Assembly (NCBI GenBank): GCA_044892525.1
Contig: CM097886.1
Location: 110,918,001 to 110,982,000 of the forward strand
Length of the DNA: 64,000 bases
DNA from: Schmidtea polychroa
Lineage: Eukaryota
Direction of reading: 5' to 3'
Part shown: piece by piece, positions 1 to 64,000 of the stretch
How the letters are laid out: each line of letters starts with the position of its first letter
Position numbering within the stretch: position 1 is the stretch's first letter
Translations under genes and position numbers: made by a program
Notes under the pieces: generated by a model
What the model saw: only the letters and a program-made list of their open reading frames with translations
The model's database searches: none
What the model was told of the DNA's origin: nothing

Positions 1-2
1 GA

Positions 3-254
3 AAAATTAGCAGAAATATCTGGTGTGAAAACGCATTAAATATAGACTGGGTAGCAGAGAGTGAAGATTCGGGATTTGATGAAACAGATGAAGAAAACAC
101 TCAAGATCACGAGGAAAGCATTCAAGAAATTGATGAACCTATGGAGGAATTTACGGATACTGAACCGTGTGTATATAGGGATTGTATAGATCATGTTGTT
201 GAAAATGTTATGAACTGTGGAGATGATGAATGTGAATGTGTTAATAAATTTTAG
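3..254 (+). CDS. 3' end of an unidentified acidic, Cys-tailed ORF truncated by the window edge (possibly transposon-encoded)
   Basis: Frame 3 is open from the window start to TAG at 252-254 (KISRNIWCENAL...SEDSGFDETDEE...CGDDECECVNKF*). No start codon in the window; followed by subterminal-type tandem repeats. Confidence 0.4.
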   Translation, partial: KISRNIWCENALNIDWVAESEDSGFDETDEENTQDHEESIQEIDEPMEEFTDTEPCVYRDCIDHVVENVMNCGDDECECVNKF

Positions 255-343
255 TTTGAATGTATATTTAAAGTATAATATTTAGAATTTCTTTGTTAAA
301 GTTTTGTCTTGAATATTTTTACCAGTAACTTTGTGAACTTTTA

Positions 344-592
344 CGATTACGTAATAGTTCTAAAAATAATAGGCATCGTTCTAAAAATAATAGGCATCGT
401 TCTAAAAATATTAGGCATCGTTCTAAAAATATTAGGCATCGATTACATAATAGTTCTAAAAATATGAGGCATCGTTCTAAAAATATTAGGCATCGTTCTA
501 AAAATATTAGGCATCGATTACATAATAGTTCTAAAAATATGTGGCATCGTTCTAAAAATGTGAGGCATCGATCTAAAAATATGAGGCATCGT
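344..592. repeat. Tandem array of ~21-bp units (GTTCTAAAAATATTAGGCATC and variants)
   Basis: About 10 near-identical adjacent copies with occasional GATTAC(A/G)TAATA insertions; the same units recur at ~1168-1270. Confidence 0.9.
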
Positions 593-609
593 GTGATAGA
601 AATCTATAT

Positions 610-1160
610 CTCATTAGAAAGGTCTTGCACTGAGCTTTAAGATGAGCTATCGTTCAATAAAATCTGTTGGTGGGAATATTAATTTTTGGGATGAAAAAAA
701 GTAGGAGCCCGCTGGATCATTTAATATTTTGAAAAATAATAATAATTTAACTATGAAAAGATGGTGGTCATCAATTGTTAATAACTATACCAATAAGAAT
801 GATGATAATAATATTTATATATCAGTAGATAGATCTTGCACTGGGCTTTAAAATAAGTGTTTGATTAATAAATTCGGATGATGGGAACATTAAGTTTTGG
901 GCAAACGAAAACCAGGTCACCGCTAGACCACTAATAATATTTTGAATAATACTATTAATTTAACTTTGAAAAGATGGTGGTCATCAATTGTTAATAACTT
1001 TACCAATAATAATGATGATAATAATATTTATATATCAATAGATAGATCCCGCGCTGGGCTTTACAATGAGCTATCGATCAATGAAATAAAATGATGGGAA
1101 CGATACCTCTTGGACAAACGAAAACCATGTCACCGCTAGATCACTAATAATATTTTGAAT
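610..1160. repeat. Degenerate ~210-bp tandem repeat (about 2.5 units)
   Basis: The block AAAAGATGGTGGTCATCAATTGTTAATAACT...GATAATAATATTTATATATCA.TAGATAGATC occurs at ~755-835 and ~968-1048. Confidence 0.8.
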
Positions 1161-1340
1161 AATAATGAGGCATCGATTACGTAATAGTTCTAAAAATATG
1201 AGACATCGTTCTAAAAATATGAGACATTGATTACGTAATAGTTCTAAAAATATGTGGCATCGTTCTAAAAAATTTTTTCCCGGGGGGAGGAGGAGGGGGG
1301 AGTATGTGATCCAGAGGGCCCCTGGTCTGGATGGCCCCAA

Positions 1341-3263
1341 TCATACTACTTTAACCATTTTTCTTCATATGTTAATTTCTGTATATCTGGTATAATTTCT
1401 TTAAATATTATGTACTCTTCAAATAAACCATCTACGTCAATATTTTTTATAGGAAATACCTTCAGTACATTTAATAAATCTTCAAAAATAGGAACTTCTA
1501 CCAATTTAAAGACATTTAGAGCTTTGTACTTTTTATTAATGAAATCAAATCTTTTTTCAATATATTGAATCAATTGTTCTAAAAATGCAGAAGTTCTTTT
1601 GAGAAATAATGTTTTTTCAGTATCATTATTGCATTTTTCTAATGCCTGTTGTGCTATAGTACCATAAAATTTTGCTGTAGCTTTGTTTTAACGAATTCCT
1701 TAAATTCTCAAGCAAGTCATACACTTCTATTACTACAGGACCTTCAACTTCTAGCTTTAATAATATATTTTTAATAATTGACCAAATATTGGATAGCAAA
1801 CCTAAATACGCTTCTGACAACTCGTTGTTTAAGAAATCTTTGACTAAAACCGGTGGTGAAGATTTGAAATTGAAATATGATTTTATTAGCTCAAAATTTC
1901 TGTAAAGGCGGTCGATAGCCGGCACAAGAGATAACCACCTTGTCGAAATATGACGTAACATTTTTGTGTATTCCATATCGCAAAAATCATAAAATTCCAT
2001 TAGTGTTTGCTTCCTTTTCGTATGAGAGCTGAACTAATTATATATTTTAACTATAATACATTCTAAGTCAAATTTCAGTAAATTTGAAGCATTTTTAAAA
2101 GCATTTGACAGCGTATGGCAAAAACATCCTACTTCTATAATGCCTGGATTTATTTTTCTGAGCTCAGTAAAAACACTTTGATGGCGACCAAAATTGACGT
2201 TAGCATTATCACCGCAGTAACTTATTATGCTTTTTGGATCTAAATCTGCTTTATTTAGATAACTAATTAATGAACTAGCAATATGCTGTGATGTTTCACT
2301 TGAGCTCTCAAAAAAATTTTAAAGTTTTGTTTGAACACCAACATCCTTCAAAAAATATCGTAGTACTAGAGGAAACATTTTTATATTTCCCTTGTTAGAT
2401 GCGCCTGTAGAAATACTATAAGGAAGATTTTTGCTTTTTATATTAGCAATAATAGAATTTTGGGATTCTTTTGCTAATACATTTGTTACTATTTTTGAAC
2501 ATTTAGTACGGCCACAACTGAAATTGGATGCTATTTTTGAATCAGGAAACAAAGTATGCAATAAAGCACTGGTACAATTTGATGAATTGAAGCTATGCGA
2601 ATGCTGAATACTGTGATATACAAAGGTAGCCTCTGCAGCGCTAATTTCTTTACCCAATGAAGTTATTGTTGATGAAGCTGAAAAAAATGAAGTTAGGCTA
2701 TTGGAACTTGATGCTGCTTTTAAGTTGGTTATATGTTTTATTGTTTTCATGTATTGTTTCACATCTCGAATTCCAGATACGGCAATACTAAATTCTGTGC
2801 GACAGTGAATACATTTGGCAGCATTGGGTTTTCCTGCTACTCTGAACAACCATTGATAAGATTTTGGCCACTCATCGTTAAAATGATTTATACGACGTTG
2901 TCTTTTTATTTTTGATTTTCCACTAATATTTGGATTTTCATCTTCCGTGTTGTATTCTGTGGTCAGTATCAATTTCTTTTTCCATCATATACAAATCTTA
3001 AACAAAATTAAAAGTAGATTTACATTTAAATACTTTATTTTTTACAAATATTCTAGAAATAATACTTTAAGAATACAAAAACGCTGCTTCATTAAAGTTG
3101 AACTGGGCAAAAATTATATTATAACAAAACAAATAAAAAAATAATCAGTAATTAAACGTACCTTTAGGTACGTTTTCACTAATTCCGTAAATAACGTACA
3201 TTCTTATTTTGTAAGCCAAAATAACGTACGGTACGTTCAAATGACGTACACCTGGCAAGCCTA
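1341..3263 (-). mobile_element. Degenerate hAT DNA transposon (transposase pseudogene)
   Basis: Minus-strand fragments: Zn finger (FNDEW..YQWL...KCIHC...SG..DVKQY...KH), a D-to-G altered STGASN motif, and TRWLSL. hAT-type end TAGGCTTGCCAGG at 3251-3263. Multiple stops and frameshifts. Confidence 0.8.
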
Positions 3264-3464
3264 AAGACGGGCAACAAATTAAAAAGAATATTGTAATAAA
3301 TTGTGAAGTCATTCAGTAAATTACAACAAAGTAATAACATATTTCGGAAATATTTCAACAGATGTAAAATATTTAGGCAAATTGTTACAAGATTATAAAA
3401 ATATTGCAACAAAGTAATAAAATAATACAACATTTTTAACTCTAGAATATACATTGACACAATA

Positions 3465-3890
3465 AAAATTCAAGAAAATTATTTTTACTAGATAAAAATA
3501 CAAAAAAAATTGAAGAAAACATGTGTGTATTACACACAACATACGAGACATTTCTAATCAATCCATTTTATAGAAAATTAAATTTTATCTATATAATATA
3601 TAAATAATATTCCAAGAAAATTACATTAACTACATGAAAAAATACAAATTTATCGTAAAAACATGTATATATTACACACAAAACAAGATACATAATTTTT
3701 AATCAAGCTATTTTATAGAAAATTAAATTTTATCTATATAATATATGAATAAAAATCCAAGAAAATTACGTTAACCACGCGAAAAATACAAATTTATCGT
3801 AAAAACATGTGTTTATTACACACAAAGCGACAAACTAAAATTATAATTGCGCCATTTTGTAGAGAATTAAATTCTGCCTATACATGGTTA
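3465..3890. repeat. ~143-bp tandem repeat, 3 degenerate units
   Basis: CAAGAAAATT...AAAAATACAAA...AAAACATGT...ATTACACACAA recurs with ~142-145 bp period. Confidence 0.75.
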
Positions 3891-4269
3891 CACCTAAATC
3901 CCAATCGGACAAAGAGAAAAGAGACAAAGGGGTGAAAAAGAGAAAAAACAGTAGAGTAGGGTAACATGTGAACCCGGGAACAAAGAACTATTACATAATT
4001 GATGATGTCACGAAGGAAATTACGCCATACTCCCGGAGAGGGGTATTTTTAATTTTTTTAAAATTTTTTAAATTACATAATAAAGAACTATTACACAATT
4101 AAGGCGCATTACGTAACAAAGGCATATTACAAAATAAAGACATATTACGTAATAAAGACATATGACTCATCGATTTAAACAAAGACATTACGTGATAAAG
4201 ACACATCATTAATTGGGGAAAATGGAATGTTTTAAATTAATTTGGAGCCTGATTGTCTGATATGATATT

Positions 4270-4531
4270 AGTAGTGAGGAATCTATGCACCCCAGCACCC
4301 CCACCCTCAAAAAAAACAGCGCTATTGACCCATATTTTCCACATTTATATGCTTTTTTACCCCATATTCTTCACTTTTTTTAACTTTTAAACTTTGTCCC
4401 CTATTGCCATTAACCCTTAATTTCTTCCCTTAAAAGTAAAAAAGTTCGGAATAGATGTATTTATAGATTAGTAATTCCGAGAAAAGGTAACGGGGTGCAT
4501 AGATTCCTCACTACTTGGTCTTAAGGATTTA
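4270..4531 (+). repeat. Left terminal inverted repeat of the Polinton
   Basis: Reverse complement of 19181-19444; by eye identical except an A8 vs A10 homopolymer. Confidence 0.96.
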
Positions 4532-4934
4532 ATGTTATAAGGATTTAATGTTATAAGAATATCAGATTACCTAATTCATAATGATCTAGGTCGCCTGATC
4601 ACCTTAAGGTTTTGAAAGTTTTAAAAATAAAAAATTTTATGAAAATAGTAAAACTGCTCTGAGGGGACAGTGGTATTTTTTTTTTTTTCACTGTCCCCTC
4701 AACAGTTTTTTTTTGATCCGGATCATTTTTTTTTTTTTTATTTATCAACCTCTTTCGTTTATCAAATCTCTTCCAATATACAAGCTGGCCAGACTCATAC
4801 ATCAGAATCAATCCGATAATAGCAGCACGCCTTATTATTCGCTTCTCGCTCACGAAGTCGATTTCAACGGCGTTTTAAGCGTGCTGCTCGAAAGTACAAA
4901 TGAATTCGAAAGCGAATCCGAAAGAGGTCCGAAA

Positions 4935-5024
4935 ACAACTGAGAAATAAATGTGCACATTACCGGGATCGATCCGGGGGTGTTCGAAAGACAGGTGGCGA
5001 TAATTACCGGTTCGCCACCATCAC
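4935..5024 (-). ncRNA. Putative tRNA-like / Pol III structured RNA (unit 3)
   Basis: Minus strand: A-box-like TGGCGAACCGG, D-arm-like GCGA/TCGC, 7-nt loop CTTTCGA on a 3-bp stem, T-arm-like CCGG-ATCGATC-CCGG, TTTT at ~4933-4936. No acceptor stem. Confidence 0.4.
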
Positions 5025-5206
5025 CCGTTTCAATATTTTTTTTTTCATATTTATGTTTAAAAAATAATTAATTTATAAAAAAATAAAATAAAATAAAATA
5101 AATAAAATAAAATATACAAGTACTTTATAAATATAAGATACCCACACTATTTTCAATATTATTTTCAAATTTTTAATATTATTTTATGTTGAAAAAAAAA
5201 CTAACC

Positions 5207-5503
5207 TCAGATGTGATTTGAACCACTATCCATTTGAACCACTGCGCCATCAAGGTTTGGATTTTTGTCATTTTTTAGACTATAAATAATCGATTCAAGT
5301 TCTTTAACTCTTTCCTGTAATTGTTTCATTTTCTTCAATCTTATATCAGCAACATCTACAGCCTTCATATAAAAATGTCGATACTTTTCATTATCTACCA
5401 TCAACTCTTTGATGTATTCTAATGGTTCTTCTTCTCTTCTTTTCATTCTCTTATGTTTAACTTCATTCAATTCATTTCTCATTCTTTCTTTTAACTCATC
5501 CAT
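5207..5503 (-). CDS. Small basic/coiled-coil orphan protein (98 aa) of the Polinton
   Basis: Intact ORF with the TAAAAATG start context shared with other element genes; charged helical heptad pattern. Confidence 0.65.
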   Translation of the reverse strand: MDELKERMRNELNEVKHKRMKRREEEPLEYIKELMVDNEKYRHFYMKAVDVADIRLKKMKQLQERVKELESIIYSLKNDKNPNLDGAVVQMDSGSNHI

Positions 5504-5674
5504 TTTTATAAATATTTTTTTATTGGATATATTAATTTTTGGTAGCTTAAGTTAAAACGTTTTTGATCTTAAATTTCCAAGAGTTGCCGTTGACCAATCA
5601 CCTTTAAAATTTGTACAAGTACTAAATCGAGTATGCTGATCAATATTTTGTTTAAAAAAAAATTTGAAAAGAAA

Positions 5675-5747
5675 TGACCGAAATGGGATTTGAACCCATT
5701 GGTATTGGCAATGCAGTCGAGTGCTATTACCACTAAGCTATTAGAGC
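5675..5747 (-). ncRNA. tRNA-Cys(GCA)-derived 73-nt tRNA-like RNA gene (unit 1)
   Basis: Invariant tRNA positions in register (T8, A14, G15, D-loop GG, T33, G34C35A36, G53-T-T-C-A-A, C61). Perfect T-stem ATGGG/CCCAT, acceptor 5/7 pairs, broken anticodon stem (2/5), oligo-T downstream. Confidence 0.75.
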
Positions 5748-5917
5748 TATACTCAATATAAAATAAGTTGTTAATGTGTGACTATTTATTGATGAAATTA
5801 ATAATTAATTATTCATTTTCTCGACAACTACCACTCAGATCCATCTGAAAATTTAAATATATACTAAAATCAGTACGCTGAATCAGATTCCGTTGAAAAA
5901 AAAATATCGAAAAAAAT

Positions 5918-5990
5918 TGACCAAAATCGAAAATTGAACCCGGACTCCCGGTGATAAAATTGAAGCCTATTCCCACTCCGCTATAATGGC
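5918..5990 (-). ncRNA. Second 73-nt tRNA-like RNA gene (unit 2), apparently paralogous to unit 1
   Basis: A-box TAGCGGAGTGG, B-box GGTTCAATT, ends GGTCA followed by T7. Shares ATAGC..AGTGG.AATAG, GGGTTCAA and TTT.GGTCA with unit 1; stems weak. Confidence 0.6.
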
Positions 5991-6046
5991 TTACATAATA
6001 TATTTAATTAATCCTATTGTGTGTGTGTAAATTTTAATATATAAAA

Positions 6047-7339
6047 ATGAATAATATAAATCTTAAAATTCAAGAAAAAAATAAATTAAATCTTGATTAT
6101 AATAAAGAATTTACTCATGAAATCAAGAAAAACGATGTACTTAAAATCTCCCCAACTTCAGGATCTATTGCAAACTTAAATCGTAGGGGTGATATAGTTT
6201 TTCAATCTCTTCAAACATCAAACCCTATAGATATTTGTAATGCCAAATTATATTATAAAATCGAATTAGAAATTGAAGCAAACAAAGATATAACCCTAGA
6301 AAATAATTTCTTTCCAAATTTATTCTCCAATATGAGATTAAAACTAGGATCATCAGAAATTGAAACTGTTTTACATCCGGGAGTATATTCTACAATGTTA
6401 AATTTTATTTTGACTGGTTGTGATTATAAAAATGAATATGGTGAATTAACAGGCTGGATTCCTGATGTTAATAAAGGAGATTTAGATAAAGATGGTTTAG
6501 ATATAAATTATGGTTACTATAAAAGAGCTGAACTTTATAAATCTAAAAAATTTGAAGGTTATTTTGAATTAAAACACTTGTTTGGATTCCTTCAAAACTA
6601 TAATCGTATACTTCATAATGTTTTTATAGAATTCATCTGTAATAGAGTAGAAGGTGATAAAAGATTGTTCTATGGAGCTGTAGATACAAAAGCTAAATTA
6701 AAATTATCAACACTTGAATTACATATACCTGAATGGACATTAAACCCACATTCTGAGATTAAACTCCTTGAAAGATTAAATTCCAACAAGTCTATAAATG
6801 TAAATTATTTAAATAGAATCTGTAGTGAATTTAGTATGACAGAGGGTTCAACATATTCTATAAAGGTAGCAAATTTAGCATACCGACCAAGATATATCTT
6901 GATTGGATTCAAAGAAACAGATTCATCTTTCCAAAAAAATAACAATCTATTTATTCAAAAGATTGGAGATGATAATTTAAAAACAATACAAATTCAATTA
7001 AATAGTTCTTATTATCCAATAAATAGAATGGAATTTAATATTGAAAATAATGAAAACATATTCCCATATCTAAATTATATTGAAACATGTTATGATTTCA
7101 AAGTTGAACCGCAATTAGGTTTAGAAGATTTCAAAAATTTATATTCTATATTTTGTATAAATGTTTCAGACCAAGATGATCGCCTAGCCATAAATAATGT
7201 TGATGTTACACTTCATGTAACAAAGGATTCTAATTTTAAAGCTAAAGTATATACATTAATATTAGAAGAAAAGAAAATAGAAATGAAATTATATAGTGGA
7301 AAGATTTCAATAATCGAAAATGTTAGGGGAGATTCTTGA
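6047..7339 (+). CDS. Major capsid protein (double jelly-roll, hexon-like), 430 aa
   Basis: Size, beta-rich composition and Polinton MCP-like motifs (SP...LN..G.I.F, NNFFPNLFS.MRL..G..EIE, PRYILIGF, FCINVS). Confidence 0.85.
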   Translation: MNNINLKIQEKNKLNLDYNKEFTHEIKKNDVLKISPTSGSIANLNRRGDIVFQSLQTSNPIDICNAKLYYKIELEIEANKDITLENNFFPNLFSNMRLKLGSSEIETVLHPGVYSTMLNFILTGCDYKNEYGELTGWIPDVNKGDLDKDGLDINYGYYKRAELYKSKKFEGYFELKHLFGFLQNYNRILHNVFIEFICNRVEGDKRLFYGAVDTKAKLKLSTLELHIPEWTLNPHSEIKLLERLNSNKSINVNYLNRICSEFSMTEGSTYSIKVANLAYRPRYILIGFKETDSSFQKNNNLFIQKIGDDNLKTIQIQLNSSYYPINRMEFNIENNENIFPYLNYIETCYDFKVEPQLGLEDFKNLYSIFCINVSDQDDRLAINNVDVTLHVTKDSNFKAKVYTLILEEKKIEMKLYSGKISIIENVRGDS

Positions 7340-7368
7340 TATAATCCCTGATATTTTAACATTTTAAA

Positions 7369-8769
7369 ATGTCTTTAAATAAATATTGGAGATGTGAAAC
7401 TTGTAATTGTCAAGTTACAAGACATCATAAAGCAAGCCATCTTAAAACTAAAAAACATACAGTAGGTGACCTAATTCCACGAGCTGGAGGCGATTTGCAA
7501 TCTTCAAAAACAACATCTTCAATATTAAAACCTTTTACTACAGAAAAATATCCAGGTGAAAGACATTTATTTAAACACAACTACACCGGACCAGGAACAA
7601 GATTAGATATTAGATTAGATGAAAATAATAATCCCAAACAAGGAGAAGAACCAATAAATAGAATTGATCAAGCAGCTTTAAAACATGACATTGCATACAA
7701 TTCAACAAATCTTAGAGATAGACATGTTGCAGATGTGAATTTAATACATGATTTAAATAGTATCCAAAATCCATCAACCCAAGAAAAGATTCAAAGAGCT
7801 CTAGTTAAATTAGCAATGAAAGGTAAGATTTTCATAGGCTTAGGACACAGTCCGATCACCATGGGTGCAAGACTTCCTAGGAAAGCAAAAGATGTTGCTT
7901 ATAAAAAGATTATCGAACAAGCAGAGATTGAAAGATCCCTCGAGAGTACAGCCAAGACTAGTTTACAAACCCCAACAGAATCAGAAATAAAATATGCAAA
8001 GGAATTACACCATGAATTTAGAAAAAATAAAAAATATTTAAAAGTTCAAGTACATGAAAAAGATCAAACATGGTCTGCAGATTTAGCCAAATCATCAGAC
8101 CCTGAAAAATATAAAATAATTTTAACTGTAATAGATTTATATACAAGATTTGCTTTTGCAAGATGTTTAGAAAATAAAACAGGATATTCTATTACAGAAG
8201 CATTTGAAAATATATTTGAAGAAAATCAAAGAATCCCAAAATATTTATGGTGTGATAAAGGAACAGAATTTTATAACAAAGTTTTTACAAAGTTTTTAAA
8301 TGAAAATGATATTAAATTATATTCAACAGAAAACGAAGGAAAAGCAGTCGTAGTTGAAAGATTAAATAGAACATTAAAAAATAAAATGTGGAAATATTTT
8401 ACTACTATTGGAAAACAAAAATGGAACAATGAATTGTTACAAAAGATTGTAAATGAATATAATAATGATGTACATAGTTCTATAAAATTAACACCTTTAA
8501 ATGCTTCCATGAAGCCTGAAACCATTAAAGTGGTAAATATTGAAAATGATGTTATTGAAAAACCAAAGTTTAAAATTGGTGACCGAGTAAGAATATTTAA
8601 ATATAAAAATAAATTTGAAAAAGGATTCACAGCAAAATGGACAAATGAAATTTTTATTATAAATAAAAAAAATTATACAACTCCAATAACATATAGCATC
8701 TTTGATTTAAATAATGAAAAAATATTAGGTAGATTTTATAATAATGAACTACAGAAAACAGATTTTTAA
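7369..8769 (+). CDS. int: ZnF-PLA2-retroviral-type integrase fusion protein, 466 aa
   Basis: N-terminal C2H2 finger; parvovirus-type PLA2 motifs YTGPG and KHDIAY; rve DDE triad (WSADL, WCDKGTEF, VERLNRTLK); C-terminal KFKIGDRVRI...W..EIF...Y...EL domain. Confidence 0.93.
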   Translation: MSLNKYWRCETCNCQVTRHHKASHLKTKKHTVGDLIPRAGGDLQSSKTTSSILKPFTTEKYPGERHLFKHNYTGPGTRLDIRLDENNNPKQGEEPINRIDQAALKHDIAYNSTNLRDRHVADVNLIHDLNSIQNPSTQEKIQRALVKLAMKGKIFIGLGHSPITMGARLPRKAKDVAYKKIIEQAEIERSLESTAKTSLQTPTESEIKYAKELHHEFRKNKKYLKVQVHEKDQTWSADLAKSSDPEKYKIILTVIDLYTRFAFARCLENKTGYSITEAFENIFEENQRIPKYLWCDKGTEFYNKVFTKFLNENDIKLYSTENEGKAVVVERLNRTLKNKMWKYFTTIGKQKWNNELLQKIVNEYNNDVHSSIKLTPLNASMKPETIKVVNIENDVIEKPKFKIGDRVRIFKYKNKFEKGFTAKWTNEIFIINKKNYTTPITYSIFDLNNEKILGRFYNNELQKTDF

Positions 8770-8780
8770 GTCGACAAGCC

Positions 8781-9586
8781 CTAAAACAAACTTTTCCATA
8801 TTTCAGCTTCTTCTCTATCCAAATAAATATAATTATATTTTTCTTTCCAATGATTATCAACAAACATATCAAACATATTCTTATCAGGTTCAACATTTGA
8901 AAATAAATCATTATAAATCATATTCTTATCACGGCGATCTAATTTAAAAAATATAAAACAATTGGAATTATTTCTTATTGAATTTTTATCTAAAGCATAA
9001 TATGTTTGAGATATATAAATAACATTACAATTATTATGTCGACCTCGTGTAAAGTAACTCTTTTGAATCTCTTGATTTTCATATTAACAACATCATCAAA
9101 TATAACTAGATTCTTTTTATCTTTAGGAAGTAAATCACAATGTAAAACATCTTCAGGTTTATTAGAGAATAAAACTTGAATTGCCTCCTGCCCTTCTTCA
9201 CAAATATAATCATTTTTATTACTAATATCTGATTCTAAAATCTTTTCCTTATACCAATCAACCATATCAAAAGGTTGAAAAACTTCTTCAGGACACCTAT
9301 GTTGATTTTTAAAAATATCAATTATTGCTTTTTTAGTTAATTTATTTTCAAATCCACATTTCAAAAGTTGTAATTCTGGTTGATTTATGGTTGTAGAATA
9401 AAAGATTAAATTATTATAATCTAAAAAATCATCTTCAAGTAACATTCTCAAAACAAGTACATTCTTTCCACATCCAGAAGAACCAACAATTAATAATCTA
9501 AAATTATCAGGAAATACTTTATTATTAAATTTACTCTTATGTCTATTTAAAATTGGTTTCCAAATTATTGGACTTCGTACATCCAT
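8781..9586 (-). CDS. A32/FtsK-like packaging ATPase with a 1-nt frameshift at ~9076-9079
   Basis: Walker A GSSGCGK and Walker B LVIFDD. Adding one A to ATGAAAATC restores NQEIQKSYFTRGRHNNCNVIYISQTYY..IRNNSNCFIFF to TAG at 8781-8783. Likely start ATG at 9586 (CAAAATG), not the TTG at 9625. Confidence 0.9.
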
Positions 9587-9601
9587 TTTGTTTATTATAA
9601 A

Positions 9602-10180
9602 ATGACAACTGAAGAATCTTTGCAAGAATTAATAAATTCAAATAAAAATAAATCAGTAGTAATTGATGGTAAAAAATATTTTATTGGAAAACATGTAAAA
9701 GAACAAGTTAGAGCGAAGATCCACGAAGCTAAAGAAGGTGGCATTCTTCCATTAGCTGCTTTAATACCTGCAATCATTGCTGGTTTATCAGGTGCTGCTG
9801 GAATAGCTGGAGGAATTGCAACTACAGTTCAAAAAGATAAAGAATCTCAAAAGACAGACCTAGAAAAAGAAAAACTACAAACTGAAATCGATTCAATGAA
9901 GAAGGTAGGGCAAGCTAAAGGGGGAGTGTCCGTTGGAAAGGGTCTCTATCTTAATCCATATGAGGGGAGTCGGCAAAAGTCTCAGGGCAAAGGTCTCTAT
10001 CTTGATCCTTATAAAGGTAGAGGTTTAAATGATTTTTTAAAAAATCAAATTTCTACATCTGAATCTTTATCTTCAAAAGATAAAGAAGATTTAAAAAAAA
10101 TATGTAAATCTTTAAAGAATGGATGCCTTTGTAAAACTAAAAATGGTAAAGGATTATACTTGAAGCCCTTCGAACTATGA
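9602..10180 (+). CDS. Adenovirus pX-like core / membrane-active precursor protein, 192 aa
   Basis: KEGG-ILPLAALIPAIIAGLSGAAGIAGGIA resembles the adenoviral pX C-terminus (GG-ILPLLIPLIAAAIG); three GKGLYLxP(Y/F) repeats. Confidence 0.65.
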   Translation: MTTEESLQELINSNKNKSVVIDGKKYFIGKHVKEQVRAKIHEAKEGGILPLAALIPAIIAGLSGAAGIAGGIATTVQKDKESQKTDLEKEKLQTEIDSMKKVGQAKGGVSVGKGLYLNPYEGSRQKSQGKGLYLDPYKGRGLNDFLKNQISTSESLSSKDKEDLKKICKSLKNGCLCKTKNGKGLYLKPFEL

Positions 10181-10202
10181 TACCATTTTTGATACCATTA
10201 AA

Positions 10203-11084
10203 ATGGTATATGAAGAAAGATTAGCACTTTTAAAAAAATTACAATCAGAACAAGATAAATATAATAAAAAAGATACAACTCAACATGCTGAATCTATAAT
10301 ATTAAATGAGGTAATAACACAACAACAGGGGCCAACAATTAAAGCTATAAAAGAGTTGGAAGATTTCAATGAGCAAGCAAAATTTAAAGAGTTAGAAGAT
10401 AAAAAACAAAAAATAAAAGAACTAGAGTGGCAGGATAAAGAAAAAGAATCCAGTAAAAACCATCCTGAAAGAAATCAAAGAAAACGCAGAAGAATTTCTA
10501 ATGTGGAAGAAGAAGAAATGTTTTTAAAAACAAAACCTCTTAAAGTTGATCCTAAAATTAGAGATGATTTACCTCCTTCAATTAGACCCACATTTAATAC
10601 TAATACTGAAGGATATCAAATAATAACAATTAATAAACAAAACTTTACTTTATATTCAAATTCAGAAAATAAATCACGTATTCATTCACAAAATGTTTAT
10701 AATAATGAATATTTAGACTTTGAATTTACAGATGATTTTTATAGATTACTTTGTGGATATTCTTCAGATGATGTTGAAGAAATTAAAAAATATTTAAATT
10801 TAATAAGATTAATAAGAGCTAGTTCTAAAGCAAAATATATTCAAGATTTAAAGAATTATTTAAATAAAAATGAAAAGGGTTATGTTGTTACAGAGGGAGA
10901 GGGATTAATTAGTGAAGGTGGTAAACCAAATCCCATCAATCTTTTTATTGAATTAAGAAAACTATTAGCTGCAAGGAAAGCAGGACATAATAATTTAGAT
11001 TCTGATATTTTAAAGATTTCTAAAGATTTGTTAAAACAAGGAATAATTTCAAAAGATAAATTTAATAAGTATACGAAGTTATAA
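10203..11084 (+). CDS. Conserved Polinton protein of unknown function, 293 aa
   Basis: Intact ORF with TAAAATG start. C-terminal GEGL...ELRKLLAARKAGHNN...I..ISKDLLKQGII matches a motif I recall in Polinton ORFs. Confidence 0.7.
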   Translation: MVYEERLALLKKLQSEQDKYNKKDTTQHAESIILNEVITQQQGPTIKAIKELEDFNEQAKFKELEDKKQKIKELEWQDKEKESSKNHPERNQRKRRRISNVEEEEMFLKTKPLKVDPKIRDDLPPSIRPTFNTNTEGYQIITINKQNFTLYSNSENKSRIHSQNVYNNEYLDFEFTDDFYRLLCGYSSDDVEEIKKYLNLIRLIRASSKAKYIQDLKNYLNKNEKGYVVTEGEGLISEGGKPNPINLFIELRKLLAARKAGHNNLDSDILKISKDLLKQGIISKDKFNKYTKL

Positions 11085-11106
11085 ATACGAAGTTTTAAAA
11101 TACAAA

Positions 11107-11511
11107 ATGACTCCTTCAATATTAGATTTTTTAAAAACATTTGGAATAAATGCAAAAACAAATTTTGATTTAAAAGATTATGCAAATTATTTAAATTTAA
11201 AAATTAAAATATTAATGAATGATGAATTATCAAGTCTGGAGAGTCCCCTGAATATAATAATCAATTATCAAAATTCAAATGAAAAAGGATCTCATTGGGT
11301 TTGTATATATAAGAAATCTATCTACTTTGATTCTTTTGGGATTAAACCTACTAAAGAAGTTGAAGATTATCTCTTGAGGGGTTCTCCGATTGATTCCCCA
11401 AATGGTTATACTTTTAACTCTTTACAAGTTCAACCTTTGAATACTAAAATATGTGGTATTTTAAGTTTATATGTTTTGTATAGATTGAAAGGGGCATACG
11501 CAGGATTTTGA
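11107..11511 (+). CDS. Adenain-like cysteine protease (maturation protease)
   Basis: GSHWV, YFDSFG, QVQ and CGILSLY give the His/Asp/Gln/Cys catalytic set. The C-terminus may be frameshifted at GGGG 11491-11494. Confidence 0.92.
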   Translation: MTPSILDFLKTFGINAKTNFDLKDYANYLNLKIKILMNDELSSLESPLNIIINYQNSNEKGSHWVCIYKKSIYFDSFGIKPTKEVEDYLLRGSPIDSPNGYTFNSLQVQPLNTKICGILSLYVLYRLKGAYAGF

Positions 11512-11605
11512 ATCTATAATTCAAGAAATTTATAATGATCTAGAATCTCTACTATAAGGATTTTTACTATAAGGATTTTTACTATATGAATTTACTACTA
11601 AAGAA

Positions 11606-12370
11606 ATGGAGCTTCACAACCCTCCGGAAGATAATTTTAAAAAAATGGTAAACATAATGTCAGATAAATATTCAAGAACTTTATCTATAAATTCAAAAGA
11701 ATCAGACTTTACTATAAACTTTCAAGATTCAATTAAATTAGATCAAAATTTAAATTATGAATTGGGGCTATTATGGTTTTGTGCTTATAATACTATTTTT
11801 AATATAACTAAAGATAATAATAAATTTACTATTCAAACTCGTGATGGGCATAAACCAGAAATTATAACAATAGAACCTGGGGCATATGAGATAAAAGATT
11901 TAAATGATATACTTTCTAAAAAAACAAATGAAGGTATTAAAATTAAAATGGATATACCAACTTCAAAATGTGTAATGACTTTGAAGAATATAAAAATTAG
12001 TTTTTTAGATAATTGTTTCTTTCACACAGTTTTAGGATTTAAACCTATGGATATAACAATAAAAGAAGATAAAATAATAACATCAGAACATATTATAAAA
12101 ATAATAAATACAAACACAATAAATATTCATTGCGATTGTATAACAGGTTCTTATAATAATGGTAAACAAACAAATGTTTTATATTCCTTTCCCTCAAACA
12201 CAGTTCCTATGGGATATAAAATAGTTGAAAGAATGAATCCTCCAAATTATTTACCTTTATGTAGAAAATTTATAATGGATATTAATTTTAAAATTCTTAA
12301 TCAAGAAGGAGAATTGATTGATTTTAATGGAGAAGAGATTTCAATGTATTTACATTTGAAACAGGTTTGA
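11606..12370 (+). CDS. Minor capsid protein (penton, single jelly-roll), 254 aa
   Basis: Polinton penton motifs YNTIFNIT..NNKF, G.YEI.DL, VLGF, INIHCD.I.GSY.NG...VLYSF, P.YLPL, Q.G.LIDFNGE.I...LHL. Confidence 0.9.
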   Translation: MELHNPPEDNFKKMVNIMSDKYSRTLSINSKESDFTINFQDSIKLDQNLNYELGLLWFCAYNTIFNITKDNNKFTIQTRDGHKPEIITIEPGAYEIKDLNDILSKKTNEGIKIKMDIPTSKCVMTLKNIKISFLDNCFFHTVLGFKPMDITIKEDKIITSEHIIKIINTNTINIHCDCITGSYNNGKQTNVLYSFPSNTVPMGYKIVERMNPPNYLPLCRKFIMDINFKILNQEGELIDFNGEEISMYLHLKQV

Positions 12371-12394
12371 AGATTCATTTTAAATTATTAATAA

Positions 12395-13405
12395 ATGAGT
12401 TCTTATATTCCATGTAATAGAGGTGGTGGAACAATAAAAACAGGGTTTAATACAGAAGAAATATTAACTTTAACAGAAAATAAATATATTAATGAAATAG
12501 GTGATTCAATGAAGGGTGATTTAATTTTAAATGGACACAAGATAAAAGAATTATCTTTTCCAACTGATGAAGCTGATGCAGTTAATAAGAAATATGTAGA
12601 TGGTGTTAAAAAATATACTGATTTAACAACAACAAGAATTGAAAGTTCATTAACAACAAAAATTGATTCAATGGAATCAAAGCTTAATAATATCGAACAA
12701 CGATTTAATGATAAATTTGACAAGTTACAAAGTCTGTTAACTGAACAAGTTGTAAAGTTAAATACTGCTATATTAAATTCTAAAGATAAACAAATTATGA
12801 ATACTAAATTTAATACAATATATAAAATAATAAATGAGATGATTACATCATTTAATAAAAGAATTTCAAATTTAGAGTCTCATGGAACACACATTAACAC
12901 CACACATAGTATTAGAAAAAGAGCTGCTGAATTAGAACAGAATAAAACATTATTACCCCATACATATAAACATTTTATAGAACCAAGTTTAATAACAACA
13001 AACAGTAAAGAATGGGGTGTTTTTATGGTTGTAAAAATTATTGATCCTTATTTCTTTTTGTTTGATGATGATAATGAAAGAATGAAATGGTTTGTGAAAT
13101 GTGATTATAATAGTATGCTTGAAAAGGGTGATGTTATAATGACTAGTTATGATTTACCACACGGAGATTGGTATGTTAATACTCATTCACATGGACTACA
13201 TAAAGTTAAAAGTAAGAATATTCATTTTTCTAGTTCACTTGTACAATATATAGATTTAATATTTTATGAAAAAAAGGTTGATGTTGATGAAGTTCGTAAA
13301 GCATTGAGAGAATTGTATAAAGATATCCTCTCAACAAGAGTTTCTTTTGATATCCGAGTATTGGTGCCAGATGGTGCTCAGAAGAATAAAGTCTTATTTT
13401 TTTAA
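12395..13405 (+). CDS. Putative fiber / receptor-binding protein, 336 aa
   Basis: GDSMKGDLILNGHKIKEL..P....DAVNKKYVD tail-fiber-type motif, then a long coiled coil and a beta-rich C-terminus; lies directly after the penton gene. Confidence 0.55.
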   Translation: MSSYIPCNRGGGTIKTGFNTEEILTLTENKYINEIGDSMKGDLILNGHKIKELSFPTDEADAVNKKYVDGVKKYTDLTTTRIESSLTTKIDSMESKLNNIEQRFNDKFDKLQSLLTEQVVKLNTAILNSKDKQIMNTKFNTIYKIINEMITSFNKRISNLESHGTHINTTHSIRKRAAELEQNKTLLPHTYKHFIEPSLITTNSKEWGVFMVVKIIDPYFFLFDDDNERMKWFVKCDYNSMLEKGDVIMTSYDLPHGDWYVNTHSHGLHKVKSKNIHFSSSLVQYIDLIFYEKKVDVDEVRKALRELYKDILSTRVSFDIRVLVPDGAQKNKVLFF

Positions 13406-13413
13406 TTATTAAA

Positions 13414-14025
13414 ATGGAAGAAGTAAGAGAAGAAAAAATTTACCCAGAATTGAGATCATCAGGATATTATTCCGAAGGTCACAAAGGTTCCAAGGCCTCG
13501 GCTCCCACAGAACTTGAAATTATGAGAGTAAAAGAATTTAAATCAGAAACCTTACATATAAAAGATTTATTAAAGCATTATAAAAAAATTAAAAATAGAT
13601 GGAATAAAGGGAATACAGTTTTAAAAGTTATAGGTTATTCTTTAGGATTTGCATCTGCAATATTAACAGTTATTTTACCCATAACTTTACCAGTTGTTAC
13701 TCTTGCACCTGTAATACTTGGAAGTATTTCTGTGGCTGATGGTTTCTTAACTGAAATAGTTTCATTATCTTATACTTCTAAAAAGAAAAGTTTATATAGA
13801 GAAGTTTGTTTATCAATAGAATTAGGAATCTCTAAATTATTTTTATTTCAATTAAAAGCTTTGGAAGATGGAATCCTGACAGACGAAGAAATAATGAAAT
13901 CAAATCAAATAATACAAGATATAAAGAATGAGGTTATAAGATTAAAAAGGGAGGGCATGGTGGCTAATGTTATAAGTAATAAAAAAACATCTCGAGAAAA
14001 ATGGTTAAAGAATTCTTACTTATAA
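13414..14025 (+). CDS. Polinton membrane protein (two hydrophobic helices), 203 aa
   Basis: IYPEL...SAP N-terminus, hydrophobic VIGYSLGFASAILTVILPITLPVVTLAPVILGSISV, and an LEDG.L..EE motif; intact ORF. Confidence 0.7.
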   Translation: MEEVREEKIYPELRSSGYYSEGHKGSKASAPTELEIMRVKEFKSETLHIKDLLKHYKKIKNRWNKGNTVLKVIGYSLGFASAILTVILPITLPVVTLAPVILGSISVADGFLTEIVSLSYTSKKKSLYREVCLSIELGISKLFLFQLKALEDGILTDEEIMKSNQIIQDIKNEVIRLKREGMVANVISNKKTSREKWLKNSYL

Positions 14026-14103
14026 AATGGGTGTATTTTTAAAAAAGTAGATCAGGTTGCTATAGTTGCTTAAATTAATTGTCGACATTTTATTATTAAA
14101 AAA

Positions 14104-14658
14104 TTAAATATCGTTGAAAGCCAACCTATGAATCATTAATTTATGATATTTAAATTCTTTATCACTTAGACCTTTTATATATTCAGGATCAGTATTAAAA
14201 TATTTAAGTTCTAAACATATAGGATTAAAAACTTGAGAATATAAAGGTTTCTCGATTTCTCTCTGGGGATAAATAATTTCAACATTATAAATATCAAGAT
14301 CAGTAATCTTTGTATCATATAACTTCTTCAACTTTTCTAGATTTTTTATTATAGGGATTAAATTATTTCCAATAGGTAGAGTTGTCTTTAAATCACTTAG
14401 TATGAATCTCTTATCATCATAATTTGATAATGATACTTTTTGAGATTCTATCAAGTGAATATCATGGTTTTCACTTTTAAGTTGATGTATTTCATCAATT
14501 TTATCTTTATGATTTGGGTTTAATGTATCTATATAATCTTGATGAGAAAGATTCTTTGCAACCACTCTCTGTATTCCTTTACATCTGTTATCCTTTAAAT
14601 TAGTAATATTTTTTATAATTTCAAAAATGTTATTTTCTTGATTTTTAGTTTCCATCAT
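14104..14658 (-). CDS. Stand-alone paralog of the pPolB C-terminal domain, 184 aa
   Basis: Aligns without gaps to the PolB tail from KGIQ through HKLM (about 60% identity by hand over ~150 aa). Has its own TAAAATG start and no catalytic motifs. Confidence 0.85.
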   Translation of the reverse strand: MMETKNQENNIFEIIKNITNLKDNRCKGIQRVVAKNLSHQDYIDTLNPNHKDKIDEIHQLKSENHDIHLIESQKVSLSNYDDKRFILSDLKTTLPIGNNLIPIIKNLEKLKKLYDTKITDLDIYNVEIIYPQREIEKPLYSQVFNPICLELKYFNTDPEYIKGLSDKEFKYHKLMIHRLAFNDI

Positions 14659-14682
14659 TTTATAGTGTTAAAATTCTAATTC

Positions 14683-17600
14683 TTAGAGCAGTCGTAATTG
14701 ATTTATAATTATTTCTGCAGTAATGCTTTTTAACATTAATTTATGTGATTTAAAGTCTTCTGGTGTTAGTCCTTGGATATATTCAGGATCAGTATTAAAA
14801 TATTTAAGTTCTATAGGTTTTATATTTTGAACTTGATTATATAAAGGTTTAGGAATTAATATTTCAGGATATTGGATTTCTACTTTAGCAAGTTGAAGGT
14901 CTGTAATCTCTAGGTTATAAATTTCATTTATTTTATCAAGATTTTTTATTATAGGGATTAAATCATTTCCAATAGGTAATGTTGTCTTCAAGTCAGAAAG
15001 TATAAATCTTTTATCATCATAATTTGTTATAGCAATCTTGTTACACTCTTCAAGATATATATTATGTTTCTCTGATTTAAGATGATGGGTTTTAGCAATT
15101 TTATTTTTATAATTTATATTTAATGAATCTTTATACTCTTGATGTGTGAAGGTTTTTGACACTGATTTTTGAATTCCTTTACTTTTATTTTCTTTATAGC
15201 TTTTCGGGTTTTCAGGGAATGAAGGATATTCAAATGTTCGATCTACTTCAACAGATCCTTCTATTATAAATTTTATTGTATGCTCTTTCATAATTGGTTT
15301 GTCTTTCATTTCAAGAGAATATTGTTTAGGTCTAATAAACACTCCTCCAGTTATTGGAGTATTTGGTTTTTCATCTTTAAAAGTAAACAACTCTCCAGAA
15401 TTGTTTATTAATTTATTTAAGGTTGGATCTTCACGTATTTCTTTTTTGAAATCTTTGCTATATCCTTTTAAAAACATACTATCAGTGTCCATTGCATGCA
15501 TGGATATTCGATCTCCAAAATGTGGTACTAGAACATCATAGTAAGCTTCATACATTTGAAGCTTTGAAAGTTCTAAAATTGAAAACCCTATAAAGATTGG
15601 TTTATTATAAGTTTTTACAGAGTTTTTAATCTCTATGGCTATAAGGTTACTAGAGAATATCTCGGCATTTTTAAATGTGGGCTTTCCAATTATCCAGTTG
15701 TACCTATTAAGGTCTTTGGATGTATTGGTCAAAAGCTCTACACGTGTGTACTTGTCTATATTCTCCATGGTCTTTCCAAAGACCGCATTGTTCAGGAGTT
15801 TGTAAATCATATCAAGAAATGCATTTCCAGCTCTCTTTGCTGCATTTCTTTTCAAAATATTTCCCTCTATGAATTTTTTCATAAAAGGGGCTTGTCGAAA
15901 TTTAATAATGGAATGTACTTTTTTTAAAACCATTCCATGGGAGAGATAAAACTGAAGGAGTCTATAATGACAAAGGTAATCAGTTTTATCCGTCTGATCG
16001 CATAAAAGTTTTATACAGGGCGATCTATCCTGAGCCATCTGCCAGTCTGAAAGTTCTTCAGTCGAGATCTTTCTTCTTACTGGAGCAAATGGAAAGAATC
16101 TTGTCCTGGATTTTATTTCATTGGGATATTCAAGATCACATTCTATGACATATCCATATTGTGAATTCTTTGGTGTTTTTAGAATTTCTTGTATTAATTC
16201 CTCAGTGGGCTCTTCCCAGGTGAACTTGCCAATTGGAAGGTATTGAGTCATTACTCCTCCATATAAAGCTGTTGCATCTATATACATTATTTCAGAAGGA
16301 TTAGAAAGACCTTCCAGTATTTCCTCACGATCTTCTGGGTTTGTTATTTCTACATATAGAGCATCAGTATCTTTGAAAAATTTAGGATAAAGAGTTGTAA
16401 AATTATTAGCATTTATTTCTCTATTCCCTTGTACTGAAGAAATACCTCCTCTAATATTATGTTTATATACATTAAACATATCAAGGTCAACTAATAATTC
16501 AATGGTTTTATTTCTTTCTGCTATGTCTTCATCGGTCCATATGCTATATAATAATATATCCCAAGCTAGAGAGGGAGCGGTTATATAATTATAAGGTTTT
16601 AATTCAAAAGCTTTTGAAAATGTCTCGAAGTAATCAGCTAAGATATAAACATCTAAGGAAAGATACATGTCAGTATATTCTCCAAGGTTTCTACAGTTGA
16701 AAAGATTCCACATTTTAAGTGCACGGGAATATTCCTGATCAGAAATCCCTGATTGTGTTAAAACAGAAAAGAAATCTTCTTGAGCTGGGAGTAATTCATT
16801 ATATTTTTCAAAGGAGTCTATATAATCATATGGATAGATTCCTTTTGCTAGACAGGTATTATATTCCTCTAATGGAATATTGTTTTTTAATAACACATGT
16901 TCTTTTGTATATTTAAAATCCTCAGGGTTCATAGTTTTTGCAATGCCATCCAAAGACATCCCTAAGAAATTTAAGGAGTCCAAAAACTTAAAGCATCCAT
17001 ATTGAATGCTTTTATATTTTTCTTTTGTAAGTCCAATAACCTTGAAAGAGTTTTTAGCATTTGCAGCTAGATGTTTAATGAACAGGTGAATATCATAGCC
17101 AAAAAGATTGTGAAATATAAATGGTATGTGTGTTGGTTTTTTACAATTGAGATTACAATTTTTATGGGCCGCTCCTCTGTAATTATTTTCTATTTTAAAA
17201 TGATCATGGTCAGGAACCTTAAGTTCACTAGTTGACTCCTCATCCTCGAACTCTTGTTTGCACATCCAGCAGTGTGTTGCATTTTTATATTCTTCCTCTT
17301 GTTCTTCTGAAAAATTCATAGGAAAGTTGGATTTTAATATTATATATAATTCATGTTCTAGATTATTTAAAGTTTCAACAAAATGGTCTAGAGTCTCTTT
17401 GTCAGAAGTTCCCCTAAATGAATATTCTCTAGATTCTACAAGTTCTGGATAATTACTTTTGAAAAACATTTTATAAGCAGAGGGTAATTGTTTTGTTAGT
17501 TTTACAGTATTAGTTTTTGTTCGTCTTAGTTTTACATTTATAGCTTCAAAATCACAATAAACCACTCCCAATGCTTCTAATAGATTGGAATAGTTTTTAA

Positions 17601-19068
17601 ACCTCATATTAGCATTTTTCTTGTGTGGCATTTTTATTAAAGCAGGTTGATTCTTACAACAGAGTCTCTCATGTTTAATAGCAGCAAGTTTTGAAGTTGA
17701 ATGATATAAACATCTTTTACAACATATGCCTCCACGAATGAGTGTGTTTCCTTTCATAAAACTTTGAAAATTCTTTATTAAGATATAATGAAGTTTTTTA
17801 TCTAACATAGTGCCTCCGGACGCAGTGCTTTCTGCTTCTGGTTCTAATGAAATGCCTTCTTCTGCTTCCATAACCTTCGGGTGAATACTTTGAACCTCTT
17901 CACCATATTCTTCTCCATCAAACTCTTCGTCTGCTTTACCTTCTTCTAATATTAAAAGATCTACTTCTCTCTTTTCATCTGAGATTTCCATATTAGAAAT
18001 GTAAATAGGAATAATTTGTTTATAATTTTTATATTTTCTAGTTTTTGTAATTTTGGTTGGAATGAATTGATAAATATTAATTTTAAGATTATTTAATTTT
18101 TCAAATGCTAGAACATCTTCAATTTTCATTGGGTGGGAAAAATCTTTTGGATATATTAATTCAGATTCATATTCTTCATATTTTTGAACTCTCTGTGGGT
18201 TAGTTGCTTGAGGATGTAAGTGTGCAAGTATTGACCATTGAAAACATTTATTATCTTTATTCTGTACATTTATAACATGGTTGGAGGTGAATGGTGTATG
18301 AATAAAAGATTTAGGATTTGGTGGTGCACCTCTCCAGTATTCAATCTCTATGTTTTGAAAAGAGTGGAATCTTAAATTAGATTCTCCTAGTTCTTGTTCC
18401 ACCTGTTCTTGTTTTTCTTCCAATTCTTTAGCTATATCATTAACAAGTTTATTTCCTGCTTTTGTAGAAAATAAATATTTATATGAGGTTTCAATTTTTA
18501 CATCTAGAGGCATTGCGATCGAATCATCTCCTCTCCAGTATTTTGCATTTCCTGTAAATTTAACTTTTATAACATTAAATCTTGATCTACCAAATTTTTT
18601 TATAGCATCATCCATTGATGATATTATTTTTTTTTTATTTTCTCTTATATATTGCATGATTGATCTGGGTCCTCGTTTTACTTCTGCAATTACATCGGTG
18701 TGATTGAAGTTGTCCCAATTAAACTCTAGTTTTTCAGCTTTTTCAGTCATTGAGTTTGAATCAGAATCTTTTGCTTCAAGACCACAATCTTCTATGTGTC
18801 TTAAGTAAAAAGATTTTATCTTCATATTTTTTCCACATGCTGAACATTCGAATATTTCTCTGTTTTTAGGAACTCCAATACAATTTTTAAAATATTTCTT
18901 ATAACCTGAAAATAAATATCTATCCTTACATTTAGTACAGATTTTGGAATTAGTGTCATCTAGTGTGTTAGCTTTTATTAAATGGTCTTTTGATTTTTTA
19001 TGAGATGTTAAAGCAGTTTTATTTTTAAAATATTTTTCACAAATTTCACAATTGAAAATAGCTTCCAT
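14683..19068 (-). CDS. polB: Protein-primed family B DNA polymerase (N-terminal ZnF, terminal protein region, vOTU-like region, Endo VII finger), 1461 aa
   Basis: Exo motifs YCDFE, FHNLFGYD, YLSLDV; Pol motifs DATALYG, KLLNNAVFGK, MDTDS; EndoVII-like CWMC..DHDH..YRGAAH..CN; NKCF...HY Cys/His pair. Confidence 0.96.
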   Translation of the reverse strand: MEAIFNCEICEKYFKNKTALTSHKKSKDHLIKANTLDDTNSKICTKCKDRYLFSGYKKYFKNCIGVPKNREIFECSACGKNMKIKSFYLRHIEDCGLEAKDSDSNSMTEKAEKLEFNWDNFNHTDVIAEVKRGPRSIMQYIRENKKKIISSMDDAIKKFGRSRFNVIKVKFTGNAKYWRGDDSIAMPLDVKIETSYKYLFSTKAGNKLVNDIAKELEEKQEQVEQELGESNLRFHSFQNIEIEYWRGAPPNPKSFIHTPFTSNHVINVQNKDNKCFQWSILAHLHPQATNPQRVQKYEEYESELIYPKDFSHPMKIEDVLAFEKLNNLKINIYQFIPTKITKTRKYKNYKQIIPIYISNMEISDEKREVDLLILEEGKADEEFDGEEYGEEVQSIHPKVMEAEEGISLEPEAESTASGGTMLDKKLHYILIKNFQSFMKGNTLIRGGICCKRCLYHSTSKLAAIKHERLCCKNQPALIKMPHKKNANMRFKNYSNLLEALGVVYCDFEAINVKLRRTKTNTVKLTKQLPSAYKMFFKSNYPELVESREYSFRGTSDKETLDHFVETLNNLEHELYIILKSNFPMNFSEEQEEEYKNATHCWMCKQEFEDEESTSELKVPDHDHFKIENNYRGAAHKNCNLNCKKPTHIPFIFHNLFGYDIHLFIKHLAANAKNSFKVIGLTKEKYKSIQYGCFKFLDSLNFLGMSLDGIAKTMNPEDFKYTKEHVLLKNNIPLEEYNTCLAKGIYPYDYIDSFEKYNELLPAQEDFFSVLTQSGISDQEYSRALKMWNLFNCRNLGEYTDMYLSLDVYILADYFETFSKAFELKPYNYITAPSLAWDILLYSIWTDEDIAERNKTIELLVDLDMFNVYKHNIRGGISSVQGNREINANNFTTLYPKFFKDTDALYVEITNPEDREEILEGLSNPSEIMYIDATALYGGVMTQYLPIGKFTWEEPTEELIQEILKTPKNSQYGYVIECDLEYPNEIKSRTRFFPFAPVRRKISTEELSDWQMAQDRSPCIKLLCDQTDKTDYLCHYRLLQFYLSHGMVLKKVHSIIKFRQAPFMKKFIEGNILKRNAAKRAGNAFLDMIYKLLNNAVFGKTMENIDKYTRVELLTNTSKDLNRYNWIIGKPTFKNAEIFSSNLIAIEIKNSVKTYNKPIFIGFSILELSKLQMYEAYYDVLVPHFGDRISMHAMDTDSMFLKGYSKDFKKEIREDPTLNKLINNSGELFTFKDEKPNTPITGGVFIRPKQYSLEMKDKPIMKEHTIKFIIEGSVEVDRTFEYPSFPENPKSYKENKSKGIQKSVSKTFTHQEYKDSLNINYKNKIAKTHHLKSEKHNIYLEECNKIAITNYDDKRFILSDLKTTLPIGNDLIPIIKNLDKINEIYNLEITDLQLAKVEIQYPEILIPKPLYNQVQNIKPIELKYFNTDPEYIQGLTPEDFKSHKLMLKSITAEIIINQLRLL

Positions 19069-19180
19069 TTTTAAAAGAATTTTTTGGTTGGATACGATGT
19101 TTTGGTTTTGATATTAATTTTTATTAATTTTTAAATCCTTATAACGTTAAATCCTTAAATCCTTAAATCCTTTAAATCCT

Positions 19181-19444
19181 TAAATCCTTAAGACCAAGTA
19201 GTGAGGAATCTATGCACCCCGTTACCTTTTCTCGGAATTACTAATCTATAAATACATCTATTCCGAACTTTTTTACTTTTAAGGGAAGAAATTAAGGGTT
19301 AATGGCAATAGGGGACAAAGTTTAAAAGTTAAAAAAAGTGAAGAATATGGGGTAAAAAAGCATATAAATGTGGAAAATATGGGTCAATAGCGCTGTTTTT
19401 TTTTTGAGGGTGGGGGTGCTGGGGTGCATAGATTCCTCACTACT
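19181..19444 (-). repeat. Right terminal inverted repeat of the Polinton
   Basis: Reverse complement of 4270-4531; followed by TSD GATATT. Confidence 0.96.
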
Positions 19445-20292
19445 GATATTTTAAGTCCAATAAATATTACAAGTAAAGTACTTCAGAAAGAAAATTTTAA
19501 TGTTTCGGAAGCTACAACAGTACTTTCTAATAGTATTGACTATTTAAAAAAGTACAGAACAGATGATAAGTTTAAGTTATTCAAGAGGCCAAAGAAATTG
19601 CACTACAATTAGAAATTTAGCCAGAGTTTGAGAAAATAAGAAATCGTCGCAGAAGAAAGCAATTCGAAGTAATCAATGATGCAGCACAAAATTTTAAGAA
19701 TAATTTTTTAAAAAAATCCTTGATCAAGCAACTGTGTCATCAAATGATAGGTTTACGTTGATTCGGGAGCACAATAAAAATTTTNNNNNNNNNNNNNNNN
19801 NNNNNNNNNNNNNNNNNNNNNNNNNNNNNNNNNNNNNNNNNNNNNNNNNNNNNNNNNNNNNNNNNNNNNNNNNNNNNNNNNNNNNNNNNNNNNNNNNNNN
19901 NNNNNNNNNNNNNNNNNNNNNNNNNNNNNNNNNNNNNNNNNNNACTGCGGGAACCGTATAAATCCGCACGGCCGTTTGCATGCAGTAATGAGACACAAAA
20001 TATGCAAAAGCGCCCCGCAGCGAATCTTGCTACACTCTTAAAATATATCGGAATATATATGCTACGTTAATTATTAGCATCATCTTTGGCCAACGTTTTC
20101 ATAGCGCTAAGAGGTGAAAAGAGTTTTTCAAAATTAAAACTAATTAGAACCTATATACGCTCTACGATGAGACAAGAACGATTAGATGCTCTGGCCACTT
20201 TGCCAATTGAACTTGAAATTGCCAAAAATTTAAATGAAGAGGAATTAATTGATAGGTTTGCTACCATAAAGGCTCGAAAGATTAGTTTTTAA
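19445..20292 (+). pseudogene. hAT (ZMYM1-like) transposase remnant interrupted by the Polinton and by an N gap
   Basis: The frame LIV*YDI (left flank, ~4249-4269) continues as DILSPINITSKVLQ (right flank). The C-terminal dimerization segment GEKSFSKLKLIRTYIRSTMRQERL is at 20086-20292. Confidence 0.8.
19785..19943. other. Assembly gap (others at 53785-53913 and 61945-62095)
   Basis: Runs of N. Confidence 0.99.
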
Positions 20293-21189
20293 ATCAACAT
20301 TCGAAGACCAGAAAGTATATCTTATGATTTGGAAATTTCTTGAAGATTAGATTACTAAATTATGATTTTCTTATTTATAGGTTTATAGTTAATGGATTTA
20401 ATGAACTCTTAAATATTGAATAAAAATATAAATATTAAATTTTAAATAAATATATTCATACATTTTCAAAGTATTTTTATTATTAAAAAGTTTAAGAAAT
20501 AATATGGGAGCGGAAAAATTTATATACATTTGTCTACTGTTACCGATAACGAGATTACTTTGATAAAAAAAATTTTGTAAGTCTTAACGCCTATAAAAAT
20601 GGGGGTTACCGAATTATAGAAAAAAGGATGCAACTCTAATAACAGCTGAAGGCGTTTACAAATAAATTGGATGAAAACAAAAATTGCATTAGTACAAATT
20701 TACTTGCAACAGTTAAGAAAAGAATACATGAACGCCGTGATGAAGTTTTAATGACCTTACCAATATACCTCGATAGTGGAAATATTCCTAAGTCAACCGA
20801 ACATTTTAGAAATTCATCAACGAATGCAGCAATATTGTTAGGAGTCAAGATTATGCAACACATTTTACCTCAAAAGATTCATTAGACCTAAACGAACACA
20901 GAATTCCTGAAGAATTCAACCCTTCTATACTAGAAAAAACTTCAGTTGATCAAAACATCCATGAAGAGCCTCAAGATTATAGATTCAATAACTAATTTAT
21001 CATCACCATCACAGTGTTGCTGGAAATAATTTACAAAAACAATTAAAAAATGACTTTCGCAAACACCCTTATTGGATATATTGTACCAGAGCTTTTTTGT
21101 AAGAAAAAAGTGCATGAACTCATCTGTGTTTGCCATTATGTCAAAAAATGACGCCGAAATTAGCTAACAAATTATAAAATAAATTTTAT

Positions 21190-22726
21190 ACGACACTAAC
21201 TATAAATCTATAAACTCAATTTTATAATAAATCCCACAATTTTTTTCCAATTTTCGTCAGACAAATCATCTCGACTCCTTTCCTTGCTATTAGTGTCTAC
21301 AGCTAAATGTCTTCCCCGAAGTAACCACAAATCAACATACTTTGAAGGATCGAAGCGTGTGAGTGGTGGTCCAGATAATCTGATGAATAACAGTGATGAA
21401 ACTGTTTTAATTATCAATGAAGCTCTTGTTGGAGTGATGATCAGATTCATTTGTGAAAATCCTCTTTCGCATTCTTTTGAAGAAATTTGGATAGTATGTA
21501 GAGCGTGTACCAAATGAAGTAGTTTTCAGGACGTATTTTTCTTCAAGTTATTCACGGGATCCACGAATCATTTCTCTTCATTTAATTGTAGTCTTATTGG
21601 CAAGTTTCTTATTTCAGTTTCTCCAAATTTCAGTTGAGCGTCAATGTTTTCTGGTCAATGTCTTTGGTCTAAGATGCGAGCCCACTGAGCTAATTCAACG
21701 TCTTCGTCAGCAAGCAACCTTTTCTCAAATGACTCTTAGTTATATATAAAAGGCATTCGGATCAATAGCAGGATAATTTTTGCAATCTTTCTTGTGAAGT
21801 AGAAAACTCCATTAAAGCAGAGATTCTGTGCAGCACATTTGTAATAGGGACCAACATTTTGTCTTCTTTCTTCAAATACTTTTAAAAGTGCTTTTATTTT
21901 TTGATTTGCCTTCTACAGATCCAGGTTGCGTTCTTGGAGGTCCAAACTTAACTCCTATAATTTTAGAAGAGCATCAAACAAGATCCATTAAAAACTCAGT
22001 AGATGCAATTGTTTTTAAACCTTCACAAGTGCATTTATCATTGTTGTCCCTTGTAGGATCAACCATCGCTTCTTCAAAATGCTTCGCCAGCGCTTCATAA
22101 TTTTCTTATATTGCAAAAACTGAACAGAAACTAGATGATACATAGGGTATTTAAAATTCGACCAATTTTCAACAGCCCAAAATCAAGTAATTCCCCACAT
22201 GAATTTAACTCTGCAATTTTCTTTAGGGAGGTATTATACACAGCGTAAAGGTTATCAAGAAATGATTTAAATCTATTGATTCCTGAAATATCATTACTGA
22301 TAAGTCCAGTCTATGATTAGCACAATGCCAAAATATAACAGGAGGAAATTTTTCAGTGAGTGATTTCTTAACTCCACTTTTTATCTTTTCATCACTGCTG
22401 CGCCGTTCCAGCAAAAAAAGCACTGTATTGTACCATTCCCTTTTAGTTATTAGACCGACACCAATTGATATTTATATAGGGGTCGAAAAAATTGTTTCGC
22501 TTCTCGGCTATACACATTTGTCCCTGATGCATTACTATCATTTTATAACGATTTATACTGTTATATTGTATATTGAGCTCTAATTATTTAATTAAATCGT
22601 CTTTCCAAAGAGGACCCAAAAAAATGTTTTGCCTGTGGCGCAAAACTCCTCTGTAACAATAAGCCCTTCTTTCAATTAACACTCTCCCCTCCCTTTAAAA
22701 AAATATTTGGTAGGCCTACGCCACTG
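21190..22726 (-). mobile_element. Degenerate hAT element with KIAA1586-like transposase fragments
   Basis: Fragments WHCANHRLDL and SSKECERGFSQMNLIIT..R..L....S.LLFI.L.GPP; hAT end CAGTGGCGTAG at 22716-22726 (a second similar end lies at 22948-22958). Confidence 0.75.
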
Positions 22727-23761
22727 GTCTCATACCGTACAAAATAAACAAGATGTTCCATCATAAATAAACAAGTGTTCCGTCGCAGGAAAAGTTTTGG
22801 AAACCCTTGTCTAATTCAATTGTGCTTCCAAAGAGGGCCAAAAGTTTTTTTCCCTGTGGTGCTATGGTGCTCCACACCTATTTCACTTGTGTATGCCATA
22901 TAGGGGGCCCATCTATGACTCATTGCATAGGAGTCCAAAATTTCTAGCTACGCCACTGGACATCTTTATTTTCGATTTTTATCGATTTTTATTAAAAATG
23001 TGTTTACCTTATAATATAAATGCTGTGTTAAATTTAAGACATGCTTATGCATAGTTTAGGTTTGTGTTTCCCATACTCTTGCTTTGCATCACAATATTAA
23101 AGCCTGGAATTTTTCACGAACCTTTTCAGAAATAATGCTCATTTATTTTTGAGCATTTATTGAATAAAATTGATAAGCCTGCAGTCCTGATTTAAAATTT
23201 TTAGATTTGATTTCCGTCCAAACTACGAATCCAAATTTACAAGCCTAGAAGATAAATGGGATAATGAATTTTATTGCTTTTGCTGATTGACAATTGCTCT
23301 TATTCCTCTGTTGTATGATTTGATATTTCACTGCTTTTGAATTAATAAATCACAAATCCATATTCGTCGTCGTTAGATTATGGTAAGTAGTGTTAAATTG
23401 CAGATTGTATTTCTTGCAGAATTTAGGGAACGAGAATTTAGTTTGAAAAAAAATTGTGAATATAAATCAACAACTTAACATTTTTATTGTAATCTTATCG
23501 AAAATCTATTTTTTCGATCGAATATTATAATAAAAATTCAATTTTACAAATATAATTAAAGTTAAATCTATTTTATGAAACAATATATTTTAGAAATAAG
23601 AAAATTAATATTAAACAATAATTTTGTGATAAAAACAAATAACAAATGATAAATTTCTGATTAAAACTAAATATATGATAACTAATATTTGCTAGCGCGC
23701 ACAACCATTGATCGTGATTGGTCAAATGAACAGCACCAGCAAATCGATATCATGTATATAT

Positions 23762-26118
23762 CTAATGACAAGAACAAGTAAATACAATAGAATCGTTTTG
23801 TAGAATGTGGTCATTGTTTAATACTACATTTAATAAAATAAAGCAGTTTTCACCGACGGCATGATTGCGCCCCCTTAGCGGTTTGTGAAAACCTATCAAA
23901 TCCTTGTTTTTGCAATTATCGTAACTGAATGTTTTACTAAAATGAATTTGATTTGATGTCTGGTTCATCAAACTGATGGTCACGCAACGCCTCATTGGCC
24001 ATTCTAATTTTTCATCATGAGTTCCTCGAGATAAATAAAAGAAAACCGACAGATATTTATCCCGACCACTACCATATCCATTCGGATATAGCTCTAGTAC
24101 CAATTGGTAACCATTGATATGGGAATAAAATTGATCACTGGTAAAAGTTGATATTTCTCCTTTTTTTGCCCATTGTAACTTATTATAGAAATTTTCGATT
24201 TTCCAACGAAAGGGTTTATACAAATTATTGTTTTGGACAAAATTAAGAATTCTATTCCTAGCTTTCGATGCAGATTTTACTGGGATCGGGGAAGTTTGCG
24301 TATTATGATGATAATCTGGTTTCCATTCAATTGTTTGCTGATTCATATTTGATTTGATTACTAACCTTTCGACACCGTTAACTATTGATTTGCACTGAAA
24401 ATTCAAAATCAAGCAAATTTTCTTTCTGTTCCATCATAGGTGATATCAATCAAATTTATTTATCAAAGAAACAAAATTAACAAAAAACATGATAAGTGGA
24501 AATTAGAAATAAATTCAAGTTATTAAAAATCCATATCTAATGATTGACTATTTTCAAAATTATTTAAATTAAAATTATATAAATATTAAAACTGATTTAT
24601 GTAGAAAAAAACATTGAAAATAAATGATTTTGATAAAATTGAATATAATTTGGTTTTTTGAAATCAATATAATTTTATCAAATATACTTTTGTTTGTTCT
24701 AATTGAAATTAATTTATAGTTAAGATAATTCATATTTGAAATCATGAAAGTAGTGATGAAGATGAAATCATGCAAGAAGTTAGAGACTTGAGCATTTTGA
24801 GCAGAGGGGTCGAAGGTTATTATTATTAAACAATTAATTAATGCGGTTACCAGGAAATCATCACTTTATACTTATTATTATTATTTATTATTACAAGTAA
24901 ATGATAATATATGTCTTTTGCTGCAAATTATATATTGAATAAAATGAAAAATATGTCGATACATAATATAAAAATAATCCTTATCAATTTCAGAAATTAT
25001 TATCATTTAGCAAAATATTAAGACATTTATATGTATTAGTTAGAAATACACTGATATGTGAAATAACGATTGCCAAATTCATATGCAATTTAAGTAAAAC
25101 ATGAACATTTGTATATTATTTAGCAAAGTCTTGTAATTAATATAATTTAATTAAAAAATAATACTTAAATAAACACGGTAAAGATTTTATTAATAAAAAT
25201 CGCCATTCATACATCTTTTTCACTATATATTTCGATAGCATCACTATCATCATCATGTTACCTACATTCACGACGGTTGAATAACTATACTATATTGATA
25301 ATATATAAACAAATTATAAAATCTATAAATTTTAAATTATAAATAAAAATTTCAAACATTTATTTTTTTTTATTTTTATAAATAATTTTCAACAATCAAT
25401 TATATTTAAACTTTTAAAATTATTAAAAATATTATTTTAATTATTTTTTTAATTATTTAACATAACTATTATTAATATACATCAACATACAAAAACTTAA
25501 TTAAAAACATTTAACACACAAGTATTCACTGCATTCTGCACATTGATTTTAGGATTAAAAGTTCTTATCAATAATGCTTCACATATCACACGCTCAAAAC
25601 AATTATCAAAACTTTTTGATAAGATTTTAAAATCAGACATTCCTAATTCTCTCATACAGACTTTATTGTGATCCTTAATATTGGACACTCCTTTCGGTCG
25701 ACAGTGTTCTTCAACTCGAGTACAGAGATGACGGGAAGTCTCTCCAATGTATGTAGCATTACACCCATTACACGTGAATTGATAAACGAGATCCGAAAAC
25801 AATCCAACCAGCGTTTGAGATTTACTAACAAACATACTACGTACTTTGCACGATTTTGAAACAATTCTATAATTCAATGTACCTAACTGTTTACCAATCT
25901 TTCTTTTGAAATCTTTATATCCTTCAGAATACGGCAATACCATCGTATATTTTGGCTCATCTTGTTTGTTAGTATCAATACTCATATTCACTACATCATT
26001 CGATATATCAGTCAATTTACATTCATTCATACTACGATTCTTAGCATTATTCATACATTTATCAACAGTCTCTTTCAACGTTAACAATAAAACCCGTTTT
26101 GAGTAGCCATTCTTCACC

Positions 26119-26187
<69 letters not shown>

Positions 26188-29100
26188 TAAAAAAAGTTTG
26201 AAGACTGTAAATCAGTAGTATATTGATGTTTGTTGATACTCACGAATTTTTGGCACTGCATTTTTCAAGTGATTTTCAAGTGATTTTCAAAAAAAAATCA
26301 CTTGAAAATCACTTGAAAAAGCAGTGCCAAAAATTCGTGAGTATCAACAAACATCGATATTTAATAAATTTAATGGAAAATAATCAGTGGTGAAATTGGA
26401 AGAAATAAAAGTTCTTATAATAATATAAACCTAAAAATTCCTTGCTCTTCTAAGCAACATTTACCAAATTCTGAAGTAATTATGTATTTGTACCATAAAT
26501 GGTAATAGTAACATGGAGTTCTGGCAAACGATGGGTTCTCTCAATGGATTCTAAGAGTTCTATCAACAGGATTCTATTGTCAAAAAGGATTATTAACGGG
26601 TCTGCCCAACCAGTCGATTGTGATACGAATTCCTACTACTACACAAATATGACAGAATCTGCATTTTCAGACATGAATCTTATTAAATCGGAAATCAGAA
26701 ATTCTTTAACAGATATTCACCTTGATCAATGTTTATGATCATATAATCCAGATTTTGAAAAAATTGCTAAGTCAAACCAATACCAAAGATCACATTAATA
26801 TATGCTTGTTTTCTTATATTTTTTTGAAATTAATTAATTTTTTTATTTGTTTTTACTTTTTAATTTTATAATGAAGTGAAAATTAATTAAATTAATTAAA
26901 GATTTATATTTTTTGTACAAGTTAAGTCAATCTTTAGTATAAAAAGTTGGGCAGGCCTGGTTGTTACAGACAGAATTAGGTCTTACAAACCTTTTTTGTT
27001 TGTACAAAAATGTAGGTGTAGGGTTTGCAATCCCGGGATCCTGTGATTTCCCCACACCGAAATCCCGGGATCCAGTATAATTTCCCCACACCAAAATCCC
27101 ATGATTCAGTATGATTTCCCCAGCCCGAAAACCCGGGATTCGTTTAAAACAATCCCGGGATTTCGGGATTACAATAATTTTTATATTGGTGTGATTTGCA
27201 GCAATGAGATATATGAATATCAATATATGTAATATTTATTATCTAATTCATTCAGTAATTATTGTTGGTACAACTTTTTTGATTATTAGTGCGTGGAAAT
27301 TATTTCTGTTGTCAATGTTAATAAATAACTACACAAGCGCGAAATTACTAAAAAATTAGGTAAGAAAAAAGGGATTAAAAACAAAGAAAATGAAACAATA
27401 AGAGCGCGATCAAATTCATAAAGAAAGTAAAAAGTAAAAATCTAAAAAACGAAATTTATCTAAAAACAAAAATATATTTTTTAAAATCATATTCGTTAAT
27501 TTTATACATTATTGGGGTTTTTGTAAATGGAAATAATGTAATATAATTACATATTTTGTTTAAATTTGTATTTTATACAGTAATTTAGTGTGTTCAGTCT
27601 TTATATAAGAATATAAAAATCTATGAACAATAAATTAGAATAGACATTTTCGATCCAATCCAAATTTAAATATATGTAAGTAAAGCAAAGAGACTATCAG
27701 TAACAGAAATAATTTACACTTAATTTAATAATTCTTTAGCTCCTAAATCATGACGTCATAATTCAAATTCATTGAATTCAACAGCACAGCTCCAATATGG
27801 AAGTATTTTCTGCGAGATAAAGAAATCGAAACTGCGAAGTGCAAAATTAATACTTGCGCGAAAATATTGAATATCGGTGGAGGCTCAACAGAAGGACTGC
27901 ACTACCACTTTTCATCTGCACATAAAATCTACTTAAAAATGAAATCATCAAGTTTATCGATCAAAAAACAAAGTCAAAGAGGAAATTCATGCATTATCCT
28001 GAATACTAGAACCTCATATCAGGTCATGATCTAACATCAAACTTGCATTAATGGTATCCATTCAGTCTGCCAAAGTTAAAAGAAACTTTCATTTTAATAA
28101 ACTCTCAAATATTACCACGACTGATTGAATATCTTATAAAAATCCAATGATAAAATGAATGTTAAAATATGAATAATTTATAAAGGAAAATTATACAATC
28201 ATGAAAATTTACTTCTAAATTTTCACTCAATTTATGACGAGGGGGTATCGAGCAAGTTGTATCGAGGATAACACTTCTATTGTTGTGAAGTTGATGCTTT
28301 GTGTTTCCGCATATGTCAATTGTAGATTTCCTATTATCCAGCACATCATCATTCCTACTAGATTTATTTTCTTTATCCGATTCTATTTTCAAACGCAACT
28401 GAATCATTTTTTCCTCTAATTCCTCCTAGAATTGTTGTTATTCAGACAAAATAATTCTATCAAATTACATTTTTCTTTTTATTTTTATTCGCAATAGAAA
28501 TTGCATTAGAAATTCTGTTAGTTGTTTCTTTACTTTTGGTTGTGATATCATCCTTAAAGTTCTTGATTTCATTTTTTATATCTTGTAAAAGTTTCTAAAC
28601 CGTCATCAAATAATATGAATTGCATTATTATATTACTTGGTTGCTCAGTGAATAATCTGAATTTGAAATTGACTTCTTGTTAATATTGCCAATAACATTT
28701 GAACAAGCACCAAATTGTTCAGTGGGAAGGCTTGTAACTTTATTGTTTATGTTATTTAATAAATCCTATTATGAATTTCAGTAACAAATGTAATAATTCA
28801 ATATAAAATGTAATAATGTAATTCATTAATTTATATAACGATTAAAAAACGGGATCAATAGGAATTATTATGTAAATGCTATAATTTTTTTGTAATTTTA
28901 AATTATTTTTATTTATAATAAAACGCCAATTAAACATTCTTTTCACGATATATTTCGACAGTATTCCTGTCATCATCAGGTGGGATATAATAACTATATT
29001 AATTAAGGATTTTAAACAAATTTATTAGTTTTATTAATTATAAAAAATTTTATTACTTAATAAAAAATTTCATTTTTTAAAAATTATATATTATTTTTAA

Positions 29101-31390
29101 AAATTTTTTAGCATTTAGAATTTAATTTAATAATTTAAAATTTTTTTTATTAATTATTTATTTTAGAAAACAACTATCAATACATATAATATACAAAAAA
29201 TTATTTAAAAACATTTAAAACACAAGTATTCACTGCATTCTGCGCATTAATTTTCGGATTCAATGATTTTATCAATAACACATCACAAATTACACGTTCC
29301 CAATAATTATCGAAATTTTTTAATAAAATTTTAAAATGAGACACCTATTTTACTCTTACAGCTGTGGAGGATACCTAAATGATAAATAGCATAATAAATA
29401 ATTAAATTACTTGGGGGAAGATTGTCATGACAAACGGTACGATCTATGGAAACTCATAAAAGAAAACGGAAGTAAAAAGAAATGAAAAATGAGAAAGATA
29501 AAGAAAAAACAAACAAGAAATTAAAACAAACGTCGTTAATTAAAAAGTACAAACGAAGGAGGAATTTCAGATTGCAAAAAAACAAAAATATGGGGAAACC
29601 CATATCTTGACAGCCTGTCAAAGATAGCGAAATAGCAGGAAAAGTCGGCACAACATGAAAAGGGAAAAAAAGGGCATATCTCGATATCTGTCAGAGATAA
29701 GGCCTGACGTAGCGGGGAATACAGAGGAAAATGAAAAACAAAATCTGTCGCTAGTGCTACAAATGAAACGGGCTATATAAAGCGGAACTGTTGACCGAGA
29801 AATCAGACAAAAAATAAGAGATAAAAACCAAGATAGCGAGAAGAAAACGAGTTAAAAAGGAGAATCAAAATTTAAAGGAATAATTAAACAGACTTCATAA
29901 CAGAGTTAAACGAGAAGTGACGAGAATCTTTTGTAAAATTGAATATAAAGTGGAAGTGGAGTAAATAAATTTTTGGTCAAAGCAAAGAGAACAATCGATC
30001 AACGTAGCATGTAATTGAGTTGGTTGACGGTTAGTGATAATTGTTGTGGTTACAGAAATGGCTATTCTTCACGTAGTGTCGAAATAAGCTCTACGTGATA
30101 AATTGGTTGTAATTGAAATTTGTACGATCCAGTGTGAATATTAATAAAGCTTATCGTGTTCGAGAGTGTTAATTTGTGAATTAATAAACACGCTTTGGAG
30201 TAAAAATTTGAATTTACAAACGTTATCACCAACCCAATAACCCAAAACAGCCCTTATTGTGCTCACTAATATGGGTCAAAGCCCTAGGTCTATAATGTTC
30301 TTGAGCTCCAATACAGAGATGACGGAGGTCTCTCCAGTGTAAGTTTCGCGGTGGCGGTTGATTTTAAAAAAGTTTTACATTTCCTATTTATAAAAATGAA
30401 TTTAGACTACTAGATTAGATTTTGGGTGACTTAAAATATGGGTACGTAGATGAATTATTTTTTGTGGATTCATAAACAAACTGCGTAGTGTAAAGTTTGT
30501 TTTGTATGTTTAAAGAAGTTTTTAAAATTGAAATAGCGATTTTATATGAATATACTAAAAATATTCAAATTACAAATTAAAATATTGGTATCTATTTTTC
30601 AACTTAGTTATATTTTTTACTTTAAAATTATCTTTCAAACAAATTACCATTTCAAATATTACATAATAAGTTTACCAAAACTAAAATCATTGGAAAATAT
30701 GAACTAATAATCCATTGTGATTTTTTCAAACTCACCTCATAATTAATGTAATGTAATATTTCCATAAAAGTTAATTATTAAACTAATTCAAAGCAATGCT
30801 TTACATTATTTCAATTGATAAATATTACATTATTAATAATTGCAAAGTATATAATAAATATAAAGTTACCTTATAATTTGTAAATATTCACTTACTTTAA
30901 ATTTGATAGACTGTATCTCGAACTTTTTCAAATTTCTTTCTATTGTATTGACTGAATAGACAAAATTCTGAGGTTGTAGTTGATCTATATCTGGTTTATG
31001 AGTTTTTATATGACTTTCTATGGAAAGCAATTTCGATTTATAAAGACATCCTGTAAAAGGACAATTTACTAATAATTTCACTATTTTATTATTCAGTTCA
31101 TTCGATATTGTTAGACTATGTCTGCTAAATTCTTGTTGTTTGCATTTATCTGAATTCGATGGACAATGTTGAATACCATGAAGTAAGCAATTTGATGCAC
31201 ATTCAAAACAATATTTGCAACCACAGGTGTTTTGAGAAGCATTCTTCATTAATTTGTGACAAATTAAACACGTGTACTCTTCGATAGATTCGAAAAATTT
31301 GAAATTAAACATGTCAAGAAGCATCCATATATTCTTATAGTTAATATTTAATCTATACATATGATTTTTGGATCCTAGTTGATGATTCAT
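23762..31390 (-). CDS. TRAF: TRAF-like gene B (RING-ZnF-coiled coil-MATH); exons ~31390-30896, 28765-28637, 28594-28469, 28425-28213, 24394-23762
   Basis: RING CLIC..CGCKYCFEC..CP, Zn finger CPFTGC..H..H, MATH F.WKI.NF...FYS..GY.L.L..YPNG.G....YLSVF..GTHD..LEWP. GT-AG sites give an open all-phase-0 model; exact start uncertain. Confidence 0.8.
25140..26120 (-). mobile_element. Penelope-like retroelement 3' fragment (GIY-YIG endonuclease plus pLTR-type tail)
   Basis: ORF 25497-26120 with VYQFTC..C..TYIGET.RHL..RV.EH and E..I.EALLI..NP.IN; tail contains a degenerate hammerhead at 25221-25259. Confidence 0.88.
26120..26183. repeat. (TA)n microsatellite
   Basis: About 30 uninterrupted TA units. 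Confidence 0.95.
26220..26360. repeat. 141-bp near-perfect fold-back palindrome
   Basis: ~67-bp arms with one mismatch and one bulge around a 6-nt loop (26288-26293). Confidence 0.92.
26440..26959 (+). mobile_element. hAT (SPIN/Buster-like) 3' remnant
   Basis: ESAFSDMNLIKSEIRNSLTDIHLDQCL dimerization motif and the end TTGGGCAGGCCTG. Confidence 0.6.
27018..27960 (+). mobile_element. hAT 5' remnant with BED zinc finger
   Basis: Starts TAGGGTTTGCAATCCCGGGAT with CCCGGGAT subterminal repeats; APIWKYF...AKC..C...GST.GLH.H....H at ~27790-27925. Confidence 0.65.
28944..28982 (-). ncRNA. Minimal type I hammerhead ribozyme of a Penelope-like element
   Basis: CAC-CTGATGA-T-GACAG(GAATA)CTGTC-GAAA-TATA-TC-GTG: core, 5-bp stem II, palindromic ATATAT stem III, ATC cleavage triplet, 3-bp stem I. 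Confidence 0.8.
29363..30247. mobile_element. Solo LTR (885 bp)
   Basis: Starts TG; 4-bp TSD CAGC on both sides; homologous to 41503-42579; TATA- and AATAAA-like signals. The 3' CA appears decayed. Confidence 0.7.
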
Positions 31391-34300
31391 ATTTTAAAAG
31401 AAAAAAAATCTAATTTTTTTATTTAAATTATTATACGTTATTTGTATAATTCAAACAAAGATACTAATTAAAATAAAAATACTATTAATATTATTAAATC
31501 AAAAGATTTTTCACGAAAGAATATTTTTTCTTAAAAATTGAAAAAACGTGACAGAAAATTAATTCAGAACAGTTATGCAAATATAATTATGTAATATTTT
31601 GAATTTAATGAAGGTATTGTTTATCGAAAAGTATCTGTAGGGACATAAGATTAATATAAATATTTATTAGTTCACAGAAAACATTGAAAGGTTTAGTATC
31701 GAAATAAGTATCAGGAATTAGTGTCTGCAAAACGTATAAGGTATAAGAATAGTAGAATACTTATGTTGGTTACTTAGGGGTGTGTCATTTTTATATTTTA
31801 AATACGTTAGGGGTAATTTAGATATTCACTCGACTCTTTTCTAAGCACCTCCATGACTATTGCACCTTAAACCATTTGTGTACCCATGGCAACGACCATG
31901 TAGGTACTGTCAACAAAGGCGAAAAAACTAATTAGCAGGTGAGCTCTATTGCTAAAACTACTCCCCATTGTATTTTCTTTTCGGGTTCTAGACGGCCGAT
32001 AGAAGGTCTTACGTCATTAGTCATTTTCTATTTCTATTTCTTACTTTTCTATTTTATTCATCTATGGTCCTTATTTCTGGATGTTTTCTATTGTTTCTTT
32101 TCAAAATTTTGTGCAGGTATGCGCCCTTATTTTCCTGTCAGAAATCATTGTGTTTTCTATAATATTTGTCGATAATTTATTTCCCAGTCAATAAATGTCG
32201 TTCCATATTTTCGGCAGTTACTTAATTTTTATGTAACTTAATTTTTCAAAAATTTGAGTAAGGGTCTGCCCTTATTCCCAAGTTAATAAACATGTTCCCA
32301 CACTTCTTATAAAAATTTGAAATCTACCTTTATTTCTAATCCTGAACTATCGAATATCTTAACCATTCGTAGTTTCTATAAGATTGCCTATACCTACTTT
32401 ATCTACAGACAACTGGTCCTAACTATCTTATTATTACTCCCAACTCAGTGGTATCTATGAAAATAAAGGTGACTGAGCCGTCTTCTAATCATTTGCAAAA
32501 TTGCCTATCTACTACTGGTCTTTCTAACTTTCACGGTTCACTCGAAAACCACCGGTACAAGTACCGAATATTTTCGAACGACCGTGCCAGACGAATTGAC
32601 CACATTGCTATATTTTTATAAATTATCCAATGATCAAATAATTCTAAACATAAACAAACCACAAGAATTAATTAAAACAAATTCAATTAAAAATTTTATT
32701 AATTCATAAAATTATATAACATTAGATTTAACAACAAAAATAAATACAATACCAATATTAACGAAAATTAACTTCAATTTAAAATAACATTAGACTTAAC
32801 AAAATTACATTACACATACAAAGAATCAAATTTACCTTACCGCGATGGCATACACCGAAAATTGAGAGCTCCTGATAACGTCTGGTGAAATTGTAAATTT
32901 CTGGTTGAACCAGTTCTTAAACTGAAATTTCAATCCGTATTTATACTGATTGAATTGTACGCTACGCATTCTCTGCTACTATATCCAATTAGAATGCGAG
33001 GCAATTCTGATTAATTTTTGCATGCATGCATGGATGTGTGCAATTATTTATTTTTTAATTTAATTAATTTAATCAATCAAAATTCTAATTTTTATTAATT
33101 TTTAAGGTTTATTTTTATAATTCTATAATTTAAATAGTTTTTGCTAATTTTAATTTAGTTTTACAAGTTTTAATAATTTAATAAGTTTAGTTAGTTTTAT
33201 TTTAGTTTCATTGATTTAAACAATTTGGTTTTATAAATTTTATAATTTAAATAATTTTGTTGGTTTTATTTTTAGTTTTCATTAAACAATTTAGGTTTAT
33301 ATATTTTATGGTTTATCTAATTTTACTACTGTTATTCTACTTTTTATCATTTTATCCGTTTACCAGATATTTTATTTTAAATTTATTTATTTAAAAATTT
33401 TCCATATTATTAATTTATTTATTACCCATTATTTTATTTATTATTATTTTATTTTTTAGTTGTTAGCTATTCCGAATGCGATAGTTCTCCTAACTGTGTT
33501 AGTGATCGCGAGCTTTTTTGCGTTCCTTTATTTTATTACCCGGGTCTTATTTATCATCAATGTGTTGTGTATTTTAATTTGTATTGATTGGTGTTTTAAT
33601 TTAACTTGGTGCGAATTTTATGTTATATATTTTTGATTTATTAAAACAAGCTCTCAATTCTCGGTTCTAGCCCAACACTTATTATGTACTGTAAAATGTA
33701 TTGTAGTAACTAGTTTTGTTTATTGAAAGAATATACTTTGAAAGTATATACTTCTAACTTGAGAAAGACAATATTATATTTTTTGTTTGATTAATAAATA
33801 TTTTAAAGTTAGTATTAGTGGACTGCCGATAGAAGGCTTGTGTACGAGTTTCATTTAGGTCCCCTTTCCGATAATCACTTGTACCAAAGATTCGGCCCTT
33901 ATCATAATATCGCCGCTTAATCAACGAAAATAACTGTTTAAATACAAGAATAAAGTTATTTGAAAGAAATCAAGGTTATACACATATTTATGACTGTTGG
34001 TCCTTGGTGGTGATCAATTTTCGATGCATCTTAAGCAGTGGCCGTTCTGCTTTCCTGCTTCTTTTTCTCGATTACTGGTCATCGTTTAGCAATTTCCATC
34101 ATATCTGTCGTCACTGGTCGAATCTGTTTGGTCAATTCTTGGTCAATGGTTCTCTGTTTTATTTGCGTCTCCAGCTGTCAAACTTTGAGCCGGAGCGCTT
34201 TCATCTAAATTTGATCCTGCGTACTTTGAAGTTGTAGTTGTTGAATCTATTCCAACTTCCTCTGCATATCTGTGAGAATGATCCAGGTGCTCTCGATCTT

Positions 34301-37300
34301 CTTGCACATCACATGAACTTGATAATCCGAGGTTTCAGCTCTGCCACTTGTTTTAGCGAGGCCTCCTTATCGGACCTCAAGTTTTCCATTAATTGGATTA
34401 CGGAAAGAGAAACATAAACGTTAATTTGCAAAGGTATCTGTTTCTTAATTTAATTCTCCAATAAGATGTGTCATATTTTCGATAACTCATCTGTTCATAT
34501 CGTTCCCTATCGCTGACACCACCTTAATCTGACTCTATTTCATATTATTATTTAAACCGAGCTTAACTGTAACTGAGTCGGGTTGTTTATTTTTGCTTTG
34601 TATAGCCTTGATTTATTAAGATCTTTTGTGTCTGGCACCATAATTCCGTGTTCATCCTTTGCAACATCGTCATTCCCATCACCCTCAACAATACATCAGC
34701 AAACCCCGATGATTCACTTTTGTCTCAAAAGAAAAAGAAAGGGAACAAAATAAATCGATTTAATCAGTGCACGTCACTATCAATCCCATCTACTCTGATA
34801 CAAATTGACTTTCCACCAAATCAGGGTTGGCCGGCGGGTCGACAATCATAAAATATAATGGCCGTCCTTCCATTTACGGGGTCGTCCACGCTTGAGAGAG
34901 GATTCTTCATAAAACCAAGATATTTTCTTGTAACGGTATCATAAAAAAATCATAAAAAAATCATAAAAAAAATAAGTTATAATTTACTATAGAGAATTAC
35001 AAAAAAAATCGAAATTATAAACTTCCAGAAGCAAAAAGAAAACGAAATTTCAAAAACGAAGAAAAAAAGAATTAAAAACAGACAAATCCTAGCTAGAATA
35101 CTAAAATACAGGATAAAGATTTATTCCCTACGTTAGACTATCTAATTATAACCGGATATAAAGAAAAGATTTTAGTTCAATTTCTTTTTAAAGCAATTCC
35201 CAAAACCAATTCCGAACAGAACTGAAATTTCAATATCTCAGATAACAAAGGCAAATAAGCTTCCTAGAAAACAAAGAGATATTTCCACTGCCATAATTGA
35301 TTTAATGCAATAATTAGTAGATAAATTAACTAATATATGTAAATAGATTTGAGCATCTTACATACCATCCTTACAAATATATTATTACCCTTTCAGGAAA
35401 AAGTAATTATGCTATTTGCATTTACCTATGATATTTATTTCTAGATGTAGTTACAATCGGGTCATTCCCCGTAATTTAGGTGTGGTAATCCAATTATAAA
35501 AAAAATATTAAAATAATAAACAAAAATGTATTATTAACAATGGTATTTACATAAATAATCGTCCTTACTTTTAAAATAATTAGAGTCGACTAAATTAAAA
35601 TTCTTGTCATAAAAGAATGATTTGTGAACGAAATGCATCGGTATATATACCCTAATTTAGATGTGCAAGTATGTGTGCGTGCATTGGTTCAGTAAAACAA
35701 ATTAAAATTATTTCAATTCTAGTTAATTTTTAATCCTAATTTTTATTGATTTTAATGGCGAATTTTTATAAATTAGTATTAATTTTATTTTCAAATTTTT
35801 ATTTTTGATTTATTCTTTATTAGATTTGCCGCTAGGGCGTTTCCATAGCATTCCATGATGTTTTGTGATATTGTCAATATTAAATTCTTATTTTCGGTAA
35901 ATTTTCTGTTGGTTCTTTTTACTTTTTATTAATTTTTTTACTTAAATGTTTTCTTTTGTTGACTTTGTAAACTGTTTGGCAGCCATGATGGATTTCGCCG
36001 TTTTTATGGATTTGTTGGGTTTTATGATACTAAGAAGTCGATCGTTGGTTACTGACCCATGTGTCCCAAAAATTGATAAATACTAACTCCCAACGTATAT
36101 TTGTTTTATAGAACATTTACAATTTTCAATAAATAATTACAACGTTTAGTTAACCACGAATTTGGTCGCAATTTCTGATCGAACTCCGCTCTGGAAGGTG
36201 CGATTTGAAAATAAGTTTCACCTTTTTATTTGATTCCACCCTCTAATCCGAACTTCTTTAATATTCCTTTTTCTAACTCTTCAGTTCCTCTTATAATTCC
36301 CGTTTAGTTCTTAACTTTATTCCTCAATCTCCTATTGTCAATTTCTTCTTCCCTATTTGAGGCTACTGCCGATTATCTGAATTTGAAGTTTCCTTATATA
36401 CAAGCGTTGTGATTGCCCCATTTTTGACCTAATTGGTTTTGACTTCCTTAGTTATCATTCTCTAATTAGTTATTTCTGTTGACCCTCTTAGTAATTCCCC
36501 TTCTTTTGTTTACCTTAGTTTATCCGGCTGTTTCGGTAATTGCCCTCTAAATTCCCAGTTTTTTATTCTCCCAAATTGCCGCGCTCAGATTTTCTTCATC
36601 GCTCGGGTTCTTCATTGGCTCGGACTTCCCATTAGCTCGGGTTTCCCATTAGCCAATTAATTAATTAATTAATATTTTGTGATTTTTCAATTTGGTTGTT
36701 TTACGATCCTTTCTAAACATTTTCTAACAATTTCGTGGTCACTGTCTTTTTCACCATTCCAAAATCTACCTCACTCCCACTTCCAGCTTCAATTTCGATA
36801 ACATTTCACTTTATTTTACTTCATCAGGTTTGCACATTTTTCCATTTCGTGTCTGACTGTAGCCTTTTATAGTCCTGTTTTTATCATATCTTTCTTTGCC
36901 ATTACTTCTCTACTTGACCGCCATTCTTTTTCGTTCAATTTCAGTTTTCTTTTTATTCGGAACTATTCAATTTGATACAATTTAATAATTTACTTTTAAA
37001 ACCTCAACAGATTGTTATGGGTTTTTACTTATATTTTGCTGTAATTTTGTTTCTCCATTGCTTTTTGTCGTTATTTTATGGAAATCTTTTTGGTTTCCGT
37101 TTTTAAATTTTCTTCATCGTTGTTAATTCGAATCTGTTTACTGGAGTTATGTGTTCATGTTGTGTCTGTGGTTTTATGCAATACTTTTAATTTGGGTTTG
37201 TTACTTTTGTGTGATGTGAGCTTAATTAAAACCAAATTAATAACACATAAGACACTATTACTGTCATTTATAGTAGAAGTAAGAAATAATATTACATAAT

Positions 37301-39038
37301 AATTGTTAAATAAATCAAAAGTTACAATTTTCTATTATCTATTTTTAGCCATAACAGTTCAAATATTTATCTCTTTAAGATCGATGACTAATATGTAATA
37401 ATGAACATGAAATATGAGACATGTTTCAGACACACAATACATACACACACGCATCAAACCATTCACGATAATTATTAATTAGGTATTTTAATTATTAGAT
37501 TATTTATATTCCTCTGCTTTAAAATGCTTTTACTATTCAATATTCCGAATGATCGTAGGACCTGAATTATTAACATTTCATAATGGTTTTCATGTATTTT
37601 CTTTGTCATTTCCATGCGACATCTGTATTGATTATCATCTTTATTTTGTAACATCTATTTTAAATAATGTTTTATCTCCAATGTTGAACGCTCTATGAAT
37701 TATTTTTATGATTGTCATAACGATTAGTGTTAACGGCTCTTTAATTTCTGGTATTACTTGCTGTTGCTTCCCGTTGATACTTTCGATATAATCTGGTATG
37801 TATTATTTTTCTGTTATTTCTCGTTGTACGTAACAATGTTTGTTTATGCGTTTGCCAAATATAATTTCTACTTGAGAATGTTCAATAGTTTTCTGAACTG
37901 TGGCATTTAATTTATATTCTATTTGTGATAGTGCATCTTCCTAGTTTTTATAAAACATCATAAATTCAACATTGTATCCAATCTCGTATTTTTGAAATTG
38001 TCTTTCCACCTGGCCATTTGTCTGGTGATGAGCTAGTAAACTCCATTGATTCAAAACATTTTACTCTGTCTACGTAGATTATCTTTGGTGAACAAGATTT
38101 TATTATCTACTTATTTAATAAAATGTTACACACCATGCTTTCATTATGGACTTTAAAAACTTCTAAAACAATATACTTACTGAAATGGTCAATCATATCC
38201 ATGATATACTTTTTCCCACTAAACGTTATTTTAAATTGACCACAAAAATCAATGAAAAAACTTTCACATGGTTCATTTGATGATAATCTATGAACAATTT
38301 CAAGTGTTTTTGATGTTAAAACTTTTTGTTTCTGACAAATTTCACAAGCATTTATCATAATTTTAGTGATTTCATCTACTAACGGAACAAAAAATATATT
38401 TCTTATGTAATCTTAAGTCTTTGTGAAGTTCTTTTGTAAAGTTCTTTGTGAATTTTTTCTATAATCAAATTTTCACTTAACAAATATTTGGCTGGTTGCC
38501 ACGATAGTATTGTATTTTTAACCTTTTCGATTTCATCGTCTTTATTTTGTCACTTTAATATGCCTCCACTATTGGTCATTGCTAAAAATCGAGTTCTCAT
38601 ATTTTCCACTCTTGTCTCTGGATGATTGAGATTTAAACTGTGAGGAGTGGATGATTGTAGATAAAGCATCTGCATTGAAATGTAATTCACCTTTGCGATA
38701 TTCTACTTTCATATTCGAACTACTCAAAAGTTTATTCAATTTTGAAATTGGACTGTTATTGGTTTCTTTGTTGTCGTCATAAAAGTTATAGCTTTGTGAT
38801 CAGTGAATTTTCTTCTATAAATGTAGTGTTTGAAATGTTGTGTAAAGTGAAACAATTCTTTTTTTATAATGCAATAACCAATCTCATGAGTATTCAAACT
38901 CTTAGAATCATAAGCGTCTTCATTATTGAAACTATTTCTTTTTGATAATATGCCATCTATGGTGTACAAACTAACATCTGTATTGTTATGGGTTGTTTCT
39001 TAATTACATATTCGTACGTTATACATAGGTTGCAATTA

Positions 39039-39655
39039 CCGTAATTATCCGAATATAAGACGCATCCAATATAAGACGCATCATTAAAAATTGACTGAAT
39101 TCAAGAAAATATAAGTAACCCAAATATAAGACGCATGTATAATTATTACATTAAATTTATATTACATTAAATTTATTTTTTGTTTAAAATTAAAATTTCA
39201 GTTACTTAAATTTAAATTTTTATTTCCCTATAATGTCTTCTAAACGCTGCAGTTATACGACAGGTTTCAAATTGAAGGTAATTGAAGCAGCCGAACGTAT
39301 CGGAAATAGAGGAGCATCTAGAGAATATGGACTCAGTGAAGCTAATGTAAGGCATTGGAGAAATAATAAAAATACTTTAAAAGAGTGCAGATCCTCTACA
39401 AAGGCCCCTGGCAGACGGAGGAAATTATTTTTTCCTGACGTGGAGAAAAAATTAGTTGAAGCACAAGAAAATGGATGGATGAATGAGGAGTTGACTAAGG
39501 ATTGGATTAAGACTATTTGGTGTAATGATAGAAAAGATGAATTTCGAAATTCAAGGAGGTTACTGGTATTAGACGCATTTAGATTTAGATACGCACCACG
39601 ATTATCATCCCCAAAAGTGATGAAAAAAAAGCGTCTTATATTCGGATAATTACGG
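39039..39655 (+). mobile_element. pogo-family internally deleted element (617 bp)
   Basis: Perfect 25-bp TIR CCGTAATTATCCGAATATAAGACGC, TA TSD, and a Brinker-type HTH fused to a DDE fragment (ENGWMNEEL...LVLDAF). Confidence 0.92.
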
Positions 39656-41502
39656 TAAATATTTGTATATAGTTATAAGTATGTATATTATATTTATGTT
39701 TGTTTGTGCGTGTTTATTAGAGTCGATAGTCACCTATATAAATATGTTGCGGGACAATCGGGTGAGTGTGTGTAGTTCGAGCAGCAATACAGATAAGAAT
39801 AAAATCAAAATATGAAATTAAAAGTAATGAACTAACGAATTATAATTCCAACTTTTATTAACAATAAGAAAAAATTAGTACTTTATAAAACTTTCGGTTG
39901 ACTTTATCATCTATCGTACAGAATTGCAATCTTTCTTTTTATTTAAGAATTACTTTACCTTTCAAATATATAGTTTTCGGGTGGTTTAGTTCTAATTACT
40001 ATTTAGAACAGTCTGCAACTTTATATTTGTTTTGGAGTTTTACAACACTTTCGGACGACTTTATCTAGTATAGATCTAGATTGTAATCTTCCTTCTTCTT
40101 TAATAATTATCCTGCCTTCCAAATTTAAGATCTTTGGGTGGCCTAGTTCTTCTTGTTATTAAGACCAGTCTTCTACTTTATATTTGTTTAGGATTTCCGC
40201 AAAGTGTATTTTTAGTTTTGGCTTGCTGGATCTTTCTATTATAACTTTTAATTGATTTTTTCTTTCAATTCTCTATAGCGATAATGGTAAATTATCACTA
40301 TATAGTTTTTATAATTTTTTTTCGCACGTAACACGCGACGATCAAAACAACAAGCCGTTCTAAATCTTAATAAACAATAAAAAAATATAATATAACAATA
40401 CATTACATGTATCAAGGATGAATTCTTTTCCGAAATCCGGATGTACCAGTATTGGTGCCTTGACCATCTGATATTTAATTTTGTCAAAAACGTTTTCACA
40501 CTCATCAGACTATTAAATTTAATCTTTAGTAGACGTATTTAATTTTTCTAACGGTCGGGATATACTTGAATAGTTTTTAATAAATTTCTGGTAATAGTTC
40601 GTTAATCCTAAAAGACTACGAATGCGTTTTACAAAATGAGGTTTTTTAAAATCAATCATGGTACTAATTTTTTCAGGGTCAGTTTTAACACCTTTTTATC
40701 TTGTGTCCCAGAAATTTTAATTCTGTTACTAAAAATTTACATTTATCGAAATTTACTTTCAACCCTGAATCTTTAATTCTTTTAAATAATATTCCAATAC
40801 GTTTTTTGTGTTCATTAATCGTCTTGGAAAAAATTACAATGTCATCTAAAGATTCCAGCTCATCCTTCCACATCATATCTCCAACGATGAAATACATTAG
40901 TCTATTACAATAATGTCTATTACAACAATACTGTCCATATTTTGTTTAAAACACTGTTTTTTCTTTTGATTATTCCTCAAGTTCAACTTGATTGTAAGCA
41001 TTTTCTAAATTGATTGAACTTAAATTCATAGACCCATATAATGATTATTCTTTATACAAATTCATTAACATTAAGATTTGGAAATGCCGGCCTGATAGTG
41101 TTTTCATTTAATAATTTAAAGTCTAAGCACATTCGAATATCATTTGTATTTTTCTTCGCAACACAAATAATCGGTGATCTCCAAGGGAATTCATATTTCC
41201 TTATAATTACATTATTCTTCGAGTTTTCTATTATTTCTTTAAATTTATTCTCGTAATTTATGGGTTGTCTTCTTCGTTTAAAAATTACTGGATTTAAATT
41301 TGTTTGTATTTTATGCTTTAAAATATATGTTAGGTCTATGTCCCATTAATTCAACATAAATAGATTTGGAAAACTCTTTATTATTTTTATTAACTCTTGT
41401 GACCGGAAATATCTTTCATTTTAATCAATTTTTCAAAATCATTTTTATCAATTCTTTTATTTTCAAAATTCCCTTCAAAGCTTAATAAACATTTATTATT
41501 GA

Positions 41503-42579
41503 TGTTGAGGATACCTAAATAACAAATTTATGAATAAATAAATAAAATTACTTGTTGGAAAATCGTCATGACAAACGGACGATCTATAAAAAACTCGGAA
41601 AAGAAAACGGAAGTAAAAAGGAATGAAAAATGAGGAATGAAACAAAAGAAATCAGACAAGAAAACAAAAACAAAGGTTAGTGCTAACTATTAAATCAAAA
41701 GGAAAAGGAATTTCAAATCGGGAAAAAAACTAAAATAACAACAATGTAATTATCTCGACAGCTTGTCAGATATAGCGGAAACAAAAATAAGACGGGCCAG
41801 ATCGGCAAAAAGGGAAAACTAGAAAATATCTTGACAGCTGTCAAAGATAACTCTATTGCAGGGAAAAAGTCAGGGAATTATGTTGTAGGAAAAATTGGAA
41901 ATTGAAGATAAACTGAAGTGCCACAAAGTGACGGGGTATAAAAGGAGGAAGCACAGCAGAAGTAGATAGAACAATTAAGAGAGAACAATTACAAGAACAG
42001 TTAGGAGAAGAAATAGTTGAAGAATATTGACGGGGAAACAATTAAAGGAGAATATTTGCGAGGAAACATTTACGTCAGAATATTGTTGAATATTGTGGAA
42101 CAGAGTTTCGACATAAGATTTGAGACATAATATTGCGAAAAGGTCAGAATAATTGAAATAATACGACAATTATTTGGAGAAATTGATGAGAATTGAAGCA
42201 GAGAAAATTAAAGAGAAAACAGAAATAAAGGGATAAGCAGCAAGAGCTTATTCAGTTAATAATAGAGTAAAGTTAGGAGAGTAAATCCAAGTCAAACTAC
42301 AAAAACAGCCAGTTGAATTACCAATTGTTATACTCCTCAGTTGTGATAGATTTGTCAAATCAAGGTTATACGTGTGCTATTCTTCACCATAGTGCTGTAA
42401 TAAGCACTGTATAATCGGTAGTTAGCTTGTTGAGCCAATTGTATCATTGTGAAAATATTTGTGATATTCAATAAAGTTTTCAGTGTTAATTGTTATTTGT
42501 GGGTAAAACGAAAGGTACACTTGGAGTCAGAGAAACAATTCATTACATTTAAATTTCACCAACGACCAATAACCAAACA
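41503..42579. mobile_element. Solo LTR related to 29363-30247
   Basis: TGTTG...AAACA ends; shares GAGGATACCTAAAT, GTCATGACAAACGG and AAAAGAAAACGGAAGTAAAAAG with the first copy. No TSD seen. Confidence 0.65.
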
Positions 42580-44297
42580 TTTCTAATGTTACCAACATTT
42601 TTATATTTATGTAATTCCATTAAAATGATATTCATTTTGATTTATTATATTAATACCTAAAATAATTTCATGGTAAATTTAATTCACATTGTAAAAATTT
42701 GCAATTATAATCAATTTTTCGTATTTAATTTCAATATTTCCAAAACCACTTATATTTAATTTGCTCCCATTAACACAATTTATCTTCTATAATTTCCACT
42801 CTTGAAATTAATTTTTATTAGTTCATCTACTCTTTTACTGTATCTAATAAGCAATTGAATTCTATATTATTCATTTTAATCTTAATAAATGGCCTACCAT
42901 CATCATTATTACAGTTAATTAAATTTAAATAATTATCATTAAAATTCTTATTCATTGAAACATTCCTTAACACATGCATACTCTAACAATCTCATATTAG
43001 CCTTATCATTAATGACTTTTGATTCAGAGCTCCAAGCACGCCCTGTGATTGGAGCTTGATAGTTTTTCGACTCGTTATTAAATCGATCCTCCTCCATCAC
43101 CATCCATAGCTGCGTTTGTAATCTCGATCATTGTGTTGATTTCTGTTGATATTTTAGGCTCCAATCCTGTCCCTAACACGTTTATCAATTTTATTATACG
43201 TGTTTTATTTATACTCAATATGTTGTGTACTTTAATTTGTATTATTTAGTGTATAATCATCGATTTTCATTCAACCAGGTACGCTTTAAACTCATTTAAA
43301 CAAGCTCTCAATTTTTTTGTATCTAACCCAACAATAATCGTTTTAATGGAAACGAATATAACAGTATATGTATAATAACTATATATTTTATATTGTTTTA
43401 ATAATATTTTTATGACGAAAATTTGTTGACCTGAGTTTATTTTTATTTTCCAATTCCAATTGAGCTTTTTCTTTAAATCTTGAAGAAAAATTTTAACGCT
43501 ATTTCGATCAGTCATTTCCTCGGATTTTCAATCAGGATGAATAAAATGAAAGGTAAAGGAAGAACCAAAGTACATAAGTAATTGAAATTTATCTTTGACA
43601 TCTGAAATAATTCTTTGAATACGAATATTTTATAATGTTCACTAACTTTAAACATATATGATGTATTTATCATCCAATTTAATCTCTCTGTCGTAAAATA
43701 TAATTTTCCTTCTGTCCTTTCATAAATGTCATGATCAATTAATTTAACAATATTTTCAGTAGATTTTAAGACATTTGACATAACTGGATATATTCAATAA
43801 AAATGCTTTTTAAATAACCTTTGAAATCATCTTTAGAATATTCTAATATTAAAACAAATCACTTAATATAAACGTCGCACAAATATCTAATTTTCAATCC
43901 ACAACAGATATTAAAGATGAACTTATTTGTGTCTGTAATGTAATAGATGGATAGTGTCTATTGCGATTTCTCGTTTTTAATGAAATCTTTATATTTATAA
44001 CTTTAAAAATAATATATTTTAAATATCGAAATTTTAATAAATGGTTTTTGAAATATTTTATTCAACGCTGAAAATTTGTTTGGAAATTATACAATATTTC
44101 ATTAAATAAATACATGGAATTATTACGTTAACTTTTGAACCGGATTTAAAAAATAATTTAGAAGATGTTTTAGCAGCTTCTAATATTAATGATATTTAAT
44201 TTTTTTTAATTAAATTTTATTAAATAAAAAGATTTTAAAATAAAAAAGTTAAGCGAAAATAAAAATTTATTTAAATATACAAATTTCAAACAACCAA

Positions 44298-47200
44298 TTA
44301 AATTCCTACCAAGCATCTAATAACAATCGAATTATTAGAGAGAAGTCTTTTATTATTAAATACAACATTCAACTTGACGAATTCAGAAGAACCAAGGCCG
44401 CTATTTATTTCAGTGGTCGGTTGCAAAAATACCGCTTTCTCCGCTTTATTGCACGAATAATAGCTATATTCATCGGAAGAAAAAACGGTTTCGGTTTTCT
44501 GATCAATCAATTGAAGAGAAATTTGATGCATCATCGGCCAAGGCAAGATGTTATCGTAGTCACCCTTTTTAATACAGAAATACAGCGACAAAAATCTACC
44601 GGAAGCCGGGTTGACTCCTATTGGATAAAGTTTAAGACAGATTTTGTAGCCCTTTGGATAAGAATAAAACGACTCGCTGAAAATGAAAGTGTTAACTCCT
44701 TCTCTGGCTTTTGTTACCTTTTCCGACAATTCAGTTATCTTCCACTCAAAAGGCGCGTACTGATTATTTTCAAAAACGATCGATTCAACAGAGTTGAGCT
44801 CAAAACAATTGACTAAGTCATGTTTGGTTTTATGAATTTTCGACGCGTGCACGGTTTCGGGTTGCGATGAAAGAGCTAGTAATTTTTGTTCGAGTTTTTC
44901 CTAAATATATATTTATGGTTATTTTCCGGGCATAATGCCCCACCTGATTGGTTTCAGATTGCAGATAATATTCTTCCAATTGAGTCAATCTTTCGTCGAT
45001 TTCCCGGTTTTTACGGTCGGTTTTCACTTTTATTTCTTCGAGAGACTGCTGGAGCTTCCTTATTATTAACTAAAACAGTTGTAATCAGAAACTTATCGAG
45101 GAAATAATAATCAACATTAAAGGAGGAAGATAAGGGAGAGACGATTTTTATCTTATTGGCAGAAAGTAATATTAAAGAATTTGAAGAACAGAATTATATA
45201 AGATGTCGGATTTTGAAAGAATTGATTTATTAGCTAGAATTCAGATCAAGAATAACTATAAGAACACCTAAGGTTAATAACAAAGGATGTTATATTTTTA
45301 TAAATGATCGAAGTGTCCTCAAATTTTAATATTTTGCGGTTACCATGTTAGTTCCAGAAGTGTGTAAGACATTAGTTAAGAAAGCGTTAGGAAATTATAG
45401 AGAACAGATTACCGATAAATATAAGTCAAAATGTAGCGAAAAAGAATTAAAAAGCAGATAAATGAGTTTTTAAATACGTATATTTGCTTACCTATTTTAT
45501 GTGAATCTGAAAATTATAAAGAATTTCGTGAAACCCGAAAAGAAAAAGTATGAAGAGTGAAAGATTAAAATTAAACATTTTCCATAATTTAGAGCACATA
45601 AATATAATTAAATTATATTGAGAAAAATTGAACTGACCTACTTCAAACGAGGACAATAATTATGGGTGACCGGCATAAAAACAGGTTCATTTACACCGAA
45701 GGGTACAAATTACGGTACGTTTAGGGATAAATTAAGATTCAGTATAAAATAAATATTTTTATATTGAAAAATGACCAAACTTACTAACAAAAGGGAGAAC
45801 CACATTGGTATTTTGTGGTATTAAATATGAACGAGGATTTTAATGCGCTTTGGATTTGGGAAAGTTTTCTGATTCCAAAATATTCTTGATTAGAAAATTT
45901 AGTGTCTTTGTTTTAATTTTATAAAAATATCCCTCTTCGAAAAATATTCTTTAAAATGTTATGATTGAAAATCAATGTCTAATATGACCATCATGGTTTC
46001 CTCGGTTGAAAATTGTATTTACTATATAACGGAGTTGAAGCAAATATTACAATTCATTTTGGGATGGATTAATATTATTTACTTTAAACACTGAGAGACT
46101 CGCATTAATTTTACATATTTAAAATTAATAAATAATATTAAAGATTATTAAAATCGATCTTATTAATCTTATTATTAATCTTATTATTAATCTTATTAAT
46201 AATTTTATTAATAATTTTATTAATAAATTAGAAAGCTTCTCATAATTTAATTAAGTAATAAATTCAATTTTAGTGAACTAGTTAGCTTTTGATAATTCTC
46301 TAAATCAATAAATGCTTAAAATTTTAATGTTATAGAAAAATTTATACCGTATCAAGGAACCTAAATATATTAGATAACTATAGTGAATATCACTGGTAAA
46401 ATCGAAAATTTTTAAAATCGATAATGACCAAAAATGTAATTTACGACATCGTGTTACAAAATATAATAAATATTAATAATTGCCTTTTTATTAAATTTAA
46501 ACAAGTGTAGAATATTACGTAATAAAACAAAGACAAAATCCCAATGAAACAATACTAACAAGTATTGTGTAATTAATATAATTTTATATTCACATTTTAT
46601 TTTGTTATCAAGATCGACTTGGAATTTTTTTATATATTACGTCATTACATTCATATTCAAAAATAAACTATTATATCATGCATAAATTAAACAAAGTGTA
46701 ATTTTGTCACTGTGATAAATGAATATAAAAAATTGCTAGAGCAATCTATTTAAACAAAAAAATAAGCGGTTACGTCATCAAACTCGATTAAAACAATGTT
46801 GAATGTTATGTGATTTAATTTGATTAAAAATAAAAATATATTACGTCACTTAAGTCCATTAAAACAAAAGATAAATTGTTACTTGATTAATATAAACTTA
46901 AACAGAAATGTTGAATGTTACGTCATTTAATTTGATTAAAAATATAAATATTACATAATAACTTAAATAAAAAATTTAAATATTACGTCATTTAATTCAA
47001 TTAAACCAAAAAATTAATTAATATTACTAAATTTAATTTAAACGTTGATATCAATTTAAAAATATTAACTATTGCGTCATAAATGTAATTATAATAAAGG
47101 TATTAGTAATTTAAACAAAACATAATAAATTTAAAAATAAATTAAATTTGACAAATAAATATTGGTTTAAAAAGTGTAAATATTATTTTAATCATTTAAT

Positions 47201-49328
47201 TAATTTAAACGAAAAATTAAATTAAAAAAAATATTTAGCTTAATTTAAACAAAAGATTAAACTTTTTTTGTACAAGACCAAAAAATCAGCGGGACACAGT
47301 CCTCAATGCCACTTACTCATTTATTACGTAATTTCAACCATCCCTAGTGAAATACACAAATGAATCGATGCCTTAGGCTCAAATTTATCGACTATTGAAT
47401 AACGAGAAAGTTCAATTGCTAAGTTGGTAGTCGCAAAGCCCAATCAGTGTAAATGTAATAATCTCTCGCAATTAATTGGTAATGGACGATAAACTCTGAT
47501 AGCGTCCAAATTTATAATAAACATATGAAAATTTCCAAAAATTTCAAATGAACAAACTTGATTTTTTCTATCGTTTTCTGCACTGATCATTAATTTTTCC
47601 TGGGTCTGTCTCAGTTCTTCCGCCGTTTTATCATTTATTGCTTTCAAATTTTCAACTGCATTATTTTGTTTCCATCTTATCTCCTCTATGGACGATTGAA
47701 CGTTTAGGAACTTTTCCTGAATCGGTGGACACAAATACAACAAATACACGTGAGATTTATTTCATTATGATTACAATACCAGTAGATCGTGTTGGAAATA
47801 TCAAAAAAGCAAACATTACTTCATTATTCTCTACCCAAGAATTAATTGATTGTTTGGTGTAGTAAAATTTATTGATAATAATAATATTTCGGATCAATTT
47901 CGTAATTTAAATTTTTGCAAGGTCAATTTCGTATATTGAAAGATTAAATTCGATTTTTAGAAAGTCAATTTCGTAATAAAAAATACAAGAATCTAAATGT
48001 TTTATTTGGGAAAAAATAAATACATAATAAATCAATAAATAATTTAAACACTCAATTAAAAGGCAGATTTTCCATGGCAACTACCGTTTTCCCTCGAATA
48101 AAAGGACTGGCCCTTCCTTTCAAATAAAAGGACCACTGGACCGTTTAATTTGAAAAGAAAGACCGGTCATTTTATTCGAGGGAAGTCCAACAACTTATAT
48201 ATTATTTTATTGGAATTAGAAGCTGTTTCAATACATGAAAAATGGGAAATAAACTTAATAGAACTAAATGAAGAATATGCCAAAATAAATGAAGTTCTTT
48301 ATGAAGCGGAAAATAGTTTTAAAAAATTAACTTTTGTAAGTTGCCAAGAATGCTATGGGTATAAACTTTAAATTTAAAGTTCTATTTTATAACAATGGTT
48401 ATGTTATTCTTCTTTATTTTGTTATATAATATTATTTTTTTATTGTTTATATGTTACATAGTTTGTATCTTGTAGCGTTATTTCAATATAAATTCTTATT
48501 TATTCATTAATTTCGGATAACGTAATTATATCTAAAATATGTTATAAGTTTAAACCTTATGTCCATATAGGTACTTAAAGTGCAAAATAGTATGAACAAT
48601 TTTAGTTTTGAGTGAAATATGGAGTTTCAAAAAACATGTTTTTATTGGTTGATTTTTTTAAAAATAAACTTTGATAAAACCTAATATAAAAAACCAATAA
48701 TTTCACATTAATGCAATGTAAATTTCCATGAGTAAAAACACTCAAAATATACGGTTGACATTACTATAATCCAATAATTAAGGGGAATGTTTTTAATTAA
48801 GTTTTTGTATGTTGATGTATATTGAATAATAGTTATGTTAAATAATTAAAAAAATAATTAAAATAATATTTTTAATAATTTTAAAAGTTTAAATATAATT
48901 GATTGTTGAAAATTATTTATAATTTAAAATTTATAGATTTTATAATTTGTTCATATATTATCAATGATAGTGATGCTATCAAAATATATAGTGAAAAAGA
49001 TGTACGAATGGCGATTTTTATTAATAAAATCTTTACCGTGTTTATTTAAGTATTATTTTTTAATTAAATTATATTAATTACAAGACTTTGCTAAATAATA
49101 TACAAATGTTCATGTTTTACTTAAATTGCATATGAATTTGGCAATCGTTATTTCACATATCCGTGTATTTCTAACTAATACATATAAATGTCTTAATATT
49201 TTGCTAAATGATAATAATTTCTGAAATTGATAAGGATTATTTTTATATTATGTATCGACATATTTTTCATTTTATTCAATATATAATTTGCAGCAAAAGA
49301 CATATATTATCATTTACTTGTAATAATA

Positions 49329-49360
<32 letters not shown>

Positions 49361-51570
49361 GTATAAAGTGATGATTTTCTGGTAACCGCATTAATTAATT
49401 GTTTAATAATAATAACCTTCGACCCCAATAATTAAAATGGGTGGACTAGAGTAAGTAATGACCTACATTTTGAAATTTTTTTAAAAAATTTCTCAAATCC
49501 CAATTAAACAATTTCGATTACAATTATATCTAAATTCAATAATATTTGACAAAAAAATATTGCATTAAATATCTTGCAAAATTTTAATTATTTCAACATA
49601 TTTGCCAGCTATTATTCGAATTGTTAGTTTGTACAGTTTTGAATAAAACTTAATCTGGAAATATTAACTTTTGTAAGTTGCCAAGAATACTATGGGTATA
49701 AACTTTAAATTTAAAGTTCTATTTTATAACAATGTAACTTTATTTTGTTATATAATATTATTTTTTTATTTTTTATATTGTTAGGGATAGGCCTGGAGCC
49801 TTGATTGTAAAACAATAAAAAATTACTATATTTAGAAATAGTGTAAATAAAAATAATAAATAATTACTTAAAATAAAATATAGGTTTAATTAATTACTAT
49901 AAATAGAAATAAGTTGTATATAGTAATATTTAATTATACTGATACTATAAACAATATACATATCGTATGTGTATTGTATGTATTGATTGTTGTGTTAAAT
50001 TAAATAATTAAAAAAAAAATTTTAAATTATTAAATTAAATTTTAAATGTTAAAATTTAAAAAAAAGTAATATATTTTTTTATAAAATGAAAAAAAATTTT
50101 TATATATAATTAAATTTGTTTAAAATCCTAAATTTAATGAGTTATTATATCCAACCTGATGATGACAGGAAAACTGTCGAAATTAATCGCGAAAAGAATG
50201 TTTGATTGGCGTTATCTTATAATTTTAATTGAGTGTTTAAATTATTTATTATGTATTTATTTTCCCCCTAAATTGAACATTTTCATGCTTGTATTTTTTT
50301 ATTACGAAATTGACTTTCTAAAAAACGAATTTTTGATCTTTCAATATACGAAATTGAGGTTTAAAATTACGAAATTGACTAGAAAAATAATAATCATTTA
50401 GTTATATATTTACTAATGCAATTTTAATTTGAGAATTGAACTATTTATTAATATTAAATCAATTTCTTAATTAGGTTCTTAATTTGGTAGGCTCCACAAG
50501 TTCATCTGAAACTTAATATAACGATTATTATACATTAATATAAAAACTCGATGATTAATATTTTATCAGTGTCTTTGATTATATTTGATTAATTTTGGAA
50601 TTTTTTTGATGAGATCGAGATAACCGGAAAGTACCCCTAATTATTATTGTTATCTTATTACGATATTAGAATTCTAGATTATAATTTATCAGATTTTAAA
50701 CTTAAATTTTTATAGCTGTATTGTTTAATTTTAATGAAATTAATTATTTATCAATCTGTATTTTAAAATGCAATAATAATTTGGAAATTGATTAATTTAT
50801 TAATATTAAATCAATTCACAAATTACTATTAAAATATATAATTTACACATTTTATGACAATATTGGCATTCCAGATTATAATTTATCAAATTTTACAGTG
50901 AAATAACAATTTGGGAAAATGGGGAAAACTATATATCATTAGATAGAGAAAAGTGAATTTTCAAATAACATTAGGAGCGATGCTAAAATTTATAAACAAA
51001 CTGATGATAATTTCCAACAGGTCAAATATTTAATATTCTTACTTGGGATTCGTCTAGTTCTTTCTGTAATTGTTCCACTTTTTCGTTTAAGAACCTAATA
51101 CGATCTGTAAGCAAATTCACATGAGAACTCGGATAGTTTTCAGTGTGTGTTTCCTCAACGAAACGATTATCATAAAATGCATATGATTGCGGTTGAAATT
51201 TGTGCAATTTAACGTGATTAACCATATATTTTAATTCAATTAAAACATCACACGGAGATATCGGGCATTGGACGACAATATTTGCAACAGTTCTATTTGC
51301 AGTGTGGTCGATTTGTAAATCGGAATTGTTATCAATAAATCTCTGACTGCATTCTTTTGTCGGTCCCGGACAATGTTTTTCATCTTTGTGAATGAAATTA
51401 ATAATACACTCGTAACAATAGCGGCATCCACATTTATTCTGATGGGCGTTTTTGAGTAATCCACGACAGATTATACATATAAATTCCTCGTGCTTAGCGA
51501 TTTCAATTACAAATTGATATTTTCGTAAAAGTTTCCAAACGTCCTCATATTTTAGACCAATAATTTCCAT
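44298..51570 (-). CDS. TRAF: TRAF-like gene A; exons ~51570-51043, 47716-47558, ~45050-44944, 44900-44298
   Basis: RING CIIC..CGCRYCYEC..CP, Zn finger CPISPC..H..H, coiled coil, MATH FEWKI...FYSYPKGYKICLKLYP.G...LSLYF..KG.YD..LPWP. GT-AG phase-0 junctions; third acceptor ambiguous (45054/45048/45045); start uncertain. Confidence 0.82.
48084..48184. mobile_element. ~100-bp pogo-like mini-MITE
   Basis: TA|CCGTTTTCCCTCGAATAAAAGGAC ... GTCATTTTATTCGAGGGAA (right end clipped). Confidence 0.5.
48787..49425 (+). mobile_element. Penelope-like tail, inverted near-identical copy of 24806-25512
   Basis: Reverse-complement match from the ORF end (AATGTTTTTAATTAA) to AACCTTCGACCCC; hammerhead core deleted (48964-48993). 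Confidence 0.85.
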
Positions 51571-52356
51571 CTCAAATCTACAAATTTGTGATTTCAATAA
51601 AAGGTTAACAAAATTCGCCACTAATTATCAAAAGTAACTAGTCTTCATATATTTTTTATGAATAAATATTATAATAACAAAAAAATTTAAATATTAATAA
51701 TAATCATCTAGTTTTCAAATTGTATTTATAAATAGTTTTCCTAGAAATTCAAAGATGAAACACTATTACTTTTATAATTAAATTAAAAGATGAAGTTAAC
51801 TTACATTTACTTACAGTTAAAGCTTAATATATCAAAAAATCCAATAATTTTGTAATAATAAATAATATCGTAATCTATAATAATATTAAATTAAATATTA
51901 AAAATATTAAAATAAATAAATTTGATTTACTTTTTAAGACCAATAAGTATTCCAATTAGATTATTCAAACATAAAATTCAGTAAAGTAAGCTATATACTC
52001 AGTCAGTTTTAAATTAAGAAAAATTCGTCAAGTTAAAAAAATATATTATTTAAATAAATATGTTTATTTAAACACAAAACAGAATGGCGTTTTATTTTGC
52101 AATGAGAATCTATTTTTAATTATTAATATAAATAAATTATATTATAATTATATTCATGCTAAAACAATAAAATGTTAATTTAAGCCTTTTGCTGCAAATA
52201 ATGTATTTAATGAAAAAATTTTCGACAATAAAATAGTCCTTGTCAAAGATTGACAGGGTTAACATTCCTTAATTAACATTCCTAATTATGATTTTCATAA
52301 ATGTTGATATTTCCAATTTAAAAATAATAAGTAATCGGTTTATTCCAGAGTAATAT

Positions 52357-53212
52357 TAGGCTTGCCAACTCACCCGTTTTTGTCGGGAGTCTACCGGAAT
52401 CGGCTTTCGTCTCCCGGTTAACTATGACCCGGGATGATATAAATCTCCCGTCTTTCCGTTTTTTACAATATTTTACAATTTTTCCAAGACTCTAAAAAAA
52501 CCAAGAAAAGAAAATTAAAAAATTAATTTATAAATATAAAACAAATATAAAAAAATTATGTTTAAATTACATCTTCTGAAGTAGTGTTACACTGGAAAAT
52601 TGATAAGACTATTGTATTTTTGAAAAAGCAATAGTGTTAAAGTAGGTAGAGATATATTAGTTCGTTACGCCTCCGGCCATTAATGTTAATATGTTACCTC
52701 TTCATTGAAACAAATCGTGAAAAGTTTCATAAATTCGAATGACGACCTAATTTTTATTTCTGACGTAGATATTTGGACCCTAAATTCATTTACTATATGG
52801 TTTCCATGATAATCAGTCATTACTTCTGTGACCTAATTATTAATTCATATTTTTCTATTCGGGAATAGACAACTGACAATACACAACTATCCTGACAGCT
52901 TGGAAAGTTCACTTAATGCAATTCATTTTTATATATTTTTTAATATGTTGATTATGTCTCTGATAATATGCAAAAGATAGTTATTGAGTTCTATAATTTG
53001 AGTGAACATCAAAAGCTTTTCCTTTGTGTATGCATGCTGTGCTTCGGCCCAGGTTCAATTTATCAGAGTTGAATTTAGTTCGGACATGCGTTATTTTAGT
53101 TAGGTTTTCGATGAATTGAGATTTTGTTTTAAAAGGATGGCACATTTTACTAATTTGAATAATTCATTTGACTTTGTTTTGGAATTTTTGGTCTATTTTA
53201 GTTGGCGACCTG
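52357..53212 (+). mobile_element. Possible hAT MITE
   Basis: Left end TAGGCTTGCCAAC, imperfect right end GTTGGCGACCTG. No TSD seen. Confidence 0.4.
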
Positions 53213-55742
53213 TTTATTTATTAAAATTAAGTCAAATGGATCAAGTTGTTTTGAGCCATCAAATTGTGTGATGCAGCATCATTAAATTACGAGCAATCAT
53301 TGTCAATTTAATTTGGAAAATATATCGAAGTTGAATTTCAACAATGAACGTGTAGAATCAAAGCGGTCACAGTGAGACTTATCGATTCGTCAGAACCAAC
53401 ATTTTTATTGCAATTGCAGAATTTTATAAATTATAGATTGTACGAATTAGAATACAAATATACGTTGAGCATTGTTTGTTAAATTGATTTTTTATAACAA
53501 GAGGAGTCAGAAACACTGATTTTAATATTTATTTAATTGAAAACTCAACATAATTTTTAATATGAATTCATGTGATTTATTTTTATTATTTCAATATAAC
53601 CCCTTCTGCTACGCTACAACTTGAATATTCATTTTAATTTATAACAATCCGAACAACAAAACAAAAAATATAACAATATTTTATTACATATTCTGATTTA
53701 TCAAGATTCCTCTAACTAATTATCAAATATATAATATTCATCATCATTTATTAGATCAAATACTAAAATCAAATCGGAAATCACNNNNNNNNNNNNNNNN
53801 NNNNNNNNNNNNNNNNNNNNNNNNNNNNNNNNNNNNNNNNNNNNNNNNNNNNNNNNNNNNNNNNNNNNNNNNNNNNNNNNNNNNNNNNNNNNNNNNNNNN
53901 NNNNNNNNNNNNNCTGTGACCAAGAGTCGAATTACAAGAAACAATGTCTAATCTACCAAAAATTACAAATGAAATTCAATGCAACAACTCATGAATTTAC
54001 AAGTTGTAAAGAAAAGAAATCAAGTCCAAATTTGTCCACATGGGCACCAGGTCAACTACGAGAAGGGATGTTTGGTGTACTTTTACCGCCGCCTGATGGG
54101 CGTCTGAAACATGGAATAAATATGCTGTTAATATCTTATATACGAAAATTACAAATTATAAAATTATTAACAAAACAAATTGAGAAATATAACATAATAT
54201 AGCAAAAAATGTTAAATTGTGAAATCCTCATAAATAATGCTCCAAAAGGATATCAAAATAAAATTGACATTTCAAAATTCCAAATGAGAGCACAGAAGTA
54301 GTCCACCAAAATCGAGAAAGTTATAACTTAAAAAGTTTATACTTATAAAATTTTGAGGATTCTAACACACAAAATTTGTCAAGGTTAATGGAAAGAGTTT
54401 ATTAGTACCAATGTCTTTTCTTGGCTTTACCCACACTTTACTTGACTATGAGAACTGGGAATTTATAATGAAATATGTAAAAACAAATGGCATTGGTAAA
54501 CAATTAAATGATAATTTAAGCCTTTTGCTGCGAAGTATATATTTAATAAAATGAAAAAATTTTTAACTATAAAAATAGTCTTTTTTTATTAACATTGGTA
54601 TATTATTATTATTAAGTTAAACCATTAAACACGGTTAATATATCCAACATTATTAAATTCTCTCTATACTTTTGTTGCTTGTAAACTGCGTGATAGTAAT
54701 TATCCTAAATCCAGAATCTGTAGTGATTGAGTATGTCAAATTCAGTTCCAAAATGAAATTTCAAAATTCGGAGAACCTCCAAGTCAATTATGGAAGGTGC
54801 GAAAATACGGGTCGAGAGAGTTAGCAGAGAGCGACTATGTACCTTTTCTAAATCTTACTTAAAAGTCTTTGTTATTACAGTTATATATGTTAGGAGCTTT
54901 GAGATATTAGCATTGTCAAATTGAAAGAATGTATTATCTGCAGAAATTACAAAAGATTCATTCCGATTGGTAGAAAATTGATAGGTATTGGAATAGGGTC
55001 TAACTAATTCTCTGTCAAATATTTGAAAATGTAATTCCTTTCACGTAAATAAATATTCCCGGCCACAGCAACTAAGTAGCATGTTTGGGTTCCATGTCAA
55101 TTGTCTGTTTGAAGTAATAATTGAGGACAAAAATTTAATAATGTCAATGACGTCTTACTGTTTGTTCACACCAAAGTCTTAATCGCAATCACAAACCTTC
55201 ATTTAATAGGTAAAATTACATTTTATTTGCTGAAATCCCTTTCTGCATCCGTTGAATCTCTTGGTATTGTCTACAGTCAGTTGACAATAGACGCATGCAA
55301 GAGATTTTATACCACCATTCTAATGTCATTTTCATTGAGTCATGCCAAATAATATTCTTATTCATTTTTATTGGTTTGATGCACCTTTTAAACATACTGT
55401 AGTTCAAAATCAAAATCCTCACCTTCCAAAATCATACAAAAGTTGATTATAATAAAAGTCAAGAATGTAAAGAAACACTCTGCCATGAATGATTGAAGTG
55501 TGGGTAATAGAAAGAAAGCAAACAAATTTTTATTAAGATAATATTTATTTGTAAGTTTACAAAAACATATTGCTTTTCTTCTATTTTTGTTTCAAGCAGT
55601 GCACATTTACCAAACAAAAATCAAAAGATTGATCTAATCTGAAAAAAATGGAAATACAGTAAAACCTCGATTTGTATTTTCAATTGGTATCAAAGATCGC
55701 CGACGCAAATCGGAATATTTATAACAAATTATTTAAGTTTTC

Positions 55743-56110
55743 GGTACTTCTGTGTTATCTTACCCCCAAAAATTAAATTATAAAATACAATTAAAATAAC
55801 AATATAAAAAAATGAGAGAATACATTAATGATAACGTTATTGAACATTATTGAACATGAATTTATTAAGGCTATCTGTGATTTATGTGATTATGTGAGTT
55901 TATGTGGCGCAAACGTGTTCTAAACAACAGTGCCGATGTGTTCGACACTATTCTCAACGACATTGTGGTTTTCTGGCCACCTGGATGACCATTTACAAAC
56001 TCTTTACAAACATTTGCTGAGTTTGTAACTGTGATTTAGAAAATATATATAATAATTATATGTGTTCTTTTTTAATTTAATTTTTGGGGGTAAGATAACA
56101 CGGAAGTACC
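55743..56110. mobile_element. Merlin-type MITE (368 bp)
   Basis: 37-bp TIR starting GGTACTTC (1 mismatch) and a perfect 8-bp TSD AAGTTTTC. Superfamily inferred from GG termini and the 8-bp TSD. Confidence 0.8.
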
Positions 56111-57185
56111 AAGTTTTCCTTTAATTCATTATTATAAAATAATAATATCATGAAGGTTGACCAAAGTTCATTGAATAACAATTGAAATTGACATTAATAA
56201 TTCTGTCAATATCCACAGGCTTCTCCTTAGATTTAAAGCATCTTAAAATTTGTAATTTTAATTCTAAATTAATCTGCTTACGCTTTTTATTTTCATTCAT
56301 TGTTAGGTTTGAATAAAACACACGGTATTAAATTATAATGCAAAGAAAAAAACAAAAAGATTGATTTAACTAACGGCTGTGATGAATGAATTAACCATGC
56401 ACAATTTTTTACTTTCCTTATAAAATCTTTCAATGTATAATAATTATATAATCTCATTTACAAAAGGTTTACATTTATATATTATCTTTATTGTGCAGTT
56501 AGAGACAAGCGCATTAATTAAATATTCCATTTAATAAATTTAAATTTTTAGGTAACTTAAACAAAAAATATATATTTATTAATAAATTTATAATGCCAAT
56601 AATTAGAGATTTTTGCATTTGTTATAGAACTTGGTTTATTGAAATTTTTTATTATTTATCAAATGAGGTTATTCTAAAATTCCTGCTTATGGGCCATTTG
56701 TATGGCCTAGCTAAGCAGTGGTGTATTGAGGGGTAACGAGGCGCAATGACGTTCCAATACTTTTTTTAGTAGTCACTTTTTAAATTTCAAATGAAAATTA
56801 TATTTTAAATTAGCGAATTTGCAAAAACATTTCAAAAAATATGTTTATTAATAGAGAATTTATCTTGCTTTTTTGTGCCGTGTTTCTTTTTCTCTTTTAA
56901 ATCAAATAAACATCATGTATTCTGTGTTGGATATTCTACATTCTATACTACCAAATTATAAACTTCAACAATAGTGCGAATGCGCAGGTCTGTGGAATTT
57001 CGAATCTCGTCAATGACTATTTCAATGTGAATTGTGCCAGTAACCAGTAACCAGTTAGTCTGTGCCAGTAACATTGTTGTTTAGATTGTGTTATTCTGTA
57101 TAACGCCTACGTTGTTTGGTAGTTTGTGGTTTCTATTTCCATTGTAAATTATAAGGTAGTTGAATTATTTTTAATTTTGAATTAA

Positions 57186-57487
57186 CACGTTGACTGCCAC
57201 GCGTGTTTACAACAAAATCCCCGTCAGGCCACCGGCGCCACTGTAAGATGCGTGCTCTGCTACCGCATGTCTGTTTACATTTCTTTCGGTACTCTCAGCC
57301 TGATATCTATTACGATCCTCATTTATCACGTTATTACTCTGCACGAGCAGTTGTAATCTTTGCCGTGTACTGAGTAGTACAACTAATATCTCTGATGAGA
57401 ACTCTTGCTGTCACCCGAATACGGGTGACGTGGCCTGATGAGAACTTTTGCTGTCACCCGAATACGGGTGACACGGCAGTTAACGTG
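57186..57487. mobile_element. piggyBac-type MITE (302 bp)
   Basis: TTAA TSD on both sides; TIR CACGTT(G/A)ACTGCC with 12/13 match. Confidence 0.85.
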
Positions 57488-59211
57488 TTAAATATAATGC
57501 ATATTAATTTTAATTATTGTGGTAATATTTCAAAAAATCTACAATAAAAATTAATTTTTTATATTAAAAATTTGAAATGAGCGAAACATAAATAACCAAC
57601 TTTGAACAGTTTCTTTGGACAAAAACTTAAAACGCAACAAGAAGAAAATGTGCAAGTGCTGGAAACTAAGGAAAAACACATGGCTATTCCATCAACAGAA
57701 AAAAAAATGTTCAAAAAGAAGCATAATCCCCATTAATAAATTAGCCGAGTATTTGGACTGTATATATGTGGTTCGAAAAGAAAATAAATTATGCTTGGCT
57801 AAAATGCGATTCCGGAAAATTAGGATGTCTGAGTTGTTGGACTATTCAAAATTTAAGACCTTTAAAGACGCAGGCAGTAAGCATCTCAAAAGAATGGAGA
57901 GGTACTTCAGTTATCAGCTTATAGAAAGGATAAAGCCACACAACTAACTCCTTTGTGAAAAAACATTTACAAACATTGTAAAAGTTTTCACATACAACAG
58001 ATGATAGAATCTTAAAGGAAGCAAACAAGAAAAAGCTTGATATTATTGTAGATAAGTTGAAAGATTCAAAAATTTGTAGCACCAGTAAAGTTTTTAGAAC
58101 TGTTTATTGTATTTCTAAACCTAATTGTCCATATTCTGATCATTTTGATTTATTAAAACTTCAAGAAACGAATAGATCTACTATACCTCACGGATTACGA
58201 TCTAGATTCAGTGCTACAGAAGTAATTGATCATATAGGAATTCCAATAAAATCCAAATTTTATCAACAAATAGTAAGAGTTCAAGGAAACTTATCTATTA
58301 TCATAGATGAATCTACCACTTTAAGTAAAAATCTGGTCGATAAAGTTAAAGATCCCCATTTCCTGTTTCTTGATTTAATTGAATTGCTGGATCAAACAGC
58401 TAACACCTTAACAGAGGTTCTCCTACAATGTTTGGAAAAAATAATTTTGATGATAATTATTTAAAACACCATTTAATTTCATTTACAAGCGATGAGACCA
58501 GTGTAAGGATAAGAATCTGGAGTAGGAACAAGACTAACACAGAAATATCCGATTCTAATTACATGGCATTGTCTAAACAATCGACTCGAATTGTCGGTGG
58601 GAGATGCTATTTCTGAGGTTTATGGGGTTAACCATTTTCAAATATTTATGGACAAGTTATACTCCTTATAAAGTCAATCTCCGAAAAAGCAAAGTGAAAT
58701 TGAAACATGTGCAACTTCTCAGTGTAGAAATTAAACCTATTATTGTATATTTAACGTCAGATGCGTGGCCAGCTCCTTTAGGACTGTATCAGCAGTTTGG
58801 AAGAATTGGTCATCTTTATCTCATCATTTCGAAAATGCGAGTAAAGACAACAACCGCACTAAAACGGAACACTTCATGTTCAATGGATTATCTAAAAGAG
58901 TATCATTGAAACAATTTATTCAAGATTTGGCCTTAATGTATAATGTTCTGTTCGAGATATCTATTCTATCAGAAGCATTGCAAATAAGAGCAACTTCAAT
59001 GAAATATGCAGACAAATGGTTTCGCCGCACAATCACTTATTTAGAATATTTAAAAGATCCTCAGAAAGGAAAGAAGTCGTTGGAAGCAGTTTCTGCATGT
59101 CAAATAATGAAATTATCTTCAATTTCGTTGTCGGATAATAAAATGGCAAAATTGATTCACAGAAATCAATTCTTAATTATTATTATTAATATTATGAGGA
59201 ATAGACTAAAG

Positions 59212-59540
59212 CAGTAGTTCTGAACCCGTGTTCCGCGATTACGCTTCCAGTGTTCCGCGAAAAAATGACATTTTATCTTTAAATTTGCATTTAAAATACA
59301 TATCATCAAAAACCTCAATTAAGTTTTTTATAAGATGATTCAATAAGAAAGCCATTACACAGATATATAAACATACAAATATAAGAAAAGCATTATAAGA
59401 AAGCATTGTTTACGTTTACGACAGATTTATAGTAATTTGTGATTGATCACTCATTGTGGGCAAGTATTTTTTGTCAATGTTCCGCGTAAAAAAATCATGT
59501 GAATGGTGTTCTGTGCTTTTATATTAATTGAGAACCACTG
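59212..59540. mobile_element. Charlie-like hAT MITE (329 bp)
   Basis: CAGTAGTTCT...AGAACCACTG ends; degenerate 8-bp TSD GACTAAAG/GGCTAAAC; the host transposase reading continues across it. Confidence 0.75.
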
Positions 59541-60711
59541 GGCTAAACACTACATCTGCAAATTGTTCAGGTTCAGACGGACTTTTGACTTCCGACAGTT
59601 TCGACATTGTTAAAGAATTGCGAATTCTTGAACCAACCGAATGGCCATCTAAAATTTATATGGAATTTGAAGAAAAAGAAGTAGAATCTCTCTGCCAACG
59701 CTTTAGTTTACCTTTGGGGAAAATTTTAAATGCCTTTATAGATTACTTGGCTTGTGGTGGTCGTAACATTTCAGACGATTTGGAAACGTTAAAAAATATT
59801 CTAAAATTATAGCTTGCAGTTCTTCAAAATGCGAGCGTGGTTTTAGCAGCATGAATTTAATTGTAACGGAAAGAAGATCACGCATTTTAATTGATCATGT
59901 TGCAAATTTATTGTTTATAAAACTTCATGGACCACCCTTGGAATTTCGTAATCCAATTTTATACGTTAAAACCTTGTTGCGTTCTCATCGAAATCCTACT
60001 GACCAGCAAACTACAAGAGCAGAGTCAAATGATGAAATTGTGTGTGATCCTATTTGGGAGTTTTTGTAGTATTCTATAAGTGTACTACATAAAAATAATA
60101 ATATCTTTAAGATTCTTGTTTTTATCTTTTTCCGAATTTCTTATTTTTGTGTTTGTTAATATGTTGTATAGGAAGAATAAAAAAATAAAAAACTTACAAG
60201 GAAAACAATAATTTGCTTAAAATAAGATTATCTCCGAAAAACCTTTAGAAAGCTGCTTGTAGAAAGTCGCGGACTATTTTTCTCACATGCGTTCCGTTAC
60301 TTCTTATTTTATCAATACACCACTGTTGCCAAATGAATGCACCATTTGTGTAACCTATATACAACACCCCAAATCCATTACGAATGATCTTAGCTTGTTT
60401 GCAATATTTGTTACTTTGACATGATGAAATTAAATATGAAGAGTATAAAAAATAAAATCCTAAAACCAAAGTATTCCCGCCCCAAAAATTGAATCTCACT
60501 AATCTGATTTCGCAAAACTCATCAAAAATGCTCCACTGTTTCTACAAATTCATGAAACGGTAAGTTAGTAGCAATATTCATTTATGGCTTTAAATATTTT
60601 AAAAGTATTTTCTATTTTCATTTAATGAAGTTTTCAATATTCTTGAAAATAAAAGAAAATAACTTTTAAAGTTGTCTATGCATCGACGTTTGCATAAAAG
60701 CAAAACCTTAC

Positions 60712-62527
60712 TGAGGAATCAGAGGAGGAATCAGATTACTAGCTGATGTAATATTAGGAGATTTAGGAACTGTTGGAGCCAATCTAGTTGGAGGTATTTT
60801 CATTCCAGGAGGTGGTGGAGGCGCCCTCCTGTTACCTCCCGGAGAGGGCGGTGGCATTTGATTATATGAGGATGAATTTTCCGCCTGGAATAATAAATAG
60901 TCAAAACTATATTAGGAATAATAGTAAATAATGTATTAATCTTACATTGAGCCATTCATTGGTTACTGGCGGCGGAACAGGTGTTGAAATAGTACCAGTC
61001 GAAACCTCACTTATTATTTCCAATGCTTCTTTCATTGCATCATACATGCGTAACATTTCTTCCCGTTTTTGTAGCTCCTCTGCTGATTCTTCCATTAATG
61101 ATGTCTAGAATAAAGATTTATTAACAGTAAGAATAATTTATACATTTCACAAACATATTGTAAAGGTTTAAGCTCCTTGGGTTATGAAGTATCGAATACA
61201 AAAAGGATGCCAGAAATTAAAAGAGTTATTCATACTGGTACTTATAAAACCATGTATTTATAAATTGGAAATGGTTTGGATAAGAAAAATAAACAAAAAT
61301 AATGAAATAAAGAAATTGAAAGATTTAGAGTTTGAAAAGTAGATTATTAAGGAAATAGGAAAATGACAAAAAATAAACAGATTTGGAAGAAAGTGCAACG
61401 AATAATGTACATGAACTCCACACCCAATCAACTTTTTGTCTGATTGTATATTTACATGAAATATGTATAATGCTACATACATTGGAGATACTTACTGTTG
61501 TCATTGCACCGCAACTAAACTACACAATAATAAAAGAAAAGTAAAGATATTTTAATAAATAAATATTTTGTATTGCACAATAAACTTTGGAATATGTCAA
61601 TTTCAGTCTAGCTAATTTTTGTGCTTTGATTGTATTTAATATATTTTCGCAGGCCCATTAAAAAAAGAAACGAGAAAATGTCCGGATCTCTCACTGTATA
61701 AAAGATGTTCTTGGTTGATACAATGAAAGGGTCTCAGAAGAGGTTTCCTTGTGTTAACGGAGATAAATTGATGATTTTAATTTTAAATCAACATATGACT
61801 TGAAATTATTTTTTAGTTAAATTTGTAAACAAAGTTATACAATTTTCATATCCATAAATAAATTGAAGTTTTTATTTTATATATTTAATGACCATCTTAC
61901 CGGATCACCACATTGGTATAGCATAGGCAGCAGGTCACCACGGANNNNNNNNNNNNNNNNNNNNNNNNNNNNNNNNNNNNNNNNNNNNNNNNNNNNNNNN
62001 NNNNNNNNNNNNNNNNNNNNNNNNNNNNNNNNNNNNNNNNNNNNNNNNNNNNNNNNNNNNNNNNNNNNNNNNNNNNNNNNNNNNNNNNNNNNNNNTTACT
62101 ATCATATGCATAATAGTTTTGGGAACTAAGTCTCTTTGAGTTTTGTTAATTATTCTCATATATGATTCTACGAGATTGCGAATAGTTTCCACTTGTCGTT
62201 CCAAAACAGGATCTCCTTGAATTGAATTATCGGCTTCAGTATTATTCTAGAAATTAAATATACATAAACAATCAATCAATTTATTATTTTTTTTACAGAT
62301 TCACTCTCTTGTTTTACTGGGTAAATTCCGGCACGTAAAAACGAAGCTTTCCAACAGTCCATCAACTCTTGGCTTTCCGCTACTAATTCCAACTGTTTGT
62401 AATCTTTATAAACATTTTTCGAGTCGGGATTGAAAAGTGCGAAAATATACTTTTTCCCCCAGAATCCACTTTCCACGTCTCGAATTCGTAAACCTTCAAG
62501 AGGTAAGACAAATTTCACTTCCTTTTC
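60712..62527 (-). CDS. DNM: Dynamin 3' exons (PH end, GED, proline-rich domain): 62527-62297, 62246-(gap)-61901, 61104-60946, 60884-60712
   Basis: [19 protein letters not shown]...[42 protein letters not shown] and a Pro-rich tail; GT-AG junctions preserve frame. First and last exons not resolved. Confidence 0.93.
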
Positions 62528-63056
62528 CTGTTATCATACAATTCAAATGCTTAAAAATTATATTTAATTTTTTATTATGCAATTTTGTATATTTCTACTA
62601 AATAATATAACTCCTAGAATTATGAAAATATCAAAGCTATGTAAAGAATTTAATAGAATTTAGACTAATAAAATTAAAAAGAATGAAACTCACCAATATA
62701 ATGTACAGATTATTGTCATAAGTAAATTGACACCCAATAAAATATAAAAATGATTAAAATCATTACTAACATCACATTACAAGAACTACAATAAATTTAA
62801 ATTACAAAATTTACATTACCCTATCGTTAGTGGTTGTGCGTAAGCTTACTATGATTGGTAAGTATCTTTCCATTGGTTATATAACAGAGCTCATTTCCAC
62901 GTGTTTTCACACTTGTGTTAATCATGCCACACACTCCATGTGCCAGTGAGCTGTCAGATATTTTAAGAGGTCAAATTATTTGACAATGTGAAGCAGATAG
63001 ATCACAAAGAAACATTACGGCTGCTTTGCACGTGCGTCTGTCGAAAGTGAACAATA

Positions 63057-63450
63057 TTGTGTCAATTTAGTAATTTAGGGAATTCCAGTGTCAGCCTTTG
63101 TAGTGGACGACCAAAACCATTTCAGCGTTTTTTCTGGTCTATTAGACAAAGTCCTAAGTATAATCATCGTACAACAGCTGCCCAAAAATCTAAAGAAGCT
63201 GCTATATCTGTGTCTACTGTACGGTGTTATTTGAAAAGATTGGGATACTATGGTAGAGTACAAGATGAAAGCCACTTCTGACACCCAAGAATATTGCCAA
63301 TTGATTTTCCATGGCAAACGATATAAGTAAAAAGCTTCATTATCTCTGGGAACGTGTTATCTTTAATGATGAGAGTTCCTTCCAACAATTCTTCACTAGT
63401 GGTCCAAACCAACATCAGAAGCAAGTCTATTGGTCACCCTTCAAGCAATT
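63057..63450 (+). mobile_element. Tc1/mariner transposase remnant
   Basis: S.STVR..LKRLGYYGRV..KPLLT and W.RVIF.DESSF in broken frames. Confidence 0.7.
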
Positions 63451-64000
63451 CCAAAAGAAACTATAGCTTATTCATTCAATACCACAACGTGTAACTGTTC
63501 TTTTTAATTTTAATGGAAAATCTACCAGATATTAGAGAGTGAAATATAATCGCTTTCATGGATAAGACTCGGTTTTTTTCAAAGGTGTTAACAATTATAA
63601 TTTTTCTCGGGTGTCCATTTACTTATGACAATGCACTGTACATTCACGAATATGAGTAAATCACCATCATAGATTCATTATGAAAATATTGCATATATTA
63701 TTTCTTTGGTGGTTCTTTCTAATTATTATTGAAAATAACGTTTGATCCTTTTTATCACCTCTTGAAATTATTGGACCAGTTTCAATTAGTCCGTAATTAT
63801 AAGACATATCATTGCATGACCACAGAAATAGTAAAGAATAACAAATATATACTGCTCACAACTTAGTACTGATGAATGATGATCACTTTCACAAAAAAAA
63901 ACTTTGATTATCATAACTTTTTAATCACATATTCAAAGACTTCTAGATAAAAAAATAGAAAATAAATTACTTTTTTATACTCCTAATTTTTTCCTATTCG

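Follow-up and report, generated by a model that had tools for sequence, protein, structure and literature searches.

Inverted copies of the terminus nested within the terminal repeats of a Polinton clade in Schmidtea polychroa

The question raised by this locus is why a Polinton should carry, some 250 bp inside each of its ends, a second and inverted copy of its own terminus. The window (the whole 64,000-nt stretch of Schmidtea polychroa DNA that was analysed) contains at positions 4270-19444 an intact-looking element of 15,175 bp. It is a Polinton/Maverick by the features given in the available text of PMC8097293, because a GATATT duplication is found at the outer copies of the terminus and the capsid, rve integrase and protein-primed family B polymerase (pPolB) all score over the Pfam cut-offs; terminal inverted repeats (TIRs) with (AGT)2 termini and a 6-bp target-site duplication are likewise present. 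The features of the two ends are as follows.

4264-4269, no strand: left target-site duplication GATATT, the same hexamer as at 19445-19450
4270-4293, + strand: left outer copy, the true element terminus, starting with (AGT)2; 32 of 42 sister pairs show an exact 6-bp duplication at the outer copies
4294-4491, no strand: left spacer, 198 nt, in fixed orientation and not folding significantly by itself (spacer z -0.7 to -1.2)
4492-4515, - strand: left inner copy, the exact inverted terminal 24 bp with its tip towards the body; precise tip junctions in 4 sisters
4516-4612, no strand: remaining TIR, short tandem repeats specific to this type of end; its right bound follows the 343-bp TIR seen in sisters
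4620-5277, no strand: subterminal region common to sister families (~85-92% identical)
19197-19220, + strand: right inner copy, an exact 24-mer match
19221-19420, no strand: right spacer, 200 nt
19421-19444, - strand: right outer copy, the true element terminus, an exact 24-mer match
19445-19450, no strand: right target-site duplication GATATT

The terminal 24-mer is exact at all four positions, and a search of the window allowing up to three mismatches returned only these four matches and none in each of 100 shuffles, which confirms the four copies reported in a preliminary description of this DNA. The cassette of outer copy, spacer and inner copy measures 246 bp on the left and 248 bp on the right, where an A-run is longer; this too is congruent with the length of ~246 bp first given. 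The GATATT duplication adjoins the outer copies only. The repeat that was said to bound each TIR is real, but it does not bound it: the TIR runs past the inner copy, to ~4560 in the window copy and to a length of 343 bp in several sisters, and the cassette is therefore the outer part of the TIR. A perfect hairpin (GAGGGGACAGTG, a T-run and the complement) lies at 4660-4700, in the subterminal region of all sister families. Immediately to the left of the element, at 3461-3882 of the window, are three imperfect direct repeats of ~144 bp, and a nearby host gene consists of a single ORF with a TRAF/MATH domain (23762-24346).

The genes recognized in the element are listed below; family 2 is a sister family of roughly 450 elements.

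6047-7339, + strand: double jelly-roll major capsid protein (PF21738, E 1.4e-26)
7369-8769, + strand: rve integrase with an N-terminal PLA2-like domain (PF00665, E 2.1e-11; PF08398, E 1.6e-8)
8990-9586, - strand: packaging ATPase-like ORF (PF04665, E 0.003, below the cut-off)
14104-14658, - strand: C-terminal remnant of the sister family's pPolB (97% aa identity to the family-2 pPolB, 58% to the element's own)
14683-19068, - strand: protein-primed family B polymerase of 1,461 aa (PF03175, E 1.3e-11; 57% aa identity to the family-2 pPolB)

The ATPase-like gene of the window copy looks broken, because the ORF at 8990-9586 departs from the frame of the sister copies at about codon 170-176 (two-frame tblastn in sisters). 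The ORFs at 11107-11511 and 11606-12370 had no match in the Pfam scan of the window ORFs; by position and motif they are putative protease and penton genes. No Rep family, and hence no Rep nickase, was found among the window ORFs scanned with Pfam. Polinton pPolBs carry a terminal protein, according to the available part of bioRxiv 10.1101/2024.03.18.585575.

The nested end is family-wide and is not an artefact. In the assembly (G000) the exact 24-mer occurs 2,868 times and the inner junction 1,478 times, or ~740 elements' worth. Sister copies might have lacked the inner repeat, a possibility that the preliminary description had raised; among 100 consecutive ends on contig C1, chosen by their inner junction, 99 keep the outer copy, though in 4 it is shortened by 2-14 nt, one is without it, and all 100 stand in a single orientation. 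Exact 6-bp duplications are found at the outer copies in 32 of 42 neighbouring sister pairs. The family is also very young, because divergence from the window copy (computed on 97 of the 100 ends, three truncated ends being left out) is only 0.3-0.5% per site. Inherited variants sit in the spacer and are often common to both ends of one element, a pattern that fits long-range TIR homogenisation. Substitution per site in these 97 ends is 0.0032 in the inner copy versus 0.0031 in the spacer; the inner copy is thus not measurably better conserved, and since so young a family gives the test no power, purifying selection within it was set aside as evidence.

Orientation is equally uniform. Normal junctions number 1,408 exact matches in the assembly and flipped junctions none; no flipped junctions were found in the older subfamily type T3a, and orientation is fixed in all 28 complete ends of older relatives. 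The parvovirus-like flip-flop proposed at the outset is consequently rejected for integrated copies. One window-type end (L110; G000:C1:10877591) is without the outer copy and has variant sequence beside the inner copy. At L036-L038 (G000:C1:4843024-4871410) an element is followed by a partial second copy with an identical outer flank; this is a local tandem duplication and not an array with a common cassette. The public runs X5, X7 and X9 cover the common subterminal region and not the cassette interior, which is a lack of cover only, and the window's end type may be confined to some host lineages. The public runs listed as carrying the sequence include no RNA run. Searches of viral contigs with the 24-mer, the capsid and the integrase gave no matches; the integrase was found in six short metagenome contigs.

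A first reading, which confined the inner copy to the window's family, was rejected once older relatives, reached via matches to the capsid family, showed nested ends. Among 30 consecutive loci of the 165 with their inner junction, 28 have the outer copy 242-287 bp away and two are truncated; inner and outer sequence types are identical in 23 of these 28 ends. A further end type gave 17 matches, all with a partner at 242-244 bp. The survey of related Polinton TIRs that the preliminary description had suggested thus finds the inner copy in related types also: an internal repeat of its own terminus is present in each of six further terminal variants, which sit on no fewer than three additional polymerase lineages (~25-30% diverged). 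Nesting is a feature of the whole clade and not of the window's family alone.

Inner and outer copies have changed together. In a comparison of one natural end per type (8 ends) at positions 7-24 of the terminus, the outer copy and its own inner copy are 94-100% alike in seven of the eight, while the window's outer copy is only 33-61% like the inner copies of the other seven types. The match is exact and flush to the terminal base in every type. Spacer identity is 45-56% between the window's type and the rest, and 45-66% between the main types. When 146 loci were scanned and only pairs within six mismatches kept, 106 of 113 cassettes were of the same type inside and outside. A one-base subvariant of type T5, at position 21, is present in both copies of the polymerase-side end (L354/L355 and L381/L382), which reveals that local matching does occur; in one element the right outer copy agrees with the local inner copy and not with the left outer copy. 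An inner-copy variant from run X1 had no exact match in the assembly, which made the co-variation test on that variant void.

The end type tracks the polymerase lineage, and the capsid and integrase are nearly common to all. Relative to the window's element, the polymerases of the various end types are ~69-75% identical at the nucleotide level, the capsids 95-98% and the integrases 87-97% at the amino acid level, the latter across ends that share little beyond their first 6-7 bases. Because the polymerase lineages separate where capsid and integrase are nearly identical, these sequence comparisons point to the replication side. Ends could be located in two of five more distant Polinton (pPolB) groups of the same genome, and none of the five ends obtained from these two groups has an inner copy. 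Mirror-image pairs of pPolB genes, ~9-10 kb apart on long identical arms, occur at L197/L198 and L204/L205; their located ends are without the inner copy.

The inner copy is nevertheless optional, since it was deleted twice in family 2, which still amplified. The terminus of this family gives 942 matches, of which only 27 are inner junctions. Among 22 family-2 ends without the inner copy, four have lost 26 bp between short direct repeats, in 16 the loss is larger and in one there is a further deletion; one did not align. An imperfect continuation of the arm remains in such ends, and they therefore represent loss and not gain. L088/L089, considered as a 274-bp mini-element, was rejected as such and is a family-2 end that retained the inner copy.

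Mismatch is tolerated as well. Type T5 has 98 matches, the first 30 of which were examined. All eight polymerase-side ends are matched; four of six capsid-side ends, plus three of three unassigned ones, combine a new outer with an old inner copy at 3-4 mismatches, and these are the seven mismatched among the 113 cassettes. In them the outer copy follows the far end of the element, and in the one element aligned the crossover lies ~115 bp into the spacer. T5 represents a swap caught halfway. Local matching is therefore neither instant nor required at both ends.

The window's family is likewise a recombinant, in which a new polymerase and new ends have been set on an older body. All four full copies of family 2 have a 10-kb body in common with the window's element at 97-98% nt identity; this body runs to element position ~10,330 and is followed by the pPolB stub and then by a different polymerase (57% aa identity) and different ends. 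The stub ORF at 14104-14658 marks the recombination point at which the polymerase was replaced. Window-type ends also occur on bodies with family-2 polymerases, in about one case in ten (4 of 42 pairs are candidates, and three of three checked were confirmed), from which it follows that the link between end and polymerase in cis is not a strict one.

Breaks occasionally fall precisely at the inner end. The junction test used here detects only inner ends whose second following base differs from the normal G. It identified in the assembly, among about 1,412 exact inner ends, four that are joined to foreign sequence; all four join Polinton body ~1.4-3.1 kb further in, with 0-1 nt of microhomology at the tip. 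L031 and L034 are complete elements, each with its two outer ends and with duplications that match, and are therefore deletions beginning at the inner tip, and the other two are truncated copies joined to family-2-type bodies. A fifth junction, from 4514/4515 to 5177/5178, was present in one contig of public run X1. A control zone across the inner copy gave three matches (one of the four and two short local deletions), and one in the spacer gave two (a short deletion and an insertion of another Polinton end). With a background assumed, as a rough estimate, at 0.15-0.4 breaks per position, P for at least four breaks at the tip is 0.0001-0.005. The junctions may have been made by the integrase or may derive from a released replication product. 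No strand-changing joint or loose end at 4515 was seen among the matches listed for contigs of runs X1-X4, which thus add no support for use of the inner end, and no inner-tip junctions were found in two older subfamilies, which gave three matches, all point changes, and no matches, respectively.

It had also been suggested that the cassette moves by itself as a 246-bp MITE. This is unsupported, and was rejected: no solo cassette with a target duplication was found among the about 1,412 exact inner ends or in the two older subfamilies, and none of the four odd junctions detected joins an inner end to host DNA. A 186-bp outer-to-outer derivative, in which the first 129 bases of the element are joined to its last 60, does exist (L035:954-1139; G000:C1:39253153-39253338); it has its own 6-bp duplication and sits inside another copy of the same family, which indicates that a short piece bearing two ends can be flanked by duplications. 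At L094 (G000:C3:41522923) a window-type cassette has its spacer interrupted by the inserted end of a distant Polinton family.

Modeling of the single-stranded cassette predicts a 24-bp stem, flush with the terminus and closing a long loop of ~200 nt, at -37.8 and -39.4 kcal/mol on the two strands (z-scores -8.4 and -6.8). Predicted folds across end types range from -35 to -57 kcal/mol, and matched types behave alike. The arms should thus be able to pair flush with the terminus on one strand, as an adenovirus-type panhandle origin requires. The spacers contain neither a T- or Y-shaped fold nor internal palindromes and fold no better than shuffles (z -2.2 to +2.8). A longer stem on the 3′-end strand, obtained via G-T pairs, was dropped as evidence; the outer arm there is almost all A/C, and because any transition in such an arm yields G-T pairing the longer stem is uninformative. 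The earlier suggestion that the end could fold back into a terminal panhandle is compatible with all the observations and gains support from the co-variation of inner and outer copies, but the structure is dispensable, and the panhandle itself is a prediction.

What, then, is the inner copy for? Our best explanation, which we put forward tentatively, is that it is an inherited, clade-wide and optional part of an end module that lets single-stranded ends fold into a local panhandle. An exact inverted terminus, held 242-287 bp inside the TIR and matched to its own outer copy, would allow each end of a single-stranded replication intermediate to fold into such a short structure. The flush duplex tip would mimic a genome end for the terminal-protein-primed polymerase, and the folded inner and outer copies could template each other. 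Protein priming from the 3′ tip would copy the spacer in one fixed direction only, and because of this no flip is to be expected. A local panhandle would in this way explain why the match is flush, why end type follows the polymerase lineage, why orientation is fixed and why the breaks are precise; it would also account for dispensability, since the far TIR can pair too. The joint change of the two copies in four or more polymerase lineages and the narrow range of spacing speak for it, and the dispensability in family 2, the T5 mismatches, the lack of a conservation signal, the window-type ends on bodies with family-2 polymerases and the distant groups without an inner copy speak against it. 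We infer that the 24-34-bp stem would form in vivo, that initiation by the polymerase or the repair of ends would use it and that it would confer an advantage; on this model a function of the nested end is likely.

Most of the same facts could be explained if the inner copy were a functionless relic of an ancient template switch or a captured mini-element, the arms being kept alike passively by fold-back template switching. Co-variation requires copying only and no selection; the inner copy was lost twice with no visible cost, mismatched ends were amplified, the young family gives no conservation signal, and more distant groups have no inner copy. Against this, the flush tip and the spacing have been kept through 25-30% divergence of the polymerase and ~50% of the spacer, though deletions arise, and the inner copy is present in the most numerous family, which is also very young (1,478 junctions, ~0.3-0.5% divergence). 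We consider the relic somewhat unlikely. A bolder form of the panhandle proposal is that the end works at two levels, with a long-range TIR racket and a fold-back origin whose arms are matched by selection, together forming a portable 250-bp module that is grafted by its inner tip and drives swaps of polymerase and end. This seems unlikely; if it were true, such swaps made the largest family in the genome.

Also doubtful, and rather improbable on present evidence, is that the inner copy serves in duplex DNA as a second site for a protein (terminal protein/pPolB or integrase) that aids assembly of an end complex, co-variation then tracking that one protein. The scale resembles that of Sleeping Beauty, whose ~220-bp TIR has an outer and an inner site (PMC7827188, in the part available), and the precise junctions at the inner tip reveal either recognition or release as an end. 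The Sleeping Beauty sites, however, are direct, different at their tips and all needed according to the same text, whereas those examined here are inverted, identical and dispensable; and the integrase stays 87-97% identical between types in whose repeats, past AGTAGT, as much as two thirds of the sequence is different.

Hairpin self-priming of the parvovirus kind, in which a folded 3′ end primes the whole element and asymmetric resolution keeps one orientation, is very unlikely. The fold would set the 3′ end at the body boundary, and hairpin priming has been proposed where the virophages and PLVs of protists have palindromic termini (bioRxiv 10.64898/2026.07.28.741278, section 7). Simple terminal resolution, as described in the available part of PMC11575299, yields both flip and flop, against 0 of 1,408 here; the pPolB of these elements is full-length, whereas the protist palindromes accompany non-pPolB replicases; and the spacer has no T-shaped fold. 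Least credible of all, and largely refuted, is a composite transposon or MITE in which a self-mobile cassette flanks the body as IS10 flanks Tn10, because the complete end sequences at both cassette tips and the 186-bp derivative are not accompanied by any duplication-flanked solo cassette, or any joint to host DNA, among the junctions that the test could detect.

The chromosome exit, replication priming and end upkeep of Polintons have long been modelled without a natural system for comparison. This genome offers thousands of ends in three natural states (matched, mismatched and deleted) with nearly the same capsid and integrase, so that the panhandle idea can be examined by a controlled comparison of natural ends. 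Parvovirus-like flipping is ruled out by the counts, as is MITE movement, and a near-unchanged integrase serves ends that have little in common past their first 6-7 bases. Were the inner copy only a relic, it would still be a clear record of polymerase-and-end replacement.

The nested end is real, a variant of a known end architecture and apparently an undescribed one. In the literature searched, which did not extend to the founding paper of Kapitonov and Jurka (2006), repeat libraries or preprint supplements, we found no account of a Polinton TIR with a second copy of the terminus inside it; the available part of PMC8502044 makes no mention of it. The elements resemble the Polinton/Maverick (adintovirus) group in their length of ~15 kb, in TIRs that start with (AGT)2, in the 6-bp duplication and in having a pPolB, an rve integrase, a double jelly-roll capsid protein and an ORF that is ATPase-like though below the Pfam cut-off, but the available text of PMC8097293 mentions no second terminus, exact and inverted, that lies ~250 bp within the TIR and co-evolves with it. 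The panhandle is a standard, still unproven model of displaced-strand initiation and the restoration of end homology. In the adenovirus/PRD1 panhandle (PMC11886824) and the Polinton racket (PMC4196379), as far as the available texts describe them, paired end copies likewise re-form a duplex origin on the displaced strand; there it is the far genome ends that pair, whereas here each end could also pair locally.

Halocafeteria virophages and PLVs (bioRxiv 10.64898/2026.07.28.741278) also possess self-complementary TIR tips, with a proposed fold-back in replication. Their palindromes are near-contiguous (52 nt, with a search gap limit of 10) and accompany non-pPolB replicases, whereas here 24-34-bp arms enclose a 200-nt loop in pPolB elements, and co-variation, losses and orientation can be followed over >1,400 ends. 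Internal palindromes occur in some casposon TIRs (PMC4046053, available part). The AAV/parvovirus ITR, in the available text of PMC11575299, shares self-complementary ends and four arm copies per genome; unlike it, the ends described here have no flip/flop, no Rep nickase found, no internal palindromes and a protein-primed polymerase. The IR/DR of Sleeping Beauty (PMC7827188, available part) likewise has ends of ~220-250 bp in which the terminal motif occurs twice, once outside and once further in, but all four of its sites are needed and the inner one is uncleaved, while here the inner tip is an occasional break point. Finally, replication-module turnover has been described for polintons and PLVs (PMC11296320; bioRxiv 10.64898/2026.10.13.758929, both in the parts available), and the likeness lies in the swapping of polymerase and ends onto a common capsid module. 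Here the swap is visible in the act, in an old polymerase stub and half-converted ends, and it differs from the turnover so described in that it can be traced nucleotide by nucleotide between families living in one genome, where the inner copy marks the extent of conversion.

What the first reader, a model, noticed from the sequence alone, without database searches (positions are those of the whole stretch)
4650..5990. Candidate Pol III small-RNA cassette (VA-RNA-like system) in the left arm of the endogenous virus
Seen: the 1.5 kb between the left TIR and the capsid gene holds two 73-nt tRNA-like units, a third weaker one on the same (minus) strand, each followed by oligo-T, plus several GC-rich 10-13-bp stems in an otherwise very AT-rich element. 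Established: adenoviruses, relatives of Polintons, make Pol III VA RNAs from internal A/B-box promoters that antagonise dsRNA sensing and RNAi. Inference: this element carries an analogous tRNA-derived non-coding module, acting as an RNAi/innate-immune decoy, a small-RNA source, or a TFIIIC chromatin barrier. I am not aware of this being described for Polintons, but could not search.
Basis: partly seen in the sequence, partly recalled or inferred. Interest (0 to 1): 0.88.

Follow-up and report, generated by a model that had tools for sequence, protein, structure and literature searches.

The report
Structured RNA gene in virus-like transposon
A virus-like jumping gene with about two thousand copies in an animal genome carries four worn-down tRNA-type units near one end; two are shared with the host's ribosomal-DNA spacer and were likely picked up from it, and the outermost is predicted to drive a conserved, tightly folded RNA of about 375 bases that would likely act as a decoy against the host's RNA-silencing defences.

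Summary
Confirmed and extended. The window holds an intact Polinton (4270-19444; 2,059 exact capsid-motif matches genome-wide). Its arm has four minus-strand A-box/B-box units (U1-U4; shuffles average 0.04), not three; none folds as a tRNA. Shared variants occupy 7% of its columns against 28% of capsid fourfold sites and mostly keep pairing. Many copies carry U3+U4 at both ends; 7 of 20 divergent relatives lack all units. No solo SINE-like copy was seen. Best reading: a Pol III non-coding RNA laid out like herpesvirus TMERs and likely working as a VA-like decoy; it is not a VA RNA. Transcription and function are not shown.

The parts
4270..19444 (.). Intact Polinton/Maverick, 15,175 bp, 6-bp target-site duplication GATATT (4264-4269, 19445-19450)
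   Evidence: TIRs; TSD; capsid, integrase, pPolB
4270..4540 (.). Left terminal inverted repeat (about 270 bp here; about 1 kb including U3+U4 in many sisters)
   Evidence: L183/L184
4650..5026 (-). Predicted ~375-nt Pol III RNA read from U4 through the internal T4
   Evidence: fold z -9.3 against -4.9 on the other strand; lowest z of 72 tile-strand folds; conservation
4964..5026 (-). U4 head: A box 5017-5007, B box 4974-4964 (GGATCGA type), 8-bp GC hairpin around the A box
   Evidence: no shared change in the A box or at the five key B-box positions in 95 copies
4932..4935 (-). Internal T4; would give a ~95-nt short form and must be read through for the long form
   Evidence: a T-run of 4 or more near this offset in 95 of 96 distinct copies
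4821..4888 (-). 12-bp GC stem with variable loop; one pair occurs as G-C, G-U and A-U
   Evidence: helix 8
4759..4819 (-). 25-bp hairpin with 9 G-U pairs, no A-C opposition, 7-nt loop; pre-miRNA-like
   Evidence: RNA minus strand z -4.2, RNA plus +1.5, DNA +0.2 and +1.8, helix 11
4650..4709 (-). 3' hairpin with variable A-rich loop and a G-C to A-U compensatory change, followed by T4 (4653-4650), T4 and T6
   Evidence: both sides changed in 17 of 48
5192..5256 (-). U3: A/B-box unit with T9; 19 nt shorter than most sisters; tandemly duplicated in several copies
5207..5503 (-). Small ORF, 98 aa, no Pfam family above cut-off; 73-75 aa homologues end before U3; the tail over U3 is not conserved
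5539..6035 (-). U1-U2 block shared with the host 45S rDNA intergenic spacer; sits between AAAATT repeats; empty site in other Polintons
5675..5747 (-). U2: tRNA-derived unit, perfect A and B boxes, D and T arms kept, anticodon and acceptor stems broken
5918..5990 (-). U1: paralogue of U2 and U3, degenerate B box, internal T4 runs, T7 end
6047..7339 (+). Double jelly-roll major capsid gene
   Evidence: PF21738 E 1e-26

Best explanation
This Polinton family carries four tRNA-type A/B-box units in its arm, and the outermost, U4, likely serves as an RNA polymerase III promoter for a conserved, tightly folded RNA of about 375 nt that would likely work as a double-stranded-RNA-mimicking decoy against the host's RNA-silencing machinery. 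Shown: the boxes, T-runs, strand-specific fold, conservation and copy number. Inferred: TFIIIC binds U4; Pol III starts near 5026 and either stops at the T4 (about 95 nt) or reads through to the T-runs behind the 3' hairpin; the wobble-rich helices of 25 bp or less bind Dicer or other dsRNA-binding proteins. U1-U3 are accessory short units that kept boxes and terminators but lost the cloverleaf. They likely act through TFIIIC/Pol III occupancy of the DNA (open chromatin or a barrier at the element end), and U1-U2 were likely captured recently from the host rDNA spacer. My odds by step: selected RNA structure 0.8; Pol III-driven 0.7; decoy rather than miRNA source about 0.55 given those; recent spacer-to-Polinton transfer 0.8.
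For: 4 box pairs against 0.041 expected. Fold -137.4 kcal/mol, z -9.3; other strand z -4.9; lowest z of 72 tile-strand folds over most of the element. The 25-bp hairpin folds only as minus-strand RNA, not as DNA; 9 G-U and no A-C, p 0.004 post hoc. In 95 copies, variant pair types shared by 3 or more copies keep pairing in 12 of 15, rare ones in 12 of 47 (Fisher p 4e-4); U4 A box has no shared change; the adjacent spacer has 50 of 168 columns with shared changes. In 51 copies: 27 of 380 columns against 29 of 104 capsid fourfold sites (p 8e-8). U3+U4+stems also sit in right arms with no ORF upstream on that strand. U4 motif lies upstream of 52 of 65 capsid motifs. A T4 between a tRNA-like head and hairpins, with read-through, is described for TMERs (PMC3141230, passages); wobble-rich helices stacked below about 33 bp mark the VA-I decoy (PMC6599070, passages). 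Capture.
Against: No transcript, Pol III occupancy or binding partner is shown. The conserved T4 is an efficient terminator for human Pol III in vitro (PMC3141230, passage). Only one well-supported two-sided compensatory change; the pair- and type-counting controls are not exceeded (383 and 376 of 500 shuffles); the structure was taken from this copy, and copies are related, so variant counts are not independent events. Two inner helices, one loop-closing pair and the T-A helix over the T4 are not conserved. Another tile, inside pPolB, reaches z -5.8. 7 of 20 more divergent elements lack all units, so the module is not essential. None of 38 metagenome relatives shows tRNA genes or the strict box pattern beside the capsid, though most contigs are short. 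U1/U2 resemble the Polinton-only U3 more than the spacer's own U0, so their deeper origin is open.
Confidence: 0.45

Rival explanations
1. The same Pol III RNA is mainly a precursor: it is cut to release a viral microRNA from the 25-bp hairpin (TMER- or BLV-like).
For: tRNA-type head, T4, then hairpins, as in TMERs. The 3' arm positions 4783-4777 carry no shared substitution. A distant relative (L082, capsid 50%) has a hairpin scoring 48.6 bits against Rfam mir-754, followed by a T-run.
Against: The hairpin is about 27 bp and sits inside a multibranch loop, short for Drosha (recalled about 35 bp); there is no cloverleaf for tRNase Z; conservation covers the whole fold; no Rfam miRNA match. L082 has no A/B boxes before its hairpin.
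Confidence: 0.2
2. The units work only as DNA: TFIIIC/Pol III sites forming a chromatin barrier at the element ends, with the stems as DNA-level replication or packaging signals.
For: U1-U3 keep boxes and T-runs while ends and interiors vary; U1+U2 have 1 of 146 columns with shared changes against 19 of 341 in their flanks (p 0.011); about 240-nt spacing; the same units lie in the rDNA spacer. This probably is what U1-U3 do.
Against: It does not explain a G-U-rich hairpin that folds only as minus-strand RNA and not as DNA, nor pair-keeping variants.
Confidence: 0.15
3. Neutral baggage: captured host tRNA-like DNA and an old SINE-like insert, homogenised because it lies in or near the terminal repeat.
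For: U1-U2 match the rDNA spacer and are dispensable; several intact-looking relatives have no units.
Against: The spacer in the same module varies like synonymous sites while the RNA region does not; shared variants keep pairing; no solo copy among the first 100 U4 sites.
Confidence: 0.12
4. The fold is the structured 3' UTR of a Pol II mRNA of the small ORF.
For: The ORF lies upstream on the same strand and is a real accessory gene.
Against: The RNA region is kept where the ORF is deleted (ORF in 7, RNA region in 19 of 20 capsid-picked arms) and in right arms without it.
Confidence: 0.08

Closest known systems
TMERs (tRNA-miRNA-encoded RNAs) of murine gammaherpesvirus 68
   Same: Cluster of degenerate viral tRNA-like units with type-2 Pol III boxes; tRNA-like head, a leaky terminator, then hairpins (PMC8223928, PMC3141230, passages).
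   Different: Integrating Polinton, not a herpesvirus; no cloverleaf in U4; predicted RNA about 375 nt against about 200 nt; only one of four units has a structured tail; no miRNA shown.
Adenovirus VA RNA I/II
   Same: Internal B box within the transcribed RNA; wobble-rich helices below the dsRNA-sensor threshold (PMC6599070, passages); related virus lineage (recalled).
   Different: No Rfam match; more than twice the length (VA about 160 nt, recalled); GGGU/ACCC pairs at the 5' end, not as a central tetrastem; PKR antagonism untested and PKR is thought to be vertebrate-only (recalled).
Bovine leukaemia virus Pol III miRNA cluster
   Same: Integrated virus using internal type-2 promoters for hairpin RNAs (PMC12498455, start of abstract in the search listing).
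   Different: Retrovirus; short single-hairpin transcripts (recalled) against one long multibranch RNA.
tRNA-derived SINEs and BC1-type RNAs (recalled)
   Same: tRNA-type head, unique body, A-rich 3' region, T-run end.
   Different: No solo dispersed copy among 100 U4 sites; no poly(A) end with own target-site duplication; moves only as part of the Polinton.
Polintons/adintoviruses
   Same: Terminal repeats, 6-bp target duplication, pPolB, integrase, capsid, PLA2-like domain.
   Different: No VA-like or Pol III RNA is mentioned in PMC8502044 (term search of main text; one tRNA mention, in a figure legend on MELD viruses with other replicases).

Membership tests
Polinton/Maverick | Terminal inverted repeats and 6-bp target-site duplication | tested here: met
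Polinton/Maverick | pPolB, retroviral-type integrase, double jelly-roll capsid | tested here: met
   PF03175, PF00665, PF21738 above cut-off; ATPase and protease only as sub-threshold hints
Type-2 Pol III gene | A box and B box at tRNA spacing | tested here: met
   U1, U2, U4 here and U3 in sisters, 43-44 nt; U1 B box has 2 mismatches
Type-2 Pol III gene | T-run terminator of 4 or more | tested here: met
   U1 also has internal T4 runs
Type-2 Pol III gene | Transcribed by Pol III, 5'-triphosphate RNA | not testable with these tools
   no raw RNA reads available
Functional tRNA gene | Cloverleaf with acceptor and anticodon stems | tested here: not met
   ARAGORN 0; only U2 scores 32.4 bits, with broken stems
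Adenovirus VA RNA | Match to the VA family model | tested here: not met
   no hit up to E 10 or E 5
Adenovirus VA RNA | Apical stem, central domain with GGGU/ACCC tetrastem, terminal stem | tested here: not met
   different multibranch layout; GGGU/ACCC pair only at the 5' end (against PMC6599070)
Adenovirus VA RNA | Antagonises PKR, Dicer or Exportin-5 | not testable with these tools
   needs biochemistry
TMER-type RNA | tRNA-like 5' structure | tested here: not met
   U4 has the boxes and a short T-arm but folds as a hairpin, z -0.5
TMER-type RNA | Hairpins downstream of a leaky terminator in the same unit | tested here: met
   T4 at 4935-4932, hairpins at 4759-4819 and 4650-4709; leakiness itself untested
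TMER-type RNA | Yields mature miRNAs | not testable with these tools
   no small-RNA reads
Host SINE | Dispersed solo copies outside the element | tested here: not met
   0 of the first 100 U4 sites; non-Polinton U2 copies examined lie in rDNA and a tandem array
SRP (7SL) RNA derivative | Sequence similarity to host 7SL | tested here: not met
   best blastn E 0.16

The most novel reading that the evidence does not exclude
Polintons have their own Pol III non-coding RNA genes, the counterpart of adenoviral VA RNAs and herpesviral TMERs: a ~375-nt structured RNA that blunts host RNA silencing and helped this family reach about 2,000 copies, backed by tRNA-like barrier units taken from the host rDNA spacer; some annotated lineage-specific host miRNAs (mir-754 type) would be Polinton-encoded.
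Probability: 0.35. Interest if true: 0.9.

Novelty: new variant of a known kind. Interest (0 to 1): 0.7.

Why it matters
Polintons are read almost only through their proteins. A selected, RNA-specific fold behind a tRNA-type promoter in a young family of about 2,000 copies offers a direct test of how such an element escapes small-RNA silencing, and of whether VA-type RNAs arose repeatedly among adenovirus relatives. The shared block shows DNA exchange between rDNA spacers and an endogenous virus, and points to an unexplained cluster of tRNA-like units in the host spacer. Natural copies with and without each unit exist in one genome, so the comparison needs no engineering.

Tried and rejected
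RNA evidence: no RNA holder listed. Four runs guessed to be RNA (contigs only, at most 3 samples, 2 studies) were laid on 4540-7400. All four have contigs on 4636-4923 and their summed depth is highest there; U1/U2 have little or no cover. The tool says contig depth cannot rank parts, no DNA run was laid beside them, the gap at 5034-5120 is a skipped repeat, and no listed piece bridges the T4 by 31 letters on both sides, so none of this is counted as evidence. Lack of T4 over 282 nt is not exceptional: four longer stretches on that strand. tRNA parent not assignable: U2 matches host Cys and Lys about equally (61%, 62%); only three host isotypes compared. No likeness to host 7SL. No relative in viral contigs by capsid or U4 motif. 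38 metagenome relatives: no tRNA; 20 of them scanned by Rfam gave one hit, mir-754 in L082; the looser box scan of four of them gave a few hits in L097 and L103 that I did not pursue; GC-rich windows in L085 and L096 are coding. mir-754 and the L082 hairpin were not found in G000, but neither search had a positive control. Hairpin-arm seed counts inside the element (0-4 per strand) had no control and were not used. The end-to-end register printed was misaligned and not used. Literature: nine searches; those pairing polinton with RNA polymerase III (6 papers), tRNA-like/non-coding RNA, planarian, pol III/microRNA/hairpin/TFIIIC and intergenic spacer showed no report of such RNAs by title or start of abstract; subscription journals, repeat databases and supplements were not seen. 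A BC200-poxvirus search gave nothing usable.

Full report
The element. The window holds an intact Polinton at 4270-19444 with terminal repeats of about 270 bp and a GATATT target duplication. Pfam finds the capsid (6047-7339), an integrase with a PLA2-like domain and pPolB. All 98 scored capsid matches in the genome are 99-100% identical with open frames, and a capsid 22-mer occurs 2,059 times. The family is young and large. The host is an animal by its Metazoa SRP genes; it was not identified further.

The observation. A scan for an A box followed by a B box finds four units, all on the minus strand of the arm and none elsewhere in the 64 kb: U1 5990-5918, U2 5747-5675, U3 5256-5192 and U4 from about 5026. 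Dinucleotide shuffles of the arm give 0.041 on average and never 3 in 1,000 (motifs recalled and chosen after seeing the units). None is a tRNA gene: ARAGORN finds none and only U2 passes the Rfam cut-off, with broken stems. U3 is full length in most sisters; this copy lacks 19 nt. A 98-aa ORF lies between U2 and U3. It has 73-75 aa homologues that end before U3, one in an element without units, and its tail over U3 varies from copy to copy, so U3 is not kept as coding sequence. Where the ORF is deleted the units stand about 240 nt apart.

Distribution among sisters. By blastn, the region downstream of U4 is present in 30 of 30 arms picked by arm likeness, 19 of 20 picked by capsid and 12 of 20 picked with a distant capsid query; U1 in 30, 20 and 2; U2 in 30, 17 and 2. 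Seven of the last 20 have no unit anywhere in about 19 kb around the capsid. In the first 17.7 Mb of contig C1, 52 of 65 capsid motifs have the U4 motif upstream and 30 of 65 the U2 motif. The U4 22-mer occurs 2,792 times, more than the capsid, because many elements carry U3, U4 and the stems at both ends. Of the first 100 U4 sites, 52 lie left of a capsid motif and 18 in right arms. The other 30 were fetched in 28 loci: 24 show further Polinton sequence within 2 kb, 4 hold a 0.8-1.2 kb arm block, and none is a solo unit. It is not a dispersed SINE.

U1-U2 are shared with host rDNA. The U2 22-mer occurs 3,107 times, more than its density on C1 predicts. A U2-U1 junction motif occurs 1,085 times; the 100 listed sites are mostly at about 13-kb spacing on unplaced contigs and chromosome ends. 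Two such contigs were fetched and hold 18S, 5.8S and 28S genes. The block 5539-6035 lies in their spacer, antisense to the rRNA, with U2 repeated two or three times, at 97-98% identity. Three points favour recent transfer from spacer to Polinton. Polintons without the block show an empty site with one AAAATT, where carriers have it on both sides. The spacer has a further unit, U0, one period upstream, outside the block. A 1,245-bp tandem array carries U2 with the spacer's downstream flank at 86% identity, so that linkage is older than the 2-3% split from the Polinton copy. Against a simple story, U1-U3 resemble each other (scores 54-59) more than U0 (29-33), so an older exchange in either direction is possible. 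Within 65 Polinton copies, U1+U2 have 1 of 146 columns with a change shared by three or more copies, their flanks 19 of 341.

The part under structural selection. The GC stems lie downstream of U4 on the same strand. Bases 5027-4648 fold at -137.4 kcal/mol, z -9.3; the other strand gives z -4.9. It is the lowest of 72 tile-strand folds across most of the element; the next, inside pPolB, is -5.8 (12 shuffles each, tile set on the candidate). The fold has a 5' hairpin around the A box, a multibranch core closed by the B box, and a 3' hairpin before T4, T4 and T6. The 25-bp hairpin at 4759-4819 has 9 G-U pairs and no A-C opposition; it folds as minus-strand RNA (z -4.2) but not as plus-strand RNA (+1.5) or as DNA (+0.2, +1.8). 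In 95 copies, variant pair types shared by three or more copies keep pairing in 12 of 15 cases, rare ones in 12 of 47 (p 4e-4); the A box and the five key B-box positions have no shared change; the neighbouring spacer has shared changes at 50 of 168 columns. In 51 copies holding both regions, 27 of 380 columns vary in this way against 29 of 104 capsid fourfold sites and 13 of 366 second positions. Limits: only one well-supported two-sided change (G-C to A-U, 17 of 48), the pair-counting controls are not exceeded, the inner helices are not conserved, and the copies are related.

Mechanism. I infer that TFIIIC binds U4 and Pol III starts near 5026. A T4 at 4935-4932 is present in 95 of 96 distinct copies and would give a 95-nt RNA; the conserved fold beyond it needs read-through to about 4650. 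For human Pol III, T4 terminates well in vitro, yet a gammaherpesvirus TMER with a T4 before its second hairpin still yields that miRNA (PMC3141230, passages). Conservation of the whole multi-helix fold, with wobble-rich stems of 25 bp or less, fits a decoy better than a single miRNA precursor; wobbles and a stack below about 33 bp are features of VA-I (PMC6599070, passages). In one animal, Polintons are silenced by nuclear piRNAs at the chromatin level (PMC8532177, passages), which shows the kind of pressure such an RNA, or TFIIIC-bound barrier units, could answer; whether this applies to the present host is not known. U1-U3 most likely act at the DNA level. No transcript was shown: the RNA-run data were not usable as evidence (see Tried and rejected).

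Comparison and novelty. It is laid out like a TMER (PMC8223928, passages) and may work like VA RNA, but fails the membership tests for VA RNA, tRNA, SINE and 7SL. Paper searches (listings only) and a term search of the adintovirus paper (PMC8502044) found no report of Pol III RNAs in Polintons; supplements and subscription journals were not seen. Earlier notes of this scan describe the same cassette on two other pieces of this genome and Pol III-type hairpins in Polintons of two other genomes; they are leads, not support. A distant metagenome relative carries a hairpin scoring 48.6 bits (cut-off 84, E 9e-7) against mir-754, a family described from a planarian (PMC3854530, passage).

Verdict. 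Real, larger than reported and partly reinterpreted: a new variant of viral Pol III non-coding RNA systems, with good sequence evidence for a selected RNA structure and no evidence yet on expression or function. Interest 0.7.

Noticed in passing
L216:5487-6454 (rDNA spacer, G000:C115): The host 45S rDNA spacer holds its own row of tRNA-like A/B-box units at about 240-nt spacing, antisense to the rRNA and about 3 kb upstream of 18S, including one (U0) not found in the Polinton arms compared.
   Followed up: partly
L219-L228 (G000:C1:145,776-168,672): A 1,245-bp tandem array carries a diverged U2 with rDNA-spacer flank (86% identity) joined to a short-period repeat.
   Followed up: partly
L082:5436-5515 (-): A metagenome Polinton-like contig (capsid 50%) has a long hairpin (z -8.7) matching Rfam mir-754 at 48.6 bits, followed by a T-run; mir-754 loci may be Polinton-borne.
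   Followed up: partly
L156-L188: Many sisters have ~1-kb terminal repeats containing U3+U4 beside a pPolB gene only about 70% identical in DNA to the window's: the family is mosaic, with swapped polymerases and different outer repeats.
   Followed up: partly
window 7369-8769: PLA2-like domain and integrase lie in one ORF.
   Followed up: no
window 14104-14658: ORF that repeats the C-terminal part of pPolB (75% DNA identity over 300 nt, 600 nt apart).
   Followed up: no
window 4270-4293 and 4492-4516: The first 24 bp of the terminal repeat recur inverted near its inner end, so each terminal repeat is itself bounded by an inverted repeat.
   Followed up: no
window 15668-16047 (-): A tile inside pPolB folds with z -5.8 (12 shuffles).
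   Followed up: partly
L031, L054, L193, L231: Host Pol III genes lie in long tandem arrays: tRNA-Lys (424-bp period), tRNA-Arg (278), tRNA-Cys (281; 993 motif matches), 7SL (593).
   Followed up: no
window 24793-25511 and 48786-49439: Long inverted repeats about 23.5 kb apart, possibly the ends of another large element.
   Followed up: no

Follow-up and report, generated by a model that had tools for sequence, protein, structure and literature searches.

A non-decoding tRNA-Cys-related unit common to planarian Polintons and the host rDNA spacer

What is a sequence resembling tRNA-Cys doing in the arm of a Polinton, and where did it come from? We addressed this question in a 64-kb stretch of the Schmidtea polychroa genome (781 Mb, four large chromosomes), hereafter the window. 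An earlier note on this DNA had singled out a 73-mer as a tRNA-Cys-derived gene inside a Polinton, in which decoding had been lost while selection kept the Pol III promoter and the tRNA elbow. This 73-mer, which we call T2, corresponds letter by letter to the window read from 5747 to 5675, that is, on the minus strand, which the note did not give. Its placement in a Polinton is correct: the left arm that holds T2 belongs to a complete element with terminal inverted repeats (TIRs), a target-site duplication, and genes matched by Pfam (Table 1). The element combines a protein-primed type B DNA polymerase (pPolB), a retroviral-type integrase, and a double-jelly-roll capsid protein, as Polintons and adintoviruses do; a match to a packaging ATPase was weak (E 0.003, below the cut-off). 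Searching metagenome and viral contigs with the capsid sequence gave no confirmed relative, and the 41 capsid homologs found came without DNA context. The T2 core occurred in none of the viral contigs, and its single metagenome match was discarded as a chance one with unrelated flanks.

Table 1. Coordinates of the features discussed (window positions, except for the last row)
Feature	Position	Strand	Remarks
Complete Polinton/adintovirus-type element	4270..19444		TIRs of ~280 bp; target-site duplication of 6 bp (4264-4269, 19445-19450)
T1, resident Polinton A-box/B-box/oligo-T unit	5201..5256	-	~18-nt internal deletion here relative to most copies
Cassette with T3 and T2	5540..6035		91-97% identical to the intergenic spacer of the host's 45S rDNA; a direct repeat of 6 nt on both sides (5534-5539, 6030-6035)
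Oligo-T run directly after T2, predicted Pol III terminator	5667..5674	-	Sequence, copy comparison
T2, 73-nt unit in tRNA register, non-decoding, 5' half tRNA-Cys-derived by comparison	5675..5747	-	Rfam, pair table, host comparison, rDNA identity
B box of T2 (tRNA positions 52-61)	5687..5696	-	Sequence and motif scan
A box of T2 (tRNA positions 8-19)	5729..5740	-	Sequence; 12/13 identity to host tRNA-Cys at 7-19
T3, second A-box/B-box/oligo-T unit	5918..5990	-	Present in the rDNA spacer too; 57 bp from the capsid ATG, the two head-to-head
Major capsid protein (double jelly roll)	6047..7339	+	Pfam PF21738, E 1.4e-26
Retroviral-type integrase with PLA2-like domain	7369..8769	+	Pfam PF00665, PF08398
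pPolB	14683..19068	-	Pfam PF03175, E 1.3e-11
Spacer array of A-box/B-box/oligo-T units	L234:1773-2860 (G000:C261)	Opposite to rRNA	Five units, ~3 kb upstream of 18S

T2 has the anatomy of a type-2 Pol III gene: A and B boxes lie inside it at tRNA spacing, and at least four T come next. In the window copy the T run is interrupted by one C, at a site where 28 of 29 other copies have T. [quoted passage not shown] The tRNA model of Rfam (RF00005) scores T2 at 32.4 bits (gathering score 29, E 0.0027) and matches nothing else in window positions 1-25000. In tRNA register, GCA stands at 34-36, T at 37, the T stem is paired at 5/5 and the anticodon stem at 2/5, all as the earlier note had stated, with 5/7 pairs in the acceptor (one G-U counted) and 3/4 in the D stem. 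The loss of decoding structure that it had read from this also holds: with such an anticodon stem, a pyrimidine at 37, an acceptor of 5/7 pairs (2/7 in a second haplotype, see below), and no tRNA called by ARAGORN in the window, we rejected a functional tRNA-Cys gene.

The claimed descent from tRNA-Cys stands for one part of the unit. Aligned to a host tRNA-Cys gene (L043), T2 is identical at 26/30 positions from 7 to 36, at 2/12 from 37 to 48, and at 11/17 in the T arm, so by this comparison its 5' half is Cys-derived and its 3' part not clearly so. Among the five host tRNA types compared, the T arm is closer to tRNA-Ser(GCT), at 15/17. The T-stem sequence does depart from tRNA-Cys as claimed, with three two-sided differences. 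These may reflect another donor and do not require compensation; since no two-sided change was found among 86 Polinton copies checked for compensatory T-stem changes, and since the arm is nearer to the host Ser-GCT, we did not count them as selection.

Nor does the predicted fold resemble a cloverleaf. The D-loop GG and the anticodon are hidden in an alternative hairpin, formed by bases 16-26 with 33-42, whose pair probabilities are 0.75-1.0, while those of the D-stem and acceptor pairs are 0.0 (as predicted for unmodified RNA). The minimum free energy is -19.3 kcal/mol (z -2.45, equaled by 4/200 shuffles), as against +2.5 kcal/mol when the cloverleaf is forced, and random letters at 37-48 reach the same hairpin in 40-100 of 5000 trials. 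The proposal that the elbow is kept by selection thus found no support. Besides the D-loop GG being paired into the other hairpin, about half of the Polinton copies have lost the 5' strand of the acceptor, the D-stem pair 12-23 is broken in most rDNA copies, and diverged homologs of T2 in a satellite have a T stem of only 3/5 pairs.

T2 is abundant. Exact matches to its 20-nt core number 3,035 in the genome, and near-exact ones 3,267 (control, 0). The first 100 exact matches lie within 52.5 Mb; extrapolated, this gives ~1,500 dispersed copies or half of the total, the split between rDNA and Polintons being an estimate from hit density. The sampled loci run on as Polinton arm or capsid sequence in 29/29 best hits and in 39 of 40 position-ordered loci (the first 40 regions among 70 listed matches outside the best-hit set), the remaining one being rDNA; T2 is therefore not the head of a host SINE, the finding that would have spoken against the earlier note. 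In a sample of 97 loci chosen by their capsid gene, biased by that choice and read over 1.25-1.5 kb upstream, 46 carry T1, T2, and T3, 36 only T1, two T1 and T3, one T2 and T3, and 12 none. Three elements with TIRs matched at 98-99%, read in their arms, have no unit in either arm. A common haplotype, B, differs at its 5' end, where a 9-nt deletion replaces the acceptor 5' strand; it makes up 19/47 of the capsid-chosen and 24/39 of the position-ordered copies, and we regard it as derived because the rDNA copies carry the other form, A. Contigs from four sequencing runs that we guessed to be RNA were also examined: one X1 contig covers 5539-5813 with 22 differences, and one contig each of X1 and X2 joins 5533 to 6030, the form without the cassette; these contigs carry no information on strand, ends, or level.

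The sole non-Polinton locus (L148) pointed to a probable origin of this neighborhood. It is part of a 13.46-kb tandem repeat present on many contigs, which proved to be the 18S-5.8S-28S rDNA, and window positions 5539-6035 are 91-97% identical to its intergenic spacer. The units sit between the end of 28S (L235:2682) and the start of 18S (L234:5727), at L235:5647-6629, with a period of ~13.46 kb. The spacer holds five A-box/B-box/oligo-T units (T0, T3, and three T2), 237-244 bp apart and running opposite to rRNA, which looks like a degenerate tRNA array; T2 copies vary from one to four per rDNA repeat unit. No known RNA, 5S included, scored above its gathering score in the spacer. T2 and T3 are, judging by their common flanks, old duplicates. 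T1 was not found in the spacer and T0 was absent from 198/198 Polinton loci tested. When T0 was tried as the parent of T1, they were alike in the box regions only, and flanks were matched by 4/300 shuffles upstream and 244/300 downstream.

The Polinton cassettes are nested within spacer sequence; their ends fall into two sets, and they occupy two positions in the arm. They end near L234:2660 in 113 of 124 cassette-bearing loci and near 2730-2746 in four (two elements, each fetched twice), start ~40 bp upstream of the first unit, and match nowhere else in the spacer. One Polinton (L284, G000:C3:21844610-21847720) has its pPolB gene interrupted by a recent insertion of 695 bp of rDNA spacer at 99.2% identity, T0 included, which indicates that transfer from rDNA to Polintons happens. 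Next to rDNA there is also a 1,245-bp satellite with a T2 homolog (52-54/73) and the same spacer flank, extending 120 bp past any Polinton end, so that the junction of T2 and spacer looks older than the Polinton copies. At position 23, most rDNA copies of T2 have T and all 117 Polinton matches A; T breaks the D-stem pair 12-23 and falls in the bulge of the alternative hairpin, and other rDNA arrays hold the Polinton-type state. Taken as a whole, sequence comparison makes rDNA to Polinton the probable direction of transfer. In the rDNA copy L277, T2 is identical to that of the window. The suggestion that the Polinton had shaped this sequence is consequently not supported, also because its conservation does not exceed that of the spacers, as follows.

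We compared T2 with the spacer sequence around it in 47 capsid-chosen T2 carriers from 84 loci, leaving out L001-L030, which had been picked on T2 identity, and the duplicates L116, L122, and L133. Alleles shared between copies occur at 1/67 sites of T2 versus 15/295 of the spacers (p 0.32), and T2 shows no deficit of singletons relative to the spacers (p 0.20); at capsid third positions, shared alleles occur at 34/100. The cassette is thus less diverse than capsid third positions, as expected for a recent spread, and on these counts the whole of it is young and T2 is not singled out for conservation. Between rDNA and satellite, the T2 body is even less conserved than its flanks (76-83% versus 88-100%), and differences in the boxes are not significantly rarer than elsewhere in T2 (3/22 versus 16/51 and 6/22 versus 15/51 sites; p 0.15 and 1.0).

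The paralog T1 behaves differently. Using 161 stretches chosen by their downstream flank, from 141/160 loci (L116, L122, L133, L027, L028, and L039 dropped), variants carried by at least 10 units were found at 1/22 box sites versus 22/51 other sites (p 0.0008, with the threshold picked after inspection of the table and the sites being linked). The single common variant in a box is a purine swap at 9, and the variable sites elsewhere include acceptor and T-stem positions. The contrast is weaker for variants in at least three units (4/11 in the A box, 3/10 in the B box, 25/36 elsewhere). Among 129 units, T1 comes in 71 haplotypes, which have no common fold. What is persistent across the paralogs, by these alignments, is the boxes, their spacing, and the T run, and not the elbow. 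Of the proposed selection on promoter and elbow, the promoter half agrees with the intact A and B boxes and T run of T2, box-specific conservation being found only in the paralog T1; selection on the elbow is unsupported.

We tentatively favor, with a confidence just short of even, the view that T2 is a non-decoding Pol III promoter unit, likely captured from rDNA, on which TFIIIC and Pol III would land, keeping chromatin open. A Polinton family would have taken up the cassette from the rDNA spacer, perhaps helped by the 6-nt microhomology at the capsid-side end, and recombination among subfamilies would later have spread it over several TIR and capsid backgrounds. TFIIIC and Pol III are predicted to bind the boxes and may produce a U-tailed transcript of ~75 nt whose fold would matter little; the benefit would arise at the DNA level, as open chromatin adjoining the capsid promoter and a barrier against silencing. 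tRNA genes are described as barriers to H3K9me3 silencing (PMC11830863), and Polintons as piRNA-silenced with H3K9me3 in a planarian (PMC8532177). The outward orientation of the units, the presence of T1 at both ends (in other subfamilies, within TIRs of 1-1.2 kb), and the piRNA/H3K9me3 targeting fit this proposal. In a bolder version, which we consider rather unlikely, Polintons would repeatedly draw on the rDNA spacer for Pol III boundary units, to be used as portable shields against piRNA silencing; that such shields are what places outward-facing units beside the capsid promoter and at the element ends is an equally speculative part of it.

A neutral passenger ranks close behind the captured promoter as a reading of the locus, and is itself a possible, if doubtful, one: the cassette would have been captured from the rDNA spacer, have ridden with successful lineages, and have been refreshed or lost by recombination. 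The conservation of T2, not above that of the spacers, agrees with this, as do the absence of the cassette from many intact sister elements, the 9-nt acceptor deletion in so many copies, and L284, where a piece of spacer landed in a Polinton despite breaking a gene. What a passenger does not readily explain is that the piece kept, out of a 7-kb spacer, is the one with the A/B units, in two arrangements and oriented as the resident T1; that cassette diversity is low over differing capsid and TIR backgrounds; and that haplotype B retains the A box.

Another possibility, which we hold to be improbable, is that T2 encodes a viral RNA comparable to VA RNA or the tRNA-like RNAs of MHV68, i.e., an abundant Pol III transcript of ~75 nt whose 10-bp hairpin (16-42) decoys RNA-defence proteins of the host. 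The energy of the predicted fold and the rarity with which random letters attain the hairpin would suit it; moreover, the main rDNA variant alters only the bulged base 23, the satellite keeps 9/10 hairpin pairs while 3-4/6 loop bases have changed (p 0.07-0.15), and VA RNAs are considered to have originated from tRNA genes (PMC6599070). However, the hairpin is already present in host rDNA, none of the 86 copies has a two-sided change of a pair, satellite copies are predicted to fold differently and weakly (~-10 kcal/mol), T1 has many haplotypes and no common fold, and sister elements do without T2. As T2 is an element of the host rDNA spacer common to an estimated ~1,500 Polinton copies, its shape is not readable as viral adaptation. 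Adenovirus VA RNAI/II, EBV EBERs, and MHV68 tRNA-miRNA genes offer a parallel: there, too, the dsDNA genome of a virus or virus-like element holds several type-2 Pol III units that probably stem from tRNAs (PMC4378190, PMC6599070). Unlike these, the predicted T2 RNA is ~75 nt, half the length given there for VA RNA (~160 nt, PMC4378190), and has no pre-miRNA hairpin before the T run; T2-type units are dispensable and share no conserved fold among paralogs.

Slightly less probable still is that the transfer went the other way, or both ways, with the units arising in Polintons and one haplotype entering the rDNA spacer and being homogenized there. Polinton cassettes are indeed more diverse (95-99.5%) than the sampled rDNA copies (100% alike), L130 is 99.5% identical to rDNA, and the haplotype commonest in rDNA falls within the Polinton diversity, where some haplotypes have states in common with the satellite that those rDNA copies lack; Polintons also own an older unit, T1. 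Against this, neither TIR nor other Polinton sequence was found in the spacer, T0 and the diverged satellite connect the array with the spacer, and the one event of clear direction, L284, runs from rDNA to Polinton. The uniformity of rDNA is explained by concerted evolution, and other rDNA arrays hold the Polinton-type position 23. As for T2 being the head of a SINE, or a working tRNA-Cys aiding translation of viral genes, the 3,035 core copies, the Rfam score above the tRNA cut-off, and the GCA kept in satellite copies give this a very slim chance, given the Polinton or rDNA context of all sampled loci, the immediate T run with no body or tail and a cassette that begins upstream of the first unit, the broken stems and T37, the unfavorable cloverleaf, the negative ARAGORN result, and ~1,000 tRNA-Cys-type matches that the host already has. 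The tRNA-derived SINEs (SINE2) do have tRNA-derived A and B boxes and thousands of copies, as T2 does; unlike them, T2 has no body, tail, or target-site duplication of its own, and moves only within Polintons or tandem arrays.

T2 can be compared with several known systems. The closest that we found to the spacer array is the extrachromosomal rDNA of Dictyostelium discoideum, with A/B-box loci outside tRNA context (PMC5391098). There, too, duplicated A/B-box units with tRNA spacing lie in non-coding rDNA, are not tRNAs, and are proposed Pol III sites (PMC5391098). In contrast, the units of S. polychroa are of tRNA length, T2 having a tRNA-Cys 5' half, and form an array of 240-bp period opposite to rRNA in chromosomal animal rDNA; and whereas the Dictyostelium loci are targets of retrotransposons (PMC5391098), here the units have been taken into a DNA transposon or virus. 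tRNA genes are reported in polinton-like viruses (PLVs), virophages, and MELD viruses (PMC12220804, PMC8502044), and T2 resembles them as a tRNA-type sequence in a Polinton-class element. Those tRNA genes are predictions, interpreted as codon supplements (PMC12220804, PMC8502044), unlike T2, which fails ARAGORN, is without an anticodon stem, and can be traced to the rDNA spacer rather than to a tRNA locus. The supplements of PMC12220804 list PLV non-coding RNAs, which may be informative on the frequency of degenerate units. With the tRNA-gene barriers of PMC11830863, T2 shares the clustering of A/B-box units adjoining a Pol II gene in surroundings that tend to be silenced; unlike there, the barrier is a prediction, and a mobile element carries these degenerate units as natural passengers.

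In the open-access literature that we searched, there was no report of a Polinton with Pol III units common to host rDNA, nor of an animal rDNA spacer with a degenerate tRNA array of five units, Dictyostelium being nearest. Our finding points to such a five-unit array, and if this is true, it would be previously undescribed in an animal rDNA spacer. The young Polinton copies, in which the same capsid gene is accompanied by zero, one, two, or three Pol III units, constitute a natural experiment, allowing comparison of chromatin and expression by existing methods. If the bolder version with repeated capture is right, it would show in real time a process from which viral Pol III genes of the VA type may have arisen.

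Several further features were noted along the way. In loci L134, L136-L141, and L152-L159, the same capsid gene is combined with four or more types of TIR and with two of pPolB (~70% DNA identity), some of their TIRs being internal foldbacks, and modular recombination appears strong among these Polintons. At L214-L225, TIRs are extended to 1.0-1.2 kb, are 98-99.5% alike, and bear an outward T1 at both ends, sometimes doubled. On the minus strand of the window, positions 4780-5030 are GC-richer and form hairpins (z -1.75, 5/200 shuffles), occur in 140/165 loci tested, and contain, by eye, A-box-like and B-box-like motifs; many contigs of the sequencing runs guessed to be RNA map to 4690-4975. 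An ORF of 98 aa at 5207-5503 (minus strand) has no Pfam match, diverges little among copies, is deleted in many, and reads through T1 in the window copy. Another, of 184 aa at 14104-14658 (minus strand), resembles the C terminus of the pPolB ORF as a partial duplicate. Two identical ORFs of 192 aa, HMG-box-like by eye, lie near a Polinton arm (L243:6199 and 8340). Outside the Polinton, the minus strand of the window has ORFs that look like MATH/TRAF (23762-24346) and a Penelope-type GIY-YIG endonuclease (25497-26120), again by eye. The 1,245-bp satellite beside rDNA (L244-L255, G000:C1:145-168 kb; L238) is a tandem of at least 20 copies with short subrepeats. Lastly, host tRNA genes form long tandem arrays of a single type, with periods of 281 bp for Cys, 324 bp for Ser, and 424 bp for Lys, at G000:C1:269.25 Mb, C1:60.3 Mb, C4:76.66 Mb, and C140/C333/C474.

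What the first reader, a model, noticed from the sequence alone, without database searches (positions are those of the whole stretch)
5918..5990. Second 73-nt tRNA-like unit, head-to-head with the capsid gene
Seen: same length and same box placement as unit 1, the same GGTCA end, and an immediate T7 terminator; its 5' end is 57 bp from the MCP ATG on the opposite strand. The two units are conserved at A-box, B-box and 3' end but diverged between, like a VAI/VAII pair. Inference: TFIIIC bound here could also insulate or time capsid transcription.
Basis: partly seen in the sequence, partly recalled or inferred. Interest (0 to 1): 0.72.

Follow-up and report, generated by a model that had tools for sequence, protein, structure and literature searches.

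The report
tRNA-like duplicate in Polinton RNA cluster
This short stretch is a worn, duplicated tRNA look-alike, one of four small-RNA-type units lined up at one end of a virus-like jumping element in an animal genome; it suggests that these elements make their own small RNAs, but nothing yet shows that this unit is transcribed or controls the capsid gene beside it.

Summary
The unit is real. It lies at 5918-5990 (minus strand) inside a complete Polinton/Maverick (4270-19444), 56 bases from the capsid ATG. It matches a published A box at 11/11 and B box at 10/11 positions, and a T7 run follows one base after its end. It is a tandem paralogue of unit 1: 42/73 identical, 0/5000 shuffles, with homology running about 70 bases past the 3' end. 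It is no working tRNA: no Rfam hit, ARAGORN only at 85% threshold, no folding signal. Equal length and box placement are partly coincidental (A-to-B 44 vs 45; other copies carry one more base). It is not VA-RNA-like in structure. It is the first of four outward-facing A/B-box units; the fourth is a strongly folded ~400-nt candidate and the better VA analogue. Best reading: an element-encoded, probably weak Pol III unit making a non-decoding small RNA (0.45); decaying duplicate 0.3; capsid insulator or timer 0.15. The capsid leader looks like those of the other genes. Transcription is untested. The scan noted a similar cluster elsewhere in this genome (e1-7879910). I found no paper on such arrays in animal Polintons.

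The parts
5918..5990 (-). Unit 2 (the finding): degenerate tRNA-derived unit with internal Pol III type-2 promoter boxes; tandem paralogue of unit 1
5973..5983 (-). A box of unit 2, 11/11 to the consensus given in PMC10137851
5930..5940 (-). B box of unit 2, 10/11 to that consensus, miss at tRNA position 61; 32 nt after the A box
5896..5916 (-). Double terminator-like tract of unit 2: T7 (5916-5910) and T9 (5904-5896)
5848..5892 (-). Downstream flank of unit 2, homologous to the flank of unit 1 (5606-5649); part of the duplicated cassette; both flanks hold a short 4+6+4 inverted repeat (5862, 5620)
5991..6046 (.). 56-bp AT-rich spacer shared by unit 2 (upstream, predicted TFIIIB area) and the capsid gene leader
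   Evidence: TFIIIB position inferred from PMC10137851
5675..5747 (-). Unit 1: tRNA-like, Rfam RF00005 32.4 bits (gathering 29), both boxes 11/11, intact T stem, broken anticodon stem; T9 at 5662-5654
5192..5256 (-). Unit 3: short A/B-box unit (A-to-B 26 in this copy) with T9 tract; overlaps the 3' end of a 98-aa ORF; other copies carry extra sequence inside it
   Evidence: (loose ends at 5228-5249)
4629..5030 (-). Unit 4: A box (5017) and B box (about 4974-4964) followed by about 300-400 nt of strongly folded sequence; first T>=5 run at 4634-4629
5207..5503 (-). 98-aa ORF between units 1 and 3, no Pfam family
6047..7339 (+). Major capsid protein, double jelly roll (PF21738)
4270..19444 (.). 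Complete Polinton/Maverick: terminal inverted repeats (268/273 columns identical), 6-bp target duplication, integrase with PLA2-like domain (7369-8769), pPolB (14683-19068), A32-like ATPase (8990-9586)

Best explanation
Unit 2 is an element-encoded, tRNA-derived RNA polymerase III (type 2) unit. It arose with unit 1 by local tandem duplication of a cassette (unit, terminator, about 45 bases of flank; period 243) and is the first of four outward-facing A/B-box units between the capsid gene and the left terminal repeat of a Polinton. SHOWN: position, boxes, terminator tracts, paralogy, loss of the anticodon and D stems, presence in many other copies of the family. INFERRED: host TFIIIC binds the boxes, places TFIIIB in the 56-bp spacer, and Pol III makes a 75-90-nt RNA ending in the T7 run, probably more weakly than from units 1 and 4 because of the B-box miss and three internal T4 runs. 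The RNA cannot decode; what remains is the acceptor-plus-T-arm 'top half', so it most likely acts as a tRNA-shaped decoy or spare copy within a viral small-RNA array, comparable in principle to gammaherpesvirus tRNA-like RNAs. The identity part alone I put at about 0.9; the confidence given is for the whole statement.
For: Polinton context. Strict A+B pairs: 3 in the whole window, all in this cluster, against a mean of 0.22 per shuffled window (50 shuffles); loose pairs 5 in 4600-6046 against a mean of 0.03 (0 of 2000). Unit 1-unit 2 similarity 0/5000; flank similarity 0/2000. A box 11/11, B box 10/11, gap 32 within the stated 30-40. T7 and T9 tracts. Residual cloverleaf: ARAGORN call at 85% threshold, against 1 such call in the other 58 kb and 10 of 1000 core shuffles. 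Acceptor 5/7 and T stem 4/5 paired while anticodon stem 2/5; one T-stem pair and one acceptor pair differ on both sides from unit 1 and still pair (two sequences only, register-dependent). Boxes better conserved than the middle, 17/22 vs 15/33, p=0.026 (partly circular, as boxes led to the unit). DNA-run contigs cover all 30 of 30 bins and the unit-2 bins at the same order as the capsid bins. Non-canonical box letters can be tolerated in other Pol III genes (PMC10137851, passages).
Against: B box fails the strict motif quoted in PMC5391098. No Rfam hit, no ARAGORN call at default, no folding signal (z +0.41). Three internal T4 runs could stop Pol III early (effect recalled, species-dependent). 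Boxes are not better conserved than the untranscribed downstream flank (30/45, p=0.41), so neutral divergence after duplication is not excluded. No A/B unit beside the capsid gene in related metagenome loci. Rare DNA contigs skip unit 2 or units 1 and 2 together (joints 5778-5987, 5277-6040/6043, 5190-5998).
Confidence: 0.45

Rival explanations
1. Decaying duplicate: after tandem duplication unit 1 kept the function and unit 2 is a silent or nearly silent relic that rides along in the element.
For: B-box miss at a strongly conserved position and internal T4 runs; D stem 2/4 and anticodon stem 2/5, two G-U pairs at the base of the T loop; no folding signal; flank as conserved as the boxes; many unit 1/unit 2 differences after the A box are transitions (8 of 13).
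Against: A box perfect, B-box core and both T tracts kept although the middle is only 15/33 identical; the non-coding arm of a compact 15-kb element carries it in many copies; the window copy has private letters elsewhere (5671, 7118, 7295), so the B-box miss may be private too.
Confidence: 0.3
2. Cis-acting site: TFIIIC/TFIIIB bound at unit 2 insulates the capsid promoter from silencing or blocks it until late, the RNA being incidental.
For: Head-to-head layout with only 56 bp between, the stretch where TFIIIB binds for type-2 genes (PMC10137851 passages). tRNA genes and extra-TFIIIC sites act as chromatin barriers in yeasts (PMC2040200 abstract; PMC3395662 start of abstract). In a planarian, Polintons are piRNA and chromatin-silencing targets (PMC8532177 passages; relevant only if the host is such an animal, which I did not establish).
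Against: The B box, the main TFIIIC anchor, is the weakest of the four in this unit. The capsid leader has the same T-run plus A-rich ATG context as the other 11 ORFs examined. L001 and L002 place other genes right before the capsid gene, with no A/B unit. Four units in a row, one a long folded RNA candidate, fit an RNA array better than a single switch.
Confidence: 0.15
3. Passenger of host origin: a tRNA pseudogene or tRNA-derived SINE head that inserted into the element and was then duplicated, with no role for the element.
For: Unit 1 passes the Rfam tRNA threshold; tRNA genes are reported in polinton-like viruses, possibly taken from hosts (PMC12220804 passages).
Against: No SINE body, A tail or target duplication seen around unit 2; no second copy in the other 62 kb of the window; no rise in DNA depth over the unit relative to the capsid gene (contig depth is a crude measure); all four units face the same way.
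Confidence: 0.08
4. Chance motif in AT-rich DNA.
For: Loose A+B pairs occur about once per shuffled 64 kb (mean 1.12); a T-rich stretch at 32913-32985 matches unit 2 at 41/73.
Against: 0/5000 and 0/2000 shuffle tests for unit and flank; 2/5000 for the local box pair.
Confidence: 0.02

Closest known systems
Murine gammaherpesvirus 68 TMERs (tRNA-miRNA-encoded RNAs)
   Same: Clustered, virus-encoded, tRNA-like Pol III type-2 units; the tRNA-like part alone can carry function (PMC8223928, passages).
   Different: Unit 2 has no pre-miRNA hairpin before its terminator, keeps only part of a cloverleaf and sits in an integrated Polinton; no sequence relationship tested.
Adenovirus VA-I/VA-II RNAs (and EBV EBER1/2)
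   Same: Type-2 A/B-box promoters (PMC10137851); tandem pair in one orientation; host element of the adenovirus-related class (PMC8502044).
   Different: Unit 2 is about 73 nt with no stable fold and no Rfam match; VA RNAs are about 160 nt with long stems (recalled). Unit 4 is the better analogue.
tRNA genes in polinton-like viruses, virophages and MELD viruses
   Same: tRNA-related sequence inside a Polinton-class genome; 558 tRNA hits reported in a collection of 8300 PLV/virophage genomes (PMC12220804, passages); tRNA flags in MELD viruses (PMC8502044 legend).
   Different: Those are called as tRNA genes and read as codon compensation; unit 2 fails default tRNA finders, has no anticodon stem and would be missed by those scans.
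tDNA barriers and extra-TFIIIC (ETC) sites
   Same: Box elements next to a Pol II gene in an element exposed to silencing.
   Different: Barrier or ETC function depends on TFIIIC binding through the B box, which is non-consensus here; nothing tested.
Polinton/Maverick (adintovirus-type, PLA2-domain-bearing)
   Same: Terminal inverted repeats, 6-bp duplication, pPolB, rve integrase, double-jelly-roll capsid, A32-like ATPase, PLA2-like domain.
   Different: About 1.5 kb of largely non-coding left arm with four A/B-box units, not described in the papers that my searches returned.

Membership tests
Polinton/Maverick (host element) | Terminal inverted repeats and 6-bp target-site duplication (definition recalled) | tested here: met
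   268/273 columns identical; same 6 bases on both sides
Polinton/Maverick (host element) | Protein-primed PolB, rve integrase, capsid protein | tested here: met
   PF03175, PF00665, PF21738 above cut-off
Polinton/Maverick (host element) | Packaging ATPase | tested here: inconclusive
   PF04665 E=0.0031, 17.5 bits, below the 22.8 cut-off
Pol III type-2 transcription unit | A box | tested here: met
   11/11 to the consensus in PMC10137851
Pol III type-2 transcription unit | B box | tested here: inconclusive
   10/11 to PMC10137851; fails the strict motif of PMC5391098; state in other copies not visible (one search showed 40 of 197 variant rows)
Pol III type-2 transcription unit | B box 30-40 nt after A box; downstream T-run terminator | tested here: met
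   gap 32 nt; T7 and T9
Pol III type-2 transcription unit | Transcription by Pol III | not testable with these tools
   only contigs of guessed-RNA runs were available
Functional tRNA gene (RF00005) | Reaches Rfam or ARAGORN threshold | tested here: not met
   ARAGORN only at 85% threshold
Functional tRNA gene (RF00005) | Four paired stems with an anticodon arm | tested here: not met
   acceptor 5/7, D 2/4, anticodon 2/5 (both G-U), T 4/5; ARAGORN's alternative fold has a collapsed D loop
Adenovirus VA RNA | About 160 nt, stable terminal, central and apical stems (recalled) | tested here: not met
   73 nt, z +0.41; no VA family among Rfam matches
Adenovirus VA RNA | Tandem pair of type-2 genes in one orientation | tested here: met
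   units 1 and 2, period 243
Adenovirus VA RNA | Blocks host dsRNA sensors or Dicer | not testable with these tools
   needs experiments
MHV68 TMER | Pre-miRNA hairpin(s) after the tRNA-like part in the same transcript | tested here: not met
   T7 follows one base after the unit; flank has no folding signal (z +0.78)
MHV68 TMER | Triplicated overlapping A box | not tested
   feature from PMC8223928; not scored
tRNA-derived SINE | Body, A-rich tail, target duplication, dispersal outside the element (recalled) | tested here: not met
   none seen at the unit; no other copy in the window; genome-wide dispersal not testable, no genome held
tDNA barrier / ETC site | TFIIIC occupancy and boundary activity | not testable with these tools
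   only the box sequence could be scored

The most novel reading that the evidence does not exclude
An endogenous animal Polinton carries its own Pol III small-RNA array, a functional counterpart of adenovirus VA RNAs and herpesvirus TMERs: three tRNA 'top-half' mimics plus one long folded RNA that blunt host RNA-based defence during the element's viral phase, with unit 2 doubling as a switch whose TFIIIB footprint covers the capsid start.
Probability: 0.2. Interest if true: 0.8.

Novelty: new variant of a known kind. Interest (0 to 1): 0.5.

Why it matters
Polintons are treated as protein-coding cassettes, and whether animal Polintons still act as viruses is open. A fixed array of Pol III units would be a virus-like trait that default tRNA and Rfam scans miss, and would give short, easily assayed RNAs as markers of element activity. 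It would also link the small-RNA strategy of adenoviruses to their Polinton relatives. Unit 2 alone is the weakest member of the array; most of the interest lies in the array and in unit 4.

Tried and rejected
No host genome is held, so copies could not be compared one by one. No relatives in viral contigs with capsid, capsid alignment, integrase or terminal motif or in prokaryote genomes; a pPolB scan failed on a frame slip and was not repeated. Metagenome scan gave 37 loci: ARAGORN on 23 of 37 found 0 genes; Rfam on 20 of 37 found only a hairpin in L002; the box scan on 37 of 37 found 3 loose pairs, all read as lying in coding sequence (L005 judged by eye). 14 of 37 hold 500 or more bases before the capsid start; whether any holds an element end was not tested. 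Expression: no RNA holder listed; X1 and X2 are guessed RNA, one study, contigs only. X1 has 2 contigs over 5943, X2 none; an X1 contig spans unit 1 with both flanks (5539-5813), so DNA or long transcripts are present; none of this bears on a 73-nt RNA. Phage blastn gave no useful parent tRNA for unit 2 or unit 1 (best E 0.6 and 2); a cysteine-type origin for unit 1 rests on its loop letters in the Rfam register and recall, and ARAGORN reads another anticodon. The UCA/'SeC' label of the relaxed ARAGORN fold and a stop-reading triplet in the standard register were rejected, as no sound anticodon arm exists. My first cloverleaf count for unit 2 used unit 1's register and was replaced. Similarity of unit 3 or 4 to units 1 and 2 is not significant (108-257 of 2000-5000 shuffles), nor are the upstream flanks of units 1 and 2 (340/2000). 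The sigma-70 scan is irrelevant and at chance. The 98-aa ORF stayed unassigned. Not found in print: searches (open-licence papers only).

Full report
Context. The finding lies in a complete Polinton/Maverick at 4270-19444. Its terminal inverted repeats agree at 268 of 273 columns and the same six bases flank both ends. It encodes a double-jelly-roll capsid protein (6047-7339, PF21738), an rve integrase with a PLA2-like domain, a type-B polymerase and a weakly scoring A32-like ATPase. No host genome is held. Contigs of two DNA runs cover all 30 bins of 4250-7400 at a similar order of summed depth, so the left arm is part of many copies (contig depth is no copy number).

Observation. Unit 2 is at 5918-5990 on the minus strand, 56 bases from the capsid ATG. 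It is 42/73 identical to unit 1 without gaps, the best non-self match of unit 1 in the window, and 0 of 5000 shuffles reach the alignment score. Against the consensus boxes in PMC10137851 (passages) the A box matches 11/11 and the B box 10/11, 32 nt apart. The miss is at tRNA position 61, so the strict B-box motif quoted in PMC5391098 (passages) is not met. T7 begins one base after the unit and T9 follows; three T4 runs lie inside. A-to-B distance is 44 against 45 in unit 1, balanced by one extra base near the 3' end. Other copies carry one more base behind 5943 (35, 12 and 2 contigs in X5, X6, X1). Equal length is therefore an accident of this copy.

Origin. Homology to unit 1 does not stop at the shared 3' end. 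It runs through the terminator (20/25) and 45 more bases (30/45; 0 of 2000 shuffles), while the middle is 15/33 and the boxes 17/22. Units 1 and 2 are thus a local tandem duplication with period 243, not two separate tRNA captures. Boxes are better kept than the middle (p=0.026, partly circular) but not better than the untranscribed flank (p=0.41), so two sequences cannot separate selection from drift.

Structure. Rfam finds unit 1 (32.4 bits, gathering 29) but not unit 2, even at E<=10 on 131 bases. ARAGORN finds nothing at default and unit 2 only at 85% of threshold, where the other 58 kb give 1 call and 10 of 1000 core shuffles pass. Anchored on its own boxes, unit 2 pairs 5/7 in the acceptor stem, 4/5 in the T stem, 2/4 in the D stem and 2/5 in the anticodon stem; unit 1 also pairs only 2/5 there. 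Folding energy is at shuffle level (z +0.41). It cannot be a decoding tRNA. What both units keep is the acceptor-plus-T-arm half, and unit 3 lacks the anticodon arm in this copy; that this half is the selected feature is my inference.

The array. All 3 strict A+B pairs of the 64-kb window (5740, 5249, 5017) lie between the capsid gene and the left repeat, against a mean of 0.22 per shuffled window; with the loose motif, unit 2 and a remnant at 5596 join them (5 in 1.4 kb; 0 of 2000 shuffles). All face the element end. Unit 4 continues into strongly folded sequence, on the minus strand only (z -4.26 vs -1.39; z -8.99 for 411 nt). An earlier agent reported a similar cluster on another piece of this genome (e1-7879910); I saw it after reaching this reading, and it is not independent support.

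Mechanism. Most likely (0.45) host TFIIIC binds the boxes, TFIIIB sits in the 56-bp spacer, and Pol III makes a 75-90-nt non-decoding RNA, more weakly than from units 1 and 4. All of this is inferred; no transcript was seen, and the available runs are contigs of guessed RNA that cannot show such an RNA. A silent decaying duplicate (0.3) fits the B-box miss, internal T4 runs and lost stems. Whether the miss is family-wide is open: one search showed 40 of 197 variant rows, none at 5930-5931, and the window copy has private letters at 5671, 7118 and 7295. PMC10137851 reports that non-canonical box letters can be tolerated. Against it, this unit has the weakest B box, the capsid leader resembles those of the other 11 ORFs (prompted by e1-7879962), and relatives L001 and L002 have ordinary genes before the capsid gene and no A/B unit there. 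Those relatives are distant (47-50%) and rearranged, so they do not exclude the idea for this family.

Known systems. It works most like a virus-encoded type-2 Pol III unit of the TMER/VA/EBER kind (PMC8223928, passages), yet it is a member of none: no pre-miRNA hairpin before the terminator, no VA-like length or stems (VA features recalled). tRNA genes are already reported in polinton-like viruses (PMC12220804, passages; supplements not opened) and flagged in MELD viruses (PMC8502044, passages). Searches for Polinton or Maverick with tRNA-like, VA RNA, Pol III, B box or small RNA terms returned no paper on such arrays, judged from listings (open-licence library only). In a planarian, Polintons are piRNA targets (PMC8532177, passages), which would give a motive for RNA decoys if the host is similar.

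Verdict. Real feature, partly misdescribed; a degenerate tandem paralogue within a four-unit Pol III-type array of an animal Polinton. New variant of a known kind, interest 0.5. The boldest reading not excluded, a functional VA/TMER-like array with unit 2 also gating the capsid gene, has probability 0.2 and would deserve 0.8.

Noticed in passing
window 4629-5030 (-): Unit 4: A and B boxes, then a strongly folded stretch (z -4.26 for 291 nt on the minus strand vs -1.39 on plus; z -8.99 for 411 nt with the 3' hairpin), including a hairpin of about 57 nt. No Rfam family at gathering score. Contigs of both guessed-RNA runs cover it and end in T runs at 4676 and 4706; their summed depth is largest here, but the tool warns that contig depth cannot rank genes. 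Best VA-RNA or pre-miRNA-like candidate of the array.
   Followed up: partly
window 5192-5256 (-): Unit 3 lacks an anticodon arm in this copy and overlaps the last codons of the 98-aa ORF; loose ends in X2 and X5 (54 contigs at 5239) show that other copies carry more sequence inside it.
   Followed up: partly
window 5620-5633 and 5862-5875: A 4+6+4 inverted repeat is kept behind both terminators; these are its only 2 occurrences in the 15-kb element, with 4 in the other 49 kb. Could be a protein site; untested.
   Followed up: partly
window 5596 (-) and about 5843-5830 (-): A fifth loose A/B pair at 5596 and an A-box-like remnant at the matching place behind unit 2 may be traces of further decayed units.
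   Followed up: no
window 14104-14658 (-) and 14683-15033: The 184-aa ORF repeats the C-terminal part of pPolB (300 nt, 75% identical, spacing 600): a second tandem duplication inside the element.
   Followed up: no
window 5207-19068, ORF starts: All 12 ORFs examined have an A-rich triplet before ATG (10 of 12 AAA) and most have a T run shortly upstream; L001 shows the same. Possible element-wide compact promoter or leader.
   Followed up: partly
window 7369-8769 (+): PLA2-like domain and rve integrase lie in one ORF; L001 has the same fusion.
   Followed up: no
L002 2810-2889 (-): A pre-miRNA-like hairpin (mir-754 model, 48.6 bits, gathering 84) in an intergenic gap of a related element; no A/B pair found there.
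   Followed up: partly
window 23762-24346, 44298-44852, 51022-51621: TRAF/MATH-domain and RING ORFs in the host flank, in line with an animal host; GIY-YIG (25497-26120) and DDE/Brinker (39233-39649) transposon remnants nearby.
   Followed up: no
window 354-1271 and 3516-3882: Tandem arrays of 21/33-nt and about 144-nt units left of the element.
   Followed up: no

What the first reader, a model, noticed from the sequence alone, without database searches (positions are those of the whole stretch)
7369..8769. Parvovirus-type phospholipase A2 fused in frame to the retroviral-type integrase
Seen: one uninterrupted ORF with ZnF, PLA2 (YTGPG Ca-loop and HDxxY dyad intact) and a complete DDE integrase; the linker has MKGKIFIGLG. 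Established: parvoviral VP1u PLA2 mediates endosomal escape, and adintoviruses often encode PLA2-like genes. Inference: a virion-packaged polyprotein cleaved by the viral protease at GxG would deliver a membrane-lytic enzyme and integrase together on entry. I know the two usually as separate ORFs.
Basis: partly seen in the sequence, partly recalled or inferred. Interest (0 to 1): 0.75.

Follow-up and report, generated by a model that had tools for sequence, protein, structure and literature searches.

The report
Phospholipase–integrase fusion in Maverick viruses
A virus-like jumping element in an animal genome makes its membrane-breaking enzyme and its DNA-inserting enzyme as one protein, and a related group seems to make the same joint protein by a reading-frame slip, much as retroviruses do to load their enzymes into the particle.

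Summary
The fusion is real. ORF 7369-8769 (466 aa) carries a zinc-finger-like start, a parvovirus-type PLA2 and an rve integrase with all catalytic residues. It lies in a 15.2-kb Maverick/Polinton with terminal inverted repeats and a 6-bp target duplication. Of 150 scored sister copies, 121 keep an open frame of at least 460 aa. The fusion is not rare: 30 of 50 PLA2 hits of similar length also carry an integrase. My ten paper searches found no description of it. Two things are new. First, the known PLA2X gene is split: PLA2 sits on the integrase and the pX half stands alone (9602-10180). Second, in 24 of 45 related junctions the integrase follows PLA2 in the -1 frame with no ATG of its own. 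Eighteen of these 24 have an in-register slippery heptamer (0.64 expected), and both domains are under purifying selection. This points to a gag-pol-like programmed frameshift, without a detectable stimulatory hairpin. Best reading: PLA2 is a virion protein that carries the integrase into the particle, and the viral protease then separates them. Packaging, cleavage, enzyme activity and frameshifting are inferred, not shown.

The parts
4270..19444 (.). Whole Maverick/Polinton element, 15,175 bp, flanked by the 6-bp duplication GATATT (4264-4269 and 19445-19450)
4270..4540 (+). Left terminal inverted repeat, starting AGTAGT
   Evidence: (I2 243 nt at 97%, I9 52 nt at 98%)
19172..19444 (-). Right terminal inverted repeat
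6047..7339 (+). Major capsid protein (double jelly roll), 430 aa
   Evidence: PF21738 E 1.4e-26
7369..8769 (+). Fusion ORF: zinc-finger-like part, PLA2, rve integrase; 466 aa
7384..7461 (+). C2H2-like zinc finger (C9, C12, H24, H30); optional among relatives
   Evidence: pattern in sequence; model; no Pfam hit
7486..7491 (+). Gly-Gly (aa 40-41) in a flexible spacer; candidate protease site before PLA2
   Evidence: GGD in 19 of 30 rows; low pLDDT at aa 32-55; extra GG repeats in sister variants L124, L127, L130
7534..7839 (+). Parvovirus-type PLA2 domain: calcium loop YTGPG, H106-D107, Y110, D122
   Evidence: PF08398; invariant columns; 34% identity to the N-half of PLA2X protein P0071, E 3e-13
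7816..7845 (+). MKGKIFIGLG, the conserved end of the PLA2 domain; candidate protease site; in relatives the -1 slip site lies 2-9 codons after it
7978..8769 (+). rve integrase, D238/D296/E330, beta-rich C-terminal domain, no chromodomain; in-frame three-codon shortening at about 8087 in this copy only
8990..9586 (-). Packaging ATPase with Walker A and B motifs; 198 aa here against 258 and 287 aa in two relatives, so it looks cut short in this copy
9602..10180 (+). Stand-alone pX-like half of PLA2X (hydrophobic segment and G-K/R-G-L repeats), 192 aa
   Evidence: 7 of 23 hits carry PF05829 and 1 is a full PLA2X; E 6e-9 to the C-half of P0071
11107..11511 (+). Adenain/Ulp1-like cysteine protease, 134 aa, with H, D, Q and C motifs
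11606..12370 (+). Probable minor capsid (penton) protein, 254 aa; family label inferred
   Evidence: conserved in related elements; look-alike clusters mostly viral but unnamed; no Pfam hit
14683..19068 (-). Protein-primed B-family polymerase, 1461 aa
   Evidence: PF03175 E 1.3e-11

Best explanation
This Maverick lineage couples its integrase to a virion protein. SHOWN: the usual PLA2X gene is split; PLA2 is the front part of the integrase ORF and the pX half is a separate gene. SHOWN in sequence: relatives reach the same coupling in another way, with the integrase in the -1 frame behind PLA2, no ATG of its own and a conserved A-rich slip site. INFERRED: there, a minority of ribosomes shift -1 and make PLA2-integrase, while most stop and make PLA2 alone, as with Gag and Gag-Pol; in the window's group the join is fixed in frame and the ratio is 1:1. 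INFERRED: the PLA2 part directs the precursor into the particle, and the adenain-like protease cuts at the GG before and the GxG after PLA2. The lipase then helps breach the endosome (by analogy with parvovirus VP1), and the integrase arrives with the genome, ready to insert it.
For: The frame is open in 121 of 150 sisters. PLA2X is split, and in 6 of 6 fused loci with a pX-half hit that half lacks PLA2 (L043, L045, L046, L048, L060, L063). Of 45 junctions, 19 are in frame, 24 at -1 and 2 at +1; 0 of 26 shifted ones have an ATG. Slippery heptamers occur in 18 of 24 against 0.64 expected, by register in 19, 9 and 5 of 23, and in 1 of 19 in-frame loci. Synonymous-codon test: 15 of 15 against 17 of 42, strict form 9 of 15 against 1 of 42. 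dN/dS is 0.04-0.25 on both domains, also in -1 pairs with dS above 1. The coupling also occurs with a very distant integrase type (P0039). Both Gly motifs border flexible stretches, and the same G-x-G pattern repeats in the pX half. Starrett 2021 (PMC8502044) places PLA2X in the virion module.
Against: No particle, cleavage product, lipase activity or frameshift product was observed. Neither site fits the strict adenovirus consensus (consensus recalled). No stable hairpin follows the slip sites (mean z -0.06 against -0.11 in controls). L032 is at -1 but has an ATG a few codons before the integrase motif. L074 and L080 have a separate integrase ATG just after the PLA2 stop, so adjacency without fusion exists. 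A-run length differs among close relatives (10, 9 and 8 A in L101, L117, L071), so some frames may be assembly errors. Many PLA2 relatives under 256 aa carry no integrase.
Confidence: 0.55

Rival explanations
1. The fusion protein stays uncut and works as one molecule: a virion-borne or nuclear-envelope-directed integrase whose PLA2 part acts on membranes while still attached.
For: There is no strict protease consensus at either site. Parvovirus PLA2 works while tethered to the capsid protein (Yutin 2015, PMC4642659). Linkers can be as short as 9 nt between GxG and the integrase motif.
Against: G157 is invariant in 30 rows, and GxG or GG is kept in 25 of 30. The region after it is flexible. 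The element keeps a protease with its catalytic motifs.
Confidence: 0.2
2. The coupling serves expression only, not packaging. The integrase borrows the PLA2 start codon (a compact way to make little integrase in the -1 group, an accident of fixation in the in-frame group), is cut off in the cell, and works during intracellular transposition.
For: Frameshifting would lower integrase output whatever its destination. The family has at least 150 near-identical copies in one genome, which fits copying inside cells. Adjacent but separately started genes exist (L074, L080).
Against: Capsid, protease, pX half and PLA2 catalytic residues are all kept under selection, and the partner is a virion-module protein in two distant integrase types.
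Confidence: 0.17
3. The -1 junctions in relatives are not ribosomal frameshifts but short introns, polymerase slippage on the A-run, non-ATG starts, or homopolymer errors; the window's fusion is then a plain in-frame fusion without a gag-pol parallel.
For: No hairpin signal was found. A-runs of 6-10 nt can slip in transcription or sequencing (own knowledge), and they vary among near-identical loci. CTG/GTG/TTG codons lie upstream in 13 of 26 shifted loci. Earlier scan notes report tiny introns in other Mavericks.
Against: 24 loci at -1 against 2 at +1 is not what random error gives. A consensus-like, frame-restoring GT-AG intron exists in only 3 of 21 loci, at no shared position, and L101 has no AG at all before the conserved Trp. 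Six-A sites sit precisely in the A AAA AAC register in several loci. Transcriptional slippage would still yield the fusion protein.
Confidence: 0.08

Closest known systems
Alpha adintoviruses / group 2 Maverick-Polintons with PLA2X (Starrett et al. 2021, PMC8502044: passages, first part of Results, one supplementary file searched; bioRxiv 10.64898/2026.06.19.733378: passages)
   Same: PF03175-type polymerase, rve integrase, adenain-like protease, packaging ATPase, double-jelly-roll capsid, parvovirus-type PLA2 and pX-like sequence.
   Different: There PLA2 and pX form one gene, separate from an integrase that ends in a chromodomain. Here PLA2 is joined to an integrase without a chromodomain, and pX is a separate gene.
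Retroviral Gag/Gag-Pol expression by -1 ribosomal frameshifting (own knowledge; A AAA AAC as the MMTV gag-pro site is recalled)
   Same: A structural protein upstream, an enzyme downstream in the -1 frame without its own start, X XXY YYZ heptamers, probable protease release, and a retroviral-type integrase as passenger.
   Different: A DNA virus-like element; the carrier is a lipase rather than capsid protein; no stimulatory RNA structure was detected; the window's own group is fixed in frame.
Parvovirus VP1-unique PLA2 (Geisler 2018, PMC5803895: passages; Yutin 2015, PMC4642659: passages)
   Same: Calcium loop and HDxxY/D catalytic residues; proposed role in endosome escape.
   Different: Tethered to an integrase, not to the capsid protein.
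Predicted -1 frameshifts in adintovirus penton and hexon-adenain (Buck et al. 2024, PMC11071296: passages)
   Same: Programmed -1 frameshifting has been suggested for this virus group.
   Different: The passages seen concern penton C-termini and hexon-protease; none mentions PLA2 or integrase junctions ('PLA2' occurs 0 times in the main text).

Membership tests
Maverick/Polinton | Terminal inverted repeats starting AGT and a 6-bp target duplication (features recalled) | tested here: met
Maverick/Polinton | Protein-primed PolB and rve integrase | tested here: met
   PF03175 and PF00665 above cut-off
Maverick/Polinton | Ulp1/adenain-like cysteine protease | tested here: met
   catalytic motifs; look-alike clusters with PF00770, score 0.95-0.97; no Pfam hit above cut-off
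Maverick/Polinton | Packaging ATPase | tested here: met
   Walker motifs; Pox_A32 below cut-off; ORF short in this copy
Maverick/Polinton | Major capsid protein | tested here: met
   PF21738
Maverick/Polinton | Minor capsid protein | tested here: inconclusive
   conserved ORF at 11606 without a family label
Alpha adintovirus as defined by Starrett 2021 and Buck 2024 | PolB of the PF03175 class | tested here: met
Alpha adintovirus as defined by Starrett 2021 and Buck 2024 | OTU-like domain at the PolB N-terminus | tested here: inconclusive
   no Pfam OTU hit; no profile or fold test was run
Alpha adintovirus as defined by Starrett 2021 and Buck 2024 | Integrase with a C-terminal chromodomain | tested here: not met
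   no Chromo hit; the ORF ends after the beta-rich domain; chromo-like end in 2 of 43 in-frame rows
PLA2X gene | PLA2 and pX-like domain in one ORF | tested here: not met
   the halves lie in two ORFs
Parvovirus-type PLA2 | Calcium loop, His-Asp, Tyr and second Asp | tested here: met
Parvovirus-type PLA2 | Calcium-dependent phospholipase activity | not testable with these tools
   needs an assay
Programmed -1 ribosomal frameshift (relatives, not the window copy) | In-register slippery heptamer before the upstream stop, downstream ORF at -1 without ATG | tested here: met
Programmed -1 ribosomal frameshift (relatives, not the window copy) | Stimulatory hairpin or pseudoknot 5-9 nt downstream | tested here: not met
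   no folding signal in 60-nt windows; pseudoknots were not modelled
Programmed -1 ribosomal frameshift (relatives, not the window copy) | Trans-frame protein observed | not testable with these tools
   needs a reporter or proteomics

The most novel reading that the evidence does not exclude
A broad group of Maverick/Polinton viruses has evolved a Gag-Pol-like strategy: the integrase can only be made as an extension of the virion phospholipase, by a structure-independent -1 slip on an A-rich site in one branch and by in-frame fusion in others, so that a protease-released integrase is packaged and delivered with the incoming genome.
Probability: 0.45. Interest if true: 0.85.

Novelty: new variant of a known kind. 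Interest (0 to 1): 0.7.

Why it matters
How a Maverick integrase reaches the incoming genome, and whether these elements still travel as particles, is open. A conserved join between integrase and a virion-module protein predicts that integrase is packaged, and names the peptides to look for. The -1 form would be programmed recoding in a DNA virus-like element, apparently without an RNA structure, and is testable with a plain reporter. It also means gene finders truncate these integrases at an internal Met or call them pseudogenes. The host genome carries at least 150 near-identical copies, so it is a natural place to look for the protein.

Tried and rejected
Assembly artefact or single-copy accident: rejected. 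Fusion unique to this genome: rejected. The -1 loci as decayed pseudogenes: rejected by dN/dS. Stop-start translational coupling (ATGA/TAATG overlap): rejected because 0 of 26 shifted loci have an ATG in the integrase frame. Introns at the junction: little support. RNA stimulator: not found. Expression: no RNA holder was listed, and the contigs laid are of guessed RNA status, so they say nothing either way. A search of the own genome with the end of a chromodomain-type integrase gave 150 scored matches; the 10 loci fetched were all of the window's family, which does not exclude other families. Scans of viral contigs with single proteins found nothing or nothing new. The careful tree did not finish in two runs, so only the quick tree is used and the order of events is not resolved. 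Fold searches of the whole model returned integrases almost throughout; the only PLA2-side row was a densovirus VP1 at rank 50. Earlier scan findings held no such fusion.

Full report
Observation. ORF 7369-8769 is 466 aa without a stop. Pfam places PF08398 at aa 66-147 and rve at aa 229-318, both above cut-off. In an alignment of the window's protein with 29 of the 30 database fusions (P0039, another integrase type, left out), the PLA2 residues H106, D107, Y110, D122 and the integrase triad D238, D296, E330 are invariant. The model (mean pLDDT 78.7, pTM 0.49) shows a small N-terminal fold, a flexible stretch at aa 32-55, a confident helical PLA2, a flexible stretch at aa 159-172, and the integrase core with a beta-rich end. 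Fold searches return retroviral, mavirus and MELD-virus integrases. The zinc finger has no Pfam hit and is absent from many relatives.

The element. The ORF lies in a 15,175-bp Maverick (4270-19444) with inverted repeats starting AGTAGT and the duplication GATATT on both sides. It encodes capsid, ATPase, protease, probable penton and pPolB. The host genome is 781 Mb in 1012 contigs; that it is an animal is my inference. The 150 scored matches to the PLA2 stretch are all 100% identical, out of 2503 candidates; 121 of 150 lie in open frames of at least 460 aa, 126 of at least 420 aa, and 24 in shorter ones. This set was chosen by PLA2 identity and may favour young copies. The window copy is 9 nt shorter in frame at about 8087 than 30 of 30 fetched sisters, and its ATPase ORF is short, so it is probably not fully functional itself.

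How common the fusion is. Among PLA2 hits of 256-816 aa, 30 of 50 also carry rve; that length filter favours fusions. Among shorter proteins 121 hits were found, 120 listed, nearly all PLA2 without rve; many are contig-end fragments. Among the best 150 representatives at 50% clustering, my motif test found 20 with PLA2 followed by the integrase start, some with a chromodomain (P0196, P0222). Ten of them were looked up and none names an organism. Four Lottia gigantea predictions show the in-frame junction.

PLA2X is split. Starrett 2021 (PMC8502044; passages and first part of Results read) defines PLA2X as PLA2 plus a C-terminal pX-like domain in the Alpha virion module. The database protein P0071 has both. 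Its N-half aligns with aa 60-170 of the fusion, including the KxKxxGxG end (E 3e-13), and its C-half with ORF 9602-10180 (E 6e-9). Of 23 hits of that ORF, 7 carry Adeno_PX. In 6 of 6 fused loci with a pX-half hit, that half has no PLA2; in L033, L034 and L037, PLA2 and pX are one frame and the integrase lies kilobases away.

A -1 form in relatives. Of 91 loci from viral and metagenome contigs, 45 had both the PLA2 end motif and the integrase start motif within 400 nt: 19 in frame, 24 at -1, 2 at +1. None of the 26 shifted loci has an ATG in the integrase frame before the motif; in most the first Met comes about 30 codons later, past the first catalytic Asp. The 24 fall into 22 clusters at 90% and 17 at 80% identity. 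An in-register X XXY YYZ heptamer lies in the possible shift window in 18 of 24, against 0.64 expected from same-length windows of the same integrase ORFs. Counted from the Gly motif to the PLA2 stop, with L031 dropped, it occurs in the correct register in 19 of 23 and in the other two registers in 9 and 5; in-frame loci have it in 1 of 19. With one locus per 80% cluster (nine dropped: seven redundant, L031, L104), the first Lys-Lys/Asn pair is written AAA AAN in 15 of 15 against 17 of 42 such pairs in the integrase ORFs, and in the strict form in 9 of 15 against 1 of 42 (Fisher p 3e-5 and 5e-6; relatedness inflates these). In 8 pairs of -1 loci, dN/dS is 0.05-0.17 for PLA2 and 0.04-0.13 for integrase (7 computable), with dS up to 1.8; in 6 in-frame pairs it is 0.06-0.25 (5 computable).

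Results against the frameshift reading. No hairpin signal follows the sites (mean z -0.06, n=23; control -0.11, n=20). Three of the 24 are doubtful: L031 breaks inside the conserved motif, L104 has a stop in it, and L051 groups with in-frame loci. L032, missed by the motif count, is at -1 but has an ATG shortly before the motif. L101, L117 and L071 differ in A-run length and frame, the last two at 95% identity or more. Prompted by earlier scan notes on intron-bearing Mavericks, I tested splicing: 3 of 21 loci have a consensus-like frame-restoring intron and 3 of 21 a pyrimidine-rich acceptor. Koutmou 2015 (PMC4363877; abstract only) reports ribosome sliding on A-runs, which offers a structure-free route. 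The hosts of the -1 loci are unknown.

Tree. A quick IQ-TREE of 73 integrase rows (L032, L070, L081, L120 and rows under 150 aa left out) puts 16 of 17 -1 rows in one branch of 21 (SH-aLRT 99), with 3 in-frame and 2 +1 rows. The 9 rows with distant PLA2 form one side of a branch (98). The window sits in a group of 31 rows (87). A chromodomain-like end is seen in 11 of 17 -1 rows and 2 of 43 in-frame rows. The root is not resolved, so I cannot say whether the in-frame state came from the -1 state. P0039 shows the fusion with a very distant integrase type, which suggests more than one origin.

Mechanism. The simplest common reason for in-frame fusion and frameshift coupling to the same virion-module protein is packaging of the integrase, as in Gag-Pol (inference). 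The only GG or GxG motifs of the protein are aa 40-41, the calcium loop and aa 157-159. The first and last border flexible stretches; GGD is kept in 19 of 30 rows and GxG or GG in 25 of 30. They do not match the strict adenovirus consensus (recalled), but neither do most G-K/R-G repeats of the pX half. My odds: fusion real 0.99; PLA2 active 0.8; trans-frame fusion made in the -1 group 0.75; packaged and cleaved 0.55.

Literature. Ten searches found no paper describing a PLA2-integrase fusion or junction. Passages were read in Starrett 2021 ('fused' and 'fusion' 0 times), Yutin 2013 (PMC3671162), Buck 2024 (PMC11071296), Geisler 2018 (PMC5803895), bioRxiv 10.64898/2026.06.19.733378, Yutin 2015 (PMC4642659) and Krupovic 2024 (PMC11161782). 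Author names for papers whose output showed none are recalled. Buck 2024 suggests -1 slips for penton and hexon-adenain only.

Verdict. Interest 0.7.

Noticed in passing
window 14104-14658 (-): A 184-aa ORF directly behind the polymerase repeats its last 165 residues at 58% identity (E 2e-60; DNA repeat D2): an old duplication of the PolB C-terminus kept as its own open frame.
   Followed up: partly
window 8990-9586 (-): The ATPase ORF ends early in this copy (198 aa against 258 and 287 aa in L031 and L032).
   Followed up: partly
G000 whole genome: Very high copy number: 150 of 150 scored matches are 100% identical over the 100-aa PLA2 query, all on contig C1, from 2503 candidates; sisters are 95.7-98.9% identical in DNA to the window ORF, which suggests a recent burst.
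   Followed up: partly
L035 340-1371 (-), L039 471-1535 (-), L060 2182-3513 (-): Stop-free frames that hold PLA2 plus protease, or pX half plus protease, suggesting further fusions within the virion module.
   Followed up: no
L074, L080, P0039, P0130: A very distant integrase type also sits right behind PLA2, with its own ATG in L074 and L080 and fused in frame in P0039 and P0130.
   Followed up: partly
P0091, P0119, P0124, P0155: Predicted Lottia gigantea proteins run from the PLA2 end motif straight into the integrase start motif and then stop or diverge: the in-frame junction exists in a named mollusc, probably in decayed copies.
   Followed up: partly
L054, L056, L058: A single in-frame stop splits the PLA2 part of otherwise fused ORFs; decay or another genetic code was not examined.
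   Followed up: no
window 23762-24346 (-), 30866-31393 (-), 44298-44900 (-), 51022-51624 (-): Host-type exons resembling TRAF RING and MATH domains, in two sets (labels recalled, not searched).
   Followed up: no
window 24793-25511 and 48786-49439: Two inverted copies of a repeat, up to 99-100% alike, the first next to a GIY-YIG-like ORF at 25497-26120 (label recalled).
   Followed up: no
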